DNA of 64,000 bases, from assembly GCA_963798845.1 (NCBI GenBank), contig CAWCUS010000002.1:160001-224000 (forward strand), read 5' to 3'. This DNA comes from an uncultured Gemmatimonadales bacterium (lineage in GTDB: Bacteria > Gemmatimonadota > Gemmatimonadetes > Longimicrobiales > RSA9). Numbering within the stretch: the stretch's first letter is position 1; each line of letters starts with the position of its first letter. A model generated the notes under the pieces. That model ran no database searches. It saw nothing but the letters and a program-made list of their open reading frames with translations, and was not told where the DNA came from. Both the position numbers and the translations under genes were made by a program. Below, piece after piece: positions 1 to 64,000 of this stretch.

Positions 1-62
1 GGGCGATCCTGGCGCGGGAGCCACGGGTCGTGAAGCACAGGAGCCGGAGGATAGGAGAGCGG

Positions 63-1682
63 ATGAAGCGGGAGCGAGTATGGCGTCGCCGGGTGGGCGG
101 GAGCGTGGTGGCGGCGCTGGCCGCCTGGTCGGTCGCGGCCGGCGCGGCGGCGCAGGCGGGGGACAGCACGGCGTCGGGCGCGGAGGGCGATTCACCGGGG
201 CTGCGACTCCCCGTGGTGGAGGACACGCTGTCGAACGGGATGCGGATTCTCGTGCTGCGGCAGCCGGGTGCGCCGACCGTATCGTTCGTGATCCGTTACG
301 AGGTCGGGTCGGTGAACGAGGTGCTGGGGGAAACGGGGATCGCGCATTTCCTGGAGCACCTCCTGTTCAAGGGGACGACCACCGTGGGGACGACGTCGCT
401 CGCCGGGGAGCTGGCGCTGTTCCCGCTCATGGACTCGGTGGCGGACACGCTGCTGCTGGTGCGGGCGGGGCGGGTGGCCGCGAGCGCGGACGTGCGGCTC
501 CGGCGTCGCCTGAAGATGCTGGAGGACAGCGCGCGGGCGGTCGTGGTGCCGAACGAGTACGACCGGCTGTTCACGGAGGAGGGTGGTCGTGACCTGAACG
601 CGGTGACCACGTACGACGGGACGACGTACTTCGTGAGCGTGCCGTCGAACAAGGCGGAGCTCTGGTTCGTCATGGAGGCGGACCGGATGGCGAACCCGGT
701 GTTCCGGGAGTTCTACGCCGAGCGGGACGTGGTGGCGGAAGAGCGGCGCCAGCGGGTGGAGACGAGCCCGGACGGTCGGCTCGCGGAGGAGTTCTACGCG
801 GTGGCGTACCGGGTCCACCCGTACGGCGTGCCGGCGATCGGGAACATGTCGGACATACAGAGCTACACGCGCGCGCAGGTGCGCGATTATCACCGCCGCT
901 TCTACGGTCCGAACAACGCGGTGGTGGCGGTGGTCGGGGACGTGGACCCGAAGCAGGTGGTGAGGTGGGCACGGAAGTACTTCGGTCCGATCCCCCCTGG
1001 CGATGTCCCTGCGCCGGTGCTGGCGACGGAGCCGCCGCAGCGCGGGGAGCGGCGAGTGGAGGTGCTGTTCGACGCGGCCCCGGAGCTGATGCTGGGGTGG
1101 CACATCCCGAGCGGCTACGACCGGGACACGCCGGCCCTGACGGCGCTCGGACGGATCCTGGCGGGTGGGAAGACGTCGCGCCTGTACCGCAGGCTCGTGC
1201 TGGACGACGACCTGGCCACCTCCGTCTCCTTCTCCACGGGACCGGGTTTCCGCTACCCTACCATGTTCACGCTCTCGACGCAGCCGCTCACGGGCCACAG
1301 CACGGACGAGCTCGAGGCGGCGATCTACGAGGAGATCCGGAAGATCCAGGCGGAGCCGCCCACGGCGAAGGAGATGCAGCGGGTCCGGAACCAGAGCGAG
1401 GCGTCGGAGGTCCGACGCGTCGGGTCGCACCTGGGGCTCGGGTTCCAGCTCGCGGAGTCGGTGGCGTTCTACGGAGACTGGCGCCAAACCTTCCGCTCCG
1501 CGGACCGCCTCATGGAAGTGACGCCCGCGGACGTCCAGCGGGTCGCGAAGGAGTACCTGACGCGGGAGAACCGGACGGTGGGGGTGCTGCGCCGCCCCGG
1601 GGACGCGCCGCCCGCCACGCCCACGCCGACCCGCGTGAGCGCTTCCGCGGCCGCCGGGGACGCCGAAGGAGGCCAGCGATGA
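63..1682 (+). CDS. M16 (insulinase/pitrilysin-like) zinc peptidase, catalytic subunit, with signal peptide
   Basis: Inverted zinc motif HFLEH in GIAHFLEHLLFKG; LNAVTTYDGTTYF; ERDVVAEERR. Start ATG at 63 is chosen, not proven. Confidence 0.9.
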   Translation: MKRERVWRRRVGGSVVAALAAWSVAAGAAAQAGDSTASGAEGDSPGLRLPVVEDTLSNGMRILVLRQPGAPTVSFVIRYEVGSVNEVLGETGIAHFLEHLLFKGTTTVGTTSLAGELALFPLMDSVADTLLLVRAGRVAASADVRLRRRLKMLEDSARAVVVPNEYDRLFTEEGGRDLNAVTTYDGTTYFVSVPSNKAELWFVMEADRMANPVFREFYAERDVVAEERRQRVETSPDGRLAEEFYAVAYRVHPYGVPAIGNMSDIQSYTRAQVRDYHRRFYGPNNAVVAVVGDVDPKQVVRWARKYFGPIPPGDVPAPVLATEPPQRGERRVEVLFDAAPELMLGWHIPSGYDRDTPALTALGRILAGGKTSRLYRRLVLDDDLATSVSFSTGPGFRYPTMFTLSTQPLTGHSTDELEAAIYEEIRKIQAEPPTAKEMQRVRNQSEASEVRRVGSHLGLGFQLAESVAFYGDWRQTFRSADRLMEVTPADVQRVAKEYLTRENRTVGVLRRPGDAPPATPTPTRVSASAAAGDAEGGQR

Positions 1683-3199
1683 GTGCGGGCATGCGGCCGC
1701 GTGCGGGCGCCGTGGCGCTTGCCGTGGCGGTGGCGTCGTGCGGGGTGCTGCGGCACCCGGAGCCGGTCGCGCCCGGGTCGCCTCCCACGGTGGAACAGGT
1801 GGCGCAGGCCGAAGCGGACTCGCTCCTGCACCGTCCCGGTCCGCCGGTGGGGCTGGACGTCGTGGAAGGCCTGAAGTACCCGTCGCTGCGTTTCGACCCG
1901 CCGCAGCCGGAGCAGTTCAAGCTGTCGAACGGCGTGACGGTGTTCTTCCTGGAGGACCACACGCTCCCGGTGGTGGACGCGTTCATCGACATGAAGGGCG
2001 GCTACGTCTACTTCGACCGGGGGCGCTACGCGGCCGCGGCGGCGCTGCTTCCGCTGATGCGGAACGGGGGAACGCGAGCGCTGTCCTCGGACTCGGTGGA
2101 CGAGATCATCGAGTTCAACGCGCTGGGGATGAACACCTCCACGGACGGGGCGAGGATGGTGTTCGGCGTGAGCGGGCTGCGCCGGCAGCTCGACCTGACC
2201 CTGGGGCTGTGGGGCGACATCCTGCTGCACCCGCGCTTCGAAGCGGCCGCCGTGGAAAGGTGGCGGCTGCGCGAACTGGAGTCGGTGCGCAGGATCGCGG
2301 ACTTCCCCGGCTCTCTGGCGGTGCTGGAGTTCAATCGCCTCATGTACGGCACGCACCCCACCGGCTGGATGATGCGCGAGTCGGACCTGTCGCCGGACAA
2401 GCTCACGCCGGCCCGGCTGCGCGACATGCACCGGCGCACGGTCTGCCCCGAGGGCGCGGTCATCGGTGCCGCGGGCGACGTGACGCGGGAGGAGATCCGG
2501 GCGGCGCTCGAGAAGGCCCTGGCCGGGTGGAAGCCGTGCGGTCACGAGCTCCAGACTCCGCCGCCGCCGACGCTCCTTCACCAGCCGGGGATCTACGTGA
2601 TCCCGAAAGCCCTGAGCCAGAGCACGATCGTCGTGGGGCAGCCCGGGGGCGTGCTGCTGGGCGAGTCGCCGGAGTACTTCGCGTCGCGCATCGCGAACTG
2701 GGTGATCGGCGGGAGCGGTTTCACGAGCCGGCTCATGACGCGGCTGCGGACCGAAGAGGGACTGGCCTACAGCGCGGCGTCGATCTGGGGCGCGGCGCGG
2801 GACCACGAGCGGATCTTCGGCGCCATCACCCACACCAAGAGCGAGAGCACGCTGGACGCCGTGGCCATGCTGGTCGGGACGCTCGACCAGGCGCTCACCA
2901 ACCCGCCCGACAGCCAGGAGGTGAAACTCGCGCGCGAGGCGATCGTGAACGGGTTCGTCTTCGGCTTCAGCAGCCCGGTGGAGGTGGTGGCGCGGCAGGT
3001 GACCTACATGGCCGACGGCTTCCCCTCCGACTGGCTGACGCGCTACCTGAACGGCATCCGCGCCGTCGACTCCGCCTCCGTGGCCGACGTCCTGCACAGG
3101 CGCCTGGACCCGAAGGGATTCAGCATCCTCATCGTGGGTGATACGACCGCGTTCGACATGCGGACGCTGGGAGATTATCGGGTGCTGGCGGGGCGGTAG
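1679..3199 (+). CDS. M16 peptidase non-catalytic partner subunit, probable lipoprotein
   Basis: ATGA overlap with previous stop; lipobox-like VASC; LSNGVTVFFLEDHTLP; SRLMTRLRTEEGLAYS; no HxxEH. Confidence 0.85.
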   Translation: MSAGMRPRAGAVALAVAVASCGVLRHPEPVAPGSPPTVEQVAQAEADSLLHRPGPPVGLDVVEGLKYPSLRFDPPQPEQFKLSNGVTVFFLEDHTLPVVDAFIDMKGGYVYFDRGRYAAAAALLPLMRNGGTRALSSDSVDEIIEFNALGMNTSTDGARMVFGVSGLRRQLDLTLGLWGDILLHPRFEAAAVERWRLRELESVRRIADFPGSLAVLEFNRLMYGTHPTGWMMRESDLSPDKLTPARLRDMHRRTVCPEGAVIGAAGDVTREEIRAALEKALAGWKPCGHELQTPPPPTLLHQPGIYVIPKALSQSTIVVGQPGGVLLGESPEYFASRIANWVIGGSGFTSRLMTRLRTEEGLAYSAASIWGAARDHERIFGAITHTKSESTLDAVAMLVGTLDQALTNPPDSQEVKLAREAIVNGFVFGFSSPVEVVARQVTYMADGFPSDWLTRYLNGIRAVDSASVADVLHRRLDPKGFSILIVGDTTAFDMRTLGDYRVLAGR

Positions 3200-3304
3200 C
3201 GCGGTTGGAGCTCGCTGCTTCCGGCCGTTGCGCCAGGCCGGCGCTCGCGGGCGCCGGGACGTAGCGGCGGCCGGCGAAGCGGCCGCCGCGGGAGCCGCGA
3301 CCGA

Positions 3305-3408
3305 GTGAGCCCCCTCTGCGCGCCTCCGGCGCGCCCCTCTGCGAACGAAGTGAGCCCCTCTGCGAACGAAGTGAGCCCCTCTGCGCGCCTCCGGCGCGCC
3401 CCTCTGCG
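3305..3408. repeat. Short imperfect repeat cluster (GTGAGCCCCTCTGCG / GCGCCCCTCTGCG units)
   Basis: Five CCCCTCTGCG cores with GCGCGCCTCCGGCGCGC hairpin or AACGAAGTGAG linkers; a similar core lies near 9341-9354. Confidence 0.8.
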
Positions 3409-3564
3409 AGGCCAGAGGCCGAGCGACCGGTTTGCCTACACCAATATCGGGAAAACCCCCACGCGCGCCGGACTGGCTTCGCCGTGCATCAGGCTTAGAT
3501 TGTGGGCGGCCGCGTGGAAGCGCCAGACGCGGTGGACACGCCCGATCCGAAGGAGGAAACGCCG

Positions 3565-4711
3565 ATGAAGGTAGGAGTGCCGCGGGAGGTGGCCCGGGGT
3601 GAGCGTCGGGTTGCCCTGGTCCCGGACACGGTGGCGAAGCTGGTGGGCTCGGGGATGGAAGTGGTGGTGGAGAAGGGGGCGGGGACCGAGGCAGGTTTCG
3701 CCGATTCTGCATACGCCAATGCGGGCGCGACGGTGGCGGATGACGCTGCCGTTTTTGCTGCCGACGTGGTCGTGAAGGTGGCGCCGCCGATGGTGGGCGC
3801 CGGCGCGGACGAGGTGGCGAAGCTGAAGGCCGGGGGCGCGCTGATCGCCTTCCTTCAGCCGCTGGTCTCGCCCGAGCTCGTGAACGGCCTGGCCGCGGCG
3901 AAGGTGACCAGCTTCAGCATGGAGCTGGTGCCGCGGATCACCGTGGCCCAGCGCATGGATGCTCTCTCGAGCCAGGCTACCGCCGCGGGCTACGTCGCCG
4001 CGCTGCGAGGGGCGCTGGATGTCGACGTTTTCTTCCCCATGCTCACCACGGCAGCGGGGACCATCCCGCCGGCCAAGGTGCTGGTGATCGGGGCCGGGGT
4101 AGCGGGGCTGCAGGCGATCGCCACGGCGAAGCGCCTGGGCGCGCGGGTGAAGGGCTTCGATATCCGCCCGGCCGCGGCCGAGCAGGTGGAGAGCCTGGGT
4201 GCCCAGTTCGTGGGCATCACGCTGGAGGAAGCCGAGACCAAGGGCGGCTACGCCAAGGAAGTGACGGCGGACCAGCAGAAGAAGGAGCACGAGCTGCTCC
4301 AGAAGATCTGCGCGGAGAGCGACGTCGTGATCACCACCGCTCAGGTGCCGGGCCGGAAGGCGCCGGTGCTGATCACGCGGGACATGGTGGAGGCCATGCG
4401 TCCGGGGTCGGCGATCGTGGACCTGGCCGCGGAGTCGGGCGGGAACTGCGAGCTGACGAAGGCGGGCGAGACGGTGGTGGAGAACGGCGTGCAGATCATC
4501 GGCCTCGTGGACGCGGCCAGTGTGCTGCCGAAAAACTCCAGCCAGAATGTACTCGAAGAACATCCACGAGCTGCTGAAGCACCTGTATGACGAGGAGGCG
4601 AAGCAGCTGAAGCTGGACTTCGAGGACGAGATCACGCGGGAGTCGTGCGTGACGCACGACGGGACAGTCGTGCACGAACGGACGCGCGCCGCCATCGGCG
4701 CGGGCGCCTGA
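3565..4711 (+). CDS. pntA: NAD(P) transhydrogenase alpha subunit part 1 (dI), with an apparent +1 frameshift near 4546
   Basis: AGGAGG RBS at 3551; GERRVALVP, QRMDALSSQ, GAGVAGLQA, GGYAKE, VDLAAESGGNC. The C-terminus MYSKNI...DFEDEI is in another frame after CAG-A-ATG. Confidence 0.9.
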
Positions 4712-4725
4712 GGAGGGGAAAGCAC

Positions 4726-5028
4726 ATGCAAGGCTACGACCTGCTGTTTTCGATCTACATCCTCGTACTCGCGATCTTCGTGGGCTTCGAGGTCATCACG
4801 AAGGTGCCGACGATCCTCCACACGCCGCTGATGTCCGGGTCCAACGCGATCTCGGGGATCACCATCGTGGGCGCGATCCTGGTGCTGTCGGCTCTCACCG
4901 AGGGAACGATTTCAACGATCCTGGGCGTGATCGCGCTCATCATGGCGACGATCAACGTGGTCGGCGGATTCGTGGTGACCGATCGCATGCTCCAGATGTT
5001 CAAGAAGAAGGAAGAACGGGAGGCCTGA
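4726..5028 (+). CDS. pntA: NAD(P) transhydrogenase alpha subunit part 2 (membrane)
   Basis: LHTPLMSGSNAISG and INVVGGFVVTDRMLQMF; GAGG RBS. Confidence 0.95.
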   Translation: MQGYDLLFSIYILVLAIFVGFEVITKVPTILHTPLMSGSNAISGITIVGAILVLSALTEGTISTILGVIALIMATINVVGGFVVTDRMLQMFKKKEEREA

Positions 5029-5029
5029 C

Positions 5030-6445
5030 GTGGATGCACAAATTGGAGGACCGCTGCCGGTCTTCATCAAGATTGCGTACCTGGTCGCGTCCGTCCTGTT
5101 CATCCTGGGGCTGAAGCGCCTCAGCTCCCCCAAGACGGCGCGGCAGGGCAACATGCTGGGCGCCCTCGGGATGCTCCTGGCCATCGTCGCCACGATGGTG
5201 GACGGCCAGGTGCTGCAGGGCGGGCTGGACTGGCTGTGGATCGTCGCGGGCATCGCCGCCGGCACCGGCATCGGCTGGTTCCTGGCGAAATGGGTGAAGA
5301 TGACGGCCATGCCGCAGATGGTGGCCATCTTCAACGGCTTCGGCGGCGGCGCGTCGGCGCTGGTCGCGGCGGTGGAGTTCCTGAAGCCGACGACGGCGGA
5401 CGCGACGACCACCGTCGCCCTCACCATAGTTCTGTCGGTGCTCATCGGCGCCGTGACGCTGTCGGGGAGCTTCCTGGCGTGGGCCAAGCTCGAAGGCCAC
5501 TTCGAGAAGGCGCTCACCTATCCGGGCGGCAACTTCGTCAACCTGCTCGTCTTTCTGGGCACGCTGGCGATCGGCGGCTACCTGACGGCCGTGCCCGGTG
5601 CGGATCCTTGGTGGTTCGTCGGCCTGTCGGCGCTCGCGCTCATCTTCGGCATCATGTTCGTCATGCCCATTGGCGGAGCGGACATGCCCGTGGTGATCGC
5701 GCTGCTGAACTCGTATTCCGGGCTCGCGGCTTCGGCCACCGGCTTCGTGCTGAACAACAACGTGCTGATCATCGCCGGGGCGCTGGTGGGGGCGTCGGGC
5801 ATCATCCTGAGCGCCATCATGTGCCGCGCGATGAACCGGTCGCTGGCCAACGTGCTCTTCAGCGCGTTCGGCTCGCAGACGGCGGCCGTGACGGCGGGCG
5901 AGGGTGGGCCGAAGATCGTCAAGGAGATCAACGCCGAGGATACCGCCGTGCTCATGTCCTACTCGGAGAGCGTGGTGATCGTCCCCGGCTACGGGCTGGC
6001 CGTGGCCCAGGCGCAGCACCAGGCGAGGGAGCTGGCCGACCTGCTGGCCGAGAAGGGTGTGAGCGTGAAGTTCGCGATCCACCCCGTGGCCGGCCGCATG
6101 CCCGGTCACATGAACGTGCTGCTGGCCGAGGCCAATGTGCCTTATGACCAGCTGTACGAGGCGGATGACATCAACAGCGAGCTCGAGCGCACCGACGTGG
6201 TGCTGATCCTCGGCGCCAACGACGTGGTGAACCCGGACGCGCGGACGAACGAGTCGAGCCCGCTGTATGGGATGCCCATCATCAACGCCGACCACGCGAA
6301 GAACACCATCGTGGTGAAGCGGAGCCTGAACCCGGGCTTCGCGGGGACGGACAACCCGTTGTTCTACAAGGACAACAACCGGATGCTGTTCGGCGATGCG
6401 AAGAAGGTGCTGACGGCGCTGGTGAGCGAGCTGAAGAAGGTGTAG
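5030..6445 (+). CDS. pntB: NAD(P) transhydrogenase beta subunit
   Basis: MTAMPQMVA, IGGADMPVVIALLNSYSG, PGYGLAVAQAQ, IHPVAGRMPGHMNVLLAEA, GANDVVNP. Confidence 0.97.
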   Translation: MDAQIGGPLPVFIKIAYLVASVLFILGLKRLSSPKTARQGNMLGALGMLLAIVATMVDGQVLQGGLDWLWIVAGIAAGTGIGWFLAKWVKMTAMPQMVAIFNGFGGGASALVAAVEFLKPTTADATTTVALTIVLSVLIGAVTLSGSFLAWAKLEGHFEKALTYPGGNFVNLLVFLGTLAIGGYLTAVPGADPWWFVGLSALALIFGIMFVMPIGGADMPVVIALLNSYSGLAASATGFVLNNNVLIIAGALVGASGIILSAIMCRAMNRSLANVLFSAFGSQTAAVTAGEGGPKIVKEINAEDTAVLMSYSESVVIVPGYGLAVAQAQHQARELADLLAEKGVSVKFAIHPVAGRMPGHMNVLLAEANVPYDQLYEADDINSELERTDVVLILGANDVVNPDARTNESSPLYGMPIINADHAKNTIVVKRSLNPGFAGTDNPLFYKDNNRMLFGDAKKVLTALVSELKKV

Positions 6446-6473
6446 GCCGGGCAGGGCAGCAAGGGGGTGGGGG

Positions 6474-6509
6474 AACCCGGCGCCGAGCGATCGGCGCCGG
6501 GTTATTTTT
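6474..6509 (+). terminator. Rho-independent terminator after pntB
   Basis: 13-bp stem AACCCGGCGCCGA/TCGGCGCCGGGTT, GCGA loop, followed by ATTTTT. Confidence 0.8.
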
Positions 6510-7534
6510 CGGACCTGGTACCAGAATCCACATTTCTCCCCAGCTCGAGCCGCCGCGGGGCGCTGTTGTGCTCACCGCCGCAGGGGGTTTTGGGCGCCGT
6601 CGGCCGCAAATAGTTGGACACGCACTGCCGACTTACCCGCAGGTAGCGGGCGATGGCGCAGCGCGGGTATCCCTCCTCGCTCATTCGTCGAGCCATGGCG
6701 CGCCGCGCGCGCACGTGGTCACGGCGCTTGTCTCCGCACCGTACGGCGTCGATGTCCAGGCGGCGGCCCGGCTCGGCGGCAAGGGTACTCCGGGCAAGGT
6801 CGCGGAGGTCTGGGCGGCGGGGCCGGGGCGACCCGGCGACCGGCGGGGAACAGAACAGCGGGGCGAAGGCCTCAGCCCACCGCCCATCCCTACCGAGGAA
6901 TGGCGGCGGAGGAGGCGGCTCGATGGCCGGCGAACCGTCCAGTCTCTGGGCTCCGTCGCATGCCAGTCGCCAGGCGAGGTAACGATCGTAGCTCCTGCGC
7001 TGGCCGCCGGTCGCCGCTCCGCGCCGTGCGGCGAAAAGCTTCAGCCCCACGCGAACATCCACGGAAGAGGCGACCAAGTCGTTGATCGGGGCAGCGCCAC
7101 GAGCGTACAGCAGGTGCGAAGTCCATCGGTATTCAGACGCGTCCTGGCAGAGATCGGCGCGGACCGGGTTCAGGTGCGTGTAGACGATCGCGTTGCGGGC
7201 GTGGTCCGGGTCGATGCACGCCCGCTCGCGGAAGCGTCGCTCGAAGACGTGGCCTTCGATCGCGTGGCGGCGGTGGAGCAGTAGCGCGCTGCGTCGAAGG
7301 AGCGGGTGAAGAACGCGTCCGAGTGCGCAATCACCCTGCTGCACAACAAGAATGCAGGTGGTTCGGCATGACGGCGAATGCCAGGAGACGCGCGTCGGAC
7401 CCGGTGATGGCTGAAGCCATGAAGGCTGTGATCGAGTCGCGGACGTCCGGCGTGAACCAGGCGGCGTGCCCCTGCGTGCGCGCGGTCACGTGGAAGATGG
7501 TCCCGGGCAGGTACGGACGAGCAATGCGTGCCAT
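6502..7534 (-). mobile_element. REP-associated tyrosine transposase-like (HUH Y1) gene with C-terminal HTH, apparent +1 frameshift near 7351
   Basis: MARIARPYLPGTIFHVTAR, AFAVMPNHLH (HUH), GHVFERRF, YTHLNPVRA, YRWTS. The two ORFs (7331-7534, 6502-7344) join if one T is removed in CAT-T-CTT. Confidence 0.85.
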
Positions 7535-7670
7535 GCGGGGGAGTTTGCACCGGTCCGGCGGGCAGAGGGATAGCTCGGCCGGACAAATATTGAATGTGGA
7601 TCCAGGTCCGAGTATGGTCCGAGTATGGCGGGTCCTCCCGAGATCCCTCTGCAGCCGTTACTTTCCCGGC

Positions 7671-8589
7671 GTGCCTGCGACCACGAGAGCGACGACGGGG
7701 AGAAAGGCGACGAAGTCGGCGAGCTTCCGGACCGTGTTCGGCGACCTGGCCGAGCTGACCAAGCCGGGCATCACGCGGCTCGTCGTATTCACCACGGGCG
7801 CGGGCTACCTCATGGCGGCGGGGCGGGAGATGGACTTCCTGCGCCTGTTCAACACCGTTTTCGGGGCCGCGCTGGCGTCGGCGGGGGCGAACGCGCTGAA
7901 CATGTGGTGGGAGCGGGAGACGGACGGGCACATGAAGCGGACGCGGATGCGGCCGCTGCCCGCCGGGCGAGTCTCGCCGCGGACGGCGCTGGGGCTGGCA
8001 CTGGTTCTGTCCGTTCTCGGGCTCGCGCACCTCGCCCTGTTCGTGAACCTGGAGACGCTGCTGCTGGTGGCGACCAGTCTGGTCACGTACATCCTCGTCT
8101 ACACGCCGCTCAAGCGACGGACCCACCACGCCACGCTCATCGGCGCGCTCCCGGGCTCGCTCCCGACGCTGGCCGGGTGGACGGCGGCCGGGCACCCGAT
8201 CACGCTCACCGCGCTGGCGCTCATGGGGGTCGTCTTCTTCTGGCAGAATGCCACACTTCTACGCGCTGGCCTGGGTTTATCGCGACGACTACGCCCGGGG
8301 AGGCATGCGCATGCTGACCTCGGTGGACCCGCGAGGGACGCGGCTCGGGCTCGAGAGCACGCTTTACTCGGCGCTGCTCCTCGTGACGAGCATGGTGCTG
8401 GTGGCCACGGGGCTGATCGACTGGGTCTACGGCGTGGGCGCGCTGGCGCTCGGCACGGTCATGGTCGTCCTGGGCGGGCGGCTCTGGCGGGTGCGGGAGG
8501 ACCGTCGCGCGTGGCATCTGTTCTTCGGCTCCATTCTTTATCTCCCCGCCCTCCTCGTCCTGATGCTGGTCGACCGCTTCTTCCTGTAG
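7671..8589 (+). CDS. ctaB: Protoheme IX farnesyltransferase (heme O synthase), apparent +1 frameshift near 8247
   Basis: ELTKPGI, ANALNM, DGHMKRTRMRPLPAG, YTPLKR. WQ|MPHFYALA is split at CAG-A-ATG; DDYARGG follows. Confidence 0.9.
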
Positions 8590-8699
8590 ACGACGACGCC
8601 CTGCGGCTGCGCGGCGGATTCCCGCCGAGGCCGGCCCGGAGTTGCCTGCCGGGGGGCGGGGATGCTATCCGTTCCCGCCACGAGAGGAGGGGTAGGTCC

Positions 8700-9257
8700 A
8701 TGACGGCGACTGGGACGAGGGAGGGGCTCCGCCACAATGTCGAGCGGCTCTGGCCGGAGCTGGAGTGGATCGAGGATGGGGAGCTGCGGGAGCGGGTGGC
8801 GCGGACCTGGGAGCTGGCGCTGGAGCGGAGCCCGCTGGCGGCCGATGACCTGGAGCGGATCCCGTTCACGCTCCTGGTGAAGGACTGCGGCGCCACGTTC
8901 ATGCAGCACAAGCGCTGCGTGGTGCACATCGCCCGCGATGGCGCCCGCGCAATGCACGCGTTCATGGGCCATGCCCTGGCGATCGACACGGACACGGTGA
9001 TCGCCGGGGCGATCCTGGCCGATGTGGGCAAGCTCCTCGAGTACGAGAAGGAAGGCGACCAGACCCGCCAGAGCGCCCGCGGCCAGGCGCTCCGGCACCC
9101 GTTCACCGGCGTCGCCCTGGCGCTGGAGGCGGGCGTGCCCGACGCGATCTGCCACATCATCGCCGCGCACGCCGGGGAGGGCGACCTGGTGAAGCGGAGC
9201 ACGGAGGCGATCATCGTCCATCACGCAGACTTCATGGCCTACCTTCCGTTCCGGTAG
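8700..9257 (+). CDS. HD-superfamily metal-dependent phosphohydrolase-like protein
   Basis: GAGGAGG RBS; H..CVV, GAILADVGK (HD replaced by AD), RHPFTG, IIAAH, IVHHAD. Confidence 0.75.
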   Translation: MTATGTREGLRHNVERLWPELEWIEDGELRERVARTWELALERSPLAADDLERIPFTLLVKDCGATFMQHKRCVVHIARDGARAMHAFMGHALAIDTDTVIAGAILADVGKLLEYEKEGDQTRQSARGQALRHPFTGVALALEAGVPDAICHIIAAHAGEGDLVKRSTEAIIVHHADFMAYLPFR

Positions 9258-9512
9258 CCCGCCCCCGTCCACCGGGGACCGGCCGCCGGGCCGTTCAAGA
9301 CGCGCGGCCCTGCCTCCGAGCCGGGCGAGTCGGCCGAGCCGAGCCCCCTCTGCGCCCGTAGGGCCGAGCCAATCCTGTAAGGGAATCCCTCCTCCTGTCC
9401 GTCCGCCATCGTCGTCCGTCCCCGCGCGCGATTTCAAGGGATTCCCCACAGCCCCGGGTAGTCCTGTGCGGTAGCTTCGCAGGAGGACCGACTCTGACCC
9501 TCCGGAGGACTC

Positions 9513-10914
9513 ATGGCCACCACCGTCTCTTCCACGCCCGTCGGCACGGTCAGCGCGCGGCTGGCGGACCTGGGCGGCGGATCTCTCGTTCGACGATCTC
9601 GGCCCGGAGGCGATCCACGAGGCCAAGCGCTACCTGCTGGACTCGCTGGGGTGTGCGCTGGGGGGCTTCCGGCAGCACGACGTGAAGATCGCGCTGCAGG
9701 TGCTGGACGAGGTGGCGGGGGAGGGCCGGGCGACGGTGCTGGGGAGCGGCCGGCGGATGGACGTGGTGTCGGCGTCGCTGGCGAACGCGTTGATGATCCG
9801 CGTGATGGACTACAACGACATCTACTGGCAGCAGGACCCGTCGCACCCATCGGACCTGATCCCGGCGGCGCTGGCAATGGCGGAGCGGCAGGGACTGGGC
9901 GGGCGCGACGCGATCCTGGGGATCGTGCTGGGGCACGAGCTGGAGATGCGTTTCTGTGAAGCGGCGTTTCCGGGGATCCGGGAGCGCGGCTGGCACCACG
10001 CCACGCTGACGGCGTTCGTGTCGCCGGTGGTAGCAGGTCGGCTTCTGGGGCTGGACGCGGAGCGGATCCGGCACGCCATCGGGATCAGCGGCTCGAGCCA
10101 CGCCACCGTGGGCGGCGTGGTGGCGGGCAAGCTGTCGATGATGAAGAACACGGCGGACCCGATGGCCACGCAGGCGGGCGTGATGGCCGCGCTGCTGGCG
10201 GAGCGGGGCTACACGGGCCCTGAGGGGGTGGTGGAGGGGAAGGAAGGGCTGGTCCACGTCATGGGCCCGGAATGGAAGCTGGAGGTCCTGACCGAGGGCC
10301 TGGGGGAGAGCTGGCGGATCGAGCGGTGCGGGATGAAGGCGTTCCCGACGGAGGCGCTGACGCACGCGCCGATCTCCGCGGTGCTGGACGTGGTGATGGA
10401 GCACGACCTGAAGCCGGCTGAGATCGAGAAGGTGCGGATCCGGTCGCTGGCCCGGGCGGCGGACATCCTTGCGGACGCGAGCAAGTACGACCCGCGCACG
10501 AAGGAGACGGCGGACCACAGCCTGCCGTACGTGATCGCGGCTGCGATCGTGGACCGTCAGGTGACGCCGCGTCAGTTCGAGGCGGAGCGCATCATGGACC
10601 CTGAAGTCCGGGCCCAGCTGGCGAAGGTGGAAGTGGTGGCGGACGCGGAAATCGAGGCGGTGTTCCCGAAGCTGCAGCGTGTGCACGTGACCGTGCTGAC
10701 GAGGGACGGCCGCGAGCTGACGAAGCAGCTGGACTATCCGAAGGGGGATCCGCGGAACCCGCTCACGGATGCGGAGGTGGAGGCGAAGTTCGCGGCGCTG
10801 GCGGAGCCCGTGATGACGGGGGCGTCGCAGCGTCGGCTGGTGGACGCCGTCTGGTCGCTGGAGCGGCAGGACAGCGTGTCGGCGCTCATGCGGCTCGCGC
10901 GGGCGGACCGCTAG
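9513..10914 (+). CDS. prpD: MmgE/PrpD-family dehydratase, apparent +1 frameshift near 9570
   Basis: GGAGG RBS; removing one C gives ARLADWAADLSFDDL...AKRYLLDSLGCALGG; DYND, SHPSD, GKLSMMK, ETADHSLPY, YPKGDPRNP. Confidence 0.85.
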
Positions 10915-11005
10915 GCCACGTGGGCGGGCCACCCCGGCCCGTCCGGCAATCCCAGTGGACCGCGGTCCCGAGGCGCGCGAGATCGGGCTGCGGGGAGGAG
11001 GATCG

Positions 11006-12955
11006 ATGGGCGCGACAATGGTCGAGAAGATCGCACGGGCCCACATGGTCGACGGGCCCGATCGCCCGCTCCGGCCCGGGGACATGATTTCGCTCCGGCC
11101 GCGGCACATACTGACGCACGACAACACGGCCGCGGTGATGTCGAAGTTCCGCGCAATCGGCGTGGAGCGGATCCATGACCCGCGTCAGCCGGTGATCGTG
11201 CTGGATCACGAGATCCAGAACCGCTCGCCCGAGAACCTGGAAAAGTACACGCGGATCCGTGCCTTCGCCCGTGAGCACGGGCTGGACTTCCATCCGGCGG
11301 GGACGGGGATCGGGCACCAGATCATCGTCGAGCGCGGCTATGCGCTCCCCGGCACGCTGGTGGTGGCGTCCGACTCCCACGCCAACACGTATGGCGCGGT
11401 TGGCGCGCTGGGCACGCCCGTGGTGCGCACGGACGCCGCCGCGATCTGGGCCACGGGGGAGTTCTGGTGGCAGGTGCCGGCGACCGTGCAGGTGGTGCTG
11501 GAAGGGGAGCTGCGACCGGGCGTCAGCGGCAAGGACCTGATCCTCACCCTGTGCTCGCTCTATCCGGCCGGGGAAGTGCTGAACCGGGTCGTGGAGTTCG
11601 CCGGGCCCGGGGTCGCCTCGCTGGACATGGCGGCGCGCATGACGGTGGCGAACATGACCACGGAGTGGGGGGCGCTCGGCGGGTGGTTCCCTGTGGACTC
11701 GCGCACGCTCGAGTTCCTGCGGGAGCGGAAGGCGAGGCTGGAGGCGGCGGACCACCATCGGATCACCGACGCGCAGCTCTTCGCGTGGGGCGCGGCTCCG
11801 CCGCGGCCGGACTCGGACGCCCGCTACGTGGCCCGGATCATCGTGGACCTGGGCAGGGTCAGCCCGTTCCTGGCCGGGCCGGACACGGTGCAGACGGGGC
11901 GGCCGGTGGCGGAGACGGAGGCGGACGGGATCCGCATCGACAAGGCGTACCTCCTTTCCTGCGTGAACGGTCGGCTGGAAGACCTGGAAGCGGCTGCGGA
12001 CGTGGTCCGCGGGCGTCGCGTCGCGCCGCACGTCTCGTTCTTCGTGGCGGCGGCGAGCCGGGAGATCCAGGAGAAGGCCGAGGCGAGCGGGGCGTGGGGC
12101 ACGCTCCTGGACGCGGGCGCCCGGGTGCTCCCGCCCGGCTGCGGCCCGTGCATTGGACTGGGAGAGGGGCTGCTCCAGGACGGGGAGGTCGGGATCTCGG
12201 CCACGAACCGGAACTTCAAGGGACGGATGGGCTCCCGCGACGCCCGCGTGTACCTGGCCAGCCCGGCCGTGGTGGCGGCGTCGGCGCTGGCCGGACGCGT
12301 AAGCAATGGGCGCGTCGCCGGCGGCATCCCGCCGTACGAGTTTCACCGGCTCGACCTGGCCGAGGAGGGCCCGGAGTCGGTGGAGATCATGGCGGGGTTC
12401 CCCGAACGGATCACGGGCCGCCTGGTCTTCGTTCCGCAGGAGAACCTGAACACGGACGGGATCTACGGTAAGGAGCACACGTACCGGGATCGGTCGGTGG
12501 CGGAGATGGCGGCAGCGGTCATGGCGAACTACGATCCGGAATTCGCGAGCCGCACCGCCGCGGGCGACGTCCTGGTGGGGACGCGGAACTTCGGCACGGG
12601 ATCCAGCCGGGAGCAGGCGGCCACCGCTCTCCAGGCGAAGGGGATCGCGCTGGTGATCGCGGAGAGCCTGTCGCAGACGTACCAGCGGAACGCGTTCAAC
12701 AACGGCTTCATCTGCCTGGAGTGCCCGTCGCTGGTGCAGTCGATCGAAAAGGCGCTGGCCGGGGAGATCGCGGAAGGGGAGCCCACGATCGTCACGGGTG
12801 ACGAGCTGAGCGTGGACTTCCGACGGGGGACCATCGAGTGGCGGCGCAAGACGTACCGTTTCCCGGCGCTCGGGCGGGTGCCGCAGAGCCTGGTGGTCGC
12901 GGGGGGCGTCGAGGCGAAGATCCGGGCGACGCTCGGGGGCAACGCAGACCGTTGA
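11006..12955 (+). CDS. Single-chain aconitase-family enzyme (large + swivel domain fused), fungal Lys4/LysF homoaconitase-like
   Basis: THDN, LDHEIQN, GIGHQI, ASDSH, RTDAAAIWATG, ANMTTEWGA, SCVNGR, CGPCIG, TNRNFKGRMG, NTDGIY, NFGTGSSREQA. Recalled similarity to fungal homoaconitase. Confidence 0.8.
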   Translation: MGATMVEKIARAHMVDGPDRPLRPGDMISLRPRHILTHDNTAAVMSKFRAIGVERIHDPRQPVIVLDHEIQNRSPENLEKYTRIRAFAREHGLDFHPAGTGIGHQIIVERGYALPGTLVVASDSHANTYGAVGALGTPVVRTDAAAIWATGEFWWQVPATVQVVLEGELRPGVSGKDLILTLCSLYPAGEVLNRVVEFAGPGVASLDMAARMTVANMTTEWGALGGWFPVDSRTLEFLRERKARLEAADHHRITDAQLFAWGAAPPRPDSDARYVARIIVDLGRVSPFLAGPDTVQTGRPVAETEADGIRIDKAYLLSCVNGRLEDLEAAADVVRGRRVAPHVSFFVAAASREIQEKAEASGAWGTLLDAGARVLPPGCGPCIGLGEGLLQDGEVGISATNRNFKGRMGSRDARVYLASPAVVAASALAGRVSNGRVAGGIPPYEFHRLDLAEEGPESVEIMAGFPERITGRLVFVPQENLNTDGIYGKEHTYRDRSVAEMAAAVMANYDPEFASRTAAGDVLVGTRNFGTGSSREQAATALQAKGIALVIAESLSQTYQRNAFNNGFICLECPSLVQSIEKALAGEIAEGEPTIVTGDELSVDFRRGTIEWRRKTYRFPALGRVPQSLVVAGGVEAKIRATLGGNADR

Positions 12956-12998
12956 CGGGTCCCGGCGAGCGGATCCCGGTCAACGCAAAAGGAGGAGC

Positions 12999-14213
12999 AT
13001 GAAGCACACGGTCGTGACAATGCCTGGGGACGGGATCGGCAAGGTGGTGCTGCCGGAGGCGCTGCGGGTGCTGGACGCGGTGGGTTTCGAGGCGGAGTAC
13101 GTCCACGGCGACATCGGCTGGGACTTCTGGGTCAGCGAGGGGAACGCGCTGCCGGAGCGGACCGTGGCGCTGCTGGCGCAGCACAGGCTGGGGCTGTTCG
13201 GCGCGATCACGTCGAAGCCGAAGACGGAGGCGGCGCGTGAGCTGAAGCGCGAGCTGAAGGACCAGGGCTACGTGTATTTCAGCCCCATCGTAGGACTGCG
13301 GCAGCGCTTCGATCTCGACATCTGCATCCGCCCCTGCCGTTCCTTCCCGGGGAACCCGCTGAACTTCGTCCGGCGTGATCCGGCGGGAGGCGTGGCCGAG
13401 CCGGCGGTGGATTCGGTGATCTTCCGTCAGAACACGGAAGGGCTGTATTCGGGGGTGGAGTGGACGAACCCGCCGAAGGGCGTGCGGGACGCGCTGGCGA
13501 CGCACCCGAAGTTCAAGCCGTTCACCGACACGCCGTCGCACGACCTGGCGATCTCGACGCGGATCTTCACGCGCCGCGCCTGCGCGCGGATCACGCGCGC
13601 CGCCTTCGAGTACGCGGTGAAGCACGGTTACGAGAGCGTGACGGTGTGTGAGAAGCCGAACGTGCTGCGGGAGACCAGCGGGATGATGGAAGAGGAAGCG
13701 AAGAAGGCGCACGAGGACTTCCCCGACATCCAGCTCTGGTCGACGAACATCGACGCGCAGATGATGTGGCTGACGAAGAACCCTGAAGACTACGGGGTCA
13801 TCGTCGCCGGGAACATGTTCGGCGACATCGTGAGCGACGGCTTCGCGGGGCTGGTCGGTGGCCTCGGTTTCGCCTGCTCGGGGAACCTGGGCGACAATGT
13901 GGCCGTCTTCGAGCCGACGCACGGCTCGGCGCCCAAGTACGAGAAGCTGGATCCGCCCATCGTGAACCCGATCGCCATGGTCCTGAGCGCGGCCATGCTC
14001 CTGGACCACGTGGGCGAGCGGGAGAAGGCGGAGCAGGTGCGGGCCGCGGTGGCGGCCGTGGTGCGCGATGGCAGCGTCCGCACCTACGACATGATGCGGA
14101 TCCCCGGCGGGCCCGGCGCGATCGCGCAGGGGGCCGCCAGCACCACTGAGCTGACCGACGCCATCATCGCCGCGCTGTCCGCGCGCGCAGTCGCGAGCGG
14201 GCAGGCGGGATGA
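12999..14213 (+). CDS. Beta-decarboxylating dehydrogenase (isocitrate/isopropylmalate family), homoisocitrate dehydrogenase-like
   Basis: PGDGIG, LFGAITS, SPIVGLRQ, RQNTEGLY, NMFGDIVSD, FEPTHGSAP, NPIAMVLS; AGGAGG RBS. Confidence 0.8.
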   Translation: MKHTVVTMPGDGIGKVVLPEALRVLDAVGFEAEYVHGDIGWDFWVSEGNALPERTVALLAQHRLGLFGAITSKPKTEAARELKRELKDQGYVYFSPIVGLRQRFDLDICIRPCRSFPGNPLNFVRRDPAGGVAEPAVDSVIFRQNTEGLYSGVEWTNPPKGVRDALATHPKFKPFTDTPSHDLAISTRIFTRRACARITRAAFEYAVKHGYESVTVCEKPNVLRETSGMMEEEAKKAHEDFPDIQLWSTNIDAQMMWLTKNPEDYGVIVAGNMFGDIVSDGFAGLVGGLGFACSGNLGDNVAVFEPTHGSAPKYEKLDPPIVNPIAMVLSAAMLLDHVGEREKAEQVRAAVAAVVRDGSVRTYDMMRIPGGPGAIAQGAASTTELTDAIIAALSARAVASGQAG

Positions 14214-15565
14214 GCGGGCCGGAGGCCGGCGTTTCGCCGGGCGCCCGAATGGCCGCCGGAGCGGCGGTGGTGGCGGGTCGGGGAGAGGCGGGGCGAGCCG
14301 GCGATGACGTCCGCTCCGACCTGCACGTCGTCGTGGAAGCGGGCGGCGACGCCGTGACGCTGGACGTGAGGTCGAAGGTGGCGTCGTTGTTCGGCGACGC
14401 GATCCGCGCCACCGTCCTCGAGACCCTCAATGCGTTCGGGGTGAGCGCCGCTCGCGTGGTCGTGGATGACAAGGGCGCCGTGCCCTGGGTGATCGCGGCG
14501 CGCGTGGAAGCCGCGGCCCGCGCCGCCGGCCTGGTGGAGCGGACCGGCGCCGCCGTTCCCTGCGCCGGAGGACGAGGGCCGGCGCTGGGTTTTCCGGCGA
14601 CGAGCCCGACCCCGAGGGACCGGCTCCGCCGGTCCCGCCTCTACGTCCCCGGAAACGAGCCCAAGTTCATGCCGAACGCGGGGCTGCACCGTCCGGACGG
14701 CGTGATCCTGGACCTCGAGGACTCGGTCCACCGGGGCGCGAAGCCGGCGGCCCGCCTGCTGGTCCGGAACGCGCTGCGCTGCGTCGATTTCGGCGCGGCC
14801 GAGCGGATGGTTCGCATCAATCAGCTTCCGCTCGGGCTGGAGGACCTGGAGGCCATCGTCCCGGAGCTCCCCAACCTGGTGCTGGTCCCGAAAGTGGAGG
14901 AGGCTGCGCAGGTGGCGGAGGTGGCCGCGCGGATCGAGGCGATCCGGTCGTCCGCTGGGCTGCCGTCGAAGGAGGCGCACCCGATCTGGCTGATGCCGAT
15001 CCTCGAGTCCGCGCTCGGGATCGAGAACGCGTTCGCGATCGCGCGCGCGTCGGTCACGGTTGCGGCGCTGACCATCGGGCTGGAGGACTACACGGCCGAC
15101 CTGGGCGTTGTGAAGACGAAGGAAGGTGCCGAGACGCTGTGGGCGAGGGCGCGTCTGGTGAACGCGGCCAGGGCGGCGGGCGTCCAGGCCATCGACTCGG
15201 TGTACGGCGACGTGGCGGACGTGGACGGGCTGCTGGCGTGGGCGCGGGCGTCGCACGCCATGGGCTTCGTGGGCATGGGGTGCGTGCACCCCCGCCAGAT
15301 CCGGGTGATCCACGCGGGCTTCGCCCCCACGCCGGAGGAGCTGGAGAAGGCACAGAAGATCGTGGCGGCGTTCCACGACGCGGAGGCGCGGGGCCTGGGC
15401 GTGGTGAGCCTGGGGAGCAAGATGATCGACCCGCCGGTAGTGCTGCGGGCCACGCGGCTGGTGGAGCGGGCGAGGGAGATGGGGGTTCTGGACGCAAGCG
15501 CGGCCGACGCGGGTGCGGTTGCGGCGTCGCCGGCCTCGAACGGGTCGGAGGGGGGTGGCGAGTGA
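14210..15565 (+). CDS. citE: Citrate lyase acyl-carrier (gamma, CitD-like) domain fused to citryl-lyase (beta, CitE) domain
   Basis: N-terminal RSDLHV...FGDAIRATV...DDKGA...ARVEAA (CitD-like); C-terminal RRSRLYVPGN, ILDLEDSV, VRIN, GLEDYTADLG, HPRQI, MIDPPV. Confidence 0.85.
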   Translation: MSGPEAGVSPGARMAAGAAVVAGRGEAGRAGDDVRSDLHVVVEAGGDAVTLDVRSKVASLFGDAIRATVLETLNAFGVSAARVVVDDKGAVPWVIAARVEAAARAAGLVERTGAAVPCAGGRGPALGFPATSPTPRDRLRRSRLYVPGNEPKFMPNAGLHRPDGVILDLEDSVHRGAKPAARLLVRNALRCVDFGAAERMVRINQLPLGLEDLEAIVPELPNLVLVPKVEEAAQVAEVAARIEAIRSSAGLPSKEAHPIWLMPILESALGIENAFAIARASVTVAALTIGLEDYTADLGVVKTKEGAETLWARARLVNAARAAGVQAIDSVYGDVADVDGLLAWARASHAMGFVGMGCVHPRQIRVIHAGFAPTPEELEKAQKIVAAFHDAEARGLGVVSLGSKMIDPPVVLRATRLVERAREMGVLDASAADAGAVAASPASNGSEGGGE

Positions 15566-17175
15566 GCGTGATGACGAAGGTCTCCACGGCGCCGTGGCTG
15601 GACGGGCCGGCGTGGGCGGAGCTGGTGGAGAACGCCGCGGGGCGGCAAGTGCCGCGGGTGGTGAACGGGGAGGCGCAGACGCCGTACGCCGGCGTGGCCG
15701 GCCATGCACCCGACGGCCGGAAGGCCGGTGCGGCCATCCGCTCCGCGCGCGACTATCCGGCGAGCGGCGACAAGCGATCGGGGACCCTGCGCGCGGCGCT
15801 GGAGGCGTGCGGGCTGCGGGATGGGATGACCCTCTCGACGCATCATCATTTCCGGAACGGCGACCGGGTGGCGGTGGCGGCGCTCCAGGCGGCCGCGGAG
15901 CTCGGGGCGAAAGGTCTGCGCTGGTTCCCCAGCGCATCGTTCCCCGCCCATGCGCCGGTGGTGGAGCTGATGGATCGGGGGGTGGTGCACCACATCGAGG
16001 GGAGCATGAACGGCGCCCTCGGCGACTACACGTCGAAGGGAAAGATGGCGGGACTCGGGGTCCTGCGCTCGCACGGCGGCCGGTGGCAGGCGATCCAGGA
16101 CGGCGAGGTGCACGTGGACATCGCGGTGATCGCGGCGCCGACGGCCGACCTGTTCGGCAACGCGGACGGCTCGCATGGCCCTTCCGCCTGCGGCTCGCTC
16201 GGCTTCGCTCTGGCCGACTCCATGTACGCCGACCGCGTGATCGTGGTGACGGACAACGTGGTGCCCTTCCCGTGCATCCCGTGGCAGATCCAGGGGAACA
16301 ACGTGGACCACGTGGTGGTGGTGGACTCGGTCGGGGATCCGTCGAAGATCGTTTCCGGCACCACCGAGATCACCAGGAGTCCCGACCGGCTGCTGATCGC
16401 GGAGTACGTGGCGCGTTTCCTCAAGGATGCGGGGATCATGCGCGACGGCTTCAGCTTCCAGGCCGGCGCCGGAGGGATCGCGCTGGCCTTCGTCGGCTAC
16501 CTGAAGGAAATGATGAAGGAAGCCGGGGTGAAGGCGAGGTTCGTCCGGGGCGGCTCGACGAAGTACCTGGTGGACCTGCTGCGGGAGGGGCTCACCGATT
16601 ACATCCTGGACGGGCAGACCTTCGACCTGGCGGGCGTCGCGTCCATCGGCAGCGACCCGCGCCACGTCGCCACGTCGCCGTTCACGTCCTACAACTACCA
16701 CGGCAAGGGGAACTTCGCCTCCATGGTGGATGCCGTCGTGCTCGGCGCCACGGAAGTGGATTTGGACTTCAACGCGAACGTGGTCACCCATTCCGACGGG
16801 ATGCTCCTGCACGGCATCGGCGGCTGGCAGAACTGCCTGTTCAGCGGGTGCACCATCCTGGCCGTGCCCGCGTTCAGGGACCGGATCCCTGTGCTGGTGG
16901 ACCGGGTCACCACGCTGACCGGGCCCGGCGAGCTGATCGACGTGGTAGTGACGGAGCGAGGGATCGCGATCAACCCGCGACGCGACGACCTGATCCGCGC
17001 CGCCGCTGGCTCCGACCTCCCGATCCGCCCACTGGCCGAGATCAAGGTGGAAGTGGACCGGATGATCGGGGGCGCGCCCTCGCCGGCGCGCGTGACCGAG
17101 CGCCCCGTCGCCATCGTGAAATGGGTGGACGGGACCGTGCTGGACACGGTGTACCAGGTGGCCAGTCCCGCGTAA
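15562..17175 (+). CDS. citF: Citrate lyase alpha subunit-like (ACP/CoA transferase)
   Basis: GLRDGMTLSTHHHFRNGD, LRSHGGR, ACGSLGFA, FSFQAGAGG, LGATEVDLDFNANVVT, DVVVTERGIAINP. Confidence 0.92.
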   Translation: MSVMTKVSTAPWLDGPAWAELVENAAGRQVPRVVNGEAQTPYAGVAGHAPDGRKAGAAIRSARDYPASGDKRSGTLRAALEACGLRDGMTLSTHHHFRNGDRVAVAALQAAAELGAKGLRWFPSASFPAHAPVVELMDRGVVHHIEGSMNGALGDYTSKGKMAGLGVLRSHGGRWQAIQDGEVHVDIAVIAAPTADLFGNADGSHGPSACGSLGFALADSMYADRVIVVTDNVVPFPCIPWQIQGNNVDHVVVVDSVGDPSKIVSGTTEITRSPDRLLIAEYVARFLKDAGIMRDGFSFQAGAGGIALAFVGYLKEMMKEAGVKARFVRGGSTKYLVDLLREGLTDYILDGQTFDLAGVASIGSDPRHVATSPFTSYNYHGKGNFASMVDAVVLGATEVDLDFNANVVTHSDGMLLHGIGGWQNCLFSGCTILAVPAFRDRIPVLVDRVTTLTGPGELIDVVVTERGIAINPRRDDLIRAAAGSDLPIRPLAEIKVEVDRMIGGAPSPARVTERPVAIVKWVDGTVLDTVYQVASPA

Positions 17176-17199
17176 CGGGAAGCGGCCAGAGGAGGAGGC

Positions 17200-17457
17200 A
17201 TGATCAAGATCCACATGGACCCGGGGCGGCTCTCGATCGAGGAGCTGCAGAACATCAGCCGGGCATTGCGCGGCACGTGCATCGACTGCGTGGAGCGGAG
17301 CGTGCCGGAGTGCTGCCGTCACAGCGACGAGGTCCGCCACTTCCTGGGCGCCATGGCGGACGCGGTGGACAGCGTGCGGCTGCGGAGGGAGCAGCGGGAT
17401 ACCGAGCTGGCGCTCGGCGTGGACCCCGACTCGGGGGAGTGGCTGGCGGGAGCCTGA
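17200..17457 (+). CDS. Small hypothetical Cys-containing protein
   Basis: Strong GAGGAGG RBS, typical codon usage, 24 nt after citF; CIDC and CCRH. Confidence 0.65.
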   Translation: MIKIHMDPGRLSIEELQNISRALRGTCIDCVERSVPECCRHSDEVRHFLGAMADAVDSVRLRREQRDTELALGVDPDSGEWLAGA

Positions 17458-17465
17458 GCCGGGAC

Positions 17466-17879
17466 TCAGCCTGCGCGGCGATGCGCGCGGCGCTCGAGCA
17501 CCACCTGGCCGTCCACGACCATGAACCGGATGGCGCGGCTCGCGGCGTCGGGGAAAGCGGCCTGCAGGTGGCGGAAGCGGTCGTTGGAGACCACGCGGGC
17601 GTCCAGCTCGCGGGCGAAGGAGAGGATGAAGTAATCGGCGTCCGTACCCGCGGGGGCCTGCCGGATCCGACCGGCCGCCACGAGGGCCTCGTAGCCGTCG
17701 GGATCATCGATGGTGTGCCGCAGCGTCGCATCGACCAGGACGAGAGGGTCGAGGCCCTCCTCCTCCAGCTTCTGGCATACGGCCCGGATGTTGGCCAGAC
17801 GCGCCCCGCGACCCTCCACGGCGTGCGCGACGTTGGACCCATCGACGAGCACCACTTCCCGGCCTTCCCCTTCGGCCAT
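17466..17879 (-). CDS. NYN/PIN-like (Zc3h12a-type) ribonuclease domain protein
   Basis: VLVDGSNVAH, ADYFIL, VVSNDRFR; GGAG RBS. Confidence 0.8.
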   Translation of the reverse strand: MAEGEGREVVLVDGSNVAHAVEGRGARLANIRAVCQKLEEEGLDPLVLVDATLRHTIDDPDGYEALVAAGRIRQAPAGTDADYFILSFARELDARVVSNDRFRHLQAAFPDAASRAIRFMVVDGQVVLERRAHRRAG

Positions 17880-17918
17880 GAGACTCTCCTCCCGCGCGGC
17901 CGCCGGCTTTCACGGGCG

Positions 17919-17934
17919 TGCAACTGCCGTACCC
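17919..17934 (-). promoter_or_regulatory. Possible sigma54 promoter for the NYN gene
   Basis: Minus strand GGGTACGGCAGTTGCA fits GG-N10-GC, about 40 nt upstream of the start codon. Confidence 0.4.
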
Positions 17935-18094
17935 GTCGCGGGCGCTGGCGGGGCGGTGCTGGCCGCGCCGCTCGCGGTTCGCTAACGTGATGCGTTCCGC
18001 GTCGTCGCGTCGGGCGGCCGCGGCACACCCCGACCGTTGCGCGGCCGGGGTCTTGCACTGCTCTCAACGGGTGCGACCCGCGAGGCATGCGCGC

Positions 18095-18961
18095 ATGAAC
18101 AAGGTCTCCATCCTCAGCTACGCCGCTCTGCTCGCAGTGAAGCACGCGAGCCGCGCGCTGTACCGCATCCATACCGAATGGGTGGGGGACGTCCCGCCGG
18201 ATCCCTGGGATGGAGTGCGCCTGATCGCGGTCGTGCACCACACGAGCCTGGCGGAAGCGATCTACCTGGCCGTGGTGCCGAACCGCATCCTGCGGAAGAT
18301 GTCCCGGCACGCCGTGCTTCCGGTGGCGCGGGAGACGATGGCGCGACCGATCGAAGGGCGCATCTTCCGGCTGCTGGTGCCGAATGCCGTGCCGATCACG
18401 CGGCGTCGCGACCAGAGCTGGGCACGGGTGCTGGACGAGATCGACGATCCCGACTCCATGATGGCGATGTTCCCGGAAGGCCGGATGATGCGGCCCGACG
18501 GCCGGGACAAGAGCGGCGCCCCGATGACCGTCAAGCCGGGGGTCGTGGAAGTGCTCCAGGCGCTCGGCCACGGGCGCATGATCCTGGCCTACAGTGGGGG
18601 GCTGCACCACGTCTTCGCGCCCGGCGCCTCTCTGCCGCGCTTCCTGCAGCCGCTGTCGCTCCGGCTCGAGTCGCTCGACATCGCCGCGTACCTGGAGGAG
18701 CGGGGCCGGGAGCTGCCGTCGCTGACCGACGCAGTGGTCCGGGACCTCACGCGAAGGCGGGACCTGTACACGCCGATCGCGCCCGGGACCCCGCCGGCCG
18801 TGGCGGCGGAAGTCGTTCGGCGTCGACAGCAGGCTTGGCTGCAGCGCTCGCTCGCCGGCGCTGTCAAGCGCCGCCCGAGGGCTTCCGCGGCACGATCATC
18901 GGTCGTCCGGCCAGGCGCTCCACCCCCTCCAGCAGCTCCGCCAGATCGAGCGGCGGGGTGA
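18095..18961 (+). CDS. PlsC-like lysophospholipid acyltransferase
   Basis: HHTSLAE (Hx4D-like block), ITRRRD, MFPEGRM, VKPG. Confidence 0.75.
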   Translation: MNKVSILSYAALLAVKHASRALYRIHTEWVGDVPPDPWDGVRLIAVVHHTSLAEAIYLAVVPNRILRKMSRHAVLPVARETMARPIEGRIFRLLVPNAVPITRRRDQSWARVLDEIDDPDSMMAMFPEGRMMRPDGRDKSGAPMTVKPGVVEVLQALGHGRMILAYSGGLHHVFAPGASLPRFLQPLSLRLESLDIAAYLEERGRELPSLTDAVVRDLTRRRDLYTPIAPGTPPAVAAEVVRRRQQAWLQRSLAGAVKRRPRASAARSSVVRPGAPPPPAAPPDRAAG

Positions 18962-19074
18962 GGCTGCCGTCCACCCCCGCCGCCAGCGCGGCCTGAGGGC
19001 AGCCGCAGCGCCCGGAGCCGAAGGGTCCGGCGGCCGTTGACCCGGGACCCGGTGCGGGCGAACCTTCCCCCGGC

Positions 19075-20559
19075 ATGAGACCCGGGCGCGACCGAAGGAT
19101 CGTCACGGCGGCCCTCATCCTCGGGATGTTCCTGGCTGCCCTCGAAGCCACTGCGGTGGGCACGGCGATGCCGACGGCCGTGGCCGAGCTGGGGGGCGTG
19201 GCCCGCTATTCGTGGGTGTTCTCCGCCTACCTGCTCACCTCCACGACCGTGGTCCCGCTGTTCGGGAAGCTGGCCGACCTGTACGGGCGACGCCGGATCT
19301 ACGTCCTGAGCGCGCTGCTCTTCATGGCGGGGTCGATGCTGTCCGGGCTCGCCGGCAGCTTCAACCAGCTGATCGCGTTCCGGGCCATCCAGGGGCTGGG
19401 CGCCGGCGGGGTCATGCCGGTGGCCACGACGCTCATCGGCGACATCTACCCGCTGGAGGAGCGCGGGAAGATCCAGGGGCTCTTTTCCGGTGTCTGGGGC
19501 GTTTCCAGCCTGGTGGGCCCCGCGGTGGGTGGGCTCGTGACGCAGCTTCTCAGCTGGCGCTGGGTCTTCTACCTGAACGTCCCTTTCGGCATCGCATCGG
19601 TGGTACTGCTCCAGCTCTACCTGACGGAGCGGCAGGTGAGGCGGGAGCACCGGCTCGACATCATGGGCACCGTGCTGCTGACGCTGTCGGTGACCGTCCT
19701 CCTGCTCACGCTCCTGGAGGGGACCGAGCTCTTCGGGTGGGGCGACTGGCGCACCCTCGGCCTGCTGGGGCTGTCGATGCTCGGGACCGCCCTCTTCCTC
19801 CTCCAGGAGCGACGCGCGGCCGAGCCGATGCTCCCCCTCGCCCTCTTCCGCAACCCGGTGATCTCGGTGTCCAGTGCCGGGAACGTGGTCCTGGGCACGG
19901 TCCTGTTCTGCGCCACGGCGTTCGTCCCCATGTTCACGCAGGGCGTGCTGGGGGGCACGGCAGTCGACGCGGGGATGAGCCTGGCGCCCATGTCCATCGG
20001 GTGGCCGATCGCGAGCACCGCGGCCGGGTGGCTCCTGTTGCGCGTCGGATACCGCCCGCTCGGCGTGATGGGCGCGCTGGCGACGTTCGCCGGCACGGCC
20101 GTCCTTCTCGGCGCCGGCCCGGAGTCCTCGCGTACCCTGCTCATGGCGGCAATGCTGGTGACGGGGGTGGGGCTCGGGCTCGTCTCCACGCCGTACCTCG
20201 TGGCGGTGCAGAACGCAGTGCCCTGGCAGCTGCGCGGCGTGGCCACGAGCAGCACGCAGTTCTTCCGCACGATCGGCGGCGCCATCGCCGTGGCGGGGCT
20301 CGGCGCGGTCCTCACCACGCACCTGAACGAGGCCAACGTGCAGCTGGATCCCAACATGGCGCTGAATCCCGCCCTGCGGGGCGCCGTGCCGCCCGAACAG
20401 CTGGACGCGCTCCGGCAGGCGCTCGCGGGCGGGCTCCACTCCGTCTACATCGGCATGCTCGTCGTGGCTGCGGCTGGTGTGGCCGTGGCGCTGGTGTTCC
20501 CGCGCGGCAGCGCGCAGTCCCAGGCCCACGACGCTGCGGGCCCCGGGCGTCCGGGCTAG
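19075..20559 (+). CDS. MFS drug:H+ antiporter (DHA2/14-TM type)
   Basis: GKLADLYGRR, FRAIQGLGAG, GPAVGG, WRWVFYLNVPFG, EPMLPLALF. Confidence 0.92.
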   Translation: MRPGRDRRIVTAALILGMFLAALEATAVGTAMPTAVAELGGVARYSWVFSAYLLTSTTVVPLFGKLADLYGRRRIYVLSALLFMAGSMLSGLAGSFNQLIAFRAIQGLGAGGVMPVATTLIGDIYPLEERGKIQGLFSGVWGVSSLVGPAVGGLVTQLLSWRWVFYLNVPFGIASVVLLQLYLTERQVRREHRLDIMGTVLLTLSVTVLLLTLLEGTELFGWGDWRTLGLLGLSMLGTALFLLQERRAAEPMLPLALFRNPVISVSSAGNVVLGTVLFCATAFVPMFTQGVLGGTAVDAGMSLAPMSIGWPIASTAAGWLLLRVGYRPLGVMGALATFAGTAVLLGAGPESSRTLLMAAMLVTGVGLGLVSTPYLVAVQNAVPWQLRGVATSSTQFFRTIGGAIAVAGLGAVLTTHLNEANVQLDPNMALNPALRGAVPPEQLDALRQALAGGLHSVYIGMLVVAAAGVAVALVFPRGSAQSQAHDAAGPGRPG

Positions 20560-21299
20560 GGGACGCGCAGCGTGGCCGCCGCGCGGCCGATGCGCGCGAG
20601 CTGGTACGGTCCGCTGGACGTGGCCGCGGTGGCCTCGAGCACGAGCTCCATCCCGACTCGGTAGCGTCCTCGCTCCAGCCGCACGCCGCCTATCGGACCG
20701 GAGAGGGTGCGGCTGTAGCGCCCGTTCGGCTGCAGAGCGTCGGTCGCGTCCGGGAACTGGTCGATGAGGACGGCGCCATCGGGGCGGATCTCGATGGTGA
20801 GGGCGCCAATGTCGCCGCCGGGGACGGGAGAGCCATCGTCGCCCAGGATGGTGCCCGAGACCTCTGCTCGGGGCAGGCCCGCCCCGCCGATCTCCACGTC
20901 GGCCAGCGTCAGGTCGATCTGGAGCTCCACCTTGCCGGCCGCTCGCACCTCCATGGGGAAGACGACGCGGCTGAGGGAGCGCGCCGTGGCATAGCGGACG
21001 TCCGGGCCGGCGGCCGTGTCCACGGGCTCGGCTGCCACGCCGCCCGCGAGTCGTCCGGGCCGTGGCTCCTCGGAATAGGCGGAAGTCAGGCTGTCCGCGG
21101 CCCAGAGCTCGGGATCGCCGGGGCCGTAGGAAGCGGGCGCACGCGAGGGGGACGCGTCGTCGGCGGAGCCACGGGCGGTGGCGGAGGTCGTACGGCCCTC
21201 GAGCCATATGTCGGCGCTCCGAGCGCACGCGGACGTCGCGGCGAGGGTGGCGGCGAGGACGATGTGGACGGCGCTGCGCGTCGTCGCGCGATGATCCAT
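20556..21299 (-). CDS. Hypothetical exported/lipoprotein
   Basis: Hydrophobic leader ending TSAC; stop overlaps the MFS stop; no recognised domain. Confidence 0.45.
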   Translation of the reverse strand: MDHRATTRSAVHIVLAATLAATSACARSADIWLEGRTTSATARGSADDASPSRAPASYGPGDPELWAADSLTSAYSEEPRPGRLAGGVAAEPVDTAAGPDVRYATARSLSRVVFPMEVRAAGKVELQIDLTLADVEIGGAGLPRAEVSGTILGDDGSPVPGGDIGALTIEIRPDGAVLIDQFPDATDALQPNGRYSRTLSGPIGGVRLERGRYRVGMELVLEATAATSSGPYQLARIGRAAATLRVP

Positions 21300-21508
21300 G
21301 ATGGACTCCCGGCTCCGGGTGATCGCCGCGAGCGGACAGCGAGCGCACGGCGGACCGTGGCGCCGGCACCGGCCGCGCGGAGCGTCGGCCGCTGCGGTCG
21401 ACGTGGTCAATCTGGCCGTGCGGGGGCAGGGGCGCGATGAGCCGCACGGGGAACACCTCTTGCTCTCCCCACAGGTGAGTTGCTCGAGTCCTCCCACCCG
21501 GAGCCGTC

Positions 21509-23239
21509 ATGGGTCACGATCAGAACGGCGACCGTATGCCGCGCCCCGATCGTTCCGCCGCCCCCTCCGCTCAGCCCCATCCAGACCGCACCGGCTCCGG
21601 AGAGGCCGGGGGCGGGCACCCGCTGCGCCGGATTCTCTGCGTGTTCCCGCAGTACGCCCGCTCGTTCGGCACGCTGCACCACGCGTATCCGCTGCACGGC
21701 CGCGCCCGCGCGTTCATGCCCCCACAGGGGCTGCTGGTCGTGGCCGGCGCGATCCCGGACCATTGGGAAGTGCGCTTCGTGGACGAGAACCTGGGCCGGG
21801 CCAAGGACGAGGACTACGAGTGGGCGGACGCCGTGTTCATCACCGGGATGCACGTGCAGCGCGACCGGATCCGGGAAGTGAACGCCACCGCGCACCGGCA
21901 CGGCCTCGTGACCGCGCTGGGGGGGCCGTCGGTCTCGGCGTGCCCGGAGTGGTACCCGGACGTGGACCTGCTGCACATCGGCGAGCTCGGCGATGGCACG
22001 GACGCGCTCTTCGCCCGGGTCGGCCGGACAGTCGATCGCCCGCGGGACCAGCTCACCTTCGAGACCACGGAGCGGCGGCCGCTGCACGAGTTCCCGCTCC
22101 CCGCGTACGAGCACATCGACGTCCGCGACTACTTCCTGGCGAGCATCCAGTACTCCAGCGGCTGTCCCTTCCGCTGCGAGTTCTGCGACATCCCGGAGCT
22201 GTATGGCCGCGTCCCTCGGCTGAAGACGCCGGAGCAGGTGTGCGCGGAGCTGGACGCGCTCATGGCGTCGGGCCCGCCGGGCGCCGTCTACTTCGTGGAC
22301 GACAACTTCATAGGGAGCCAGAAGGCGGCGCTTCAGCTCCTCCCGCACCTGGTGGAATGGCAGCGGCGGAACGGCTATCCCCTGAGCCTGGCGTGCGAAC
22401 TGTCGATCAACGTCGCCCGCAACGAGCGGATCCTGGAGCTCATGCGCGAGGCGTGGTTCCACACGGTGTTCGTCGGGATCGAGACGCCGGACGAGGACTC
22501 GCTGCGCGGGATCTCGAAGAAGCAGAACCTGGGGATGCCGATCCTGGAGGCGGTGGAGATCCTCAACTCGTACGGGTTCGAGGTGGTGTCGGGGATCATC
22601 ATGGGGCTGGACACGGACACGGAGGAGACGCCCGACCGGATCCTCGAGTTCATCGAGGCGTCCGCCATCCCGATGCTCACGATCAACCTCCTGTACGCGC
22701 TTCCGCGGACACCGCTCTGGCGACGCCTGGAGAAGGAGGGGCGGATCCTCTCGGACGGGGCGGGCGGCGATGAGTCGAACGTGGATTTCAAGCTCCCCCG
22801 CGAAGTGGTGCGGGAGGGCTGGCTGCGGGCGGTGCGCGAAGCGAACGCGCCCGAGGCGCTCTACCGCCGCTTCCAGCACCAGGTGGACCACACCTACCGG
22901 AACCGCTTCGACCCGGGAGAGAACCGGAGGGTGCCCGAGGGATCGCTCCGGAAAGGGCTCGGGATGCTGGCGCGCATCTTCTGGGAGGTCGGCGTGCGCA
23001 GCGATTACCGCCGCACGTTCTGGCGCTTCGCCCTGCCTGCGCTCAGGGAAGGCAGGATCGAGTCGCTGGTGCACGTGCCGATGGTGGCGCACCACCTGAT
23101 CCAGTTCGCCCGTGACTGTGACGCCGGTGTGGGCGAGTACTCCTTCTACTCCCCCGAGGGCACGCCCGGCCGCGCCCCGGCTGGAAAGCGCCGTGGCCAA
23201 CACTCGCTCGTCCACCTCGAGATGGGCCGCAGCGGATGA
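21509..23239 (+). CDS. hpnP: B12-binding radical SAM methylase, hopanoid C-2 methylase (HpnP)-like
   Basis: RRILCVFP..SFGT, AFMPPQGLL, GMHVQ, LGGPSVSACP, HIGELGD, SIQYSSGCPFRCEFCDIP (CxxxCxxC), YFVDDNFIG, EVVSGIIMGLDTD, AHHLIQFAR. Confidence 0.82.
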   Translation: MGHDQNGDRMPRPDRSAAPSAQPHPDRTGSGEAGGGHPLRRILCVFPQYARSFGTLHHAYPLHGRARAFMPPQGLLVVAGAIPDHWEVRFVDENLGRAKDEDYEWADAVFITGMHVQRDRIREVNATAHRHGLVTALGGPSVSACPEWYPDVDLLHIGELGDGTDALFARVGRTVDRPRDQLTFETTERRPLHEFPLPAYEHIDVRDYFLASIQYSSGCPFRCEFCDIPELYGRVPRLKTPEQVCAELDALMASGPPGAVYFVDDNFIGSQKAALQLLPHLVEWQRRNGYPLSLACELSINVARNERILELMREAWFHTVFVGIETPDEDSLRGISKKQNLGMPILEAVEILNSYGFEVVSGIIMGLDTDTEETPDRILEFIEASAIPMLTINLLYALPRTPLWRRLEKEGRILSDGAGGDESNVDFKLPREVVREGWLRAVREANAPEALYRRFQHQVDHTYRNRFDPGENRRVPEGSLRKGLGMLARIFWEVGVRSDYRRTFWRFALPALREGRIESLVHVPMVAHHLIQFARDCDAGVGEYSFYSPEGTPGRAPAGKRRGQHSLVHLEMGRSG

Positions 23240-24255
23240 GGAAGCCGACCGTGAAGGTCTGGGGCACCGTCCTGCTCCTGGTCGGGCTCGGCCTCACCAT
23301 ATTCTTCGTGGTCACGACGGGGCCCGCCCGCATCTGGGGAATGCTCCGGGAGGCAGGCTGGTGGGTGCTCGCCGTGGCGTTCGCCCACTTCGCCTACATC
23401 GCGATCCTCGCCATGGCATGGCGGACGCTGCTCCACGCCAATGGGGCCAGGGCCCCGTTCCGCGACATCTTCTACTACCGCTGGGTGGCCGACGGATCGC
23501 AGGCGCTCCTCCCGGGCCCCGAGGTCACCGGGGACGTCATGCGCGGCTACCTCCTGGCACGTCGGCGGCCGGAGGTCCAGGGACCCGTCTCGGCGGCGGT
23601 GATCATCGTGGAGCTCACGCTCCGGATGGTCTCGCTGATCCTGTTCATCGGGACCGGGCTCATCCTGCTGGCCATACGGGGCCAGGGCATGGTCAACACG
23701 CTGGTGGCGGGCGGGATCCTCGTCGCCATGCTGGCGTCCCTGGTCTACGTCCAGCGCGCGAGCCTCCTGCGCAAGCTGGCCACCAAGATGGAGCGCCGCG
23801 CGCAGCAGGAGCGCTGGCTCCGGTTCGCCGGAAGCATGAGCGGGGTGGACGCGGAGATCGGGACCATCTACGGAGAGACCGGCGCCCTCGCCCGCACCGC
23901 CGGCTGGCACTTCCTCGGCTTCTTCTTCGCCGCGGCCGAGATCTGGATGCTCCTCTACGCCGTCCACCACTACGTCGGCGCGCCGGACGTGGTGGTGTTC
24001 GAGAGCATCGGCCGCGCGGCCTCCAACGCCGGGTTCTTCATGCCCGCCGGCCTGGGGGCGCAGGAGGGCGGCTACCTGCTGGGCGCCCGCTTCGTCGGTC
24101 TGGCCGCCGCCGTGGGCGTGGCCATCTCGCTGCTGAAGCGGCTGCGCGACGTGCTGGTCGGGCTGCCGGCGCTGGGGCTGCTCTGGTTCCGGGAGATTCG
24201 CTCGCCCGCCGACCGGGAGGAGCTCCGCGAGGTCACCGCGCCACCGATCCCCTGA
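23236..24255 (+). CDS. hpnL: HpnL-like (lysylphosphatidylglycerol synthase TM / flippase-like) membrane protein
   Basis: ATGA overlap with hpnP; multi-TM; ESIGRA..AGFFMPAGLGAQEGGY, SLLKRLRDVLVGLP. Confidence 0.7.
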   Translation: MRKPTVKVWGTVLLLVGLGLTIFFVVTTGPARIWGMLREAGWWVLAVAFAHFAYIAILAMAWRTLLHANGARAPFRDIFYYRWVADGSQALLPGPEVTGDVMRGYLLARRRPEVQGPVSAAVIIVELTLRMVSLILFIGTGLILLAIRGQGMVNTLVAGGILVAMLASLVYVQRASLLRKLATKMERRAQQERWLRFAGSMSGVDAEIGTIYGETGALARTAGWHFLGFFFAAAEIWMLLYAVHHYVGAPDVVVFESIGRAASNAGFFMPAGLGAQEGGYLLGARFVGLAAAVGVAISLLKRLRDVLVGLPALGLLWFREIRSPADREELREVTAPPIP

Positions 24256-24311
24256 AGGCCAGCGCCGCTGCCGATCGGCAGAGCGCCCGGTCCGGTTCCG
24301 ACACGAGGGGC

Positions 24312-24431
24312 CCGCCGGGTCAGCGGGCCTCGGCCGCCGGGTCAGCGGGCCTCGGCCGCCGGGTCAGCGGGCCTCGGCCGCCGCGTCAGCGGGCCTCGGC
24401 CGCCGGGTCAGCGGGCCTCGGCCGCCGCGTC
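24312..24431. repeat. 22-bp tandem repeat, about 5.4 copies
   Basis: Unit CCGCCG(G/C)GTCAGCGGGCCTCGG; includes the stop codon of the AI-2E gene. Confidence 0.95.
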
Positions 24432-25508
24432 CACGTCCGGCGAGGCGTCCACGGCTTCCCGCTCCTTCGGCGCCACCACCTCCAGCACGAACACGCGCAC
24501 CGCCGCCGCGGACGGGATCGCGACCAGGATCCCCAGGATGCCGCCGACGCCGCCGCCGACGATGATGGCGAACAGCACCAGGGTCTGCGGCACGTCCGTC
24601 TGGCTGCGCATGATGTTGGGCGTGAGCAGATGCCCTTCGACCTGCTCGAGGCCGGTGTAGAGGAGGATGGCGATGACGGCCTTGGTCAGCGACTGGAGGA
24701 GCGCGATCAGCGCCACGATCACCCCCACCACGATCGGGCCGATGAAGGGGACCACCTCGCCCAGCATGGTGAGCACTCCGAGCGCCAGCGGGTAACGCAC
24801 GCCGATCAGGAGCAGCCCCACGTAGGCCAGGATCCCCATGATCACCGCGTTGATCACCGCACCCCGCACGTAACCGCCCATGGTCTGACCCATCCGGTGC
24901 AGGACCTGGCGCGTCTTGCGGCGGTGGCGGTCCGGGACGAGGGACAGGGTGAAGTCGCGGATCGCGCGCGCCGTGATCAGCCAGTAGATGCTGAGGAAGA
25001 TCACCACCAGCACATCGATGGCCGCGCCCATGATCATCGTGGGGGCTGCGATCACGAGGTCGCCGAGGCGACCCTGCATCGACCCGGCGAAGCCGGCCAT
25101 GTCCTGCTGCGAGAGCAGGCCGATGCGGCTGAGTCGCTCCTGAACGTCGCCGATGAGCGACGGTGCGCGCTGCACCAGCTCCTGCCCCTGGTCCACCAGC
25201 GCGGGAGCGACGAACCAGCCGAGCCCCACGAGCACCGCGACGATGGCCAGATAGACCACCGTGACGGCGAGCGTGCGGCGGTGGATCCGCTCCTCCACCC
25301 AGCCGACCACCGGCGCCAGCGACTCCGCGAGCGTGATGGCCACGATCAGGAGCGCGAGCGGCCGGAGCATCATCCCGATCAGCTGGATCACGCCGAGCCC
25401 CAGGGCCAGGGCGGCGGCCAGCGGCAGGACCACCTCCCAGCGCATCCGGCTCAGCGTGGCGTGTACGACGCCTGGTTCCGACCCTTCCGTCTCGCGGTTC
25501 CGTGCCAT
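24408..25508 (-). CDS. AI-2E family transporter (PerM-like)
   Basis: Multi-TM; LAPVVGWVE, GGYVRG, VPFIGP, QVEGHLLTP, GILGILVAIP. Confidence 0.9.
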   Translation of the reverse strand: MARNRETEGSEPGVVHATLSRMRWEVVLPLAAALALGLGVIQLIGMMLRPLALLIVAITLAESLAPVVGWVEERIHRRTLAVTVVYLAIVAVLVGLGWFVAPALVDQGQELVQRAPSLIGDVQERLSRIGLLSQQDMAGFAGSMQGRLGDLVIAAPTMIMGAAIDVLVVIFLSIYWLITARAIRDFTLSLVPDRHRRKTRQVLHRMGQTMGGYVRGAVINAVIMGILAYVGLLLIGVRYPLALGVLTMLGEVVPFIGPIVVGVIVALIALLQSLTKAVIAILLYTGLEQVEGHLLTPNIMRSQTDVPQTLVLFAIIVGGGVGGILGILVAIPSAAAVRVFVLEVVAPKEREAVDASPDVDAAAEAR

Positions 25509-25696
25509 GGCGGCCCCAGGACCGGTCAAGATCCGCGCCACACAGCGGCGTTCCGCCTCGGTTTCCGCACGCGCACGGAGGCGCCGGGCGCGACCGTCCG
25601 ACGTGAACGTTGCCATGCCCGCGCGCTCGATGACGGCACCCGGGTGTTCGGCGCCGTGGCGATCACGCCCGGGCGGCTCCGCGTCGTCCTCGTTTC

Positions 25697-26593
25697 CTAG
25701 GCCGCGGCGAACCGGGCCGTCCACCAGCCCCGGTCCCGGGCCTCCTCGGCCACTCTCAGCCCGGCCGAAGCGGCCGCGGCCACGACCTCGTCGCGCTCGA
25801 CCCGCAGCACCCCCGACACCAACACGGACCCGCCGGACGCCAGCTGCGCCGCGAGGCCAGGAATCAGAGACACGACGGTGTCGGCGTCCAGATTCGCCAG
25901 CACCAGGTCGAACGGTCCCCGCCACGCCCAGCCGCCCAGCCGGGCCAGCCGGCCCAGGTCCCTCTCCGTCACCCGGCGCTCCACGACCTCCACTCGCCCG
26001 GCCACGCCGCTCGCCCGCGCGTTCTCGCGGGCTGCAGCGCAGGCCAGGGCGTCCGCCTCGATGGCCACGGCCCGATCGGCCCCCAGGAGCGCCGCGGCGA
26101 TGGAGAGCACGCCGGAACCGGCGCCGACATCGAGGACCCGCTTGCCGGCGAGCTGCGCCGAGGCAAGCAGGCGGAGGCACGCCCGCGTCGTCGGGTGCTC
26201 GGCCGTCCCGAAGGCGACGGCCGGATCCAGGCGGATCACCAGGTCCTCCGGCTCCCCGTCCCACGCGCTCCCCGTGGGCGCCACCACAACCCGCCCCGCC
26301 ACCCGCTCCGGCGGGTGTGCCGCCCGCCACGCCGCCGCCCAGTCGGCATGGCTCCGCCATTGCCATGAGAGCTGCGGTTCGGAGATCGAGGTGCTGGCGC
26401 GGATCGATGCCGCCGCGGCCGCGAGGAGCGACGCCGGCTCGACGGGAGCCGGGAAGAGCGCGGCTATGCGGTCGCCCTCACGCTCCACGGCCCGGGCGCC
26501 CACGCGCCGGAGCGCATCCACCAGGAGGAGCGCCTCGGCGGGCGAGCCGGCCGGGACGGTGAGCACGAGCCACCGGTCGGGGATTGCGTGCAC
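25697..26593 (-). CDS. prmA: Ribosomal protein L11 methyltransferase
   Basis: DWAAAWR, LDPAVAFGTAEHPTTRACL, VLDVGAGSGVLSIAA, LVLANL, VSGVL. Confidence 0.88.
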   Translation of the reverse strand: MHAIPDRWLVLTVPAGSPAEALLLVDALRRVGARAVEREGDRIAALFPAPVEPASLLAAAAASIRASTSISEPQLSWQWRSHADWAAAWRAAHPPERVAGRVVVAPTGSAWDGEPEDLVIRLDPAVAFGTAEHPTTRACLRLLASAQLAGKRVLDVGAGSGVLSIAAALLGADRAVAIEADALACAAARENARASGVAGRVEVVERRVTERDLGRLARLGGWAWRGPFDLVLANLDADTVVSLIPGLAAQLASGGSVLVSGVLRVERDEVVAAAASAGLRVAEEARDRGWWTARFAAA

Positions 26594-26770
26594 CGGGTCG
26601 GATCTTCCTCGGGTTCGCGTCACGGGCGACACCGTGCGCTGCGTCGCCGGCATCCGCCGTGGAAGGTGGCGGCGCCCGGTCAGCAGCGCCACTTCCGTCG
26701 TGCCGGCGCGGACGTGAGGCGGCCGGCACGACGGGGACCCGCCCGTGGCCGGAGTGCGGCCCCAAGCAAA

Positions 26771-27208
26771 GCCCGGAACGGGATCGCCTACTTTGAAGGC
26801 GACCTGTACGTCACCAACTCGGAGAAAGGCCTGATCGTGCGGATCCCGGTGAACCCGGATGGCTCGGCAGGCGAGCCGGAGCAGGTTGCGGGCGGAGAGG
26901 CTCTGTTCGGCCTCGACGGCCTGGAAGTCGATGTCCACGGTCGGCTGTACGCCGCGCTGAACGTGCAGAACCGGGTGATCCGCGTGGATCCCGGGACGGG
27001 CGAGGTGACGGATGTGGCCGGCGCCGCGGGCGAGCCGGACCCCGCGCTCGACTTCCCGGCTTCGCTCGCGTTCGGCACCGCCCGCGGCATGCAGAAGACA
27101 CTCTTCATCACCAACTACGCCCTGCTCGACGACGGCACCGATCCGACCCTCGCGGGGCCTGGGATCGCGAAAATGGAGGTGGGCGTGCCGGGTCGGCCCC
27201 TGCCGTAG
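26771..27208 (+). pseudogene. 5'-truncated SMP-30/gluconolactonase-like beta-propeller fragment
   Basis: NGIAYFEGDLYVTNS, LDGLEVDVHGRLY, FPASLAFG, LFITN. No plausible start or RBS, and the upstream frame is not protein-like. Confidence 0.6.
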
Positions 27209-27223
27209 CGGCCCGCGATCGCT

Positions 27224-28963
27224 TCACTGGGGCCCGATCCGGGCGACGAGCGCCTGGAAGCGGGGGTGGGAGCGCAGCGGCGCGAACAGGAACGACCCCC
27301 TGATGCCGCTGATGGCCGCGGCTCGTTCTTCGAATGCGCGCTCGAGGAGATCTATGGCGCGCTCGTGCTCGCCGAGACCGGTGTGGATGTAGGCCAGGTG
27401 GTACGGGGCCACGAACTCCGTGGCCGCGCGCTCGGAGAGTTGGTCCAGGATCCGCCGCGCGTCGTCGGTGCGGCCGGCCACGGCGAGGGCCTGTCCGAGC
27501 TGGGCGAGCCACTGCGGGCTGTCTGGCGCAAGCTCGACGGCGCGCTCGAGCTCGGCGACTCCCTCGTCGTGCCGGCCCTGCATCATGAGCGCCCAGCCGA
27601 GTGTCGCGTGGCCCCGATCCTGTTCCGGGTCGAACTCGATGGCGCGGACGGCCTCGGCCTCGGCTTCCTGGTGGCGGCCCGCCCGGAGCAGCGTGCTCGC
27701 CACGTCCAGGCGGTGGACCAGCGGGTCCAGCTCCTGTGCGTGCCGCTGGAGCTCGAGGGCCTCGTCGAATCGTCCCACTGAAGCGCACAGGCGGCCATAG
27801 AGGTCGTAGGCATCGGTGCTGCTGGGGCACAGCTCGATCGCTCGCCGGAAGCCCGCCTCGGCGGCCGCCCAGTCGAACTCCCAGATCGCCTGGAGCTGCG
27901 CCATGGCGCAATGGGCCTCGGCCAGGTTGGGATCCAGGCGGAGCGCCTTGCCCGCGGCGTCCATGGCCAGCGGCCGCGCGACCTCGGCGCGGGTGGCCCC
28001 GCCCTCCGCCAGCTCCGCGTGCGCGAGGGCGATGCCGGTGTAGGCGAGGGCATACCCGGGATCGACGGCCACCGCGCGGCCGTAGAAATGGAGGGCTCGT
28101 CTGAGCCCGGTGGGCGTGAAGCGGATGAACCAGTGGCGGCCCTTCAGGTAGAGCTGGTAGGCTTCCACGCTCGTGGTCGGCTCCTTGCCGACGCGGCTCC
28201 GCTCGTCGGGCGAGAGCTCGGCCTCCAGGGCGGCGGCGATCTGGAGCGCCACGTCCGTCTGGATCGCGAAAATGTCCGTCAGCTCGCGGTCGTAGGTGTC
28301 CGCCCAGACGTGGCGGTCGGAGCGCACGTCGACGAGCCGCGCCACGATGCGGACGCGCCCCCCCGAGCTGCGAACGCTGCCGTCCAGCACGGTGCTCGCC
28401 CCCACGGCGGCACCGATGTCCCGGAGGCTGTGCTCCCGTGACTTGAACCGCATCACGGAGGCGCGGGAGATCACCCGCAGCCCGCGGATCCTCGACAGGT
28501 GGGCGATCACGTCCTCCGTGATCCCGTCGGCGAAATAGTCGTTCTCCGACTCCGGACCCAGGTTGACGAACGGGACCACGGCGACCACCGGCGCCGTGGC
28601 CGCGGCGGTCGGGAGTGCCAAGATCGAGGCGTCCGCGGCCGGCACGATCGCCGGGGTCCCTCCGCCCGCGCTGGCCGCCGGGGAGGTGGAGTCCAGGAGC
28701 GTGGCGGGGGGGACCGGCGTCGGAGCGTCCGTCCGCTCGATGCCTCCGGGCACGATGTCGAAGACCCACGCCAGGACGATCGCGACCGGAAGGCCCAGGA
28801 TCGCGAGGACGACCAGCAGCGTCATGGTCCGGGCCGGCAGGTCGAGAGCGGGCACCAGAATGTCCGCGCCCTGGAGCACGCCGAACGCGGCTACCACGTA
28901 GATGATGCCGGCCTGCACCACGCGGCGCCGCCTCAGCTCTGCGACGAACGCTCGGACCCTCAT
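27224..28963 (-). CDS. Membrane-anchored TolB-N-like/TPR protein
   Basis: ELRRRRVVQAGIIY plus 2 TM; VAVVPFVNL, YFADGITEDVI, VLDGSVR, AYQLYLKG, TPR repeats, LRSHPRFQAL. Confidence 0.85.
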   Translation of the reverse strand: MRVRAFVAELRRRRVVQAGIIYVVAAFGVLQGADILVPALDLPARTMTLLVVLAILGLPVAIVLAWVFDIVPGGIERTDAPTPVPPATLLDSTSPAASAGGGTPAIVPAADASILALPTAAATAPVVAVVPFVNLGPESENDYFADGITEDVIAHLSRIRGLRVISRASVMRFKSREHSLRDIGAAVGASTVLDGSVRSSGGRVRIVARLVDVRSDRHVWADTYDRELTDIFAIQTDVALQIAAALEAELSPDERSRVGKEPTTSVEAYQLYLKGRHWFIRFTPTGLRRALHFYGRAVAVDPGYALAYTGIALAHAELAEGGATRAEVARPLAMDAAGKALRLDPNLAEAHCAMAQLQAIWEFDWAAAEAGFRRAIELCPSSTDAYDLYGRLCASVGRFDEALELQRHAQELDPLVHRLDVASTLLRAGRHQEAEAEAVRAIEFDPEQDRGHATLGWALMMQGRHDEGVAELERAVELAPDSPQWLAQLGQALAVAGRTDDARRILDQLSERAATEFVAPYHLAYIHTGLGEHERAIDLLERAFEERAAAISGIRGSFLFAPLRSHPRFQALVARIGPQ

Positions 28964-28964
28964 G

Positions 28965-29471
28965 TCACGCGCGGCCCTGCTCCCGATCGCGGCTCGCTGC
29001 CAGGCGCTTCATCAGCTGGATCTGGCCGGCGTGATACGTGTCGTGGAGGACAACGCCCGTGATCAGGTCCGCGTACGTGGTGGCACCGCCGCCCGCGGGC
29101 TGGTCGAGACGGCCCGGGTCGAAGGCGCGCAGCGTCTCCAGGAGGCGCTCGTGCCACTCCCGCACGAGGCGCCGCTCCATTTCCCACGCGCCTTCCGAGA
29201 CCGGCCCCAGCTCCGGCCAGTTGGCCGGCGAGAGGGGGAACGCGCCTCGCTCGCCCTGGCTGCCGAGCCGCCGCCACACGGCGTAATTCCAGTAGGCCAC
29301 GTGCACGGCGAGCTCGCGGATGCTGTGCCGGTCGGGGTACGGCTTCCACCCGGCCATCGCCGCGGAGATCCCGCGGATCGAGCCGAGGACCGAGGCACCG
29401 CCGTGCCACGGCTTGAAGCCGGGGGGCGGGTGGAAATGGCGGATCGCCTCCTCGAGGCGGCGGTCGGTCAT
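28965..29471 (-). CDS. DinB-family protein
   Basis: WHG, HSIRELAVH, HDTYHAGQI. Confidence 0.85.
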   Translation of the reverse strand: MTDRRLEEAIRHFHPPPGFKPWHGGASVLGSIRGISAAMAGWKPYPDRHSIRELAVHVAYWNYAVWRRLGSQGERGAFPLSPANWPELGPVSEGAWEMERRLVREWHERLLETLRAFDPGRLDQPAGGGATTYADLITGVVLHDTYHAGQIQLMKRLAASRDREQGRA

Positions 29472-29543
29472 GGCGGCTCACGGGCCGTAGTGGCGGCGGC
29501 ACGAAAGCGGGATCGCGGGTGAGCCCATGGTCGTTCTCCTCCG

Positions 29544-30642
29544 CTAGGGTGATCGGGAAAGCGTTGCGTCGACCTCTGGAGCGGCAGCGGTGAACACGGC
29601 TCCGTACAGCCGCAGGGCGTTGCCGCCCAGGATGCCGGCGACGTCGTCGTCGCTGAATCCCCGGCGGTCCAGGGCGTCGATGAACACGGGCAGGTGCGCC
29701 ACGTCCTCCGCGCCGGCGATGAAGCGGATCATGTCGGCGGAGAGATCGTCTCGCACGAGCATTCTGATGCATCGCGTCCATGTAGTAATCCGCATAGTCC
29801 GGGCCCAGCGCGAGGCACCCGGGGCCGGCGAGCCCGGCGATGTGCTCGGCGTGGTCCGCGAGCCGGTCGGGCGTGGTCCGGGCCGGATCGTCGTCGACGA
29901 ACATGCCGAGGAAGTTGAGGCCGATCACGCCGCCACGCTCCCCCACCAGCCGGATCTGCTCGTCCGTCAGGTTTCGCCGGTTCCCGCAAATCGTGCGCGC
30001 GTTCGAATGCGAAACCATGGGCGGGAGGTCGTAGATCTCGATGGCGTCGAAGAAGGAGGAGTCGGACAGGTGCACGAGGTCCAGCACCATGCCGAGTGCC
30101 CGAACCTCGCGCACGACTTTCCGCCCGAAGTTGCTCAGGCCGCCTGGATTCCGCTCGCCGCAGCCGTCGGCGGCGAGGTTGCGCTCGTTGTGGGTCAGGA
30201 TCACCGAGCGGAGGCCGGCCGCGTGCAGGGCCCGCAGCGTGGCGAGGTCCTCCACGCAGCGGATCCCCTCCAACGCGAGCATGAAATGCACGGGATCGCT
30301 CGCCGCCTCCCGGGTGCCGTCGCGGGAAGCCGCCTCCAGCAGGTCGTGCGCGTCGAGCACCAGCCGGAATCCATCGTGTGCCTCGATCTGACGCAGGGTC
30401 TCGTCCATGATGCGCAGCACCAGACGCAGGTCCCAGAGCTCCAGCGAGCCGACCTCGAAGTCCCCGCCCACCGTGAGCACTTCCATGCTCACCCCGCCCT
30501 CGCGCAGGTTCGGCAGGTGCTCGGCAAGGAGGGCGTCCGGCCGCCCCTCCGACGCGGCACGGTACAGCTGGATGGCGTAGTCGGAGTGAACGTCCACGAC
30601 GGGGTGGCGCGGGATGAGGTCGCCGATGGGGCGATCGGTCAT
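29544..30642 (-). CDS. Membrane dipeptidase (M19), apparent +1 frameshift near 29763
   Basis: VDVHSD, LALEG, LTHNERN, GLSNFG, DLVHLS, SHSN, RNLTDEQI, ALGPDY. The C-terminus GAEDV..RGFSDDDVAGILGGNALR is in another frame. Confidence 0.85.
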
Positions 30643-30705
30643 GACGGGTCTCCTTCCGGTGCGGGGGCGTGGGCGCCGGTCCACAGGCGACCCGGTCCTC
30701 TCGGG

Positions 30706-31833
30706 TCAGCTCGCGGGCTCGAACCCCACGACCACCAGGCCGTACGCCCTGTAATCGCCGAATTCATCCACGTCGAAATAGCCCCTGAACCCGCCCAGGT
30801 TGTAGTCGATGTAGAACCGGTCCTGGGCGTCGTATCCCTCGATGTTGTACCAGTGACCGGCGACGTTTCCCGGCTCATCCGGCGCGGGAGAGTCCGCACT
30901 CCGGGCCGCGGTCATGAGGGGGCGGCCGTGGGCCAGCTCGTTCTTGAGCAGAGCGATCCACTCCGCCCTCGAGTACTCCCACCGCCTCGCGAATCGAACG
31001 TTGTCGCTGACGTTCAGATGTCTCTTGAGGCCGTCGATGAAGACCTCGCCAGGGGTCCCGACATCCATTTCGTTGGTCAGTCCGATGGCACCGGCGATGA
31101 GGAAGACCCTGGCCACGTCCTCGTACTGCTCGAACGTCGCGCCGGACCCCAGGGAGACCGGCAGGTTCGAATAGTCCACGACGAGCGTATCGAAGTCGAC
31201 CTGCATCTGCACGTCGCCCCACGTGTTCGGCGCGTCGATCTGGCCCGTGGCCGTGATCCTGCCTCCCCAGTACCCGAGGACGCGGGCGAAAGCGGTCGGG
31301 CCACACGCCGCCCCGAACCGGCCGTTCGGGGCTCCGTTGCCTTCGTATGGCGGATAGAACGCGTTGTAGGGCCAGTGGAAGACGTCCCACCTCGACGTCA
31401 TCAACGGGTCCACGGAAGCGGGAAGGGTGCCCTCATCCAGCGTCCTGAACGGCAGGTCCTCCCCCCAGGCGGTGCCCTGGCCGTTGGTGGCGTACCCGCG
31501 GACGTGGTAGTCGGTGTCGGCGTCCAGGTCGTGGATCAGGATCGTGAAGTCGTAGGCGGCTCCTGCGTCCGCCAGGCAGTGGTCGGCCATCGCCGGATCG
31601 GAATGCCCGGACCAGCAGATCCCCTTGTCCGTGACCGCATCCCCTCCGGTCGCCACGATCTGGACGCGCACCTTGGCGGCGCTATAGAGGATGTTGCTCA
31701 CCGCCATCGTCTTCACGGTCGGCGTCGTGTTCTCCGGGCCCGTGAGACCGGGGTCCCCGCCCCCTTCCCCGCACCCGAAAAGCACCACCATCGCCGCCAA
31801 AGTCGCCCGCGCCATCACGGGTCTCGCGCTCAT
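30706..31833 (-). CDS. Lipoprotein with FN3-like domain and C10 (streptopain-like) cysteine peptidase domain
   Basis: Lipobox LFGC; KGICWS..YHVRGYATN..GTAWG; VDPLMTSRW, PYN, ACGPTAFA, LKNELAHGRP, AGHWYNIEGYD. Confidence 0.7.
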   Translation of the reverse strand: MSARPVMARATLAAMVVLFGCGEGGGDPGLTGPENTTPTVKTMAVSNILYSAAKVRVQIVATGGDAVTDKGICWSGHSDPAMADHCLADAGAAYDFTILIHDLDADTDYHVRGYATNGQGTAWGEDLPFRTLDEGTLPASVDPLMTSRWDVFHWPYNAFYPPYEGNGAPNGRFGAACGPTAFARVLGYWGGRITATGQIDAPNTWGDVQMQVDFDTLVVDYSNLPVSLGSGATFEQYEDVARVFLIAGAIGLTNEMDVGTPGEVFIDGLKRHLNVSDNVRFARRWEYSRAEWIALLKNELAHGRPLMTAARSADSPAPDEPGNVAGHWYNIEGYDAQDRFYIDYNLGGFRGYFDVDEFGDYRAYGLVVVGFEPAS

Positions 31834-32119
31834 GGTCCCCTTCCTGTCTTCGGTCCGCGTCGCCGGGAAGCGCCTCGTGAGCGCCACCGCGGAAGGGCGT
31901 GCCCCGAAGCCTTGCATCGGGCAACGACACGGGGCGCCGCGGCCCGTTGCCGAGCCGTCGGCGGGGGGAGGGTACGCCCGAAGCGTGGGCGGCGTCAAGC
32001 TCTTCCGCACTTCAGGAACATCGGATGGACCCGGACGGCCAGGCGTGACCTAACCGGCAGGTCGAGACGGGAACGGGCGCAGCGGCTGAAGCCGTCGCGC
32101 CCGTTCGGTCCGAGGTCAG

Positions 32120-32203
32120 CGGAGGTGGAGGGACTCGAACCCCCAAGGGCTTGCGCCCGCCGCATTTCGAGTGCGGTGCCTTACCAATTAGGGCTACACC
32201 TCC
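32120..32203 (-). tRNA. tRNA-Ser(CGA)
   Basis: Cloverleaf with long variable arm; anticodon arm CCGCA-CTCGAAA-TGCGG. Confidence 0.93.
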
Positions 32204-32489
32204 AGGCCGCGGCGGCCGCTGAAGCGGCGGCTGCGGAGCGGGAAAAGATAGGAGCGCGGCCGGGTCGGTTCAAGCCCCGATGACATCGCGCGCGCCCCGG
32301 GAAGCGACTGTGGCTCGAAAGCCCGGAGCCCCGGCCCGCGGGGGAAGGCCGACCCGAGCCGTCGTCCTGGCGCCGCCGCCCCCCACGGTTGCGCGCCGTG
32401 ACGGGCGCGGCGAAGCTACGGAATGCTCCGGGGCGGCTCCGGGCCGGTCGGAGTGACCGACGCCGGCGTCGCCCGTGACCCGGACGGCC

Positions 32490-33089
32490 ATGACGCGGAA
32501 GCGATTGATCTGGATGCTGGCCGCCACCGGCGCGGCGCTGGTGGTGGTGCTGGTGTTGGGCGCGACGCTCGGGCGTCCCCGCCACCAGTTCGCGGGCACG
32601 CACTTCGACCCGGCGACGCCCGCGGCCCCGTTCACGCTCCATACCGACACGGGCGACGTGAGCCTGTCATCGTTCCGCGGCAAGGCGGTGGCGCTGTTCT
32701 TCGGGTACACGTCGTGCCCGGACGTCTGTCCCACCACGCTGCTGCGGCTGAGCCGCATGCTCGACGATCTCGGGAGCGACCGGGACAGGGTGCGCGTGGT
32801 GTTCGTGAGCGTGGACCCGGAGCGGGACTCGCCCGAGCGCGTGGCTGCGTACGCGAGGGCCGTGGACCCGTCGATCGTCGGGGTGACCGGGTCGCCGGAA
32901 GAGATCGCGGGCGTGGCGAAGAGCTACGGGATCTACTACGCGAAGCAGCCCGGCTCCGACGCCACCGGCTACCTGATGGACCACACCGCGGCGATCACAG
33001 TGGTGAATCCAGCGGGGCGGGTGGCGCTGATCTTGTCGCCCACGCTGACGGCGGAGGAGATGGCCGGGGACGTGAGGGCGATCCTGTGA
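32490..33089 (+). CDS. SCO1/SenC copper chaperone
   Basis: FFGYTSCPDVCP, VSVDPERD, MDHTA. Confidence 0.95.
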   Translation: MTRKRLIWMLAATGAALVVVLVLGATLGRPRHQFAGTHFDPATPAAPFTLHTDTGDVSLSSFRGKAVALFFGYTSCPDVCPTTLLRLSRMLDDLGSDRDRVRVVFVSVDPERDSPERVAAYARAVDPSIVGVTGSPEEIAGVAKSYGIYYAKQPGSDATGYLMDHTAAITVVNPAGRVALILSPTLTAEEMAGDVRAIL

Positions 33090-33652
33090 TGGCCGCGGCC
33101 ATCCGACCCTCCCGCCTCCTGCAACCCGCCGGTCTTCTCGTGGCGCTCGCGGCGCTGGGCGCGTGCGGGGAAGGGGGCGGTCCGCGTCCGGAGCAAGGGG
33201 CGGGCGACGCCGCCCGGGCTACCCAGCCGGGCGCCGATACCGCGACGGGGTCGCCGGCCGCGGTGGCGGACGGGCTGGCCGTGCTCGACCCGTGGGTGCG
33301 CGCGGCGATCGTGCCTGACATCGGCGCCGGGGAAGCCGGGCCGCCGATCAACTCCGCGGCGTACCTGGCGGTCCGGAACGCGGGCGACGCCGGGGACGCG
33401 CTGGTGGCGGCGTCGTCGCCGGCCGCTTCCGCGGTCGAGATCCACGAAGTGTCCCTGGACGATGGCGTGATGCGGATGCGGCAGGTGGACTCGGTGGCGG
33501 TGCCCGCGGGGGGAACGGCCGTGCTGGAGCCAGGTGGCTACCATATCATGCTGATCGGCCTGAGCGATCCGCTGGTGGCGGGAGACACCGTGGCGCTCAC
33601 CCTCCGCTTCCGCAGCGGCCGGGAGATCGATCTCCGCGCTCCGGTGAGATAG
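33089..33652 (+). CDS. PCu(A)C copper chaperone lipoprotein
   Basis: Lipobox LGAC; PWVRA, SAAYL, EIHE..GVMRMR, LEPGGYHIML. Confidence 0.93.
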   Translation: MAAAIRPSRLLQPAGLLVALAALGACGEGGGPRPEQGAGDAARATQPGADTATGSPAAVADGLAVLDPWVRAAIVPDIGAGEAGPPINSAAYLAVRNAGDAGDALVAASSPAASAVEIHEVSLDDGVMRMRQVDSVAVPAGGTAVLEPGGYHIMLIGLSDPLVAGDTVALTLRFRSGREIDLRAPVR

Positions 33653-33731
33653 AGCGGCCTGCGGCCCGCCGGCAGGGCTTCGCCTGCAGTACCCGGCCTA
33701 CGCCCCACCCTGGCGGACCTGCGGCGCGCGA

Positions 33732-33931
33732 GCCCGCGAAGCCCGCCAGGCCCGCCAAGCCCGCCAGGCCCGCGAGGCCCGCGAGGCCCGCGAAGCCCGC
33801 GAAGCCCCCGAAGCCCCCGAAGCCCGCGAAGCCCCCCAGGCCCGCGAAGCCCCCCAAGTCCGCGAAGCCCCCGAAACCCGCTAGGCCCACGAGGCCCGCG
33901 AGGCCCGCGAGGCCCGCGAAGCCCCCGAAGC
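33732..33931. repeat. Degenerate 9-bp tandem repeat (GCCC[GC]C[GC]A[AG]), about 22 copies
   Basis: Units GCCCGCGAA/GCCCGCCAG/GCCCCCGAA, followed by a duplicated GCGACCACTCGAGGCGG. Confidence 0.9.
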
Positions 33932-34128
33932 CTCCGACGCGACCACTCGAGGCGGGCGAAGCGACCACTCGAGGCGGCATTTCAGTCGATGGGTCGGGAA
34001 GCGGCTTCCATGACCGGATTCTGACCAGGCGGCGGCGCCGGCGACGAACGCGTGGTCGCTCCGCAGGGATGAAGACCGGTTAACGACCACACGGTGGAAC
34101 AGAGGTGCCGATTGGTCGCTCCCCGGTG

Positions 34129-34441
34129 CCCCGCCCCACCCGCCCGACCCGCCCCACCCACCCCACCCGCCCGACCCGCCCCACCCGCCCCACCCGCCCC
34201 ACCCGCCCCACCCGCCCGACCCGCCCCACCCGCCCGACCCGCCCCACCCGCCCCACCCGCCCGACTCACCCCACCCGCTCCACCCGCCCGACCCCTCGAA
34301 CCCCTCGAACCCCTCGAACCCCTCGAACCCCTCGCACCCCTCGAACCCCTCGAACCCCTCGAACCCCTCGCACCCCTCGCACCCCTCGAACCCCTCGAAC
34401 CCCTCGAACCCCTCGACCCTCGGACCCGTCGGACCCGTCGA
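34129..34441. repeat. Compound 9-bp tandem arrays (CCGCCCCAC/CCGCCCGAC, then CCCCTCGAA/CCCCTCGCA, then CCGTCGGAC)
   Basis: Directly visible period-9 arrays. Confidence 0.92.
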
Positions 34442-34450
34442 ACTGCCTGC

Positions 34451-35755
34451 CTACGCGCCCAGTCGCTGGGCGGCCCGAACGGCGTCGGCCACGATCTCCC
34501 GCTCGTCCGCCACCTCGAGCCGCCGCTCGTGCATGAGGACGCGGCCGTCGCAGATGGTGGTGTGGACCGCGCGTCCGTTGGCGGCGTAGACGAGCGCGGA
34601 GACCGGGTCGTGCACGGGCTGCGTGGACGGGTCGGAGAGGTCCACCAGGATCAGGTCCGCGGGCGCGCCGGGCTCCAGGCGGCCGCTGCCGAGCCGGAAA
34701 GCCTCGGCGGGCGCTGTCGTCGCCAGGTCGAGGGCGTCGCGGGCGGTCAGGACCGTGGGGTCGGCCGCGCGGTGCTTCTGCACCAGCGCGACCGTCTTCA
34801 TCTCCTCGATCATGTCCAGGTTGTTGTTCGACCCGGCGCCATCGGTGCCCAGGGCGACGCGGAGGCCGGCCGCCTTCGCGGCCCGGTAGTCGAAGATCCC
34901 GCCCGTCGCCAGCTTCATGTTGGCGGTGGGGTTGGTCACGACGGTGGCGCCCGCCTCGGCCATGAGCTCCATCTCGCCCGGGTCCAGGTAGACGCCGTGG
35001 GCGGCCACGAGGTTGGGGCCGAGCAGCCCGAGCCGCCGGAGGTACTCGGCAGGACGAACGCCGTGCCGCTCGACGCAGCCGTCCACCTCGCCGCGCGTCT
35101 CGGACAGGTGGATGTGGAAGACCAGGTCGTGCTCGGCCGCGAGCTCCCCGAGCCACTCCAGGCTCTCGGGGGCCACGGTGTAGATGGCGTGGGGCGCGAG
35201 CGCGACCTGAACGCGCGGCCCCAGGGCGCCTCGCTCCTCAACCTGCCGGAGCACCGACGCCCGCTGCTCCCCGGCTTCCACGCCGCTGGGGTCGCCGTGG
35301 TCGATGAACACGGAGCCCACGTGGGCGCGGATCCCCAGCTCCTCGACGGCGCGCACCACCGCCGGGCGGTGCCAGTACATGTCGTTGAAGTACGTGGTGC
35401 CCGAGCGGATCATCTCCACCAGGGCCAGGCGCGTGCCGGCGTAGACGTCCGCTTCCGCCAGCTTCGCCTCGGCGGGCCAGATCCGGGTGCGCAGCCACTC
35501 CATGAGCGGGAGGTCGTCGCCCCAGCCGCGGAATAGCGTCATGGCCGCGTGCGTGTGCCCGTTGCGAAGCCCGGGGAACGCGTGCAGCCCGCGGGCGTCG
35601 ATCGAGCGCTCGGGAGCGGCCCGGCCCGCCGCAGGGCCGGCGTCACCCGGGTGGGCGCGGTCGGCCGCCTTCCGGATCCAGGCGATCCGGCCTTCGTCGA
35701 TCCCAATGTCGTGGACGCCCCCATCGAGGATGGCCCCGCGGAGCTCCAGCTTCAC
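34451..35755 (-). CDS. mtaD: MTA/SAH/5'-deoxyadenosine deaminase (amidohydrolase)
   Basis: PGLRNGHTHAAMTLFRG.GDDLPLMEWL, SGTTYFNDMY, APHAIYT, HIHLSET, AAHGV, ANMKLATG, LGTDGAGSNN. Confidence 0.88.
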   Translation of the reverse strand: MKLELRGAILDGGVHDIGIDEGRIAWIRKAADRAHPGDAGPAAGRAAPERSIDARGLHAFPGLRNGHTHAAMTLFRGWGDDLPLMEWLRTRIWPAEAKLAEADVYAGTRLALVEMIRSGTTYFNDMYWHRPAVVRAVEELGIRAHVGSVFIDHGDPSGVEAGEQRASVLRQVEERGALGPRVQVALAPHAIYTVAPESLEWLGELAAEHDLVFHIHLSETRGEVDGCVERHGVRPAEYLRRLGLLGPNLVAAHGVYLDPGEMELMAEAGATVVTNPTANMKLATGGIFDYRAAKAAGLRVALGTDGAGSNNNLDMIEEMKTVALVQKHRAADPTVLTARDALDLATTAPAEAFRLGSGRLEPGAPADLILVDLSDPSTQPVHDPVSALVYAANGRAVHTTICDGRVLMHERRLEVADEREIVADAVRAAQRLGA

Positions 35756-36465
35756 GTCGCCTCCGTGGTGGTGCGCCGGACCAGCTCGGCGACGATGGCG
35801 CGGGCGCGCTCGGTGTTGCCGGCGAGACGCGCCTCGTACGCATCGAGTGTGAGCGGGGCGCCGCCGATCCCGTTGGCGAGGTTGTCGACCAGCCCGAGCA
35901 TGGCGTAGGAGAGCCCGCGCTCCTGGAAGAGGGTGGCTTCGGACGCGGCGGTCATGCCGATGACGTGGGCGTAGTCGGCGAGGAGCCGGACCTCGGCGCG
36001 CGTCTCGAAGCGCGGCCCGCGCGTCTCCGCGTACACGCCGCCATCCTGCACGGTGCCCCCGGTGGCGCGCGCGGCATCCAGGAGCAGGCGACGCAGCCCT
36101 TCGTCCAGCGCGGGCACCACGTGCAGCCGCTCGTCCTCGGCGAACGAGGGCGGCGCGTGGAAGGAGAGGTAGTCGTCGGGGACCACGGCGGTGCCGGGCT
36201 CGAGCGAGGCGTCGAGCGCGCCCACGGAGCAGAGCCCGACCGCGCGCCGGACGCCGAGGGCCTCGAAGGCGAGGGCGTGGGCATGGTGCGTCACGCGGTG
36301 GGGTGGCCGGTAACGGTCGTGGCCGTGGCGTCGCAGGAAGACGAAGCCGTCGCCCACGTGAGCCACGACCTCGCCGCGCTCCGTCTCCACGAGGCGCTGC
36401 CGCGTCCGCGCGGGCTCGCCGCCGCCGAGGAACGCGCTGCCGCCCACGATCCCGAGTGTGTCCAT
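35752..36465 (-). CDS. MTAP-family purine nucleoside phosphorylase, probably methylthioinosine-type
   Basis: LGIVGGS, FLRRHG, GPRFETRAE, VIGMT, LVDNLANG. Confidence 0.85.
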   Translation of the reverse strand: MDTLGIVGGSAFLGGGEPARTRQRLVETERGEVVAHVGDGFVFLRRHGHDRYRPPHRVTHHAHALAFEALGVRRAVGLCSVGALDASLEPGTAVVPDDYLSFHAPPSFAEDERLHVVPALDEGLRRLLLDAARATGGTVQDGGVYAETRGPRFETRAEVRLLADYAHVIGMTAASEATLFQERGLSYAMLGLVDNLANGIGGAPLTLDAYEARLAGNTERARAIVAELVRRTTTEAT

Positions 36466-36601
36466 GCCCGCTCCCGCGCTCCCCTGTCGAACCGGCTGCC
36501 GGGCAGCGGACGCACTTGCCCGCCGCCCCCGCCGTGCTCCACCTTTCGCCTTCCCGACCGCCCTGGAGCGCGCGGCCGGAGCGGCCCCAGCAGGCGGAGC
36601 G

Positions 36602-37717
36602 ATGAAGGTAGACGGCGTCGGCTATCGCAGCATCTTCACGGACGACGACGGCTGGTCCGTCCGCATCATCGACCAGGCCGTTCTCCCGCACGACTTCCGG
36701 CTGGCGCGCCTCACCGACCTGGAGGGCGCCGCGGAGGCCATCGCCACCATGCAGGTGCGCGGCGCTCCGCTCATCGGCGCCACTGCAGCGTACGGCCTGG
36801 CGCTGGCGCTCCGGTCCGACGCCTCCGACGATGCGCTGGACGCTGCGCGCGAGCGTCTCCTGGCGACGCGCCCCACGGCCGTCAACCTCCGCTGGGCGCT
36901 CGACGCCGTCACCGACGCCGTCGCATCCCTCGCACCCGGCGACCGCGCCGCTGCCGCCTACCGCCTGGCCGCCGAAATCGCCGACGCCGACGTGGCGCAG
37001 AACCGCCGCATCGGCGAGCACGGCCTGAAGCTGATCCGCGGCCTGGCCGCACGCAACCCGGACCGGCCGGTGGAGATCCTGACCCACTGCAACGCCGGCT
37101 GGCTCGCCACCGTGGACTGGGGGACGGCCACCTCGCCCATCTACCTGGCGCACGACGAGGGTATCCCCGTGCACGTGTGGGTGGACGAGACTCGCCCGAG
37201 GAACCAGGGCGCGAGCCTGACCGCGTGGGAGCTGGGCCACCACGGCGTGCCCCACACCGTGGTGGTGGACAACGCGGGCGGCCACCTGATGCAGCGGGGA
37301 CGCGTGGACCTGTGCCTCGTGGGCACCGACCGCACCACCGCGGCCGGGGACGTGGCCAACAAGATCGGGACGTACCTGAAGGCGCTGGCGGCGAGCGACA
37401 ACGGCGTGCCGTTCTACGTGGCGGCGCCATCGTCGTCCATCGACTGGACGCTCATGGACGGGCGCGACATCCCGATCGAGGAACGGGACGCGGAGGAGGT
37501 GGTCCGGGTGCGAGGCGCCGCCGGGGACGGCCGCGTGGAGGCCGTTCGCGTGGTGCCCGAGGGGTCGACCGTGGCCAACCCTGCGTTCGATGTCACGCCC
37601 GCCCGGCTGGTCACCGGGCTGATCACCGAGCGGGGGATCGCGGAAGCGAGCGCCGACGGGCTCCGTCGCCTGTTCCCCGAGCGAGCTCCGGCGCACGGAA
37701 AGGGGGTGACTCCATGA
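36602..37717 (+). CDS. mtnA: Methylthioribose-1-phosphate isomerase
   Basis: IIDQ..LP, MQVRGAPLIG, TRPTAVNL, LTHCNAGWLATVDWGTA, DETRPRNQG, ANKIGTY, NPAFDVTP. Confidence 0.95.
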   Translation: MKVDGVGYRSIFTDDDGWSVRIIDQAVLPHDFRLARLTDLEGAAEAIATMQVRGAPLIGATAAYGLALALRSDASDDALDAARERLLATRPTAVNLRWALDAVTDAVASLAPGDRAAAAYRLAAEIADADVAQNRRIGEHGLKLIRGLAARNPDRPVEILTHCNAGWLATVDWGTATSPIYLAHDEGIPVHVWVDETRPRNQGASLTAWELGHHGVPHTVVVDNAGGHLMQRGRVDLCLVGTDRTTAAGDVANKIGTYLKALAASDNGVPFYVAAPSSSIDWTLMDGRDIPIEERDAEEVVRVRGAAGDGRVEAVRVVPEGSTVANPAFDVTPARLVTGLITERGIAEASADGLRRLFPERAPAHGKGVTP

Positions 37718-38346
37718 CGGGGACCGAGCTCCGGGCCGCCGTGGTCCGCGCCGCCCGCCGGATGAGCGCCAGCGGGCTCAGCCGCGGCGTGTCCGGGAAC
37801 GTGAGTGCCCGCGACGCCGACGCCATGCTGGTGACGCCGTCGGCCTTCCCGTACGACGAGATGGGCAATACCGACGTGGTCCGCATGGCGCTGGACGGGC
37901 GCGTGCTCGAGGGCGAGCGCAAGCCGACCACGGAGTGGCCCATGCACGCGGCGATCTACCGCGCCCGCCCGGATGCCACGGCCATCGTCCACGCCCATGC
38001 CACCTTCTGCACCACGCTCGCGACCCTGCGACGCGACATCCCGCCCTTCCACTACATGATCGCCCTGGCCGGCGGCGACTCCATCCGCTGCTCCGGCTAC
38101 GCCACGTTCGGCACCGCCGCGCTCGGCGAGCTGGCCGTCGTCGCGCTGCGCGATCGGCAGGCGTGTCTGCTCGCCAACCACGGCATGATCGCCATCGCAG
38201 CCTCTCCCGACGCCGCGCTGGAGCTCGCCCGCGAGGTGGAGACGCTGGCCGAGCTGTACTGGCGCGCGCTCCAGGCGGGTGAGCCAGCACTCCTCTCCGA
38301 GTCCGACATGGCCGACGCCCTGACCGCCTTCGGCGACTACCGCTGA
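37714..38346 (+). CDS. Class II aldolase (FucA/Ald2-like)
   Basis: SGNVS, PTTEWPMH, IVHAH, IPPFHYM, YATFGT, LLANHG. Confidence 0.9.
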   Translation: MTGTELRAAVVRAARRMSASGLSRGVSGNVSARDADAMLVTPSAFPYDEMGNTDVVRMALDGRVLEGERKPTTEWPMHAAIYRARPDATAIVHAHATFCTTLATLRRDIPPFHYMIALAGGDSIRCSGYATFGTAALGELAVVALRDRQACLLANHGMIAIAASPDAALELAREVETLAELYWRALQAGEPALLSESDMADALTAFGDYR

Positions 38347-38519
38347 ACGGCTCGGTTGCAGCCGGATCTCCTTTTCTGTCAATAACTTGAACACATTCCG
38401 CCAGGCCGCGGGACGGCGCCCGTCTTGCGTCCCTTCTTCCTGCGGTCGGCCAGCGGGGCTGCGGCCCCGGTGCGCCGGTCGAAGGCGATCATCGGCGGAA
38501 CCGCAGCAAGGAGGAATTC

Positions 38520-39383
38520 ATGGCGCGATTCGAGCACCTGTCCGAGCGATCGGACATCCGGTTCGGCGAGAACAGCTTCGACGTGCGCGACTGGGAGGTG
38601 CGCACGGGGGCGGACGGCGAGCGGGTAGGCCGGGTCCACGACGTGCTGCTGGGCGAGGGCGGCCGCACACGCTACCTGGACGTGGACCTGGAGGGCGGCC
38701 GGCACGTGCTCATGCCGAGCGGCGAGACGCGCGTGGACGCCAGCGACCGCGTCGTGCGGCTCCCGGGACTGGACCGGGAGTCGATCCGAACGCTCCCCGA
38801 GTACGAGCACGACCCGGGGCACATCACGTCCGACTACGCTCGCTCCCTGGCCACCGCGCACGACCGCGCCTACCGGGAGGAGGACTACTACGAGCGGTCC
38901 CACTACGGCGCGGAATGGACGCGTCGTGAGGGCGAGGCTCCGCGAAAGACCGTGGCGCGGCTCGACCGGCTGGACGACATCGAGCTGGCCGAGCACGACC
39001 CGGATCCGCGCGGGTGGGACGTGGTGGACGCGGCGGACCGGCGGATCGGGCGCGTGGAGCACCTGATCGGGGACACGGGCGCCATGAAGGTGCGCTACCT
39101 CGACGTGGAGCTGGACGAGGAGGTGGCCGGGGACCACCGCAACGTCCTGATCCCCCCGGGGCACGTGGACCTGGACACCGGAAGCGAGCGCGTGGTGGCA
39201 CGCGGCCTGGACCGGTCGAGCTTCGCCCGCATACCGGCGTACGAGGGCGGTCCCATCGGGCGGGGGTACGAGCGCGACCTCACCCGCCGCTACGACGAGG
39301 CGTACGCGGGCGAGCGGGAGTACGAGCACCCCCGCTACAGGGCCCGCTCCATGGACACGCTTCCCGGCCGCGCCGGGCGGTAG
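38520..39383 (+). CDS. Tandem PRC-barrel domain protein
   Basis: Two repeats of DxRxWxV..G.V.DL......RYLDV; AGGAGG RBS. Confidence 0.85.
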   Translation: MARFEHLSERSDIRFGENSFDVRDWEVRTGADGERVGRVHDVLLGEGGRTRYLDVDLEGGRHVLMPSGETRVDASDRVVRLPGLDRESIRTLPEYEHDPGHITSDYARSLATAHDRAYREEDYYERSHYGAEWTRREGEAPRKTVARLDRLDDIELAEHDPDPRGWDVVDAADRRIGRVEHLIGDTGAMKVRYLDVELDEEVAGDHRNVLIPPGHVDLDTGSERVVARGLDRSSFARIPAYEGGPIGRGYERDLTRRYDEAYAGEREYEHPRYRARSMDTLPGRAGR

Positions 39384-39536
39384 GCGCGGGCGCCGGCGGG
39401 GCGCGGGGCGGGGCGGAGGAGCCGGCCAGGGCGGTGCTGCCGCGGCCGCGCCGGGGAAGGCCCGTTTCGTGGACCGGGCGGGTCGTCTACGTTGTCCTCC
39501 CTGGAAACAGGCTCCCACTCCAGAATGAGGTGACGC

Positions 39537-42500
39537 ATGCCTTCGTCCGGCTTCCTCCGCGCGCCCGCCGGCACACTCGCCGGGCCGTCCCGCGTCCGCT
39601 CCCTGATCGTGGCCGCGTCGCTGGCGCTGCTCGCGGCCGCCGGCCCGCGACCGCTCGAGGCGCAGGGGACGCGCCTGCTCCGCTCCCCCACCGTGTCGGC
39701 CACGCAGGTGGCGTTCGAATACGGCGGAGACATCTGGTTGGTGGGTCGTCAGGGCGGAGAAGCGCGCCGCCTCACGGCGACGCCCGCGATCGAGACGGGT
39801 CCCCACTTCTCGCCGGACGGGACAATGATCGCGTTCACGTCGAACCGGACGGGCTCGGACCAGGTCTGGGTGGTGCCCGCGGAGGGCGGGGAGCCGCGTC
39901 GCCTGACGTGGTACCCTGGCGGCGGCGCAGAGGCGCGCGGCTGGACGCCGGACGGCAGGGAGATCCTGTACGCGTCCGGCCGCGGCTCCGCGCCGGTCTC
40001 GTACACGCACCTGTGGCTCGTCCCGGCTGGCGGCGGGCCGTCGCACGAGGTGCCCGAGCACATGGCGGCGCGGGGCTCGTTCTCCCCGGACGGCAGGCGC
40101 ATCGTGGTGGACCGCGTCCCGCGCTGGGACAGCGAGTTCCGCAACTACCGCGGCGGCCAGAACACCGCGCTCACCATCCTGGACCTGGACGACCTGTCCG
40201 AAGTGAAGCTGCCGAACGAGCGGACCACGGACACCGACCCCGTCTGGCTCGGGGACCGGATCTGGTTCCTGTCCGATCGCGACTTCGCGACCAACGTCTG
40301 GAGCTACGAGGTGGACACCGGCACGCTGGCCCAGGTCACCCGCTTCACCGCTGCCGACGTGAAGGCGCTGGGCGGCGGCGCCGCCGATGCGCTGGCGTTC
40401 GAGCAGGACGGCTGGCTCTGGCTCCTGGATCCCGCGAGCGGCGAGGCCCGCAAGCTGGACGTCACCGTGCGCGGGGACTTCCCGTGGGCCGCCCCGCACT
40501 GGGCGACGGTGAGCGACGAGGTCGCTTCCGCGTCGCTCTCGCCCACGGGCCAGCGGGCGCTCTTCGAAGCGCGCGGCGAGGTCTTCACGGTCCCGGCGGA
40601 GAAGGGCGATGTGCGCAACCTCACCCGCTCGCCGGGCGCCGCCGACCGCTCGCCGATCTGGTCGCCGGACGGGACGAAAGTGGCGTGGTTCTCCGACGCG
40701 GGCGACGGCTACCGGCTGATGGTCGAGGACCAGGACGGGCTCGGCGAGCCCCGGTCCCTGGAGCCGGGCGACGAGACGAAGTACGCGTGGTCGGTGACCT
40801 GGTCGCCGGACGGGGAGCGGCTGGCGTGGGTGGACCAGCGCGCCCGCATCCACGTCATGGAGCTGGCCAGCGCAAAGGTCCGCACCGCCGACGTGGACGG
40901 CACGATCCAGAACCGGGGCGGCCTCGGGCTCACCTGGTCGCCCGACTCGAAGTGGCTCGCGTACGCGAAAGAGTACCCGAACCACTTCCACCGGATCGTG
41001 GTGTGGTCGCTGGACAGCGGGAAGACGACGGCGCTCACCAATGCGCTGGCCGACGCCGTGTCCCCGGCCTGGGACGCCGGCGGGCGCTGGCTCTACTTCC
41101 TCGCCAGCACCGACCTCGGCCTGGCCAGCGGCTGGGCCAACCTGAGCAACGCCCAGGCGGATCCGTCGTACGGCGCGTACGTGGCCGTCCTGCGGAGCGG
41201 TGATCCCACGCCCTTCGCGCCGGAGAGCGACGAGGAGCCGGCCGGAGGCGGGAAGAGTGGCGCCGGGAAGGACGAGGCAGGCGGAAAGGGCGGAAAGGCC
41301 GCGGGCGGGAAGGCGTCGTCGTCGGAGAAGGGCGGTGCGGATTCGGCGGTGGACGTCCGCATCGACGCGGACGGCATCGCCCGCCGCATCGTGGCGCTGC
41401 CGGTGCCGGTGCGACGCTACGCGGAGCTCGCCGCGGGGCCGCGAGGCGTGGTCTTCATGGCCGAGCGCCAGGAGGACGGGCCCGGGGCCACGCTGCGCCG
41501 TTTCGACATGGAGAAGCGGAAGGAAGAGACATTCCTGGAGGGCGCGCGCAGCTTCGCTCTGTCGCGCGACGGCTCGAAGCTGCTGTACCGACAGGGATCC
41601 TCGTGGCACATCGTCGGCGACCGGCTCGCCGCCCAAGCCCGGGGACGGGAAGATCGATGTCGCCCTCCGGATGCGGGTGGAACCCGCGGAGGAGTGGCGG
41701 CAGATCTTCGAGGAAGCGTGGCGGATGGAGCGCGACTTCTTCTACGACCCGGGGCTCCACGGCGCCGACTGGACGGCGGTGCACGCGCGCTACGCGCCGC
41801 TGGTGCCGTACGTCCGCAGCCGCGAGGACCTGCGCTACATCCTGGACCAGGTGGGCGGCGAGCTGAGCGTGGGACACAGCTTCACCGGCGGCGGCGACTA
41901 CCCGGCCGTCGACACGGTGCGAACCGGGCTGCTGGGCGCCGACCTGGTGGCCGAGAACGGCCGCTGGCGCATCCGCCGCATATTGAGCACCGAAAGCTGG
42001 AACCCCGGGCTCTCCGCGCCGCTCGCCGCTCCCGGCGTGCGAGCCTCCGAGGGCGACTACCTGCTGGCCGTGAACGGCCGCGATCTCACCGCCGACGACA
42101 ACCCGTACCAGTGGCTCGACGGCACCGCCGACCAGCAGACCGCGCTGCGGCTGAACAGCCGCCCCTCCCCGGACGGGTCCTGGACCGTGACCGTGGTTCC
42201 GGTGCGGAGCGAGGCAGCGCTGCGCCAGCGCGCCTGGGTCGAGGACAACCGCCGCATGGTGGACTCGCTCTCCGACGGCCGGCTGGCGTACGTCTGGGTG
42301 CCCAACACCGGCGGCAGCGGGTTCGTCAACTTCAACCGCTACTTCTTCGCCCAGCAGGACCGTGACGGCGCGGTCATCGACGAGAGATTCAACGGCGGCG
42401 GCCTGCTCGACGACTACATGGTCGACCTGATGAGCCGAAAGCTCATTGGCGGCGTCACCAACGATGCCGCGGATGGCACGGACTACCGCCTCCCCATGGC

Positions 42501-42906
42501 CGGGATCCTCGGACCCAAGGTGCTGCTCATCAACGAGCTCGCCGGGTCCGGCGGCGATTACTTCCCCTGGGCCTTCCGCCAGCTCGACGTGGGGCCGCTC
42601 ATCGGCCAGCGCACCTGGGGAGGGCTGGTGGCCGCCTGCGCCCCCTACGCCCTCGTGGACGGCGGCTACATCACCTCCCCGTGCAGCGCCGTCTTCTCCG
42701 GCGACCACTGGGTGGCGGAGAACGAGGGCGTGCCGCCCGACATCCCCGTCTACTTCGACGCGAAGGACTACGCGGCTGGCCGCGACCCGCAGCTCGAGCG
42801 CGCCGTCCGGGAAGCGCTGAAGCTGCTCGAGACCGAAGGCGTGAACGCGCAGCGGCACCCGCCCTTCGTGAAGAAGGCCAGGCGGCCGGAGACGGGCGGG
42901 CAGTAG
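39537..42906 (+). CDS. Tricorn-like S41 protease (PD40 propellers, PDZ, S41), apparent +1 frameshift near 41616
   Basis: Signal peptide, FSPDG repeats, YRGG; then EEWRQIFEEAWR, GELSVGH, IDERFNGGG, GSGGD, RTWGGL, ENEGVPPD, DPQLERA. Confidence 0.92.
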
Positions 42907-42989
42907 CAGGCGGATCGGGCGAAGGGCGCGCCGGATGTGAAAAGCGCCGCAGACCACGGGTGGCCGGCGGCGCTTCCCTTTCGACTCAG

Positions 42990-43063
42990 TCGGGGAGACA
43001 GGATTTGAACCTGCGACCCCTGCGTCCCGAACGCAGTGCTCTACCGGGCTGAGCTACTCCCCG
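42990..43063 (-). tRNA. tRNA-Pro(CGG)
   Basis: Anticodon arm CTGCG-TTCGGGA-CGCAG. Confidence 0.95.
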
Positions 43064-43132
43064 AGTCCTTCCGTCCTGCTCCAGCGGTGCGACACGCACG
43101 CCGGCCACCTCGGGCGGGTGGTCACGGCGTCA

Positions 43133-43217
43133 CGGACGGGGTGGGATTCGAACCCACGAGAGCTTGCGCCCCACACGATTTCCAATCGTGCTCCTTGAGC
43201 CGCTCGGACACCCGTCC
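43133..43217 (-). tRNA. tRNA-Ser(GGA)
   Basis: CACGA-TTGGAAA-TCGTG, long variable arm. Confidence 0.95.
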
Positions 43218-43227
43218 CGATGGCGAG

Positions 43228-43314
43228 CGGAGAGGGAGGGATTCGAACCCTCGAGGGCCTTTCGGCCCAAACGCCTTAGCAGGGCGCCGCCTTAAGCCTC
43301 TCGGCCACCTCTCC
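43228..43314 (-). tRNA. tRNA-Ser(GCT)
   Basis: GCGCC-CTGCTAA-GGCGT, long variable arm. Confidence 0.95.
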
Positions 43315-43336
43315 CATCCGTCGTACCCTTCTCCAG

Positions 43337-43409
43337 TTGCCCCTCCTGGGCTCGAACCAGGACTCTTCTGATCCAGAGTCAGACGTGTTGCCAGTTACAC
43401 CAAGGGGCA
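43337..43409 (-). tRNA. tRNA-Gln(CTG)
   Basis: TCTGA-CTCTGGA-TCAGA. Confidence 0.95.
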
Positions 43410-43436
43410 ATGTCCACCGGCTCCCGCGGGAGCCAG

Positions 43437-43509
43437 AGCGGGCGACCGGGCTCGAACCGGCGACCCTCAGCTTGGGAAGCTGATGCTCTACCAACTGAGC
43501 TACGCCCGC
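43437..43509 (-). tRNA. tRNA-Gly(CCC)
   Basis: TCAGC-TTCCCAA-GCTGA. Confidence 0.95.
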
Positions 43510-43587
43510 ACATTCCTTCAGTCAGTCGTGAACGCGAGCTTCGCAGACGGCTACGCCTGCGCCGCCTCTCGGAGGGCGCTCCAGCAG

Positions 43588-43661
43588 AGCCACCACGCGG
43601 ATTCGAACCGCGGACCCCATCATTACGAATGAATGTGCTCTACCAGCTGAGCTATGGTGGC
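43588..43661 (-). tRNA. tRNA-Thr(CGT), one extra base in the anticodon stem
   Basis: CATTCA-TTCGTAA-TGATG; the stem is perfect if one T is removed. Confidence 0.92.
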
Positions 43662-43668
43662 ACGTCAG

Positions 43669-43741
43669 TGGAGCTGAGGGGAGTCGAACCCCTGACCTCT
43701 GCAGTGCGATTGCAGCGCTCTCCCAACTGAGCTACAGCCCC
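43669..43741 (-). tRNA. tRNA-Ala(CGC)
   Basis: CTGCA-ATCGCAC-TGCAG; G3:U70. Confidence 0.95.
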
Positions 43742-43801
43742 AGCACTCCATCGTCCGGCGCGAGCCCGGGTCGTGGACCATCTCCCGGGGCCGCGGCTTC
43801 A

Positions 43802-43875
43802 TGGGCGCGAGAGGACTCGAACCTCTGACCTCTACGATGTCAACGTAGCGCTCTAACCAACTGAGCTACGCGCCC
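43802..43875 (-). tRNA. tRNA-Val(GAC)
   Basis: CTACG-TTGACAT-CGTAG. Confidence 0.95.
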
Positions 43876-43967
43876 TCACTCGCACCGCGCGTCAGCGCGG
43901 TGCTTCACGCGCGCAGCGCGTCCCGCGCGGAACGCGTCCCCGTCGCCGTGACGCGTCCCCTTGCGAG

Positions 43968-44051
43968 TGGTGGGGGAAGGATTCGAACCTTCGTAGGGCG
44001 TGGCCCAACAGATTTACAGTCTGTCCCGTTTAGCCGCTTCGGTACCCCACC
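43968..44051 (-). tRNA. tRNA-Tyr(GTA)
   Basis: ACAGA-CTGTAAA-TCTGT. Confidence 0.95.
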
Positions 44052-44055
44052 GGAG

Positions 44056-44139
44056 TGCCCACGACAGGACTCGAACCTGTACGCCCTTTCGGGCACTGGT
44101 CCCTCAAACCAGCCTGTCTACCAGTTTCAGCACGTGGGC
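44056..44139 (-). tRNA. tRNA-Leu(GAG)
   Basis: CTGGT-TTGAGGG-ACCAG. Confidence 0.95.
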
Positions 44140-44160
44140 TCCCTGCATCCTGCGATCCAG

Positions 44161-44244
44161 TGCTCGGAAGAGGACTCGAACCTCCACGGGGTTGCCCCCA
44201 CATGGTCCTGAACCATGCGCGTCTACCAATTCCGCCATCCGAGC
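44161..44244 (-). tRNA. tRNA-Leu(CAG)
   Basis: CATGG-TTCAGGA-CCATG. Confidence 0.95.
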
Positions 44245-44253
44245 GACCAACCA

Positions 44254-44326
44254 TGGAGCTGAGGGGAATCGAACCCCTGACCTCCTGAATGCCATTCAGG
44301 CGCTCTCCCAACTGAGCTACAGCCCC
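44254..44326 (-). tRNA. tRNA-Ala(GGC)
   Basis: CCTGA-ATGGCAT-TCAGG. Confidence 0.95.
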
Positions 44327-44423
44327 GGCGGCCGACCTGCCGGCGCGATCCCGGTCCGCCGGCCAACCTTCCCGGCGGCGTTTCGCCGCCTTCGTGTCGC
44401 ACCTCTCTTGTCAATCAACTCAG

Positions 44424-44498
44424 CGGGGCTGACGGGACTTGAACCCGCGACCTCCGGTGTGACAGACCGGCACTCTAACCAAACTGAGCTACAGCCCC
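44424..44498 (-). tRNA. tRNA-Asp(GTC)
   Basis: CCGGT-CTGTCAC-ACCGG. Confidence 0.95.
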
Positions 44499-44529
44499 TG
44501 ACCCCGACCCTTCCGGGCCGGCCAACCAG

Positions 44530-44602
44530 AGCGGGCGACCGGACTCGAACCGGCGACCTTCTGCATGGCAAGCAGACGCTCTACCAACTGAGCTACGCCC
44601 GC
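44530..44602 (-). tRNA. tRNA-Gly(GCC)
   Basis: TCTGC-TTGCCAT-GCAGA. Confidence 0.95.
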
Positions 44603-44741
44603 GCATTTCCCGCTCATCCTGCCTCAGAGCGCAAGGCCCTTCCCGCCACCTGGGCGGAGTCTGTGAACGCTCGGCGTTCACAGAACTGAGCTACGCCCGC
44701 GCATTTCCCGCTCATCCTGCCTCAGAGCGCAAGGCCCTTCC
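44586..44741. repeat. 58-bp perfect direct repeat (44586-44643, 44684-44741) around a 40-bp double-hairpin insert
   Basis: The repeat comprises the 5' 17 nt of tRNA-Gly(GCC) plus its leader. Confidence 0.93.
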
Positions 44742-44760
44742 TGCGAAACGAATCCTAGCA

Positions 44761-44832
44761 TGCCCCCAAGGGGAATCGAACCCCTATTACCAGCTTGAAA
44801 GGCTGGCGTCCTAGCCGTTAGACGATGAGGGC
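44761..44832 (-). tRNA. tRNA-Glu(TTC)
   Basis: CCAGC-CTTTCAA-GCTGG. Confidence 0.95.
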
Positions 44833-44905
44833 CCATCTGCCCTTCCAACGCCCGGCTCGGGGTCGCTTCCCGACGACGAGCACCACCCCGACAACGACGT
44901 CTTCA

Positions 44906-44978
44906 TACCCCCACGGGGAATCGAACCCCGGTCTTCTGGCTGAGAACCAGATATCCTAGGCCACTAGACGATGGGGGC
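44906..44978 (-). tRNA. tRNA-Glu(CTC)
   Basis: TCTGG-TTCTCAG-CCAGA. Confidence 0.95.
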
Positions 44979-45028
44979 CTGGCCCCGTGTGCGCGAGCCC
45001 GCTGGCGTCGCGCGCCATCCGCCGCTAG

Positions 45029-45101
45029 CAGGCCCGGAGGGACTTGAACCCCCAACCGCCGGTTTTGGAGACCGGTGCTCTACCAGTTGAGCTACGGACC
45101 T
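45029..45101 (-). tRNA. tRNA-Trp(CCA)
   Basis: CCGGT-CTCCAAA-ACCGG. Confidence 0.95.
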
Positions 45102-45108
45102 ACACCAG

Positions 45109-45181
45109 TGGCCGGGGACAGAATTGAACTGTCGACACCACGATTTTCAGTCGTGTGCTCTACCAACTGAGCTACCCGGCC
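45109..45181 (-). tRNA. tRNA-Phe(GAA)
   Basis: CACGA-CTGAAAA-TCGTG. Confidence 0.95.
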
Positions 45182-45406
45182 TCGTACCGACCATCATCGC
45201 GCGGCCGAAGGGCTCACGACCCCGAGAGCATGCCTGCGGTGCGAACTCCGGCCGCACACAGCGTGGCCCTCGCCGACCCTGCCCGGCCGCGCTCCAGAAC
45301 CCGAATTGTCAGCGGCAGCACGACCACCACCGCTCGTCCTTTCGACGAAAAGCCCGCCCCACGGTTCGGACTCGGGGCGGGCGGGCCGCGGGGCGGCCTT
45401 GCCGAA

Positions 45407-45480
45407 TAGCGGGGGCGGGATTTGAACCCGCGACCTCCGGGTTATGAGCCCGGCGAGCTACCAGACTGCTCCACCCCGCG
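45407..45480 (-). tRNA. Initiator tRNA-fMet(CAT)
   Basis: C1:U72 mismatch; CCGGG-CTCATAA-CCCGG with three consecutive G-C pairs. Confidence 0.95.
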
Positions 45481-45491
45481 TCGAGACACCT

Positions 45492-45520
45492 AAACTAGTC
45501 CGGGCCGTGGGGGGTGTCAA
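45492..45520 (-). promoter_or_regulatory. Sigma70 promoter of the tRNA cluster
   Basis: Minus strand TTGACA-17 nt-TAGTTT, 11 nt before tRNA-fMet. Confidence 0.8.
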
Positions 45521-45570
45521 CCCCGCCCCGGCGCCTTCCAGGGTGCCCGTGTCGGCACGGATCGCGCCCC

Positions 45571-48075
45571 CTATCCGACCACCAGATTCACCAGGCGGTC
45601 GGGGACGAAAATGACCTTCCGGACGGCCTTCCCCTCCACCTGCCGGGCGACGTTCTCGTCAGCCAGCGCCGCTTCGCGGGCGTCCTTCTCGGAGATGCCC
45701 CTCGCCATCGGCATACGGGCGCGCAGCTTGCCGTTCACCTGCACCACGAACTCAATGCTTTCGGCGATGACCCTGTCCGGGTCGTAGTCCGGCCAGAGCA
45801 CCGGGTTGCGCGCGGATGCCTGCTTACGGAAGAGCGGGGCTTCGTGCCCGAGCCGCGCCCACAGCTCCTCGGCGATGTGCGGACCGAACGGCGCCGTCAG
45901 GACGACGAGCGGCTCGACCTCGCTCCGGCTCGCCAGCCGGCCGCCCTCCCGGACGGCGTTGAGGTACTCCATCATGGCGGCGATGGCCGTGTTGTACCTG
46001 AGCGCCGCGATGTCCTCGGTGACCTTCTTGATGGTGGCGTGCAGCTTCTGCTCGAGGTCGCCCGCGAGCGGGGCTTCTCCCAGGTCGTCGCGTACGATGG
46101 TGTCCCACAGGCGGGAGTAGAAGCCGCCGGGCCCGCTGAGCCCCTGGTCGCGGAAGTCGCCGCCCTCCTGGTAGGGTCCGAGGAACATGAGGTAGGTACG
46201 GAACGTGTCCGCGCCCCACTTCTCGATGTACTCGTCCGGGACCACCACATTGCCCCGGGACTTCGACATCTTGGCCCCGTCCTTGATGATGAGGCCGTGC
46301 TTGCGGAAGCGCTCGAACGGCTCCTCGAAGTCGATCAGGGCCAGGTCCTTCAGCACCATCGTGATGAATCGGGAGTAGAGCAGGTGCAGCACGCTGTGCT
46401 CCTCGCCCCCGATGTACATGTCCACCGGCAGCCACTTCTCCGTCCGTTCCGGGCCGAACGCGCGGTCGTCGAGCGCGGTGGACGGGTAGCGGAGGAAGTA
46501 CCAGGAGCTGTCCAGGAACGTGTCGCTCACGTCCGTCTCGCGCGTGGCCCTGCCGCCGCACGAGGGGCACGTCACCCGGTACCACGACTCGGCCCGGGCC
46601 AGGGGACTGATGCCCGAGGCGTCCGGCTTGTAATCGTCCACGTGCGGGAGCAGGACCGGGAGGTCGCTCTCGGGGACGGCGACGGTGCCGCAGTCGTCGC
46701 AGTAGATGATCGGGATGGGCGGACCCCAGTAGCGCTGGCGCGAGATGCACCAGTCGTGGAGCCGGTAGTTGATCCGCTCCTCGCCCAGCCCGCGCACGGC
46801 GAGCCAGTCGGTGATGGCCCGTTTCGCGTCGCGCCACGGCATGCCGTCGAACGGGTCGGAGTTGACCAGTGTCCCCTCGTCGCCGACGTAGGCCTGCTCC
46901 AGCGGGGTCAGCCCGTCCTCGCCCTCGCCCGCCACCACGCGCACGATCGGCAGCCCGAAGCGGGTGGCGAACTCGAAATCGCGCTCGTCGTGCCCGGGCA
47001 CGGCCATGATGGCGCCCGTGCCGTACTCCATGAGCACGTAGTCGGCGATCCACACCGGCACTTCCTCTCCCGTGGCCGGGTTCACGCAGAAGCCGCCCGT
47101 GAAGACGCCGGTCTTCTCCTTGTCGGTCTTCTTCCGGGAGACGAGGTCCATGGCCGCGGCCCCACGACGGTACGCCTCCACCTCCTCGCGACGGTCGTCC
47201 GTCGTGAGCGCGTCCACCGCCGGGTGCTCCGGCGCCAGCACCATGAACGTGGCACCGTAGAGCGTGTCCGGGCGGGTGGTGAAGACCTCGATCACCGGGC
47301 GGTCGGCGTGCACCTGCGCTTTCTCGTGCTCGTCCTCGGCGACCTTCTTCCGGGCGATGGGGAAGCGCACCAGCGCCCCCTCGCTCCTCCCGATCCAGTT
47401 CTCCTGCGCCTTCTTCGTCGTCTCCGACCAGTCGATCCAGGAGAGGTTGTCCAGGAGCCGGCCCGCGTATTCCGTGATCCGGAAGAACCACTGGCTGAGG
47501 AAGCGCTGCTCCACGGGCGTGCCGCAGCGTTCGCACGCGCCGGCGATGACCTGCTCGTTGGCCAGCACCGTCTGGCACGACGGGCACCAGTTGACCGGCG
47601 CCTCCTTCTTCTCCGCCAGACCCGCCTTGTAGAGCTGGAGGAAGATCCACTGGGTCCACCTGTAGTACGACGGGTCGGTGGTGTTCACCGCGTGGTTCCA
47701 GTCGTACATGGCGCCCGTGCGCTTCAGCTGGCGCGTGAAGTTGGCCACGTTGCTCGGGATCAGCTCCATGGGGTGCGTCCCCATCTTGAGCGCGAAGTTC
47801 TCGCTGTGGATCCCGAACGCGTCGAAGCCGATCGGCTCGAACACCGTGTGGCCGCGCAGCCGCATGTAGCGACCGTACACGTCGGCGCCCGTAAACGCGT
47901 AGATGTTCCCCACGTGCAGCCCCTCGGCCGACGGGTAGGGGAACATCATCAGGTTGAAGAAAGGCTTCTCGGCGCCGAGGAGCGTCTCCTCGTCGAGGGC
48001 GTTCGTGTTCTCCTCGGCCCAGCGGGCCTGCCATTTCTTCTCGAGCGCGGATGCGTTGTAGGTCTTGTCGTCCAT
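45571..48075 (-). CDS. leuS: Leucine--tRNA ligase
   Basis: MFPYPSAEGLHVGN (HIGH variant), editing domain FTTRPDT / GTGAIMAVPGHDERD, DWCISRQRYWG, KMSKS, VVQVNGKLR. Confidence 0.97.
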   Translation of the reverse strand: MDDKTYNASALEKKWQARWAEENTNALDEETLLGAEKPFFNLMMFPYPSAEGLHVGNIYAFTGADVYGRYMRLRGHTVFEPIGFDAFGIHSENFALKMGTHPMELIPSNVANFTRQLKRTGAMYDWNHAVNTTDPSYYRWTQWIFLQLYKAGLAEKKEAPVNWCPSCQTVLANEQVIAGACERCGTPVEQRFLSQWFFRITEYAGRLLDNLSWIDWSETTKKAQENWIGRSEGALVRFPIARKKVAEDEHEKAQVHADRPVIEVFTTRPDTLYGATFMVLAPEHPAVDALTTDDRREEVEAYRRGAAAMDLVSRKKTDKEKTGVFTGGFCVNPATGEEVPVWIADYVLMEYGTGAIMAVPGHDERDFEFATRFGLPIVRVVAGEGEDGLTPLEQAYVGDEGTLVNSDPFDGMPWRDAKRAITDWLAVRGLGEERINYRLHDWCISRQRYWGPPIPIIYCDDCGTVAVPESDLPVLLPHVDDYKPDASGISPLARAESWYRVTCPSCGGRATRETDVSDTFLDSSWYFLRYPSTALDDRAFGPERTEKWLPVDMYIGGEEHSVLHLLYSRFITMVLKDLALIDFEEPFERFRKHGLIIKDGAKMSKSRGNVVVPDEYIEKWGADTFRTYLMFLGPYQEGGDFRDQGLSGPGGFYSRLWDTIVRDDLGEAPLAGDLEQKLHATIKKVTEDIAALRYNTAIAAMMEYLNAVREGGRLASRSEVEPLVVLTAPFGPHIAEELWARLGHEAPLFRKQASARNPVLWPDYDPDRVIAESIEFVVQVNGKLRARMPMARGISEKDAREAALADENVARQVEGKAVRKVIFVPDRLVNLVVG

Positions 48076-48207
48076 CACACAGCGGATGCCGATTGGCGTC
48101 TACGGCGAGTACCGGTCAGGGCGTGCACGGCTTGCAAGACCGTGAACGGCCGCGGGCCGGCTCCCGGGGCATGGCCCGGGCGCAAGCCAAACAACATATG
48201 CACGGGG

Positions 48208-49278
48208 TCAACCGGGAGCCAAGCGGGCGATGGCCTCGTAGGGGACGTCGGGCGACGACTTCGCTGCCTCGACCATCTTCGCGACCACCTGCCTCAGGTC
48301 CCCGCCCGACGCCCGGTATACGCGGTCGAACTCGCCCAGGTCCCTGTAGTAGAGCCGGATCCCCATGAGCGTGGCGTTGTTGATGGGCCGTTCGGCGAAC
48401 GTCCGGAAGTTGCGCTCCAGGCGAGGCACCACCTCGCGCTCGTACCCCTCTCGCCAGCGGCGGATGATCTCGTCGCGGTCGGCGACCTTCTGGGCGGCTG
48501 CGATGTCGGTTCGCCCGTACAGGTTGTCGAGGGCGGAGACCAGGCGCTGGAGCGCGTCGCCGAAAACCACCGCGTCGTGCCACGCGGCCCTCGCCGCGAC
48601 GCAGTGCGGACCGGCGTCCCCCTCGATCCCGCAGAACAGCTCGGCCGCCCCCACGTCACCGACGAAGTTGGCAAAGCTCTCATTGAACGCCGCCTGGCTC
48701 GGCAGGTACAGCGTGTTGTGCGTGACCTCGTGGATCACCGTGGACGCCAGGGACACGCTGTCGTAGTCGAGGACCGTGCTGAGCAGCGGATCGTTGAACC
48801 AGCCGAGCGTGCTGAACGCCCCCGACGGTCGCACGTACGTGTCGTAGCCTGCCGCGTCGAGCTTGCTCGCCGCCTCGCGCGCGTCGTCCGGGTCGAAGAA
48901 CCCCTTGTACGGCACCCGCCCCACGATCGGGAACCACCAGGTCACGGGCTGGAACGCGTCCTTCCTCGACGCCTGGACCACGAGCAGGAGCGTGTCGCTG
49001 TCCACCCGCGAGAAGGTCGTGTAGCTGTCGCCGACGTCCAGGCGGAGCCGCTGGCTCGCGAACGTCCTGGCCGTGCGCACCAGCTCCAGCTTGTCCCGCG
49101 TCCGCTCCCCCGTCTCCGGCGACGAGATCACCTGTTCGATCGGACGACGTCGGCTCAGGATCTTCGCTTCCTCCAGCCCCGCCCGCACCACGTACCCCGG
49201 GGAGCAGAACAGGAGAGTGCCGGCCAGTCCTGCGAGGATGGCCACGAGGAGCAGGCGACGAGCGGTGCTTACGGTCAT
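48208..49278 (-). CDS. Predicted zinc aminopeptidase (DUF2265-like)
   Basis: WWFPIVGRVPYKGFF, AFSTLGWFNDP, IHEVTH, FNESFA. Confidence 0.88.
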   Translation of the reverse strand: MTVSTARRLLLVAILAGLAGTLLFCSPGYVVRAGLEEAKILSRRRPIEQVISSPETGERTRDKLELVRTARTFASQRLRLDVGDSYTTFSRVDSDTLLLVVQASRKDAFQPVTWWFPIVGRVPYKGFFDPDDAREAASKLDAAGYDTYVRPSGAFSTLGWFNDPLLSTVLDYDSVSLASTVIHEVTHNTLYLPSQAAFNESFANFVGDVGAAELFCGIEGDAGPHCVAARAAWHDAVVFGDALQRLVSALDNLYGRTDIAAAQKVADRDEIIRRWREGYEREVVPRLERNFRTFAERPINNATLMGIRLYYRDLGEFDRVYRASGGDLRQVVAKMVEAAKSSPDVPYEAIARLAPG

Positions 49279-49524
49279 GAGGACGTGAGACCCCGGTCGG
49301 CGGCGCGCGGTTCCGTGGGCGCCGCGAGCCTGGACGGGCGGCGCCGGCAGGGTGGGCCTGGCGAATGTTGTTTCTTGTACCAGGTCCGCCGGTCCCCCGC
49401 GTGGCCGGAGGCCAGAATGTGGCCGAGCCACGCGGAAGTCGGGGCGCCATAAAATGTGGATAGTGGTGCCAGGTCCGGCACCGGGGCGTTGCGGCGCCGG
49501 CCGGGCCGGCGGAAATTGCCGACC

Positions 49525-49893
49525 ATGAACCGCACCTTCTTCGCCGTCGGGTCCATCGCGGCGCTCCTGGCCGTGGCCGCCGGCGCGTTCGGCGCCCACG
49601 CGCTCGAAGCGCACCTGACTCCCGAGCGGCTCCAAACGTGGGAGACCGGCGCGCGCTACCAGATGTACCACGCCCTCGGCCTCCTGTTCGCGGCCGCCGC
49701 CGCAGGGCGCTGGCCGGGCGGCGCGACGAGCGCGGCGGGCTGGCTGTTCGTGGCCGGGATCCTGGTCTTCTGCGGCACTGTCTACGCGCTGGCGCTGGGG
49801 GCGCCGCGCTGGCTCGGCGCCGTGACGCCGCTGGGCGGGCTGGCGTTCATGGCCGGTTGGGCGGCGCTGGCCTGGGCCGCGCTCCGGGCATGA
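49525..49893 (+). CDS. DUF423 membrane protein
   Basis: GAFGAHAL, YQMYHAL, GAVTPLGG. Confidence 0.92.
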   Translation: MNRTFFAVGSIAALLAVAAGAFGAHALEAHLTPERLQTWETGARYQMYHALGLLFAAAAAGRWPGGATSAAGWLFVAGILVFCGTVYALALGAPRWLGAVTPLGGLAFMAGWAALAWAALRA

Positions 49894-50666
49894 CGGAGGC
49901 AGAGGCCGGGGAACGCCGCCGGACGGGGCGCGTCGTCGTCATCACGGGGGCGAGCAGCGGCATCGGCGCCGCCCTGAGCCGGCTGCTGGGCGGCGGCGGG
50001 GATTCCCTCGTGCTCGTCGCGCGTCGGGACGCGCAGCTCCGGGCCGTGGCCGCGGAGAGCGGGGACACGCTGCCCATCGCCGCCGACGCGACGCGCCGGG
50101 AAGATGTCCGGCGCGTGGTGGCGCGGGCGCTGGAGCGCTTTGGCCGCATCGACGTGTGGGTCAACAACGCGGGCCAGGGGATCACGCGCCCCCCGTCGCG
50201 GCTCACCGATGACGACATCGACGCCATGATGGCGGTGAACGTGAAGGCGGTCCTGTACGGCATGCAGGAGGTGCTCCCGCACTTCCAGGAGCGGGGCCGC
50301 GGCCACATCGTCAACGTCTCCTCCATGCTCGGGCGCATACCGTTCGTGGTCGGCCGCGCCGCCTATTCCGCCTCGAAGCACTACATGAACGCCCTCACCG
50401 CCAACTTCCGCGACGAGATCCAGGAAAACCATCCCGACATCCACGTCTCCATCGTCTCCCCCGGCGTGGTCCGCACCGACTTCGGACTCCACGCGCGCCA
50501 CGGCGGCCCCGACTCGCGATCCTTCCCGTACTCCCAGGGCGCAGACGACGTCGCCGCCGTCATCGCCCGCGTCATCGACCACCCCCGCCCTGACGTGTAC
50601 ACCCGGCCCGGCGCGGCGGCGAGCGTCGCCGCTTACTACGCAAAGCTGGGCGAAGACCCGTCCTGA
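49890..50666 (+). CDS. SDR oxidoreductase
   Basis: TGASSGIG, NNAG, NVSS, YSASK. Confidence 0.93.
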   Translation: MTEAEAGERRRTGRVVVITGASSGIGAALSRLLGGGGDSLVLVARRDAQLRAVAAESGDTLPIAADATRREDVRRVVARALERFGRIDVWVNNAGQGITRPPSRLTDDDIDAMMAVNVKAVLYGMQEVLPHFQERGRGHIVNVSSMLGRIPFVVGRAAYSASKHYMNALTANFRDEIQENHPDIHVSIVSPGVVRTDFGLHARHGGPDSRSFPYSQGADDVAAVIARVIDHPRPDVYTRPGAAASVAAYYAKLGEDPS

Positions 50667-50750
50667 CAGGTCAGGGCGTCCGCAGGACGTCCGGTCGGCA
50701 CGGCGCCACGCTTCCGCGGCGGACACCCCGCGTCGACACGGCGGTTCGAA

Positions 50751-51010
50751 CTCCCCTGGGCGTCCACCGCTCAACGGCTGGCAAACGCCCAGGGCGACGC
50801 CGACCGCCCCGCTCCCCTGGGCGTTCACCGCTCAACGGCTGGCAAACGCCCAGGGCGACGCCGACCGCCCCGCTCCCCTGGGCGTTCACCGCTCAACGCT
50901 GGCAAACGCCCCGGGCGACGCCGACCGCCCCGCTCCCCTGGGCGTTCACCGCTCGACGGCTGGCAAACGCCCAGGGCGACGCCAACGGCCCCGCACCCCT
51001 GGGCGTTCAC
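50751..51010. repeat. 61-bp tandem repeat x4 plus partial, each with a hairpin (REP-like)
   Basis: Unit CGCTCAACGGCTGGCAAACGCCCAGGGCGACGCCGACCGCCCCGCTCCCCTGGGCGTTCAC; inverted arms AACGCCCAGGG/CCCTGGGCGTT. Confidence 0.93.
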
Positions 51011-51152
51011 CGTTCTGAGAGCAGAAGACCACCCGGGAGGTGCGGAGGGGGGCAGCCCGTTGGGCGTTCCCCACGGCCACAGGCCGGGCCCCCTTCCGTC
51101 CCGTCATCTCCGGGCGGCCCAGTCCGCTGTCCCTCCCCGGGGGCCCCCCTCC

Positions 51153-51267
51153 CCCGTCGCCGTCCCCTCCGGGCGGCCCGTCGCCGTCCCCTCCGGGCGG
51201 CCCGTCGCCGTCCCCTCCGGTCCCCCGTCGCCGTCCCCTCCGGGCGGCCCGTCGCCGTCCGCCCCGG
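51153..51267. repeat. 24-bp tandem repeat, about 5 copies
   Basis: Unit CCCGTCGCCGTCCCCTCCGGGCGG. Confidence 0.88.
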
Positions 51268-51300
51268 GGGCCCGGTCCCCCATCCCCGCCTCCCCCCAAT

Positions 51301-51360
51301 CTACTAACAAATTAGTTGACAGCGCCCCATGCGGGCGATTATCTACTAGTCAGGTAGTAG
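51301..51360 (+). promoter_or_regulatory. blaI promoter with two palindromic operators
   Basis: CTACTA-N6-TAGTTG (51301-51318) and CTACTA-N6-TAGTAG (51343-51360) flank or overlap TTGACA (51316) and the -10 region. Confidence 0.78.
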
Positions 51361-51418
51361 GAAGGCCCGGCCGCGTGGACGGCCCGGGAGCGGAGATCGA
51401 GCGCGGGGAGTGTCTGGG

Positions 51419-51796
51419 ATGCCGAGATTCACGGACCGTGAGCTGGACGTGATGGCGGTGCTCTGGAAGCGTGGTGAGGCCACGGTGGCGGAGGTGCGGG
51501 CGGGGCTGGCGGACGAGCTGGCGTACACGACGGTGCTGACGGTGCTGCGGACGCTGGAGGAGAAGGGCCACGTGGGTCACCGTGAGGGGGAGGGACGGGC
51601 GTACGTGTACCGGCCGCTGGTGGAGAGGGAGGAGGCGGGGGCGAGCGCTTTGGCGCGCGTTCTCGACCGGGTGTTCGGCGGCTCGCCGGAGCTGCTGCTG
51701 ACGCAGCTGGTGAGCGAACGGGATCTGAGCGATGCGGAGCTGGAGCGGATGCGTCGCCTGCTGGAAGACCGGCTCGGGAAGGGAGGTGGCGAATGA
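51419..51796 (+). CDS. blaI: BlaI/MecI/CopY-family repressor
   Basis: RELDVMAVLW, LAYTTVLTVLRTLEEKG, GRAYVY, VFGGS. Confidence 0.93.
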   Translation: MPRFTDRELDVMAVLWKRGEATVAEVRAGLADELAYTTVLTVLRTLEEKGHVGHREGEGRAYVYRPLVEREEAGASALARVLDRVFGGSPELLLTQLVSERDLSDAELERMRRLLEDRLGKGGGE

Positions 51797-53520
51797 TCCT
51801 CGACTGGCTGATCTACGCGCTGGCGGTATCGGCGCTGGTGACAGCCGCAGCCCTGGCGGCCGAGCGTGCGGCGCGGGAGCAGGGTTGGCCGGCGCGGTGG
51901 GTGTGGACGGCGTCGCTGGCCGCGTCCATCGCCCTCCCGGCGGCGGCGGTGGTGCTCCCGGCGCGCGGCCCCATCGCGCCGCTGCCGGCGTTCCCCGTGG
52001 TGTACGCGCTGCCGGCGCTCGTCCCGATCCGGGCGGCCGGCGAGGCGTCGCCCGGGCCGACGCTGGGGACGCTCCTTCTGGCTGCGTGGGTGGCGGCGAC
52101 GGCGGTGCTCCTCGGCGTGCTGGCAGTGGCGGCGGTCCGACTGGGGCGGAGCCGCCGCCGCTGGCAGCAGCGGCGAGTGGACGGCGTCGATGTGCTGGTG
52201 TCCGCCACGGTGGGCCCCGCGGCGGTGGGGATCTGGCGCGGGGCCGTGGTGCTGCCGGGCTGGGCGCTGGAGCTGGACGCCGAGCGTCGCCGGCTGCTGG
52301 TGAGACACGAGGCGGAGCACGTTCGGGCGGGCGATCCCCGGCTGGCGCTGGCGGCCCTGCTCGCGTGCGCGCTGGTCCCGTGGAACCCCGCGATGTGGTG
52401 GCAGCTCAGGCGGCTGCGCCTGGCGCTGGAGATGGACTGCGACGCCCGCGTGCTTCGCCACGGCGGTGATGCGCGCCGTTACGGCTCGCTCCTGCTGGAG
52501 GTGGGGCAGCGCCGGGCCGTGCTCGCCCTGGGACTTGCGGAAGGCACATCGATGCTCGAGAGGAGGATTCGAATGATCACTCGGACGACGTCGGGCCGCC
52601 GCAGGCTCCACGGGCTCGGTCTGGCCGCGTCATCCGCCCTCGCCCTTGCCCTGGCACTGTCGTGCGAGGCGCCGAAGGACCGGCCGGTGGGGGCGCAAGG
52701 GGCGGCGGCGGACGCGGTGTCGCCGACGGAGCCCACGGTCGTCCCCGACCGGGCGCTGCCGTCGAAGGTGAGCGCGGCCGACTTCTCCGACTTCCGGGCG
52801 CTGTTCGCGCACGCGTACACGGAGGAATACCAGAAGGGCAGGCCTGGGGACGCGTACAAGCTCCTCGCGGACGCCGGCCCGCTGGCGAAGACGGACGACG
52901 ACCGGCTGACGCGGGCGTTCTGGATGGCGTACATCCTGTACGAGCAGGCCCAGGAGATCGCCAAGCCCATGACCGCCGAGTCGGCCGCGCAGGCGGAGCC
53001 GCTCTTCCAGGGCGCGCGCGAGCTGTTCGAGTCGGCACGCGCCTACCAGGACCTCCATCCGTCGGCCGACGTCCCGAAGCTGCTGCAGGCCACGGGGAAG
53101 TATCTCGAGATCCAGGAAGCGCTCCTGGCGCGCGGGCCGGATGGCGCAGGTGCGACGCCGGAGGCGTCCAAAGCCGAGGCTGCCGCCAAGATGGCGCGGG
53201 CGTACGCCAATGGGCCGACGTTCACGCCCATGACGACGCGGCCGGAGCTGAAGAACGGGAAGGACGTGCAGCAGGCGCTCATGACCTCCTACCCGCCGCT
53301 GCTCCGGAATGCCGGGATCGGCGGCACCACCAACGTCTGGTTCTTCATCGACGAGAACGGAAGGGTGGCGAAGACGATGATCAACAAATCGAGCGGCTAC
53401 GATGCCCTCGACCAGGCGGCGCTGAATGTAGCGGGGACGATGGAATTCACGCCCGGCATGAACGGCGAGAAGAAGGTGCCCGTGTGGGTGGCGCTCGACA
53501 TCAGGTTCGCCGTCGAATAG
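51793..53520 (+). CDS. BlaR1-like M56 metallopeptidase fused to a helical region and TonB C-terminal domain
   Basis: TM segments, HEAEH, PWNP, EMDCD, LERRI; C-terminal YPPLLRNAGIGG..SSGYDALDQAA..FTPG. Confidence 0.9.
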   Translation: MILDWLIYALAVSALVTAAALAAERAAREQGWPARWVWTASLAASIALPAAAVVLPARGPIAPLPAFPVVYALPALVPIRAAGEASPGPTLGTLLLAAWVAATAVLLGVLAVAAVRLGRSRRRWQQRRVDGVDVLVSATVGPAAVGIWRGAVVLPGWALELDAERRRLLVRHEAEHVRAGDPRLALAALLACALVPWNPAMWWQLRRLRLALEMDCDARVLRHGGDARRYGSLLLEVGQRRAVLALGLAEGTSMLERRIRMITRTTSGRRRLHGLGLAASSALALALALSCEAPKDRPVGAQGAAADAVSPTEPTVVPDRALPSKVSAADFSDFRALFAHAYTEEYQKGRPGDAYKLLADAGPLAKTDDDRLTRAFWMAYILYEQAQEIAKPMTAESAAQAEPLFQGARELFESARAYQDLHPSADVPKLLQATGKYLEIQEALLARGPDGAGATPEASKAEAAAKMARAYANGPTFTPMTTRPELKNGKDVQQALMTSYPPLLRNAGIGGTTNVWFFIDENGRVAKTMINKSSGYDALDQAALNVAGTMEFTPGMNGEKKVPVWVALDIRFAVE

Positions 53521-53524
53521 AGGG

Positions 53525-53652
53525 GGGACCCGTTACCCCGGGACCCGTTACCGGGGACCCGTTACCGGGGACCCGTTACCCGGGACCCGTTACCCGGGAC
53601 CCGTTGCCGGGGGGCCGTTACCGGGGACCCGTTACCGGGGGGCCGTTGCCGG
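53525..53652. repeat. 14-bp tandem repeat, about 9 copies
   Basis: Unit GGGACCCGTTACC(C/G), between convergent stops. Confidence 0.9.
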
Positions 53653-53654
53653 CG

Positions 53655-54731
53655 TCAGCGGCTCACGCAGTACAGGTACTCGAACGTCCGGTCCGACTTG
53701 TAGCTCCGCTGCTCGGAGTCCGAGTCGGACCGGTACCGTTTGTAGCTGCGGTGGTAGCGGCGGTAGGTGTCCGGGGCCCCGTACCGTTTCAGGACGCGCT
53801 CGATGGTGGGCTCGGGAATGATCCCCTCGTCGTTGTAGCTCATGACCAGGTGGTGCCAGCGGGCGGTGGCCACCAGCGCCTCGAAGGCCTCCTCGCACTT
53901 CCCGGCGCGGGACCAGTCGCTGCGCTTGTCGGCATCCGGCAGCAGCCCGGTCTTGCCGCGCAGCTCCGGCGCGCCGTCGAACCAGCCCTCCGCCAGAAGC
54001 TCCGGGATGTGGTAGTAGCCCGGGTACTGGCGGTTGTTGTAGGGCGGGTCGAGGTAGAGCAGGTCGAACGGCTCCATGCCGGCGACGAGCTCCAGCGCGT
54101 CCTTCCGCTCGGCGCGGCAGCCGTTCCCTTCCACGATCTCGGCCGCGCGCAGCTCCAGCGGCTTGCGCGCATTGGGCTGCCAGCTCTTCACGAAGGCCGC
54201 GTAGACGCCCGTGGTGTTGGCGACGCGGTCGGCGGCCTCGATGAGGACGGCGAGGAGGAGGTGGAAGAGGTCGTCGTCGATGCGGTCTGCGCGACGCCAC
54301 TCCTCGATGCGGTTTCGTACGTGGTCGATCCGCGCCGCGTTCTGCGGCGTGAAGTACATCCGCCGGTGCTCCCGGGCGCCCTCGCCGGCCGGGGAGTAGT
54401 GGTGGTGGATGAAGTCGGGGAGAGGGTCGAGACCGTTCAGGTAGGCGACGACGTCGCCGAACGTCGGGGCGTCCCTTCCTTCCACCGCGAGCACCTCGTC
54501 CGCGAGCCCGGGCGCCGACGGCAGCGAGCGCGCTTCCACGTAGGCGCGCGCGAAGACGTAGCCGTAGGTCATGATGTCGGACGCGGTGACGCGGAACCCC
54601 ATGCGCTTCAGGTGCTGCGCCACGCTGGCGGTACCGCTGAAGGGGTCGACGGCCGTGCCGGCGATGCCTCGCCTGCGGACCCGCCCCTCGATGAAGGACA
54701 GCAGCTTCGTCTTGTTGCCTATGTATCGCAC
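53655..54731 (-). CDS. Orphan N6-adenine DNA methyltransferase (D12 class, FokI/NlaIII-like)
   Basis: RYIGNKTKLL, DPFSGTASV, RMYFT..NAARID, VANTTGVY, LYLDPPYNNRQY, GKTGL, SYNDEG. Confidence 0.9.
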   Translation of the reverse strand: MRYIGNKTKLLSFIEGRVRRRGIAGTAVDPFSGTASVAQHLKRMGFRVTASDIMTYGYVFARAYVEARSLPSAPGLADEVLAVEGRDAPTFGDVVAYLNGLDPLPDFIHHHYSPAGEGAREHRRMYFTPQNAARIDHVRNRIEEWRRADRIDDDLFHLLLAVLIEAADRVANTTGVYAAFVKSWQPNARKPLELRAAEIVEGNGCRAERKDALELVAGMEPFDLLYLDPPYNNRQYPGYYHIPELLAEGWFDGAPELRGKTGLLPDADKRSDWSRAGKCEEAFEALVATARWHHLVMSYNDEGIIPEPTIERVLKRYGAPDTYRRYHRSYKRYRSDSDSEQRSYKSDRTFEYLYCVSR

Positions 54732-54773
54732 GGAAGCGAATATAGGCGGTGTTTCCAGGAATTGTCCATCGCG

Positions 54774-54971
54774 ATGCCGATCTACCGAGTCACGATCCGA
54801 CACGGGGCGCCGAGGGTGCTCTACGAGGTACTCGACGTGGACGCCTCCGACCTGCGGGGCGCGCTCCTTGCCGCGGCGCAGCGCATGCACGAGGACGTGG
54901 CCGCCACCGCCGATCTCGCGGAGATCCGCGTCCAGGTGGATCCCGACGAGCGTGAGTACGCCCCCGGGTGA
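54774..54971 (+). CDS. Small hypothetical protein (65 aa)
   Basis: MPIYRVTIRHG...DLAEIRVQVDPDEREYAPG; protein-like composition and typical codon usage. Confidence 0.6.
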   Translation: MPIYRVTIRHGAPRVLYEVLDVDASDLRGALLAAAQRMHEDVAATADLAEIRVQVDPDEREYAPG

Positions 54972-55004
54972 GCACGGGAGAGGGGAGTCGTCGAAGCCGG
55001 GATC

Positions 55005-56393
55005 GTGTCGCTGCCTGAGAACCTGTACGAAGGGACGCTGGCCGTCGCCGGGCCGCTGATCCGGGCGGCCGCGCACCTGAACGCGAAGGCCACGCGTGCC
55101 GTCCGCGGACGCGCGGAATCGCTGGAACGTTTCCGGACGTGGTCCGCGGCGGAGCGCGATCCGGGGCGTCCGCTGGTCTGGGTCCACGCCCCGTCCGTGG
55201 GCGAGTCGCTGATGGCGCAGGCGATCATCGCCGAGCTGCGCCACCTCCGCCCGGAGGCGCAGGTGGCGTTCACGCACTTCTCGCCGTCGGCGGAGCGGAT
55301 GGTGGGGGAGGTGGGCGCGGATGTCTGGGGGTACGTGCCCTGGGACACACGCAAGCCCGTGCGCGAGGTGCTGGGACTGCTCCGCCCCTCCGCCATCGCG
55401 TTCGTCCGCACCGAGGTGTGGCCCGTGCTCACGCGCGAAGCGGCGCAGGCGGGCGCGCGCATGGCGCTGGTGAACGCCGTTCTCGCGGAGGACTCCGGGC
55501 GCCTGAGCTGGCTGGGGCGCGCGTTCCTGGAGTCCGTGTATCGCCGCCTGGACCGGGTGGGCGCGGTGAACGACGTGTGCGCCGCACGGTACGAGCGCCT
55601 CGGCGTTCCGCCCGGTCGGATCACCGTCGCCGGTGACGCTCGCTTCGACCAGGTATTCCGCCGTATCGAGCGACGGTGGCGACCCGGGCCCGCCGGGCTC
55701 CCCGGGCTCCCCGGGCTCGCCGGGCTCCCCGGGCCCGCCGGGCTTCCCGGGCGGGACGGCGACGACGAGTGCGTCCCGGACGAGCTGCGGCCGATCTGGC
55801 GGCTGCTGCGCGACCCGTCCGCGTTCACGCTCGTCGCCGGCTCCACGTGGCCGGAGGACGAGAAGGTCCTGCTTCCCGCGATGGCGGTGCTGCACCACCG
55901 CCACCCGCTGCGCCTCGTGATCGCCCCGCACGAGCCCACGCCCGCCCACCTGAAAGCGCTGGAAACGCGCCTGGACGGTGCGCTGCTGCGCCACGCGCGC
56001 CTCGGCGCCCTTCTGGACAGCGGCGCGGCGCCGCCGCAGGTGGTGGTGGTGGACCGGATGGGGATCCTCGCCGACCTCTACGGCCTCGCTGACGTGGCAT
56101 ACGTGGGCGGCGGATTCGGCACTGCCGGGCTCCACTCCGTGGTCGAGCCGGCGGCGCTGGGAGACCCCGTTCTGTTCGGCCCGGCCCACGGGAACGCGAG
56201 CGAGGCTGTCGACATGGTGGAGGCGGGCGGGGCGCGCGTGGTGAACACGGCCAGCGCGCTGGAGCTCCGGCTGCGCACCTGGATGTCGGACCCGCAGGCC
56301 TGTCGCGTGGCCGGCGAGCGGGCCAGGGAGTTCGTGAAGTCGCGCACAGGCGCCGCGCGCCGAAACGCGGAGCTGGTGGCCGGCCTGCTCTGA
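55005..56393 (+). CDS. waaA: Kdo transferase
   Basis: WVHAPSVGE, TEVWP, GDARFD, VAGSTW, IAPH, MGILADLY, YVGGGF, EPAALG. Contains a 9-bp in-frame repeat insertion. Confidence 0.88.
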   Translation: MSLPENLYEGTLAVAGPLIRAAAHLNAKATRAVRGRAESLERFRTWSAAERDPGRPLVWVHAPSVGESLMAQAIIAELRHLRPEAQVAFTHFSPSAERMVGEVGADVWGYVPWDTRKPVREVLGLLRPSAIAFVRTEVWPVLTREAAQAGARMALVNAVLAEDSGRLSWLGRAFLESVYRRLDRVGAVNDVCAARYERLGVPPGRITVAGDARFDQVFRRIERRWRPGPAGLPGLPGLAGLPGPAGLPGRDGDDECVPDELRPIWRLLRDPSAFTLVAGSTWPEDEKVLLPAMAVLHHRHPLRLVIAPHEPTPAHLKALETRLDGALLRHARLGALLDSGAAPPQVVVVDRMGILADLYGLADVAYVGGGFGTAGLHSVVEPAALGDPVLFGPAHGNASEAVDMVEAGGARVVNTASALELRLRTWMSDPQACRVAGERAREFVKSRTGAARRNAELVAGLL

Positions 56394-56459
56394 AGCGGGC
56401 CGTTCCGATGGCGCCGCCGCCGCGGCACGAACGAGGTCCACGTGGGTACCCCTGAGCGC

Positions 56460-56783
56460 ATGAGCATCCCACGACCCCCTCGCCCCGAGCCCCTGCCGGC
56501 GGACGCCACGGCGGTGCGCATCCGCGTGCCCGGGCCGCTGCGCCCGCTCGCGGACGGGCGGGCCGAGGTGGTCGTGCCGGCAGGCACGGTCGGCGACGCG
56601 CTGGACGCGCTGGTCCGTCGACATCCCGGGCTCCGCCGCCACCTCCGCACCGAGGCCGGGGCGCTCCGCGAGCACGTCAACATCTTCCTGAATGACGACG
56701 ATGTCCGCTACCTGGCCGGCGAGGCCACGCCGGCCTCGCCGGGCGACGTGGTCACGGTCGTCCCCAGCATCGCGGGCGGTTGA
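56460..56783 (+). CDS. MoaD/ThiS/CysO-like ubiquitin-like sulfur carrier
   Basis: VNIFLNDDDVR, C-terminal SIAGG. Confidence 0.9.
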   Translation: MSIPRPPRPEPLPADATAVRIRVPGPLRPLADGRAEVVVPAGTVGDALDALVRRHPGLRRHLRTEAGALREHVNIFLNDDDVRYLAGEATPASPGDVVTVVPSIAGG

Positions 56784-58141
56784 TGAGTCCTGAAACCCTG
56801 TCGCCAGCGGAAACGCTTCGCTACGCCAGACACCTCGTCCTCGACGACGTGGGGGAGGAAGGGCAGGCGCGGCTGAAGGCAGCGCGCGTCCTCATCGTCG
56901 GCGCCGGGGGTCTCGGCTCGCCGGCCGCCCTCTATCTCGCCGCGGCCGGCGTCGGCACCCTCGGCCTGGTGGACTTCGACGTGGTGGACGCCAGCAACCT
57001 CCAGCGCCAGGTCCTGTACGGCGAGTCCGACCTCGGGCGGCCGAAGCTGGACGCCGCCGCCGAGCGCCTCCACGACCTGAACCCGCACATCACCATAAGA
57101 AAGCACCCGGTGCGGCTGACGAGCGACAACGCTCTCGACATCATCCGCGACTACGACATCGTGGTCGACGGGACGGACAACTTCCCCACCCGGTATCTGG
57201 TCAACGACGCCTGCGTTCTGCTGGGGAAGCGCAATGTCTACGGCTCCATCCTCAAGTTCGAGGGTCAGGTCTCGGTTTTCGGAGGCGGCGACGCCCCGTG
57301 CTACCGCTGCCTCTTCAGACAGCCGCCGCCGCCCGGGCTCGTGCCCAGCTGTGCGGAGGGCGGCGTCCTCGGCGTGCTCCCTGGCGTCATCGGATCGCTC
57401 CAGGCGCTCGAGACCATCAAGCTCATCACCGGCGCCGGCGAGCCGCTCCTCGGTCGGCTCCTGCTCTTCGACGGCCTCAAGCTGAAGTGGCGCGAGCTCA
57501 AGCTGCGGCGGAGCCCCGAATGTCCCGTGTGCGGCGAGCACCCGACAGTCACCACGCTCATCGACTACGAGGAGTTCTGCGCCGGGGGTGCCGACGCACC
57601 CCCGGCCTCCGTGCCCACGGAGCCGAGTACCGCGCGCGATGGCGGGGCGGCGGAGCAGAGTGCCGCGCACGACGGCGGGGCGGCGGAGCCGAGTACCGCG
57701 CACGATGGTGCGGCCGCGGAGCAGAGTGCCGCGCACGATGGTCCGGCGGCGCACCGGGGTGCCGCGCGTGATGGCGGGGCGGCCGACCACGATGCCCCGC
57801 CCGAGGTCCGGGAGACGCCCTTCGAGATCGGCGCACGCGAGCTCAAGGAGCGTCTGGACCGCGGCGATCCCGTCGATCTCGTGGATGTCCGGGAGCCCTA
57901 CGAGTGGCGGATCACCAATCTGTCGGAGTACGGGGCGCGTCTGATCCCGATCCGCCAGCTCGAGCAGCGCCTCGGCGAGCTCGACCCGGCGCGGGAAACC
58001 GTCTTCATCTGCCGCGTCGGAGAACGGAGTGGCGACGTCGCCCGCTTCCTCCGCGCCCGCGGCCACCGCCACGCCAGGAACCTGCGCGGCGGGATGCTGG
58101 CGTGGCGAGACGAGGTGGACGCGAGCGTGCCCCGGTACTAG
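56783..58141 (+). CDS. moeB: MoeB/ThiF adenylyltransferase with C-terminal rhodanese (MoeZ-like)
   Basis: RYARH, GAGGLGS, SNLQRQ, DGTDNF, CYRC, SCAEGG, CPVC, DVREPYE, CRVGERS, LRGGMLAW. Confidence 0.93.
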   Translation: MSPETLSPAETLRYARHLVLDDVGEEGQARLKAARVLIVGAGGLGSPAALYLAAAGVGTLGLVDFDVVDASNLQRQVLYGESDLGRPKLDAAAERLHDLNPHITIRKHPVRLTSDNALDIIRDYDIVVDGTDNFPTRYLVNDACVLLGKRNVYGSILKFEGQVSVFGGGDAPCYRCLFRQPPPPGLVPSCAEGGVLGVLPGVIGSLQALETIKLITGAGEPLLGRLLLFDGLKLKWRELKLRRSPECPVCGEHPTVTTLIDYEEFCAGGADAPPASVPTEPSTARDGGAAEQSAAHDGGAAEPSTAHDGAAAEQSAAHDGPAAHRGAARDGGAADHDAPPEVRETPFEIGARELKERLDRGDPVDLVDVREPYEWRITNLSEYGARLIPIRQLEQRLGELDPARETVFICRVGERSGDVARFLRARGHRHARNLRGGMLAWRDEVDASVPRY

Positions 58142-58150
58142 GGTCTGCCC

Positions 58151-58365
58151 GGCGGTGGCGGTGGCGGTGGCGGTGGCGGTGGCGGTGGCGGTGGCGGTGG
58201 CGGTGGCCCGCGGCGGCCCGGCGGCCCGGCGGCCCGGCGAGCCAGGGGCCCGGCGGCCCGGGTCATGGCGGCGGCCCGGCCGCCCGGGGGCCCGGGGACC
58301 CGGCGTCATGGCGGCGGCCCGGCCGCCCGGGGGCCCGGCGTCATGGCGGCGGCGGCGGCCCGGCT
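58151..58365. repeat. (GGCGGT)n hexamer, about 9 copies, followed by GGCCCGGC-rich degenerate repeats
   Basis: Directly visible. Confidence 0.88.
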
Positions 58366-58381
58366 GGGTCTCCCACAAAAC

Positions 58382-58488
58382 TCTCTCCAGCTGGAGAGAC
58401 TTCCCCGTGAGCAGATTTGACGTATGTCCTTGTGACACAACGACTTAAAGATACTTTGCTTTGCGGGTTTCTCTCCAGCTGGAGAGAA
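58382..58488. repeat. Two copies of the perfect palindrome TCTCTCCAGCTGGAGAGA around an AT-rich spacer
   Basis: Copies at 58382-58399 and 58470-58487. Confidence 0.9.
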
Positions 58489-58698
58489 TCTTGGGGGGAG
58501 GGAGGATCAACGGCTCGGCCGAGGCCGCGAGGAGATGCCATGCCGACGGGCCACCGCGGCTAGGCTGCCGGCGGAATGGCCGGGAAGCTGGCGTGTGGCC
58601 TCGAACCTGCGACATATGTTTCCGCTGGTCCCGGCGTGCGCCGCAACCTATTGTCCCGGGCGCAAACCGTGATCTCGGACCCGAACCCGTTGAAGCGA

Positions 58699-60219
58699 AT
58701 GCCGCGGTCTGAAGAAAACAGGACGTCGACGGCCGGATGGTCGCGGCGGCTGGACGTGCGGCTGGCCGGGGGCGCCCTGCTGCTGGCGGCGGCGGCGGGC
58801 CTCGGATTCGGTGTGGGTCGCGATCGCTCCGGCTCGTCCGCCCGCTCCCCTTCGTCCGCCCACGCGCCCGGCGCCGGGGCGACCAACGTAAGCGTTGCGG
58901 GCGCGGCCGAAGGGGCTGCGGCCGAAGGGGCTGGAACGCCTCGCACGAGTTCGGCGGACGCGGCCGGTAGGTCGGGCACGGTTCGGGCGAGCGAGACCGA
59001 CGCGGGCGAGACGGCCGCCACGGCCGGGGTGACGGGGAAGGGCATCGTCCCCGCGCCGGCGCCCCCGCGTGCGCTGCCGACGGACCCGAGCCCGCTGGTG
59101 GCGAGTCCGGTGGCGGAGCGGGTGCCGAAGCCGGATGCGGTGAGGGGGATCTACGTGGGGTCGTGGAGCGCAGGGAGCGCTCGTCGCCTGAGAGAGTTGG
59201 TGGCGCTGGCGGACGACACGGAAATCAACGCGTTCGTGATCGACGTGAAGGACGCGACGGGGGAGGTGAGCTACGCGTCGCAGGTGCCGCTGGCGAGGGA
59301 GATCGGTGCGACGGCGCGGGTGCGGATCGGGGACATCCGGAGGGTTCTGGGGCTGCTGCGGTCGCACGGGATCTACCCGATCGCGCGGATCGTCGCGTTC
59401 AAGGACCCGCTGCTGGCGGCGGCGCGGCCGGAGTGGGCGATCGCGAATGAGGACGGGTCGGTGTGGCAGGACCAGCACGGCGTGCGCTGGGTGGACGCGT
59501 TCGACCGCCACGTGTGGGACTACGACATTGAGCTGGCGCGCGAGGCGGTGGCGCTCGGGTTCAGCGAGGTGCAGTGGGACTACGTGCGCTTCCCGGACGT
59601 CCCGAGCTCGTACATGGACACGGTCCCGGCGGTCTACCCCGCGCGGTCCGGGCGTGAGAAGGCGGAAGGGATCCGGGCGTTCCTGTCGTACTCCCGCGAC
59701 CGGCTGGCGGAGTACGACGTTCCGGTCACGGCCGACGTGTTCGGCATCACCACGTCCGCGCACCGGGACTACGGCATCGGGCAGCTGTGGGAGAAGATGT
59801 CGGACGTGACTGACGTGCTCCTGCCCATGGTCTACCCGTCGCACTACCCGCACGGGACTTGGGACTACGACAACCCGAACGCCGCGCCGTACCAGATCGT
59901 GCGCCACGCCGTCGGCGATGGCGTCGAGCGCTCGAAGGAAATCGAGGGCGCGGCAGCCATCCGGCCGTGGCTGCAGGCGTTCAGCATGGGCCAGCCGGAC
60001 TACGGACCCAGGCAGATCCGCGCCCAGATCGACGCGGTGTACGACGCCGGCGTGCGGGAGTGGATCCTGTGGCACGCAGCGGTCCGGTACCCGATCGAAG
60101 CCCTGGCCGACTCGGAGGGGAACGAGCCGTGGTTCGCGGGGCTGGGCGAGCAGCTGTATCCGCCGTCGGACACGGTGGCGCCGGTCCGGGACTCGGTGGT
60201 GAGGACGCCGGTGCGCTGA
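58699..60219 (+). CDS. Membrane-anchored putative glycoside hydrolase (DUF4015-like)
   Basis: N-terminal TM and linker; VRGIYV, INAFVIDVKD, IARIVAFKD, QWDYVRFP, PMVYPSHY, RPWLQAF. Confidence 0.82.
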   Translation: MPRSEENRTSTAGWSRRLDVRLAGGALLLAAAAGLGFGVGRDRSGSSARSPSSAHAPGAGATNVSVAGAAEGAAAEGAGTPRTSSADAAGRSGTVRASETDAGETAATAGVTGKGIVPAPAPPRALPTDPSPLVASPVAERVPKPDAVRGIYVGSWSAGSARRLRELVALADDTEINAFVIDVKDATGEVSYASQVPLAREIGATARVRIGDIRRVLGLLRSHGIYPIARIVAFKDPLLAAARPEWAIANEDGSVWQDQHGVRWVDAFDRHVWDYDIELAREAVALGFSEVQWDYVRFPDVPSSYMDTVPAVYPARSGREKAEGIRAFLSYSRDRLAEYDVPVTADVFGITTSAHRDYGIGQLWEKMSDVTDVLLPMVYPSHYPHGTWDYDNPNAAPYQIVRHAVGDGVERSKEIEGAAAIRPWLQAFSMGQPDYGPRQIRAQIDAVYDAGVREWILWHAAVRYPIEALADSEGNEPWFAGLGEQLYPPSDTVAPVRDSVVRTPVR

Positions 60220-60223
60220 CATT

Positions 60224-60452
60224 GGGGTTCGATGCCCCGTCGCGGCTTCGCCGCTCGGGGCACCCGCTTCGCGGGGTTCGAATGCCCGGTCGCGGCTTCG
60301 CCGCTCGGGGCACCCGCTTCGCGGGGTTCGATGCCCGGTCGCGGCTTCGCCGCTCGGGCACCCGCTTCGCGGGATTCGAATGCCCGGTCGCGGCTTCGCC
60401 GCTCGGGGCACCCGCTTCGCGGGATTCGAATGCCCGGTCGCGGCTTCGCCGC
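60224..60452. repeat. About 50-bp tandem repeat x4.6 with two CTTCG-loop hairpins per unit
   Basis: Unit GGG(G/A)TTCGA(A)TGCCCGGTCGCGGCTTCGCCGCTCGGGGCACCCGCTTCGC. Confidence 0.92.
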
Positions 60453-62303
60453 CTATGCCAGCCCGACCAGCCGCACCAGCTTCAACGCGTTCGTCGACGT
60501 GGCCACGCCTTCCCGCAGGACGTAGTCGAACGTCATGGGCGGCTCGTGCCCTTCGGGATGCACGGTCTCGCGGAAGTGTACGGCGACGACCGCGGAAGCC
60601 AGCGGCTCCGAGGCGGCGAGATCCAGGTCGTGCGTCGAGATCGCGCCGATGGCCCCGCTCTCGATCAGGTGGGCGATCACCCGCCGGACGGCGACCTGGC
60701 GCTCCGCGCTGTTCGTGCCGTGCAGGATCTCATCGAGCAGGTAGAGGACGGCGCGCTCGCGGGCCGTGTCGGCGGCGTCCACCACCCTCTTGAGCTGCCG
60801 GAGCTCCGCCATGAAGAGGGACACGCCCTCCTCGAGCGAGTCCTCCACGCGCATGCTCGTCCGGACGTCGAGCGGGGGGGTGCGCAGCGACCGCGCGCAA
60901 ACCGGCCCTCCGGCCAGCGCAAGAACGGCGTTGACGCCGACGGCCCGGAGCAGCGTGCTCTTCCCGGACATGTTCGAGCCGGTGACCATCAGAAAGGTCC
61001 CGGGCGGGCCCACGACCACATCGTTGGGAACGCGCTGGTCGGCGGGGAGCATCGGATGCGCCAGCGCCTCGGCTGTGAGCTCGGTGCCTTCGGCCGCCAG
61101 CTGGGGGAACGACCATCCCGGCTCTTCGGCCACCGGCGTCGCGAGCGCGGCGCACGCGTCCACTTCCGCGATCCGATCCGCCCAGTCCCGCACGTGCCGT
61201 CCGGCCCGCCGCTGCCAGTGCTCGAGCGCCGCGAGCACGTGGAAGTCCCAAAGCGTCGGGACGTGGATCAGGACGTAGAACATGCCGCCGTGGCGCAGGT
61301 CGGCGAGCTCGGTGAGCCAGCCGAGGCGGCTCAGCTCGCGCCGGGCGTCGCACTCCTCGGTGAGCGCGACGCGCGCTGCCCGGAGCGTCTCGCTGGTGAA
61401 CTCCTGCGCCTGGATGCGCTCGACGACGCCCGCATAGTTGCGGAGGCTGGCGTCGCCTAGAGACGCCCTGTCGAGAAGGTCGTGGACCCGCCGCCCGAGG
61501 AGGAGAGCCAGGATCACGCCCGCGATCAGCGTCAGGATCCACCACGGCGCCTGCATCACTCCCTGCCCCTGGAGCACGGCCAGGATGACGGTCGCCGCCG
61601 GTATCAGCCTCGCCGCCCACAGGACCATCGGGCGGCGGAGCAGCCACGGCTCGCCTTCGGCCCAGCCCAGAAAGCGTTCGATGGCTCGCCGGTTGGGGCT
61701 CCCCGCGAGGCGCCCGGCCACCTGCAGGTCCTGGCGGAAGTCCAGCCGCTCCACCAGCTCACGGACCGCTCCCTGGCGACGCCGGGCGTCGGCCGTGCTC
61801 GAGGGCTCCAGCAGCCACCCGTGGAGCCGGTCCCGCCCGATCCCCGTTCCGGCGGTGCCGAACAGTCGGGCCAGCGATGCGTGGCCGAACACGTCGAGGT
61901 CGTGGGCGTACGGGTGGCCGGGCTCCCCTGCCGAGTGGACGTCGGGCAGCTCCGACCATGCGCGGCGAAGGCGGGCGAGGGCCTCGCGATTCACGGCCGC
62001 CATCTCGGCGGCGCGCCGGGCGCGCTGCGTCAGCCTCGAGTGCACCACGACCAGGACCACGAACGCGATCACGGCCGCCGCGAAGAGACCGAACGCGACC
62101 GGCCCCACCACAGGCCGGAGCTCCGCCCAGACCAGGGCGGCGATCCCGACCAGGAAGACCAGGAGCCTCAGGTTCGAGACGTGCCCTGCCCGGCCGGCGA
62201 GCCTCCGGTGCCGCTCGGCGGCGAGGTCGCGCCGCTCGGTGTAGAGTCGGGTGGCGGGCGGGGTGTCGGGCCGCTCATCGTCTGGCGTCGGCTGCTGGGT
62301 CAC
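60453..62303 (-). CDS. Membrane-associated MutS-related ATPase (domain V, no mismatch-binding domain)
   Basis: TM segments, HPYAHDLDVFG, TGSNMSGKSTLLR, SLFMAEL, LDEILHGTNS, STHDL. Confidence 0.88.
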   Translation of the reverse strand: MTQQPTPDDERPDTPPATRLYTERRDLAAERHRRLAGRAGHVSNLRLLVFLVGIAALVWAELRPVVGPVAFGLFAAAVIAFVVLVVVHSRLTQRARRAAEMAAVNREALARLRRAWSELPDVHSAGEPGHPYAHDLDVFGHASLARLFGTAGTGIGRDRLHGWLLEPSSTADARRRQGAVRELVERLDFRQDLQVAGRLAGSPNRRAIERFLGWAEGEPWLLRRPMVLWAARLIPAATVILAVLQGQGVMQAPWWILTLIAGVILALLLGRRVHDLLDRASLGDASLRNYAGVVERIQAQEFTSETLRAARVALTEECDARRELSRLGWLTELADLRHGGMFYVLIHVPTLWDFHVLAALEHWQRRAGRHVRDWADRIAEVDACAALATPVAEEPGWSFPQLAAEGTELTAEALAHPMLPADQRVPNDVVVGPPGTFLMVTGSNMSGKSTLLRAVGVNAVLALAGGPVCARSLRTPPLDVRTSMRVEDSLEEGVSLFMAELRQLKRVVDAADTARERAVLYLLDEILHGTNSAERQVAVRRVIAHLIESGAIGAISTHDLDLAASEPLASAVVAVHFRETVHPEGHEPPMTFDYVLREGVATSTNALKLVRLVGLA

Positions 62304-62329
62304 GGGCCGTTCCGGGTGCCGGCCCCGGA

Positions 62330-63991
62330 TCAGCGGTCCATGCCGACGAGCCGGGGCTTGTGGAAGAGGAAACCCTGGGTCAGGTGCACGCCGATCTGCT
62401 TGATGGTCTCGAACTCGTCACGCCGCTCGACACCCTCGGCCACCACCATGGCGCCGTGATTCTCGGCGAACCCCACCAGCGTCTCCACCAGGTTCTGCTT
62501 GAGGAAGTTGGTGTCAATGTTCGAAATGAGCGAGATGTCGAGCTTGATGTAGTCCGGATCGAGGTTGGCGATGGACCCCAGCCCGGCGTATCCGCTCCCG
62601 GCATCGTCCACGGCAAACCGGAATCCGCGCTCGCGGAACACCTCCAGGTACTGCTTGAATCGGGGGTAGTCGCTGATCGCGGTGCGCTCGGTGATCTCGA
62701 GCACCAGCCGGTCCCGGTCCGGCATCCCCAGGGACTCGGGGGTGATGTCGCGGAACTCGGGGTCGTTGAAGTCGTGGGGGTCGACGTTGAGGAATAGCTG
62801 CTGCCCATCCTTCAGCTCCCCCGCGATCCCCTCGACCGCTCGGCGGCGCAGGAGCCGCGACAGCTCCCAGAGCAGGTTGGCCTGGCTCGCCACATCCAGC
62901 AGCACTTCAGGGGAGCGGAGGCCCGTGCGGCGGCCGCGTGCCAGCGCCTCGTATCCGTAGACCTCCTCCGTGGCCGTGACGATGATCGGGTGGTACTCCA
63001 TGAACACGGCGCCCTCGCGCAGGAGCGCCTTGAGGTCGCTGATCTTCCGGCTCCGCTCCCACTCCTTCGCGCCACGCGCCGCCTGCGATGCCTCCCGGAT
63101 CCCCCGGTAGATGAGCCGCTCGGTCCGGATCTTCGGGTTCCGGAAGACCGTGGTGGCGCCCACGTAGATGCCGCACAGCGACGCGATGTCCTCCGAGTGG
63201 TCTGCTTCGAGCCGGCGGCGAAGGTGGTCTTCCAGCTTCTGCGTCAGCTCCTTCAGCCGTCGCTCCGGCTCGTCGGCGTCCCGCATGCGCGGGTGCTCGG
63301 TGAAGAGGATGAAGTCGTCGTCGCCGATGTGGCTCACCATCATCAGGCTCTCGGAGTCCGGATGGTGCCGGCGGTAGAACTCGCGCACGCCGTCGGCGGT
63401 GGACTCCAGGACATCGTCCAGCTTCTGCCAGCCGTAGATCTCCTCGATCTTCTCGTACCAGACGAACTGGATGTACAGGATGGTGAGCTCGCCGAAGCTG
63501 TCCAGCAGGTCCCTCGCCTTCTCCATCATGACGGGCAGCGTGGGGAAGCCGGTCAGGCGGTCGTGCAGCAGCTCCTCGTAGCGCAGGAGCTCGGCCGCCT
63601 GCTCGCGGTCGTGCGAGAGGAGCTGCTGGATCGCCCGCTGCCGGGCCGTCCCCAGCCGCGCCGCAATCTCGTCCTCGTCCGCGGGGACCCGGAACCAGTC
63701 GTCCGCCTCCACCAGCGAAGCGGCCGTGCACTCCTCCTGCGACCGGCACGCGACCACGAGCGCCGCCCCGAGCGCGCGCGCCCGCTCGGCCAGCGGCTCG
63801 AGCCGGTGGTCCGGCGGCATCTCCGCCAGCAGCACGTCCGCGTTTCCGGCGCCGTTGCCACTCGGCCGGACGCCGAGGGTGCCATCGCCGGCGACGCTGC
63901 CATCGCCGGCGACGCTGCCCTCGTACAGGACGTTTGCCTTGAGCCGCTCTCCGACGCGCTCCACCATCCGGCGCAGATGGGGATCGCTCAC
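62330..63991 (-). CDS. EAL c-di-GMP phosphodiesterase with degenerate GGDEF and degenerate receiver-like N-terminus; start at window edge uncertain
   Basis: HDRLTGFP, IGDDDF, YEALAR, LFLNV, LEITER, DDAGSGYAGL, IKLD, AEGVE, QGFLF. Confidence 0.9.
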   Translation of the reverse strand: MSDPHLRRMVERVGERLKANVLYEGSVAGDGSVAGDGTLGVRPSGNGAGNADVLLAEMPPDHRLEPLAERARALGAALVVACRSQEECTAASLVEADDWFRVPADEDEIAARLGTARQRAIQQLLSHDREQAAELLRYEELLHDRLTGFPTLPVMMEKARDLLDSFGELTILYIQFVWYEKIEEIYGWQKLDDVLESTADGVREFYRRHHPDSESLMMVSHIGDDDFILFTEHPRMRDADEPERRLKELTQKLEDHLRRRLEADHSEDIASLCGIYVGATTVFRNPKIRTERLIYRGIREASQAARGAKEWERSRKISDLKALLREGAVFMEYHPIIVTATEEVYGYEALARGRRTGLRSPEVLLDVASQANLLWELSRLLRRRAVEGIAGELKDGQQLFLNVDPHDFNDPEFRDITPESLGMPDRDRLVLEITERTAISDYPRFKQYLEVFRERGFRFAVDDAGSGYAGLGSIANLDPDYIKLDISLISNIDTNFLKQNLVETLVGFAENHGAMVVAEGVERRDEFETIKQIGVHLTQGFLFHKPRLVGMDR

Positions 63992-64000
63992 ACGGGCGAG

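Follow-up and report, generated by a model that had tools for sequence, protein, structure and literature searches.

A conserved six-gene operon with a Lys4-type aconitase and citrate-lyase-like genes: a candidate pathway linking a 2-oxo acid to acetate

Background

The two (de)hydration half-reactions by which citrate-like acids are isomerised are, to our knowledge, split between separate enzymes only where one aconitase-family enzyme cannot perform both, the cases known being, reportedly, those of homocitrate in fungi and in Thermus and of 2-methylcitrate. Cleavage of citrate itself by the canonical citrate lyases depends in addition on citC, citX and citG. In this work, we consider a locus in which relatives of aconitase-family enzymes, of PrpD and of citrate lyase are combined. 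It lies in a 64,000-nucleotide stretch of DNA from an uncultured Gemmatimonadales bacterium, analysed as a whole and hereafter called the window.

The co-directional gene run at 8700..17457 is a self-contained metabolic operon of six conserved genes, encoding in order an HD-domain protein, a PrpD-family protein, a fused Lys4-type aconitase, an NADP-type beta-decarboxylating dehydrogenase, a CitD::CitE fusion and CitF, and our literature search found no operon of this kind described. Judged from its sequence, the operon is probably the genetic basis of a so far undescribed pathway that connects a 2-oxo acid with acetate. More tentatively, family membership suggests that it could handle a tricarboxylic hydroxy-acid of the citrate/homocitrate series, linked to an acyl-carrier-dependent C-C lyase.

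Organisation and conservation of the operon

A preliminary description of this DNA had listed a run of an HD protein, prpD, a fused aconitase, a dehydrogenase, citD-citE, citF and a small ORF, all of which are found on the + strand, together with the overlapping stops and starts that it noted from the dehydrogenase to citF. The dehydrogenase/citDE junction is an ATGA overlap (14210-14213), while citF starts either within a GTGA at 15562-15565, overlapping citDE by 4 nt, or at an ATG at 15571. As also claimed, the window appears to lack associated synthase, prpB and lysine genes: Pfam scans of window ORFs, which covered selected frames, including the high-GC3 frames of gaps between called genes, found no citrate, homocitrate or methylcitrate synthase, PrpB or lysine genes.

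The conservation sample comprised 80 related loci, 53 of which have at least 2400 nt upstream and at least 4600 nt downstream of the aconitase gene; in these 53 loci a gene was counted as present at ≥55% identity. All six genes occur in 29 of the 53 loci with room, in identical order in every one of the 29, and in 32 of the 80 loci overall; the arrangement is far beyond chance. The operon is common to several soil and sediment bacterial phyla, the carriers of the full version being recorded as Gemmatimonadota, Acidobacteriota, Latescibacterota, Rhodothermales, Eisenbacteria and one Actinomycetota MAG. Cross-phylum identity in full loci reaches 76-86% for CitF, 69-83% for the dehydrogenase and 70-80% for the PrpD-like protein. 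The flanks vary from locus to locus, with no conserved neighbours. A PrpD-family gene adjoins the aconitase gene in 51 of the 66 loci with upstream room.

A possible route for homocitrate cleavage

Taken together, the encoded enzymes could be arranged as a short reaction sequence. The dehydrogenase would interconvert a 2-oxo-dicarboxylate plus CO2 with an 'iso' hydroxy-tricarboxylate, which the iron-sulfur hydro-lyase of Lys4 type would interconvert with a cis-unsaturated acid; the PrpD-family enzyme would provide the second (de)hydration, beyond the reach of Lys4-type enzymes, and the complex of CitD::CitE and CitF would cleave the 'citrate-form' acid to acetate and a 2-oxo acid (the tricarboxylate minus two carbons). 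As to reactions, substrate and direction, the likeliest assignment, which we put forward only tentatively, is the C7 series run in the cleavage direction, in which 2-oxoadipate, CO2 and NADPH would give homoisocitrate, then cis-homoaconitate, then homocitrate and finally 2-oxoglutarate and acetate. Such a route would amount to the first half of the alpha-aminoadipate pathway reversed, with a 'homocitrate lyase' standing in for the synthase, and neither CoA nor a 2-oxo-acid dehydrogenase would be needed for 2-oxoadipate, for example from lysine breakdown, to enter central metabolism. Both products of the cleavage would already belong to central metabolism, in keeping with an operon that needs no further neighbours. 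The operon is an addition to the TCA branch, not the TCA branch itself. It counts against the homocitrate reading that no lysine-catabolic genes are linked to the operon in any locus examined.

Aconitase and dehydrogenase: homocitrate or citrate

The aconitase-family hydro-lyase (11006..12955, +, 649 aa) fuses the large and small domains (Aconitase + Aconitase_C), and its placement in the fungal Lys4 (homoaconitase) type, suggested in the preliminary description from sequence motifs, is firm by model score and by tree. It passes the NCBI fungal homoaconitase model TIGR00139 (666.2 bits, cut-off 529.9), the next-best model being PRK00402 at 393 bits, and it falls inside a 27-row clade (support 97) with TIGR00139-passing Lys4-like proteins, including a 797-aa member, 50% identical to it, which matches the whole model at 1357 bits. 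The quoted motifs (THDN, LDH..QN, RTDAA.IWATG, ANMTTEWGAL, NTDGIY) are all present in the translation, as are Cys residues in SCVNG and GCGPCIG. An Arg in the swivel loop NTDGIYGKEHTYRDR matches, in the alignment, that of the small subunit of archaeal homoaconitase, which argues for a third carboxylate and against citramalate or isopropylmalate.

The serious rival to the homocitrate reading is a citrate (C6) version, somewhat doubtful in our estimation, in which 2-oxoglutarate plus CO2 and NADPH, isocitrate, cis-aconitate and citrate would be interconverted and citrate cleaved to oxaloacetate and acetate (acetyl-CoA in a planctomycete form of the operon); with the same reserve, it might serve as a reductive half-cycle for glutamate/2-oxoglutarate or as a spare two-enzyme aconitase branch. 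The family names all point to citrate, and E. coli PrpD is said to dehydrate this acid. In 10 of the 53 loci with room, the PrpD-like and aconitase genes form a pair without the rest of the operon, as would likewise suit a housekeeping isomerase. Nevertheless, the aconitase fails both aconitate hydratase models, namely PRK07229 (370 bits, cut-off 612) and a second one fitting fused enzymes of this size (290 versus 719), and an ordinary aconitase would not need a PrpD partner. The passed homoaconitase equivalog, the separate PrpD-family partner two substitutions in the dehydrogenase and the swivel-loop Arg are among the grounds on which we place C7 before C6.

The dehydrogenase (12999..14213, +, 404 aa) belongs to the Iso_dh family (251 bits in Pfam) and carries an NADP-type GSAPKY signature. 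The NCBIfam model that it matches best, AksF2 homoisocitrate dehydrogenase, gives 261 bits where the cut-off is 540, and none of the 16 matches listed reaches its cut-off, which counts against the homocitrate reading. The closest solved relative is the homoisocitrate dehydrogenase of T. thermophilus (190 bits); the S. pombe enzyme scores below it, at 140 bits. In alignments, Asn115 of the E. coli isocitrate dehydrogenase, which presumably binds the distal carboxylate of isocitrate, is replaced by Ile, and Arg85 of the Thermus homoisocitrate dehydrogenase by Val; an R85V mutant of the Thermus enzyme is reported to lack isocitrate activity while keeping that with homoisocitrate. Both substitutions favour C7. 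Conversely, the equivalents of Ser113, Lys344 and Tyr345 and a clasp-like insert are shared with the E. coli isocitrate dehydrogenase, which favours the citrate version, the Ser113 equivalent and the insert being counted directly against homocitrate. The SPIV.LR motif, for which a likeness to Lys12 had been suggested, is present, in a segment that aligns locally best with the E. coli isocitrate dehydrogenase. Both FSPIV, which speaks against C6, and GSAPKY are kept in at least 90% of the 53 dehydrogenase sequences. Where LeuB and the Thermus homoisocitrate dehydrogenase, both of them NAD enzymes, have Asp-Ile, GSAPKY has Lys-Tyr, and the signature fits a putative NADPH-driven reductive carboxylation. 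Involvement of such a dehydrogenase excludes 2-methylcitrate as substrate, since 2-methylisocitrate is, by established chemistry, a tertiary alcohol that it could not oxidise.

The lyase and the direction of the route

The CitD::CitE fusion (14210..15565, +) consists of an acyl carrier domain at about 14309-14524 (ACP PF06857, 64.8 bits; NCBIfam citD 62.0 versus 63.5) and a CitE-like beta subunit, the C-C lyase, at about 14630-15490 (HpcH_HpaI 167.6 bits; citE 262.8 versus 443.4; 37% identity to E. coli CitE). The fusion itself is retained, along with the Ser of an RSD motif, by at least 90% of the sequences compared, 41 in number. The CitF-like alpha subunit (15562..17175, +, start GTG 15562 or ATG 15571), an acyl-ACP:carboxylate transferase, scores 424.4 bits with Pfam CitF and 465.9 with TIGR01584 (cut-off 501.45); it is 39% identical to E. 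coli CitF and has solved relatives in 2hj0 (382 bits) and 1xr4 (343 bits). The identity of 37-40% between CitD, CitE, CitF and the E. coli citrate lyase subunits adds to the case for citrate. It counts against the homocitrate reading that we know of no residue-level rule by which a CitE or CitF for homocitrate could be told from one for citrate, and also that citC, citX and citG, which canonical citrate lyases need, have no match in the window and the 80 loci, a lack that the preliminary description overlooked.

In the Planctomycetota loci L079 and L076, CitDEF is replaced by succinyl-CoA-ligase-like (citryl-CoA synthetase-like) alpha and beta subunits and a citryl-CoA lyase (NF004869, 260.7 bits, cut-off 212), so that a predicted lyase-type enzyme accompanies the module in two non-homologous forms. 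The name of this planctomycete lyase points towards citrate, as does the genuine type I citrate synthase gene (639 bits, cut-off 505) that L054 and L056 carry directly upstream of the operon; a citrate synthase beside a citrate lyase would, however, constitute a futile cycle.

Roughly estimated, thermodynamics permit either direction. The lyase complex might run in reverse as a (homo)citrate synthase that needs neither ATP nor CoA and starts from acetyl-S-ACP and 2-oxoglutarate, CitF exchanging in the acetate, with the remaining enzymes drawing the reaction on to 2-oxoadipate as a source of aminoadipate or of some later product, a proposal that we regard in all its parts as improbable. The chemistry of all steps is reversible, the free energy, by the rough estimate, comes out negative with acetate and 2-oxoglutarate at millimolar levels when oxidative decarboxylation is included, and the ATP-citrate lyase of Desulfobacter is said to serve as a synthase. 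Yet homocitrate at equilibrium would be only about micromolar, a homoisocitrate dehydrogenase working oxidatively in biosynthesis would not usually carry an NADP-type signature, and no aminotransferase or other 2-oxoadipate consumer is conserved beside the operon in the loci examined. A diaminopimelate epimerase gene adjoins the operon in L004, which makes the diaminopimelate route the probable source of lysine. Neither direction is favoured by the gene order (HD, PrpD, aconitase, dehydrogenase).

For homocitrate cleavage, in turn, we rely on the GSAPKY signature, on the association of the module with two unrelated lyase-type systems, and on the absence of a synthase: queries with E. coli LeuA and PrpB gave 0 matches for a LeuA/homocitrate-synthase-type gene or PrpB in the window and the 80 loci, in keeping with the earlier suggestion of synthase independence. 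Homocitrate synthases are widespread, yet none replaces the lyase in the 80 loci.

The PrpD-like protein

The second gene (9513..10914, +) had been described as prpD, and here the earlier interpretation, otherwise upheld for the Lys4 type, the gene order and the lack of a synthase, holds only in part. The product is a member of the MmgE/PrpD family (MmgE_PrpD_N 190.6 bits, MmgE_PrpD_C 157.2 bits), but PrpD orthology is rejected: it scores 105, 69.5 and 51 bits against the NCBIfam PrpD equivalogs (cut-offs 950, 575 and 458), is 24.5% identical to E. coli PrpD, and among solved structures matches IDS-epimerase (125 bits) and the B. subtilis IRG1/cis-aconitate decarboxylase (97) better than PrpD (45-49). 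That its closest relations lie with an epimerase and a decarboxylase, and not with any known dehydratase, counts against the homocitrate reading, in which the protein would serve as homocitrate dehydratase, as does the lack of the PrpD-like gene from the operon in L007, L016 and L034.

Nor is the gene a single frame, for it opens at ATG 9513 and changes frame near 9571-9580 before ending at 10914. This change, together with the want of a PrpD-like gene at this place in the syntenic relative L007, might be taken to mean that the operon is decaying and non-functional in this genome, which appears very improbable. The remaining operon genes are intact, with GC3 of 0.84-0.94, and the N-termini of orthologues are continuous at the point of change; the same kind of single frame change affects the housekeeping genes pntA and ctaB, a few kb upstream of the operon, and another window gene at 39537-42903, as is typical of indel-prone long-read assembly, so that the change is probably an assembly error.

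The HD protein and the small reading frame

The HD/HDIG-domain protein (8700..9257, +, 185 aa) opens the conserved unit and belongs to it, orthologues of 66-82% identity standing upstream of the operon in full loci. It scores 28.9 bits with NCBIfam HDIG (cut-off 27.6). Its HD doublet reads AD (LADVGK), as in 44 of 44 aligned orthologues. Across 29 sequences, among them planctomycete ones of 38-42% identity, 47 positions do not vary. Its AlphaFold model (pLDDT 90.2) finds as best solved fold match only YhaM (TM 0.58/0.52). A protein so strongly conserved that has no step in the homocitrate scheme suggests that the scheme may be incomplete.

Accordingly, we have weighed a different polycarboxylate pathway, unlikely though it seems, in which the PrpD-family protein would catalyse an epimerisation, an isomerisation or a decarboxylation, while the HD protein would be a hydratase or hydrolase that depends on a metal; equally unlikely are substrates other than citrate and homocitrate, for which one might think of their longer homologues, of a lactone or of some unknown acid from plants or microbes. 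The nearest relatives of the PrpD-like protein agree with such a pathway, as do the HD protein, as conserved as the enzymes with its metal motif altered, and its weak fold matches, which include an HD-fold hydratase, the yeast Ddi2 cyanamide hydratase (TM 0.44). Furthermore, the dehydrogenase, CitE and CitF lie below every equivalog cut-off, and within the planctomycete version lie two more conserved ORFs that belong to no known family. Against this, the simplest scheme already makes use of four of the five enzyme types, each at its textbook place, the assignment of the aconitase to the Lys4 type is firm, and nothing points to any particular alternative substrate.

The small Cys-rich ORF (17200..17457, +, 85 aa), of unknown family and without a Pfam or NCBIfam match, is present as had been noted, but its membership of the unit is uncertain. 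With a GC3 of 0.94, it is lineage-restricted: beyond the window, its conservation (53-74% identity) is confined to L001, L004 and L007, the three closest loci.

Gene layout and integrity of the operon

Seven open reading frames lie on the + strand of the window between 8700 and 17457, and all have the high third-position G+C of real genes in a stretch with an overall G+C content of about 71%, the nearest protein relatives of which come from Gemmatimonadota/Longimicrobiales metagenome bins. In order they encode an HD/HDIG protein (8700-9257), an MmgE/PrpD-family protein (9513-10914, read in two frames), a fused aconitase-family protein (11006-12955), an Iso_dh-family dehydrogenase (12999-14213), a citrate-lyase-type acyl carrier domain fused to CitE (14210-15565), CitF (15562/15571-17175) and a Cys-rich ORF of 85 aa (17200-17457), the last of these confined to three related loci (L001, L004 and L007) and matching no Pfam family at E <= 0.5 beyond chance level. 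The overlapping stops and starts reported in the preliminary description from the dehydrogenase to citF are borne out by an ATGA shared by the dehydrogenase and citDE genes and by a GTGA shared by citDE and citF if the latter starts at GTG, a start at ATG leaving instead a gap of 5 nt. Likewise, all the protein motifs listed there are present in the translations. Scans of positions 8300-18100 found no sigma-70 promoter, and one terminator-like site against 2.2 expected for intrinsic terminators, both scans being uninformative for this phylum.

The PrpD-like gene is opened by the ATG at 9513 for its first 20-odd codons and continues in the frame ending at 10914, the frame changing near 9571-9580, where the orthologues are uninterrupted. 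Similar changes occur in pntA (3565-4687, near 4545) and ctaB/UbiA (7662-8586, near 8247), both seen against the orthologues of the syntenic locus L007, while a tricorn-protease-like gene (39537-42903) likewise contains a single frame change. Because three housekeeping genes are broken alike, assembly indels are the likely cause, such that the frame changes look like errors of long-read assembly rather than pseudogenes, and we therefore treat the operon as intact. That the change in the PrpD-like gene is a real defect in this genome is very unlikely, although the complete lack of this gene from L007 would fit such a reading.

Conservation of the six-gene unit

A search with the aconitase, taking one genome per species, retrieved at least 559 relatives, and the proteins of the window were mapped by tblastn onto the best 80 of these loci. 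The six genes from HD to CitF are found at 55% identity or more in 32 of these best 80 (of at least 559). Conservation of the neighbourhood, raised as a check in the preliminary description, is evident in the 53 loci that extend at least 2400 nt upstream and at least 4600 nt downstream: all six genes occur in 29 of these 53, every time in the order of the window (29 of 29). Elsewhere among the 53 the PrpD-like gene alone is missing from three and the HD gene alone from one, ten have the PrpD-like and aconitase pair without the other operon genes, and the remainder are partial or planctomycete forms. In the otherwise complete operons without the PrpD-like gene (L007 at 9315-11980, L016 and L034) the HD gene is followed directly by the aconitase gene, and it is L004 that misses the HD gene; the unit therefore tolerates the loss or relocation of single members.

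By record labels the carriers of all six genes are Gemmatimonadota, several classes of Acidobacteriota, Latescibacterota, Rhodothermales, Eisenbacteria and one Actinomycetota-labelled bin, the identities in full loci being 76-86% for CitF, 69-83% for the dehydrogenase, 70-80% for the PrpD-like protein and 66-82% for the HD protein. Since the flanking genes vary between loci, the six genes form a self-contained unit, and no recurring transporters, regulators or lysine genes were seen in the flanks of the 24 loci examined. The unit is thus abundant and strongly conserved within a large family (at least 559 aconitase relatives), and 7986 relatives of CitF score E <= 1e-100 or better in a protein collection.

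Between phyla the operon proteins share 60-86% identity, and the aconitase tree departs from taxonomy, the window grouping with L003 (an Actinomycetota bin) and L010 (Latescibacterota) with L019 (Rhodothermales). On the sequences compared, this pattern suggests either that the unit has moved laterally as a whole or that contigs were mis-binned.

The aconitase and its PrpD-like partner

The 666-aa aconitase ORF comprises the Pfam domains Aconitase (residues 24-447) and Aconitase_C (475-591), and passes the homoaconitase equivalog TIGR00139, a model built from fungal Lys4, with 666.2 bits (cut-off 529.9). The next-best models are PRK00402 (393), IPMI_arch (373) and the PRK07229 aconitate hydratase (370, cut-off 612), and both models for fused bacterial aconitate hydratases are failed. 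The translation contains the cluster-binding Cys and the Ser-Arg motif (SCVNG, GCGPCIG, GSSRE), the roles of which we take to be those of mitochondrial aconitase, and an Arg of its swivel loop stands opposite the specificity Arg in the small subunit of archaeal homoaconitase. Among cluster representatives of 1.8 billion proteins it shares 50% identity with P0127, a protein of 797 aa with an N-terminal extension of about 80 residues and a full-length fit to the homoaconitase model (1357 bits); P0127 and a second representative, P0141, may be fungal, to judge by their N-terminal extensions and model scores only.

In a quick FastTree of 59 rows and 654 columns, for which 45 of 150 representatives were used, a 27-row clade (support 97) comprises the window, all loci variants and all 11 representatives passing TIGR00139, P0127 among them, and stands apart from the LeuC, HacA and PRK07229 rows, the splitting branches having supports of 99-100. 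The likeness to fungal Lys4, originally proposed from sequence motifs, accordingly stands on both model and tree. A second clade of Lys4-type aconitases, at about 58% identity (aconitase at approximately 10001-11940 in L055, L060-L064, L066, L068, L069 and L052), has the PrpD-like protein as sole partner, and no dehydrogenase or lyase gene lies within 10 kb.

The identification of that partner as PrpD did not survive closer comparison. It belongs to the MmgE/PrpD family, falls far below the cut-offs of the PrpD equivalog models (105.4 against 950, 69.5 against 575 and 51.3 against 458), and shares 24.5% identity with E. coli PrpD; among solved structures it comes closest to IDS-epimerase and to bacterial IRG1/cis-aconitate decarboxylase. 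The HD protein, for its part, reads AD where the HD doublet is expected in each of 45 sequences (window and 44 orthologues), the other His/Asp positions being invariant, and on these alignments its predicted metal site is unusual. Its structural model (pLDDT 90) loosely resembles solved HD-fold proteins, a fold search giving weak HD-fold matches only and no close structural relative solved, while solved-structure sequences provided one match at E = 0.18 and an Atlas search generic HD clusters only. In this context one could envisage that the operon serves another polycarboxylate scheme, with the PrpD-like and HD proteins performing other chemistry, a reading compatible with the solved relatives of the former but unlikely.

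The dehydrogenase

Every catalytic residue of the dehydrogenase has its counterpart in an alignment with E. coli Icd and LeuB, and its closest solved relative is the Thermus homoisocitrate dehydrogenase (190 bits). It remains below the cut-off of every equivalog model, including those for homoisocitrate dehydrogenases (AksF2 261.2 against 540, AksF 245.8 against 500, isocitrate-homoisocitrate dehydrogenase 125.6 against 680) and the Icd model prok_nadp_idh (167.8 against 567.3). The equivalents of Ser113, Lys344 and Tyr345 of E. coli Icd are kept together with a clasp-like insert, the position of Asn115 is occupied by Ile, and that of Arg85 of the Thermus enzyme by Val, the residue roles being assumed from the literature on these two enzymes. 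Ser113 and Asn115 of Icd contact the distal carboxylate, the Lys-Tyr pair is a mark of NADP use, and the R85V variant of the Thermus homoisocitrate dehydrogenase reportedly loses activity with isocitrate and keeps that with homoisocitrate. FSPIV and GSAPKY are each conserved in 90% or more of the 53 orthologues compared. The S. pombe homoisocitrate dehydrogenase 3ty3 scores 140 bits and is absent among the 17 matches to the loop segment (SPIVxLR), which the preliminary description likens to Lys12.

These residues bear on the chain length of the substrate. A version of the pathway confined to the C6 series (citrate, isocitrate, 2-oxoglutarate) would sit well with the features shared with Icd, but the C7 series (homocitrate, homoisocitrate, 2-oxoadipate) is favoured by the Lys4-type placement of the aconitase, by the need for a second dehydratase and by the Ile and Val substitutions, and we regard the citrate version as unlikely. 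Were it true, the operon would still represent an unrecognised module composed of a two-enzyme aconitase, an NADP-dependent dehydrogenase and citrate lyase, in phyla for which nearly all that is inferred about carbon metabolism comes from annotation. Citramalate or isopropylmalate substrates were also considered and appear improbable in view of the swivel-loop Arg and the Lys4-type placement, both of which argue for a tricarboxylate.

A carbon-carbon lyase in two molecular forms

Pfam identifies the carrier domain (ACP, PF06857) and the HpcH_HpaI domain in one ORF followed by CitF, so that all three lyase functions are adjacent. CitD, CitE and CitF are 37-40% identical to the E. coli subunits and do not reach the lyase equivalogs (citE 262.8 against 443.4, citF 465.9 against 501.45, citD 62.0 against 63.5). 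Both the carrier-CitE fusion and the Ser of the RSD motif, putatively the attachment Ser of the CitD prosthetic group, are conserved in 90% or more of 41 orthologues. The Pfam families of CitG, CitX and CitC were not found in the scanned frames of the window, and the distant E. coli queries for these three gave no match in the window and the 80 loci by tblastn at E <= 0.01, a run in which CitE returned 47 HSPs, CitF 41 and CitD 40.

In a planctomycete form (L079:3414-9989, L076:3829-9993, partly also L009 and L006) the HD, aconitase, dehydrogenase and PrpD-like proteins, at about 40-56% identity, are accompanied by succinyl-CoA-ligase-like beta and alpha subunits and a citryl-CoA lyase, which passes its model with 260.7 bits against 212, in place of CitDEF. 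A carbon-carbon lyase is thus associated with the module in two unrelated molecular forms. The planctomycete form also includes a GNAT protein and two conserved family-less ORFs of approximately 340-430 and 190 aa, which sit between the HD and aconitase genes; a Pfam search with these and the 85-aa ORF at E <= 0.5 returned nothing beyond two chance-level matches.

As stated in the preliminary description for the window, a homocitrate synthase and prpB are lacking, and this can now be extended, since the E. coli LeuA and PrpB queries each gave no match in the window and 80 loci; HMGL-like Pfam families were likewise absent among the scanned neighbours in the window and 24 of the 80 loci. The E. 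coli PrpC query matched only a citrate synthase in L054 and L056 and the citryl-CoA lyases of L006, L076 and L079. The former is a true type I citrate synthase (639 bits, cut-off 505) situated directly upstream of the HD gene in these Acidobacteriota/Thermoanaerobaculia loci (L054:1470-2792; L056:1-711). A diaminopimelate epimerase gene adjoins the operon in L004.

Relation to known pathways

The operon has parallels in the opening half of the fungal alpha-aminoadipate pathway, in citrate lyase and in the citrate cleavage of the reductive TCA cycle, and is a full member of none. With the fungal system (Lys20/21, Aco2 with Lys4, and Lys12) it shares the fused Lys4-type homoaconitase (same model, same clade), the presumed assignment of the other dehydration half-reaction to a second, separate enzyme, and the beta-decarboxylating dehydrogenase, here encoded by the next gene. 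It differs in that a citrate-lyase-type complex stands where homocitrate synthase would be, the putative partner dehydratase belongs to the PrpD family rather than being an aconitase, the dehydrogenase is NADP-type and passes no homoisocitrate dehydrogenase model, and no later lysine genes are linked; relative to the fungal pathway the direction is probably reversed.

Similarly, with the citrate lyase found in enterobacteria and in lactic acid bacteria (citCDEFXG of E. coli), and with the related citramalate lyase of Clostridium, the operon has in common the carrier domain, which in the operon has a conserved Ser, the CitE-type lyase and the CitF-type transferase. Unlike those systems it fuses the carrier to CitE, has CitE and CitF below the equivalog cut-offs, has no citC, citX or citG in the window or 80 loci, is linked to neither a citrate transporter nor an oxaloacetate decarboxylase, and embeds the lyase among aconitase-like and dehydrogenase-like genes. 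The reductive TCA cycle, with citryl-CoA synthetase/citryl-CoA lyase or ATP-citrate lyase in Hydrogenobacter, Aquifex and Chlorobium, comprises the sequence proposed here, namely reductive carboxylation of a 2-oxo acid, isomerisation and cleavage of the citrate-form acid, and the planctomycete variant further shares the succinyl-CoA-ligase-like subunits and citryl-CoA lyase. In contrast to this cycle, the version in the window would release free acetate via an acyl carrier and not acetyl-CoA, its aconitase and dehydrogenase are not TCA enzymes, and its hosts belong to heterotrophic phyla; no other reductive TCA markers were seen near the operon.

A pairing of a PrpD-family protein with an aconitase-family hydratase, putatively isomerising a substituted citrate, recalls the 2-methylcitrate cycle (PrpC, PrpD, AcnB/AcnD-PrpF, PrpB). 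Here, however, the PrpD-like protein is distant from PrpD, neither PrpC nor PrpB is found in the window and 80 loci, and a dehydrogenase follows; a dehydrogenase of this kind could not oxidise 2-methylisocitrate, and on these grounds the cycle was rejected. The 2-oxo-acid chain elongation of methanogens (AksA, AksD/E, AksF) and its phosphonate analogues (FrbC, FrbA, FrbB) present the same triad of condensation or cleavage, isomerisation and oxidative decarboxylation, carried out, unlike in the operon, with LeuA-type synthases and split HacA/HacB isomerases; for the phosphonate analogues the comparison draws on passages of PMC8942020. AksF2 is the top-scoring named model for the operon dehydrogenase (261 bits). 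Phosphonate chemistry of the Frb kind, with the HD protein as a PhnZ-type enzyme, was rejected: Pfam detected neither PEP mutase nor an FrbC-type synthase in the neighbourhoods scanned for 24 of the 80 loci, and the LeuA query had no match in the window and 80 loci.

A proposed reductive route and its significance

The textbook order of these enzyme types leads to a general scheme, in which 2-oxo acid + CO2 <-> iso-acid <-> ene-acid <-> citrate-form acid <-> acetate + shorter 2-oxo acid. We tentatively propose, as a possibility still short of an even chance, that the operon converts 2-oxoadipate + CO2 + NADPH to 2-oxoglutarate + acetate, a sequence in which we infer every reaction. The dehydrogenase would perform an NADPH-driven carboxylation of 2-oxoadipate, a PrpD-family 'homocitrate dehydratase' would act together with the Lys4-type hydratase, and an acyl-carrier-dependent homocitrate lyase of a kind not known before would finally yield 2-oxoglutarate and acetate, the whole route dispensing with CoA, ATP and 2-oxo-acid dehydrogenase. 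Cleavage is favoured because of the repeated pairing with a lyase, the absence of synthases, the NADP signature and end products that are central metabolites; the opposite, biosynthetic direction, in which the fungal pathway runs, is for the same reasons very unlikely. The broader notion that several abundant phyla of soil and sediment use the first half of the alpha-aminoadipate pathway in reverse in this manner is doubtful rather than probable.

Should this C7 cleavage route be correct, it would constitute a new catabolic link between lysine/aminoadipate breakdown and the TCA cycle, provide the first homocitrate lyase, give this branch of MmgE/PrpD proteins its first assigned function, mark bacterial kin of fungal Lys4, and identify the long-sought bacterial enzyme type for the conversion of homocitrate to cis-homoaconitate. 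The unit bears in this respect on an open step of homocitrate metabolism, for we know of no settled enzyme, in the Thermus and fungal literature, for the dehydration of homocitrate where homoaconitase cannot do it. Within the literature accessible in whole or part (subscription journals lying outside its scope), none treats the genes as one pathway or describes a 'homocitrate lyase' or a reductive 2-oxoadipate route. Public annotation uses the names 'homoaconitase', 'citrate lyase subunit alpha' and 'PrpD', and so scatters the genes of one operon over three unrelated pathways; metabolic reconstructions of Gemmatimonadota, Acidobacteriota and neighbours probably misread them.

Neighbouring genes

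In several distant lineages the operon, or the PrpD-aconitase pair, is closely preceded by genes for haem A and cytochrome oxidase, namely ctaB/UbiA, CtaA/COX15 and COX1/COX2 (window 7662-8589; L007:7894-8847; L029; L025:4535-6651; L055, L060, L062 and L063 at approximately 5300-7500), which could reflect old synteny or a link to aerobic growth. Downstream, the operon is followed by an ORF with an NYN/Zc3h12a-like ribonuclease domain (17466-17879, - strand) and by a weakly acyltransferase-like ORF (17918-18961) syntenic with L007. Positions 21509-24255 encode a B12-binding radical SAM protein with weak matches only, the strongest being models of P-methyltransferase and hopanoid methylase, and after it an HpnL-like membrane protein, which clears its model with 198 bits (cut-off 196); the two genes may form a lipid-modification pair.
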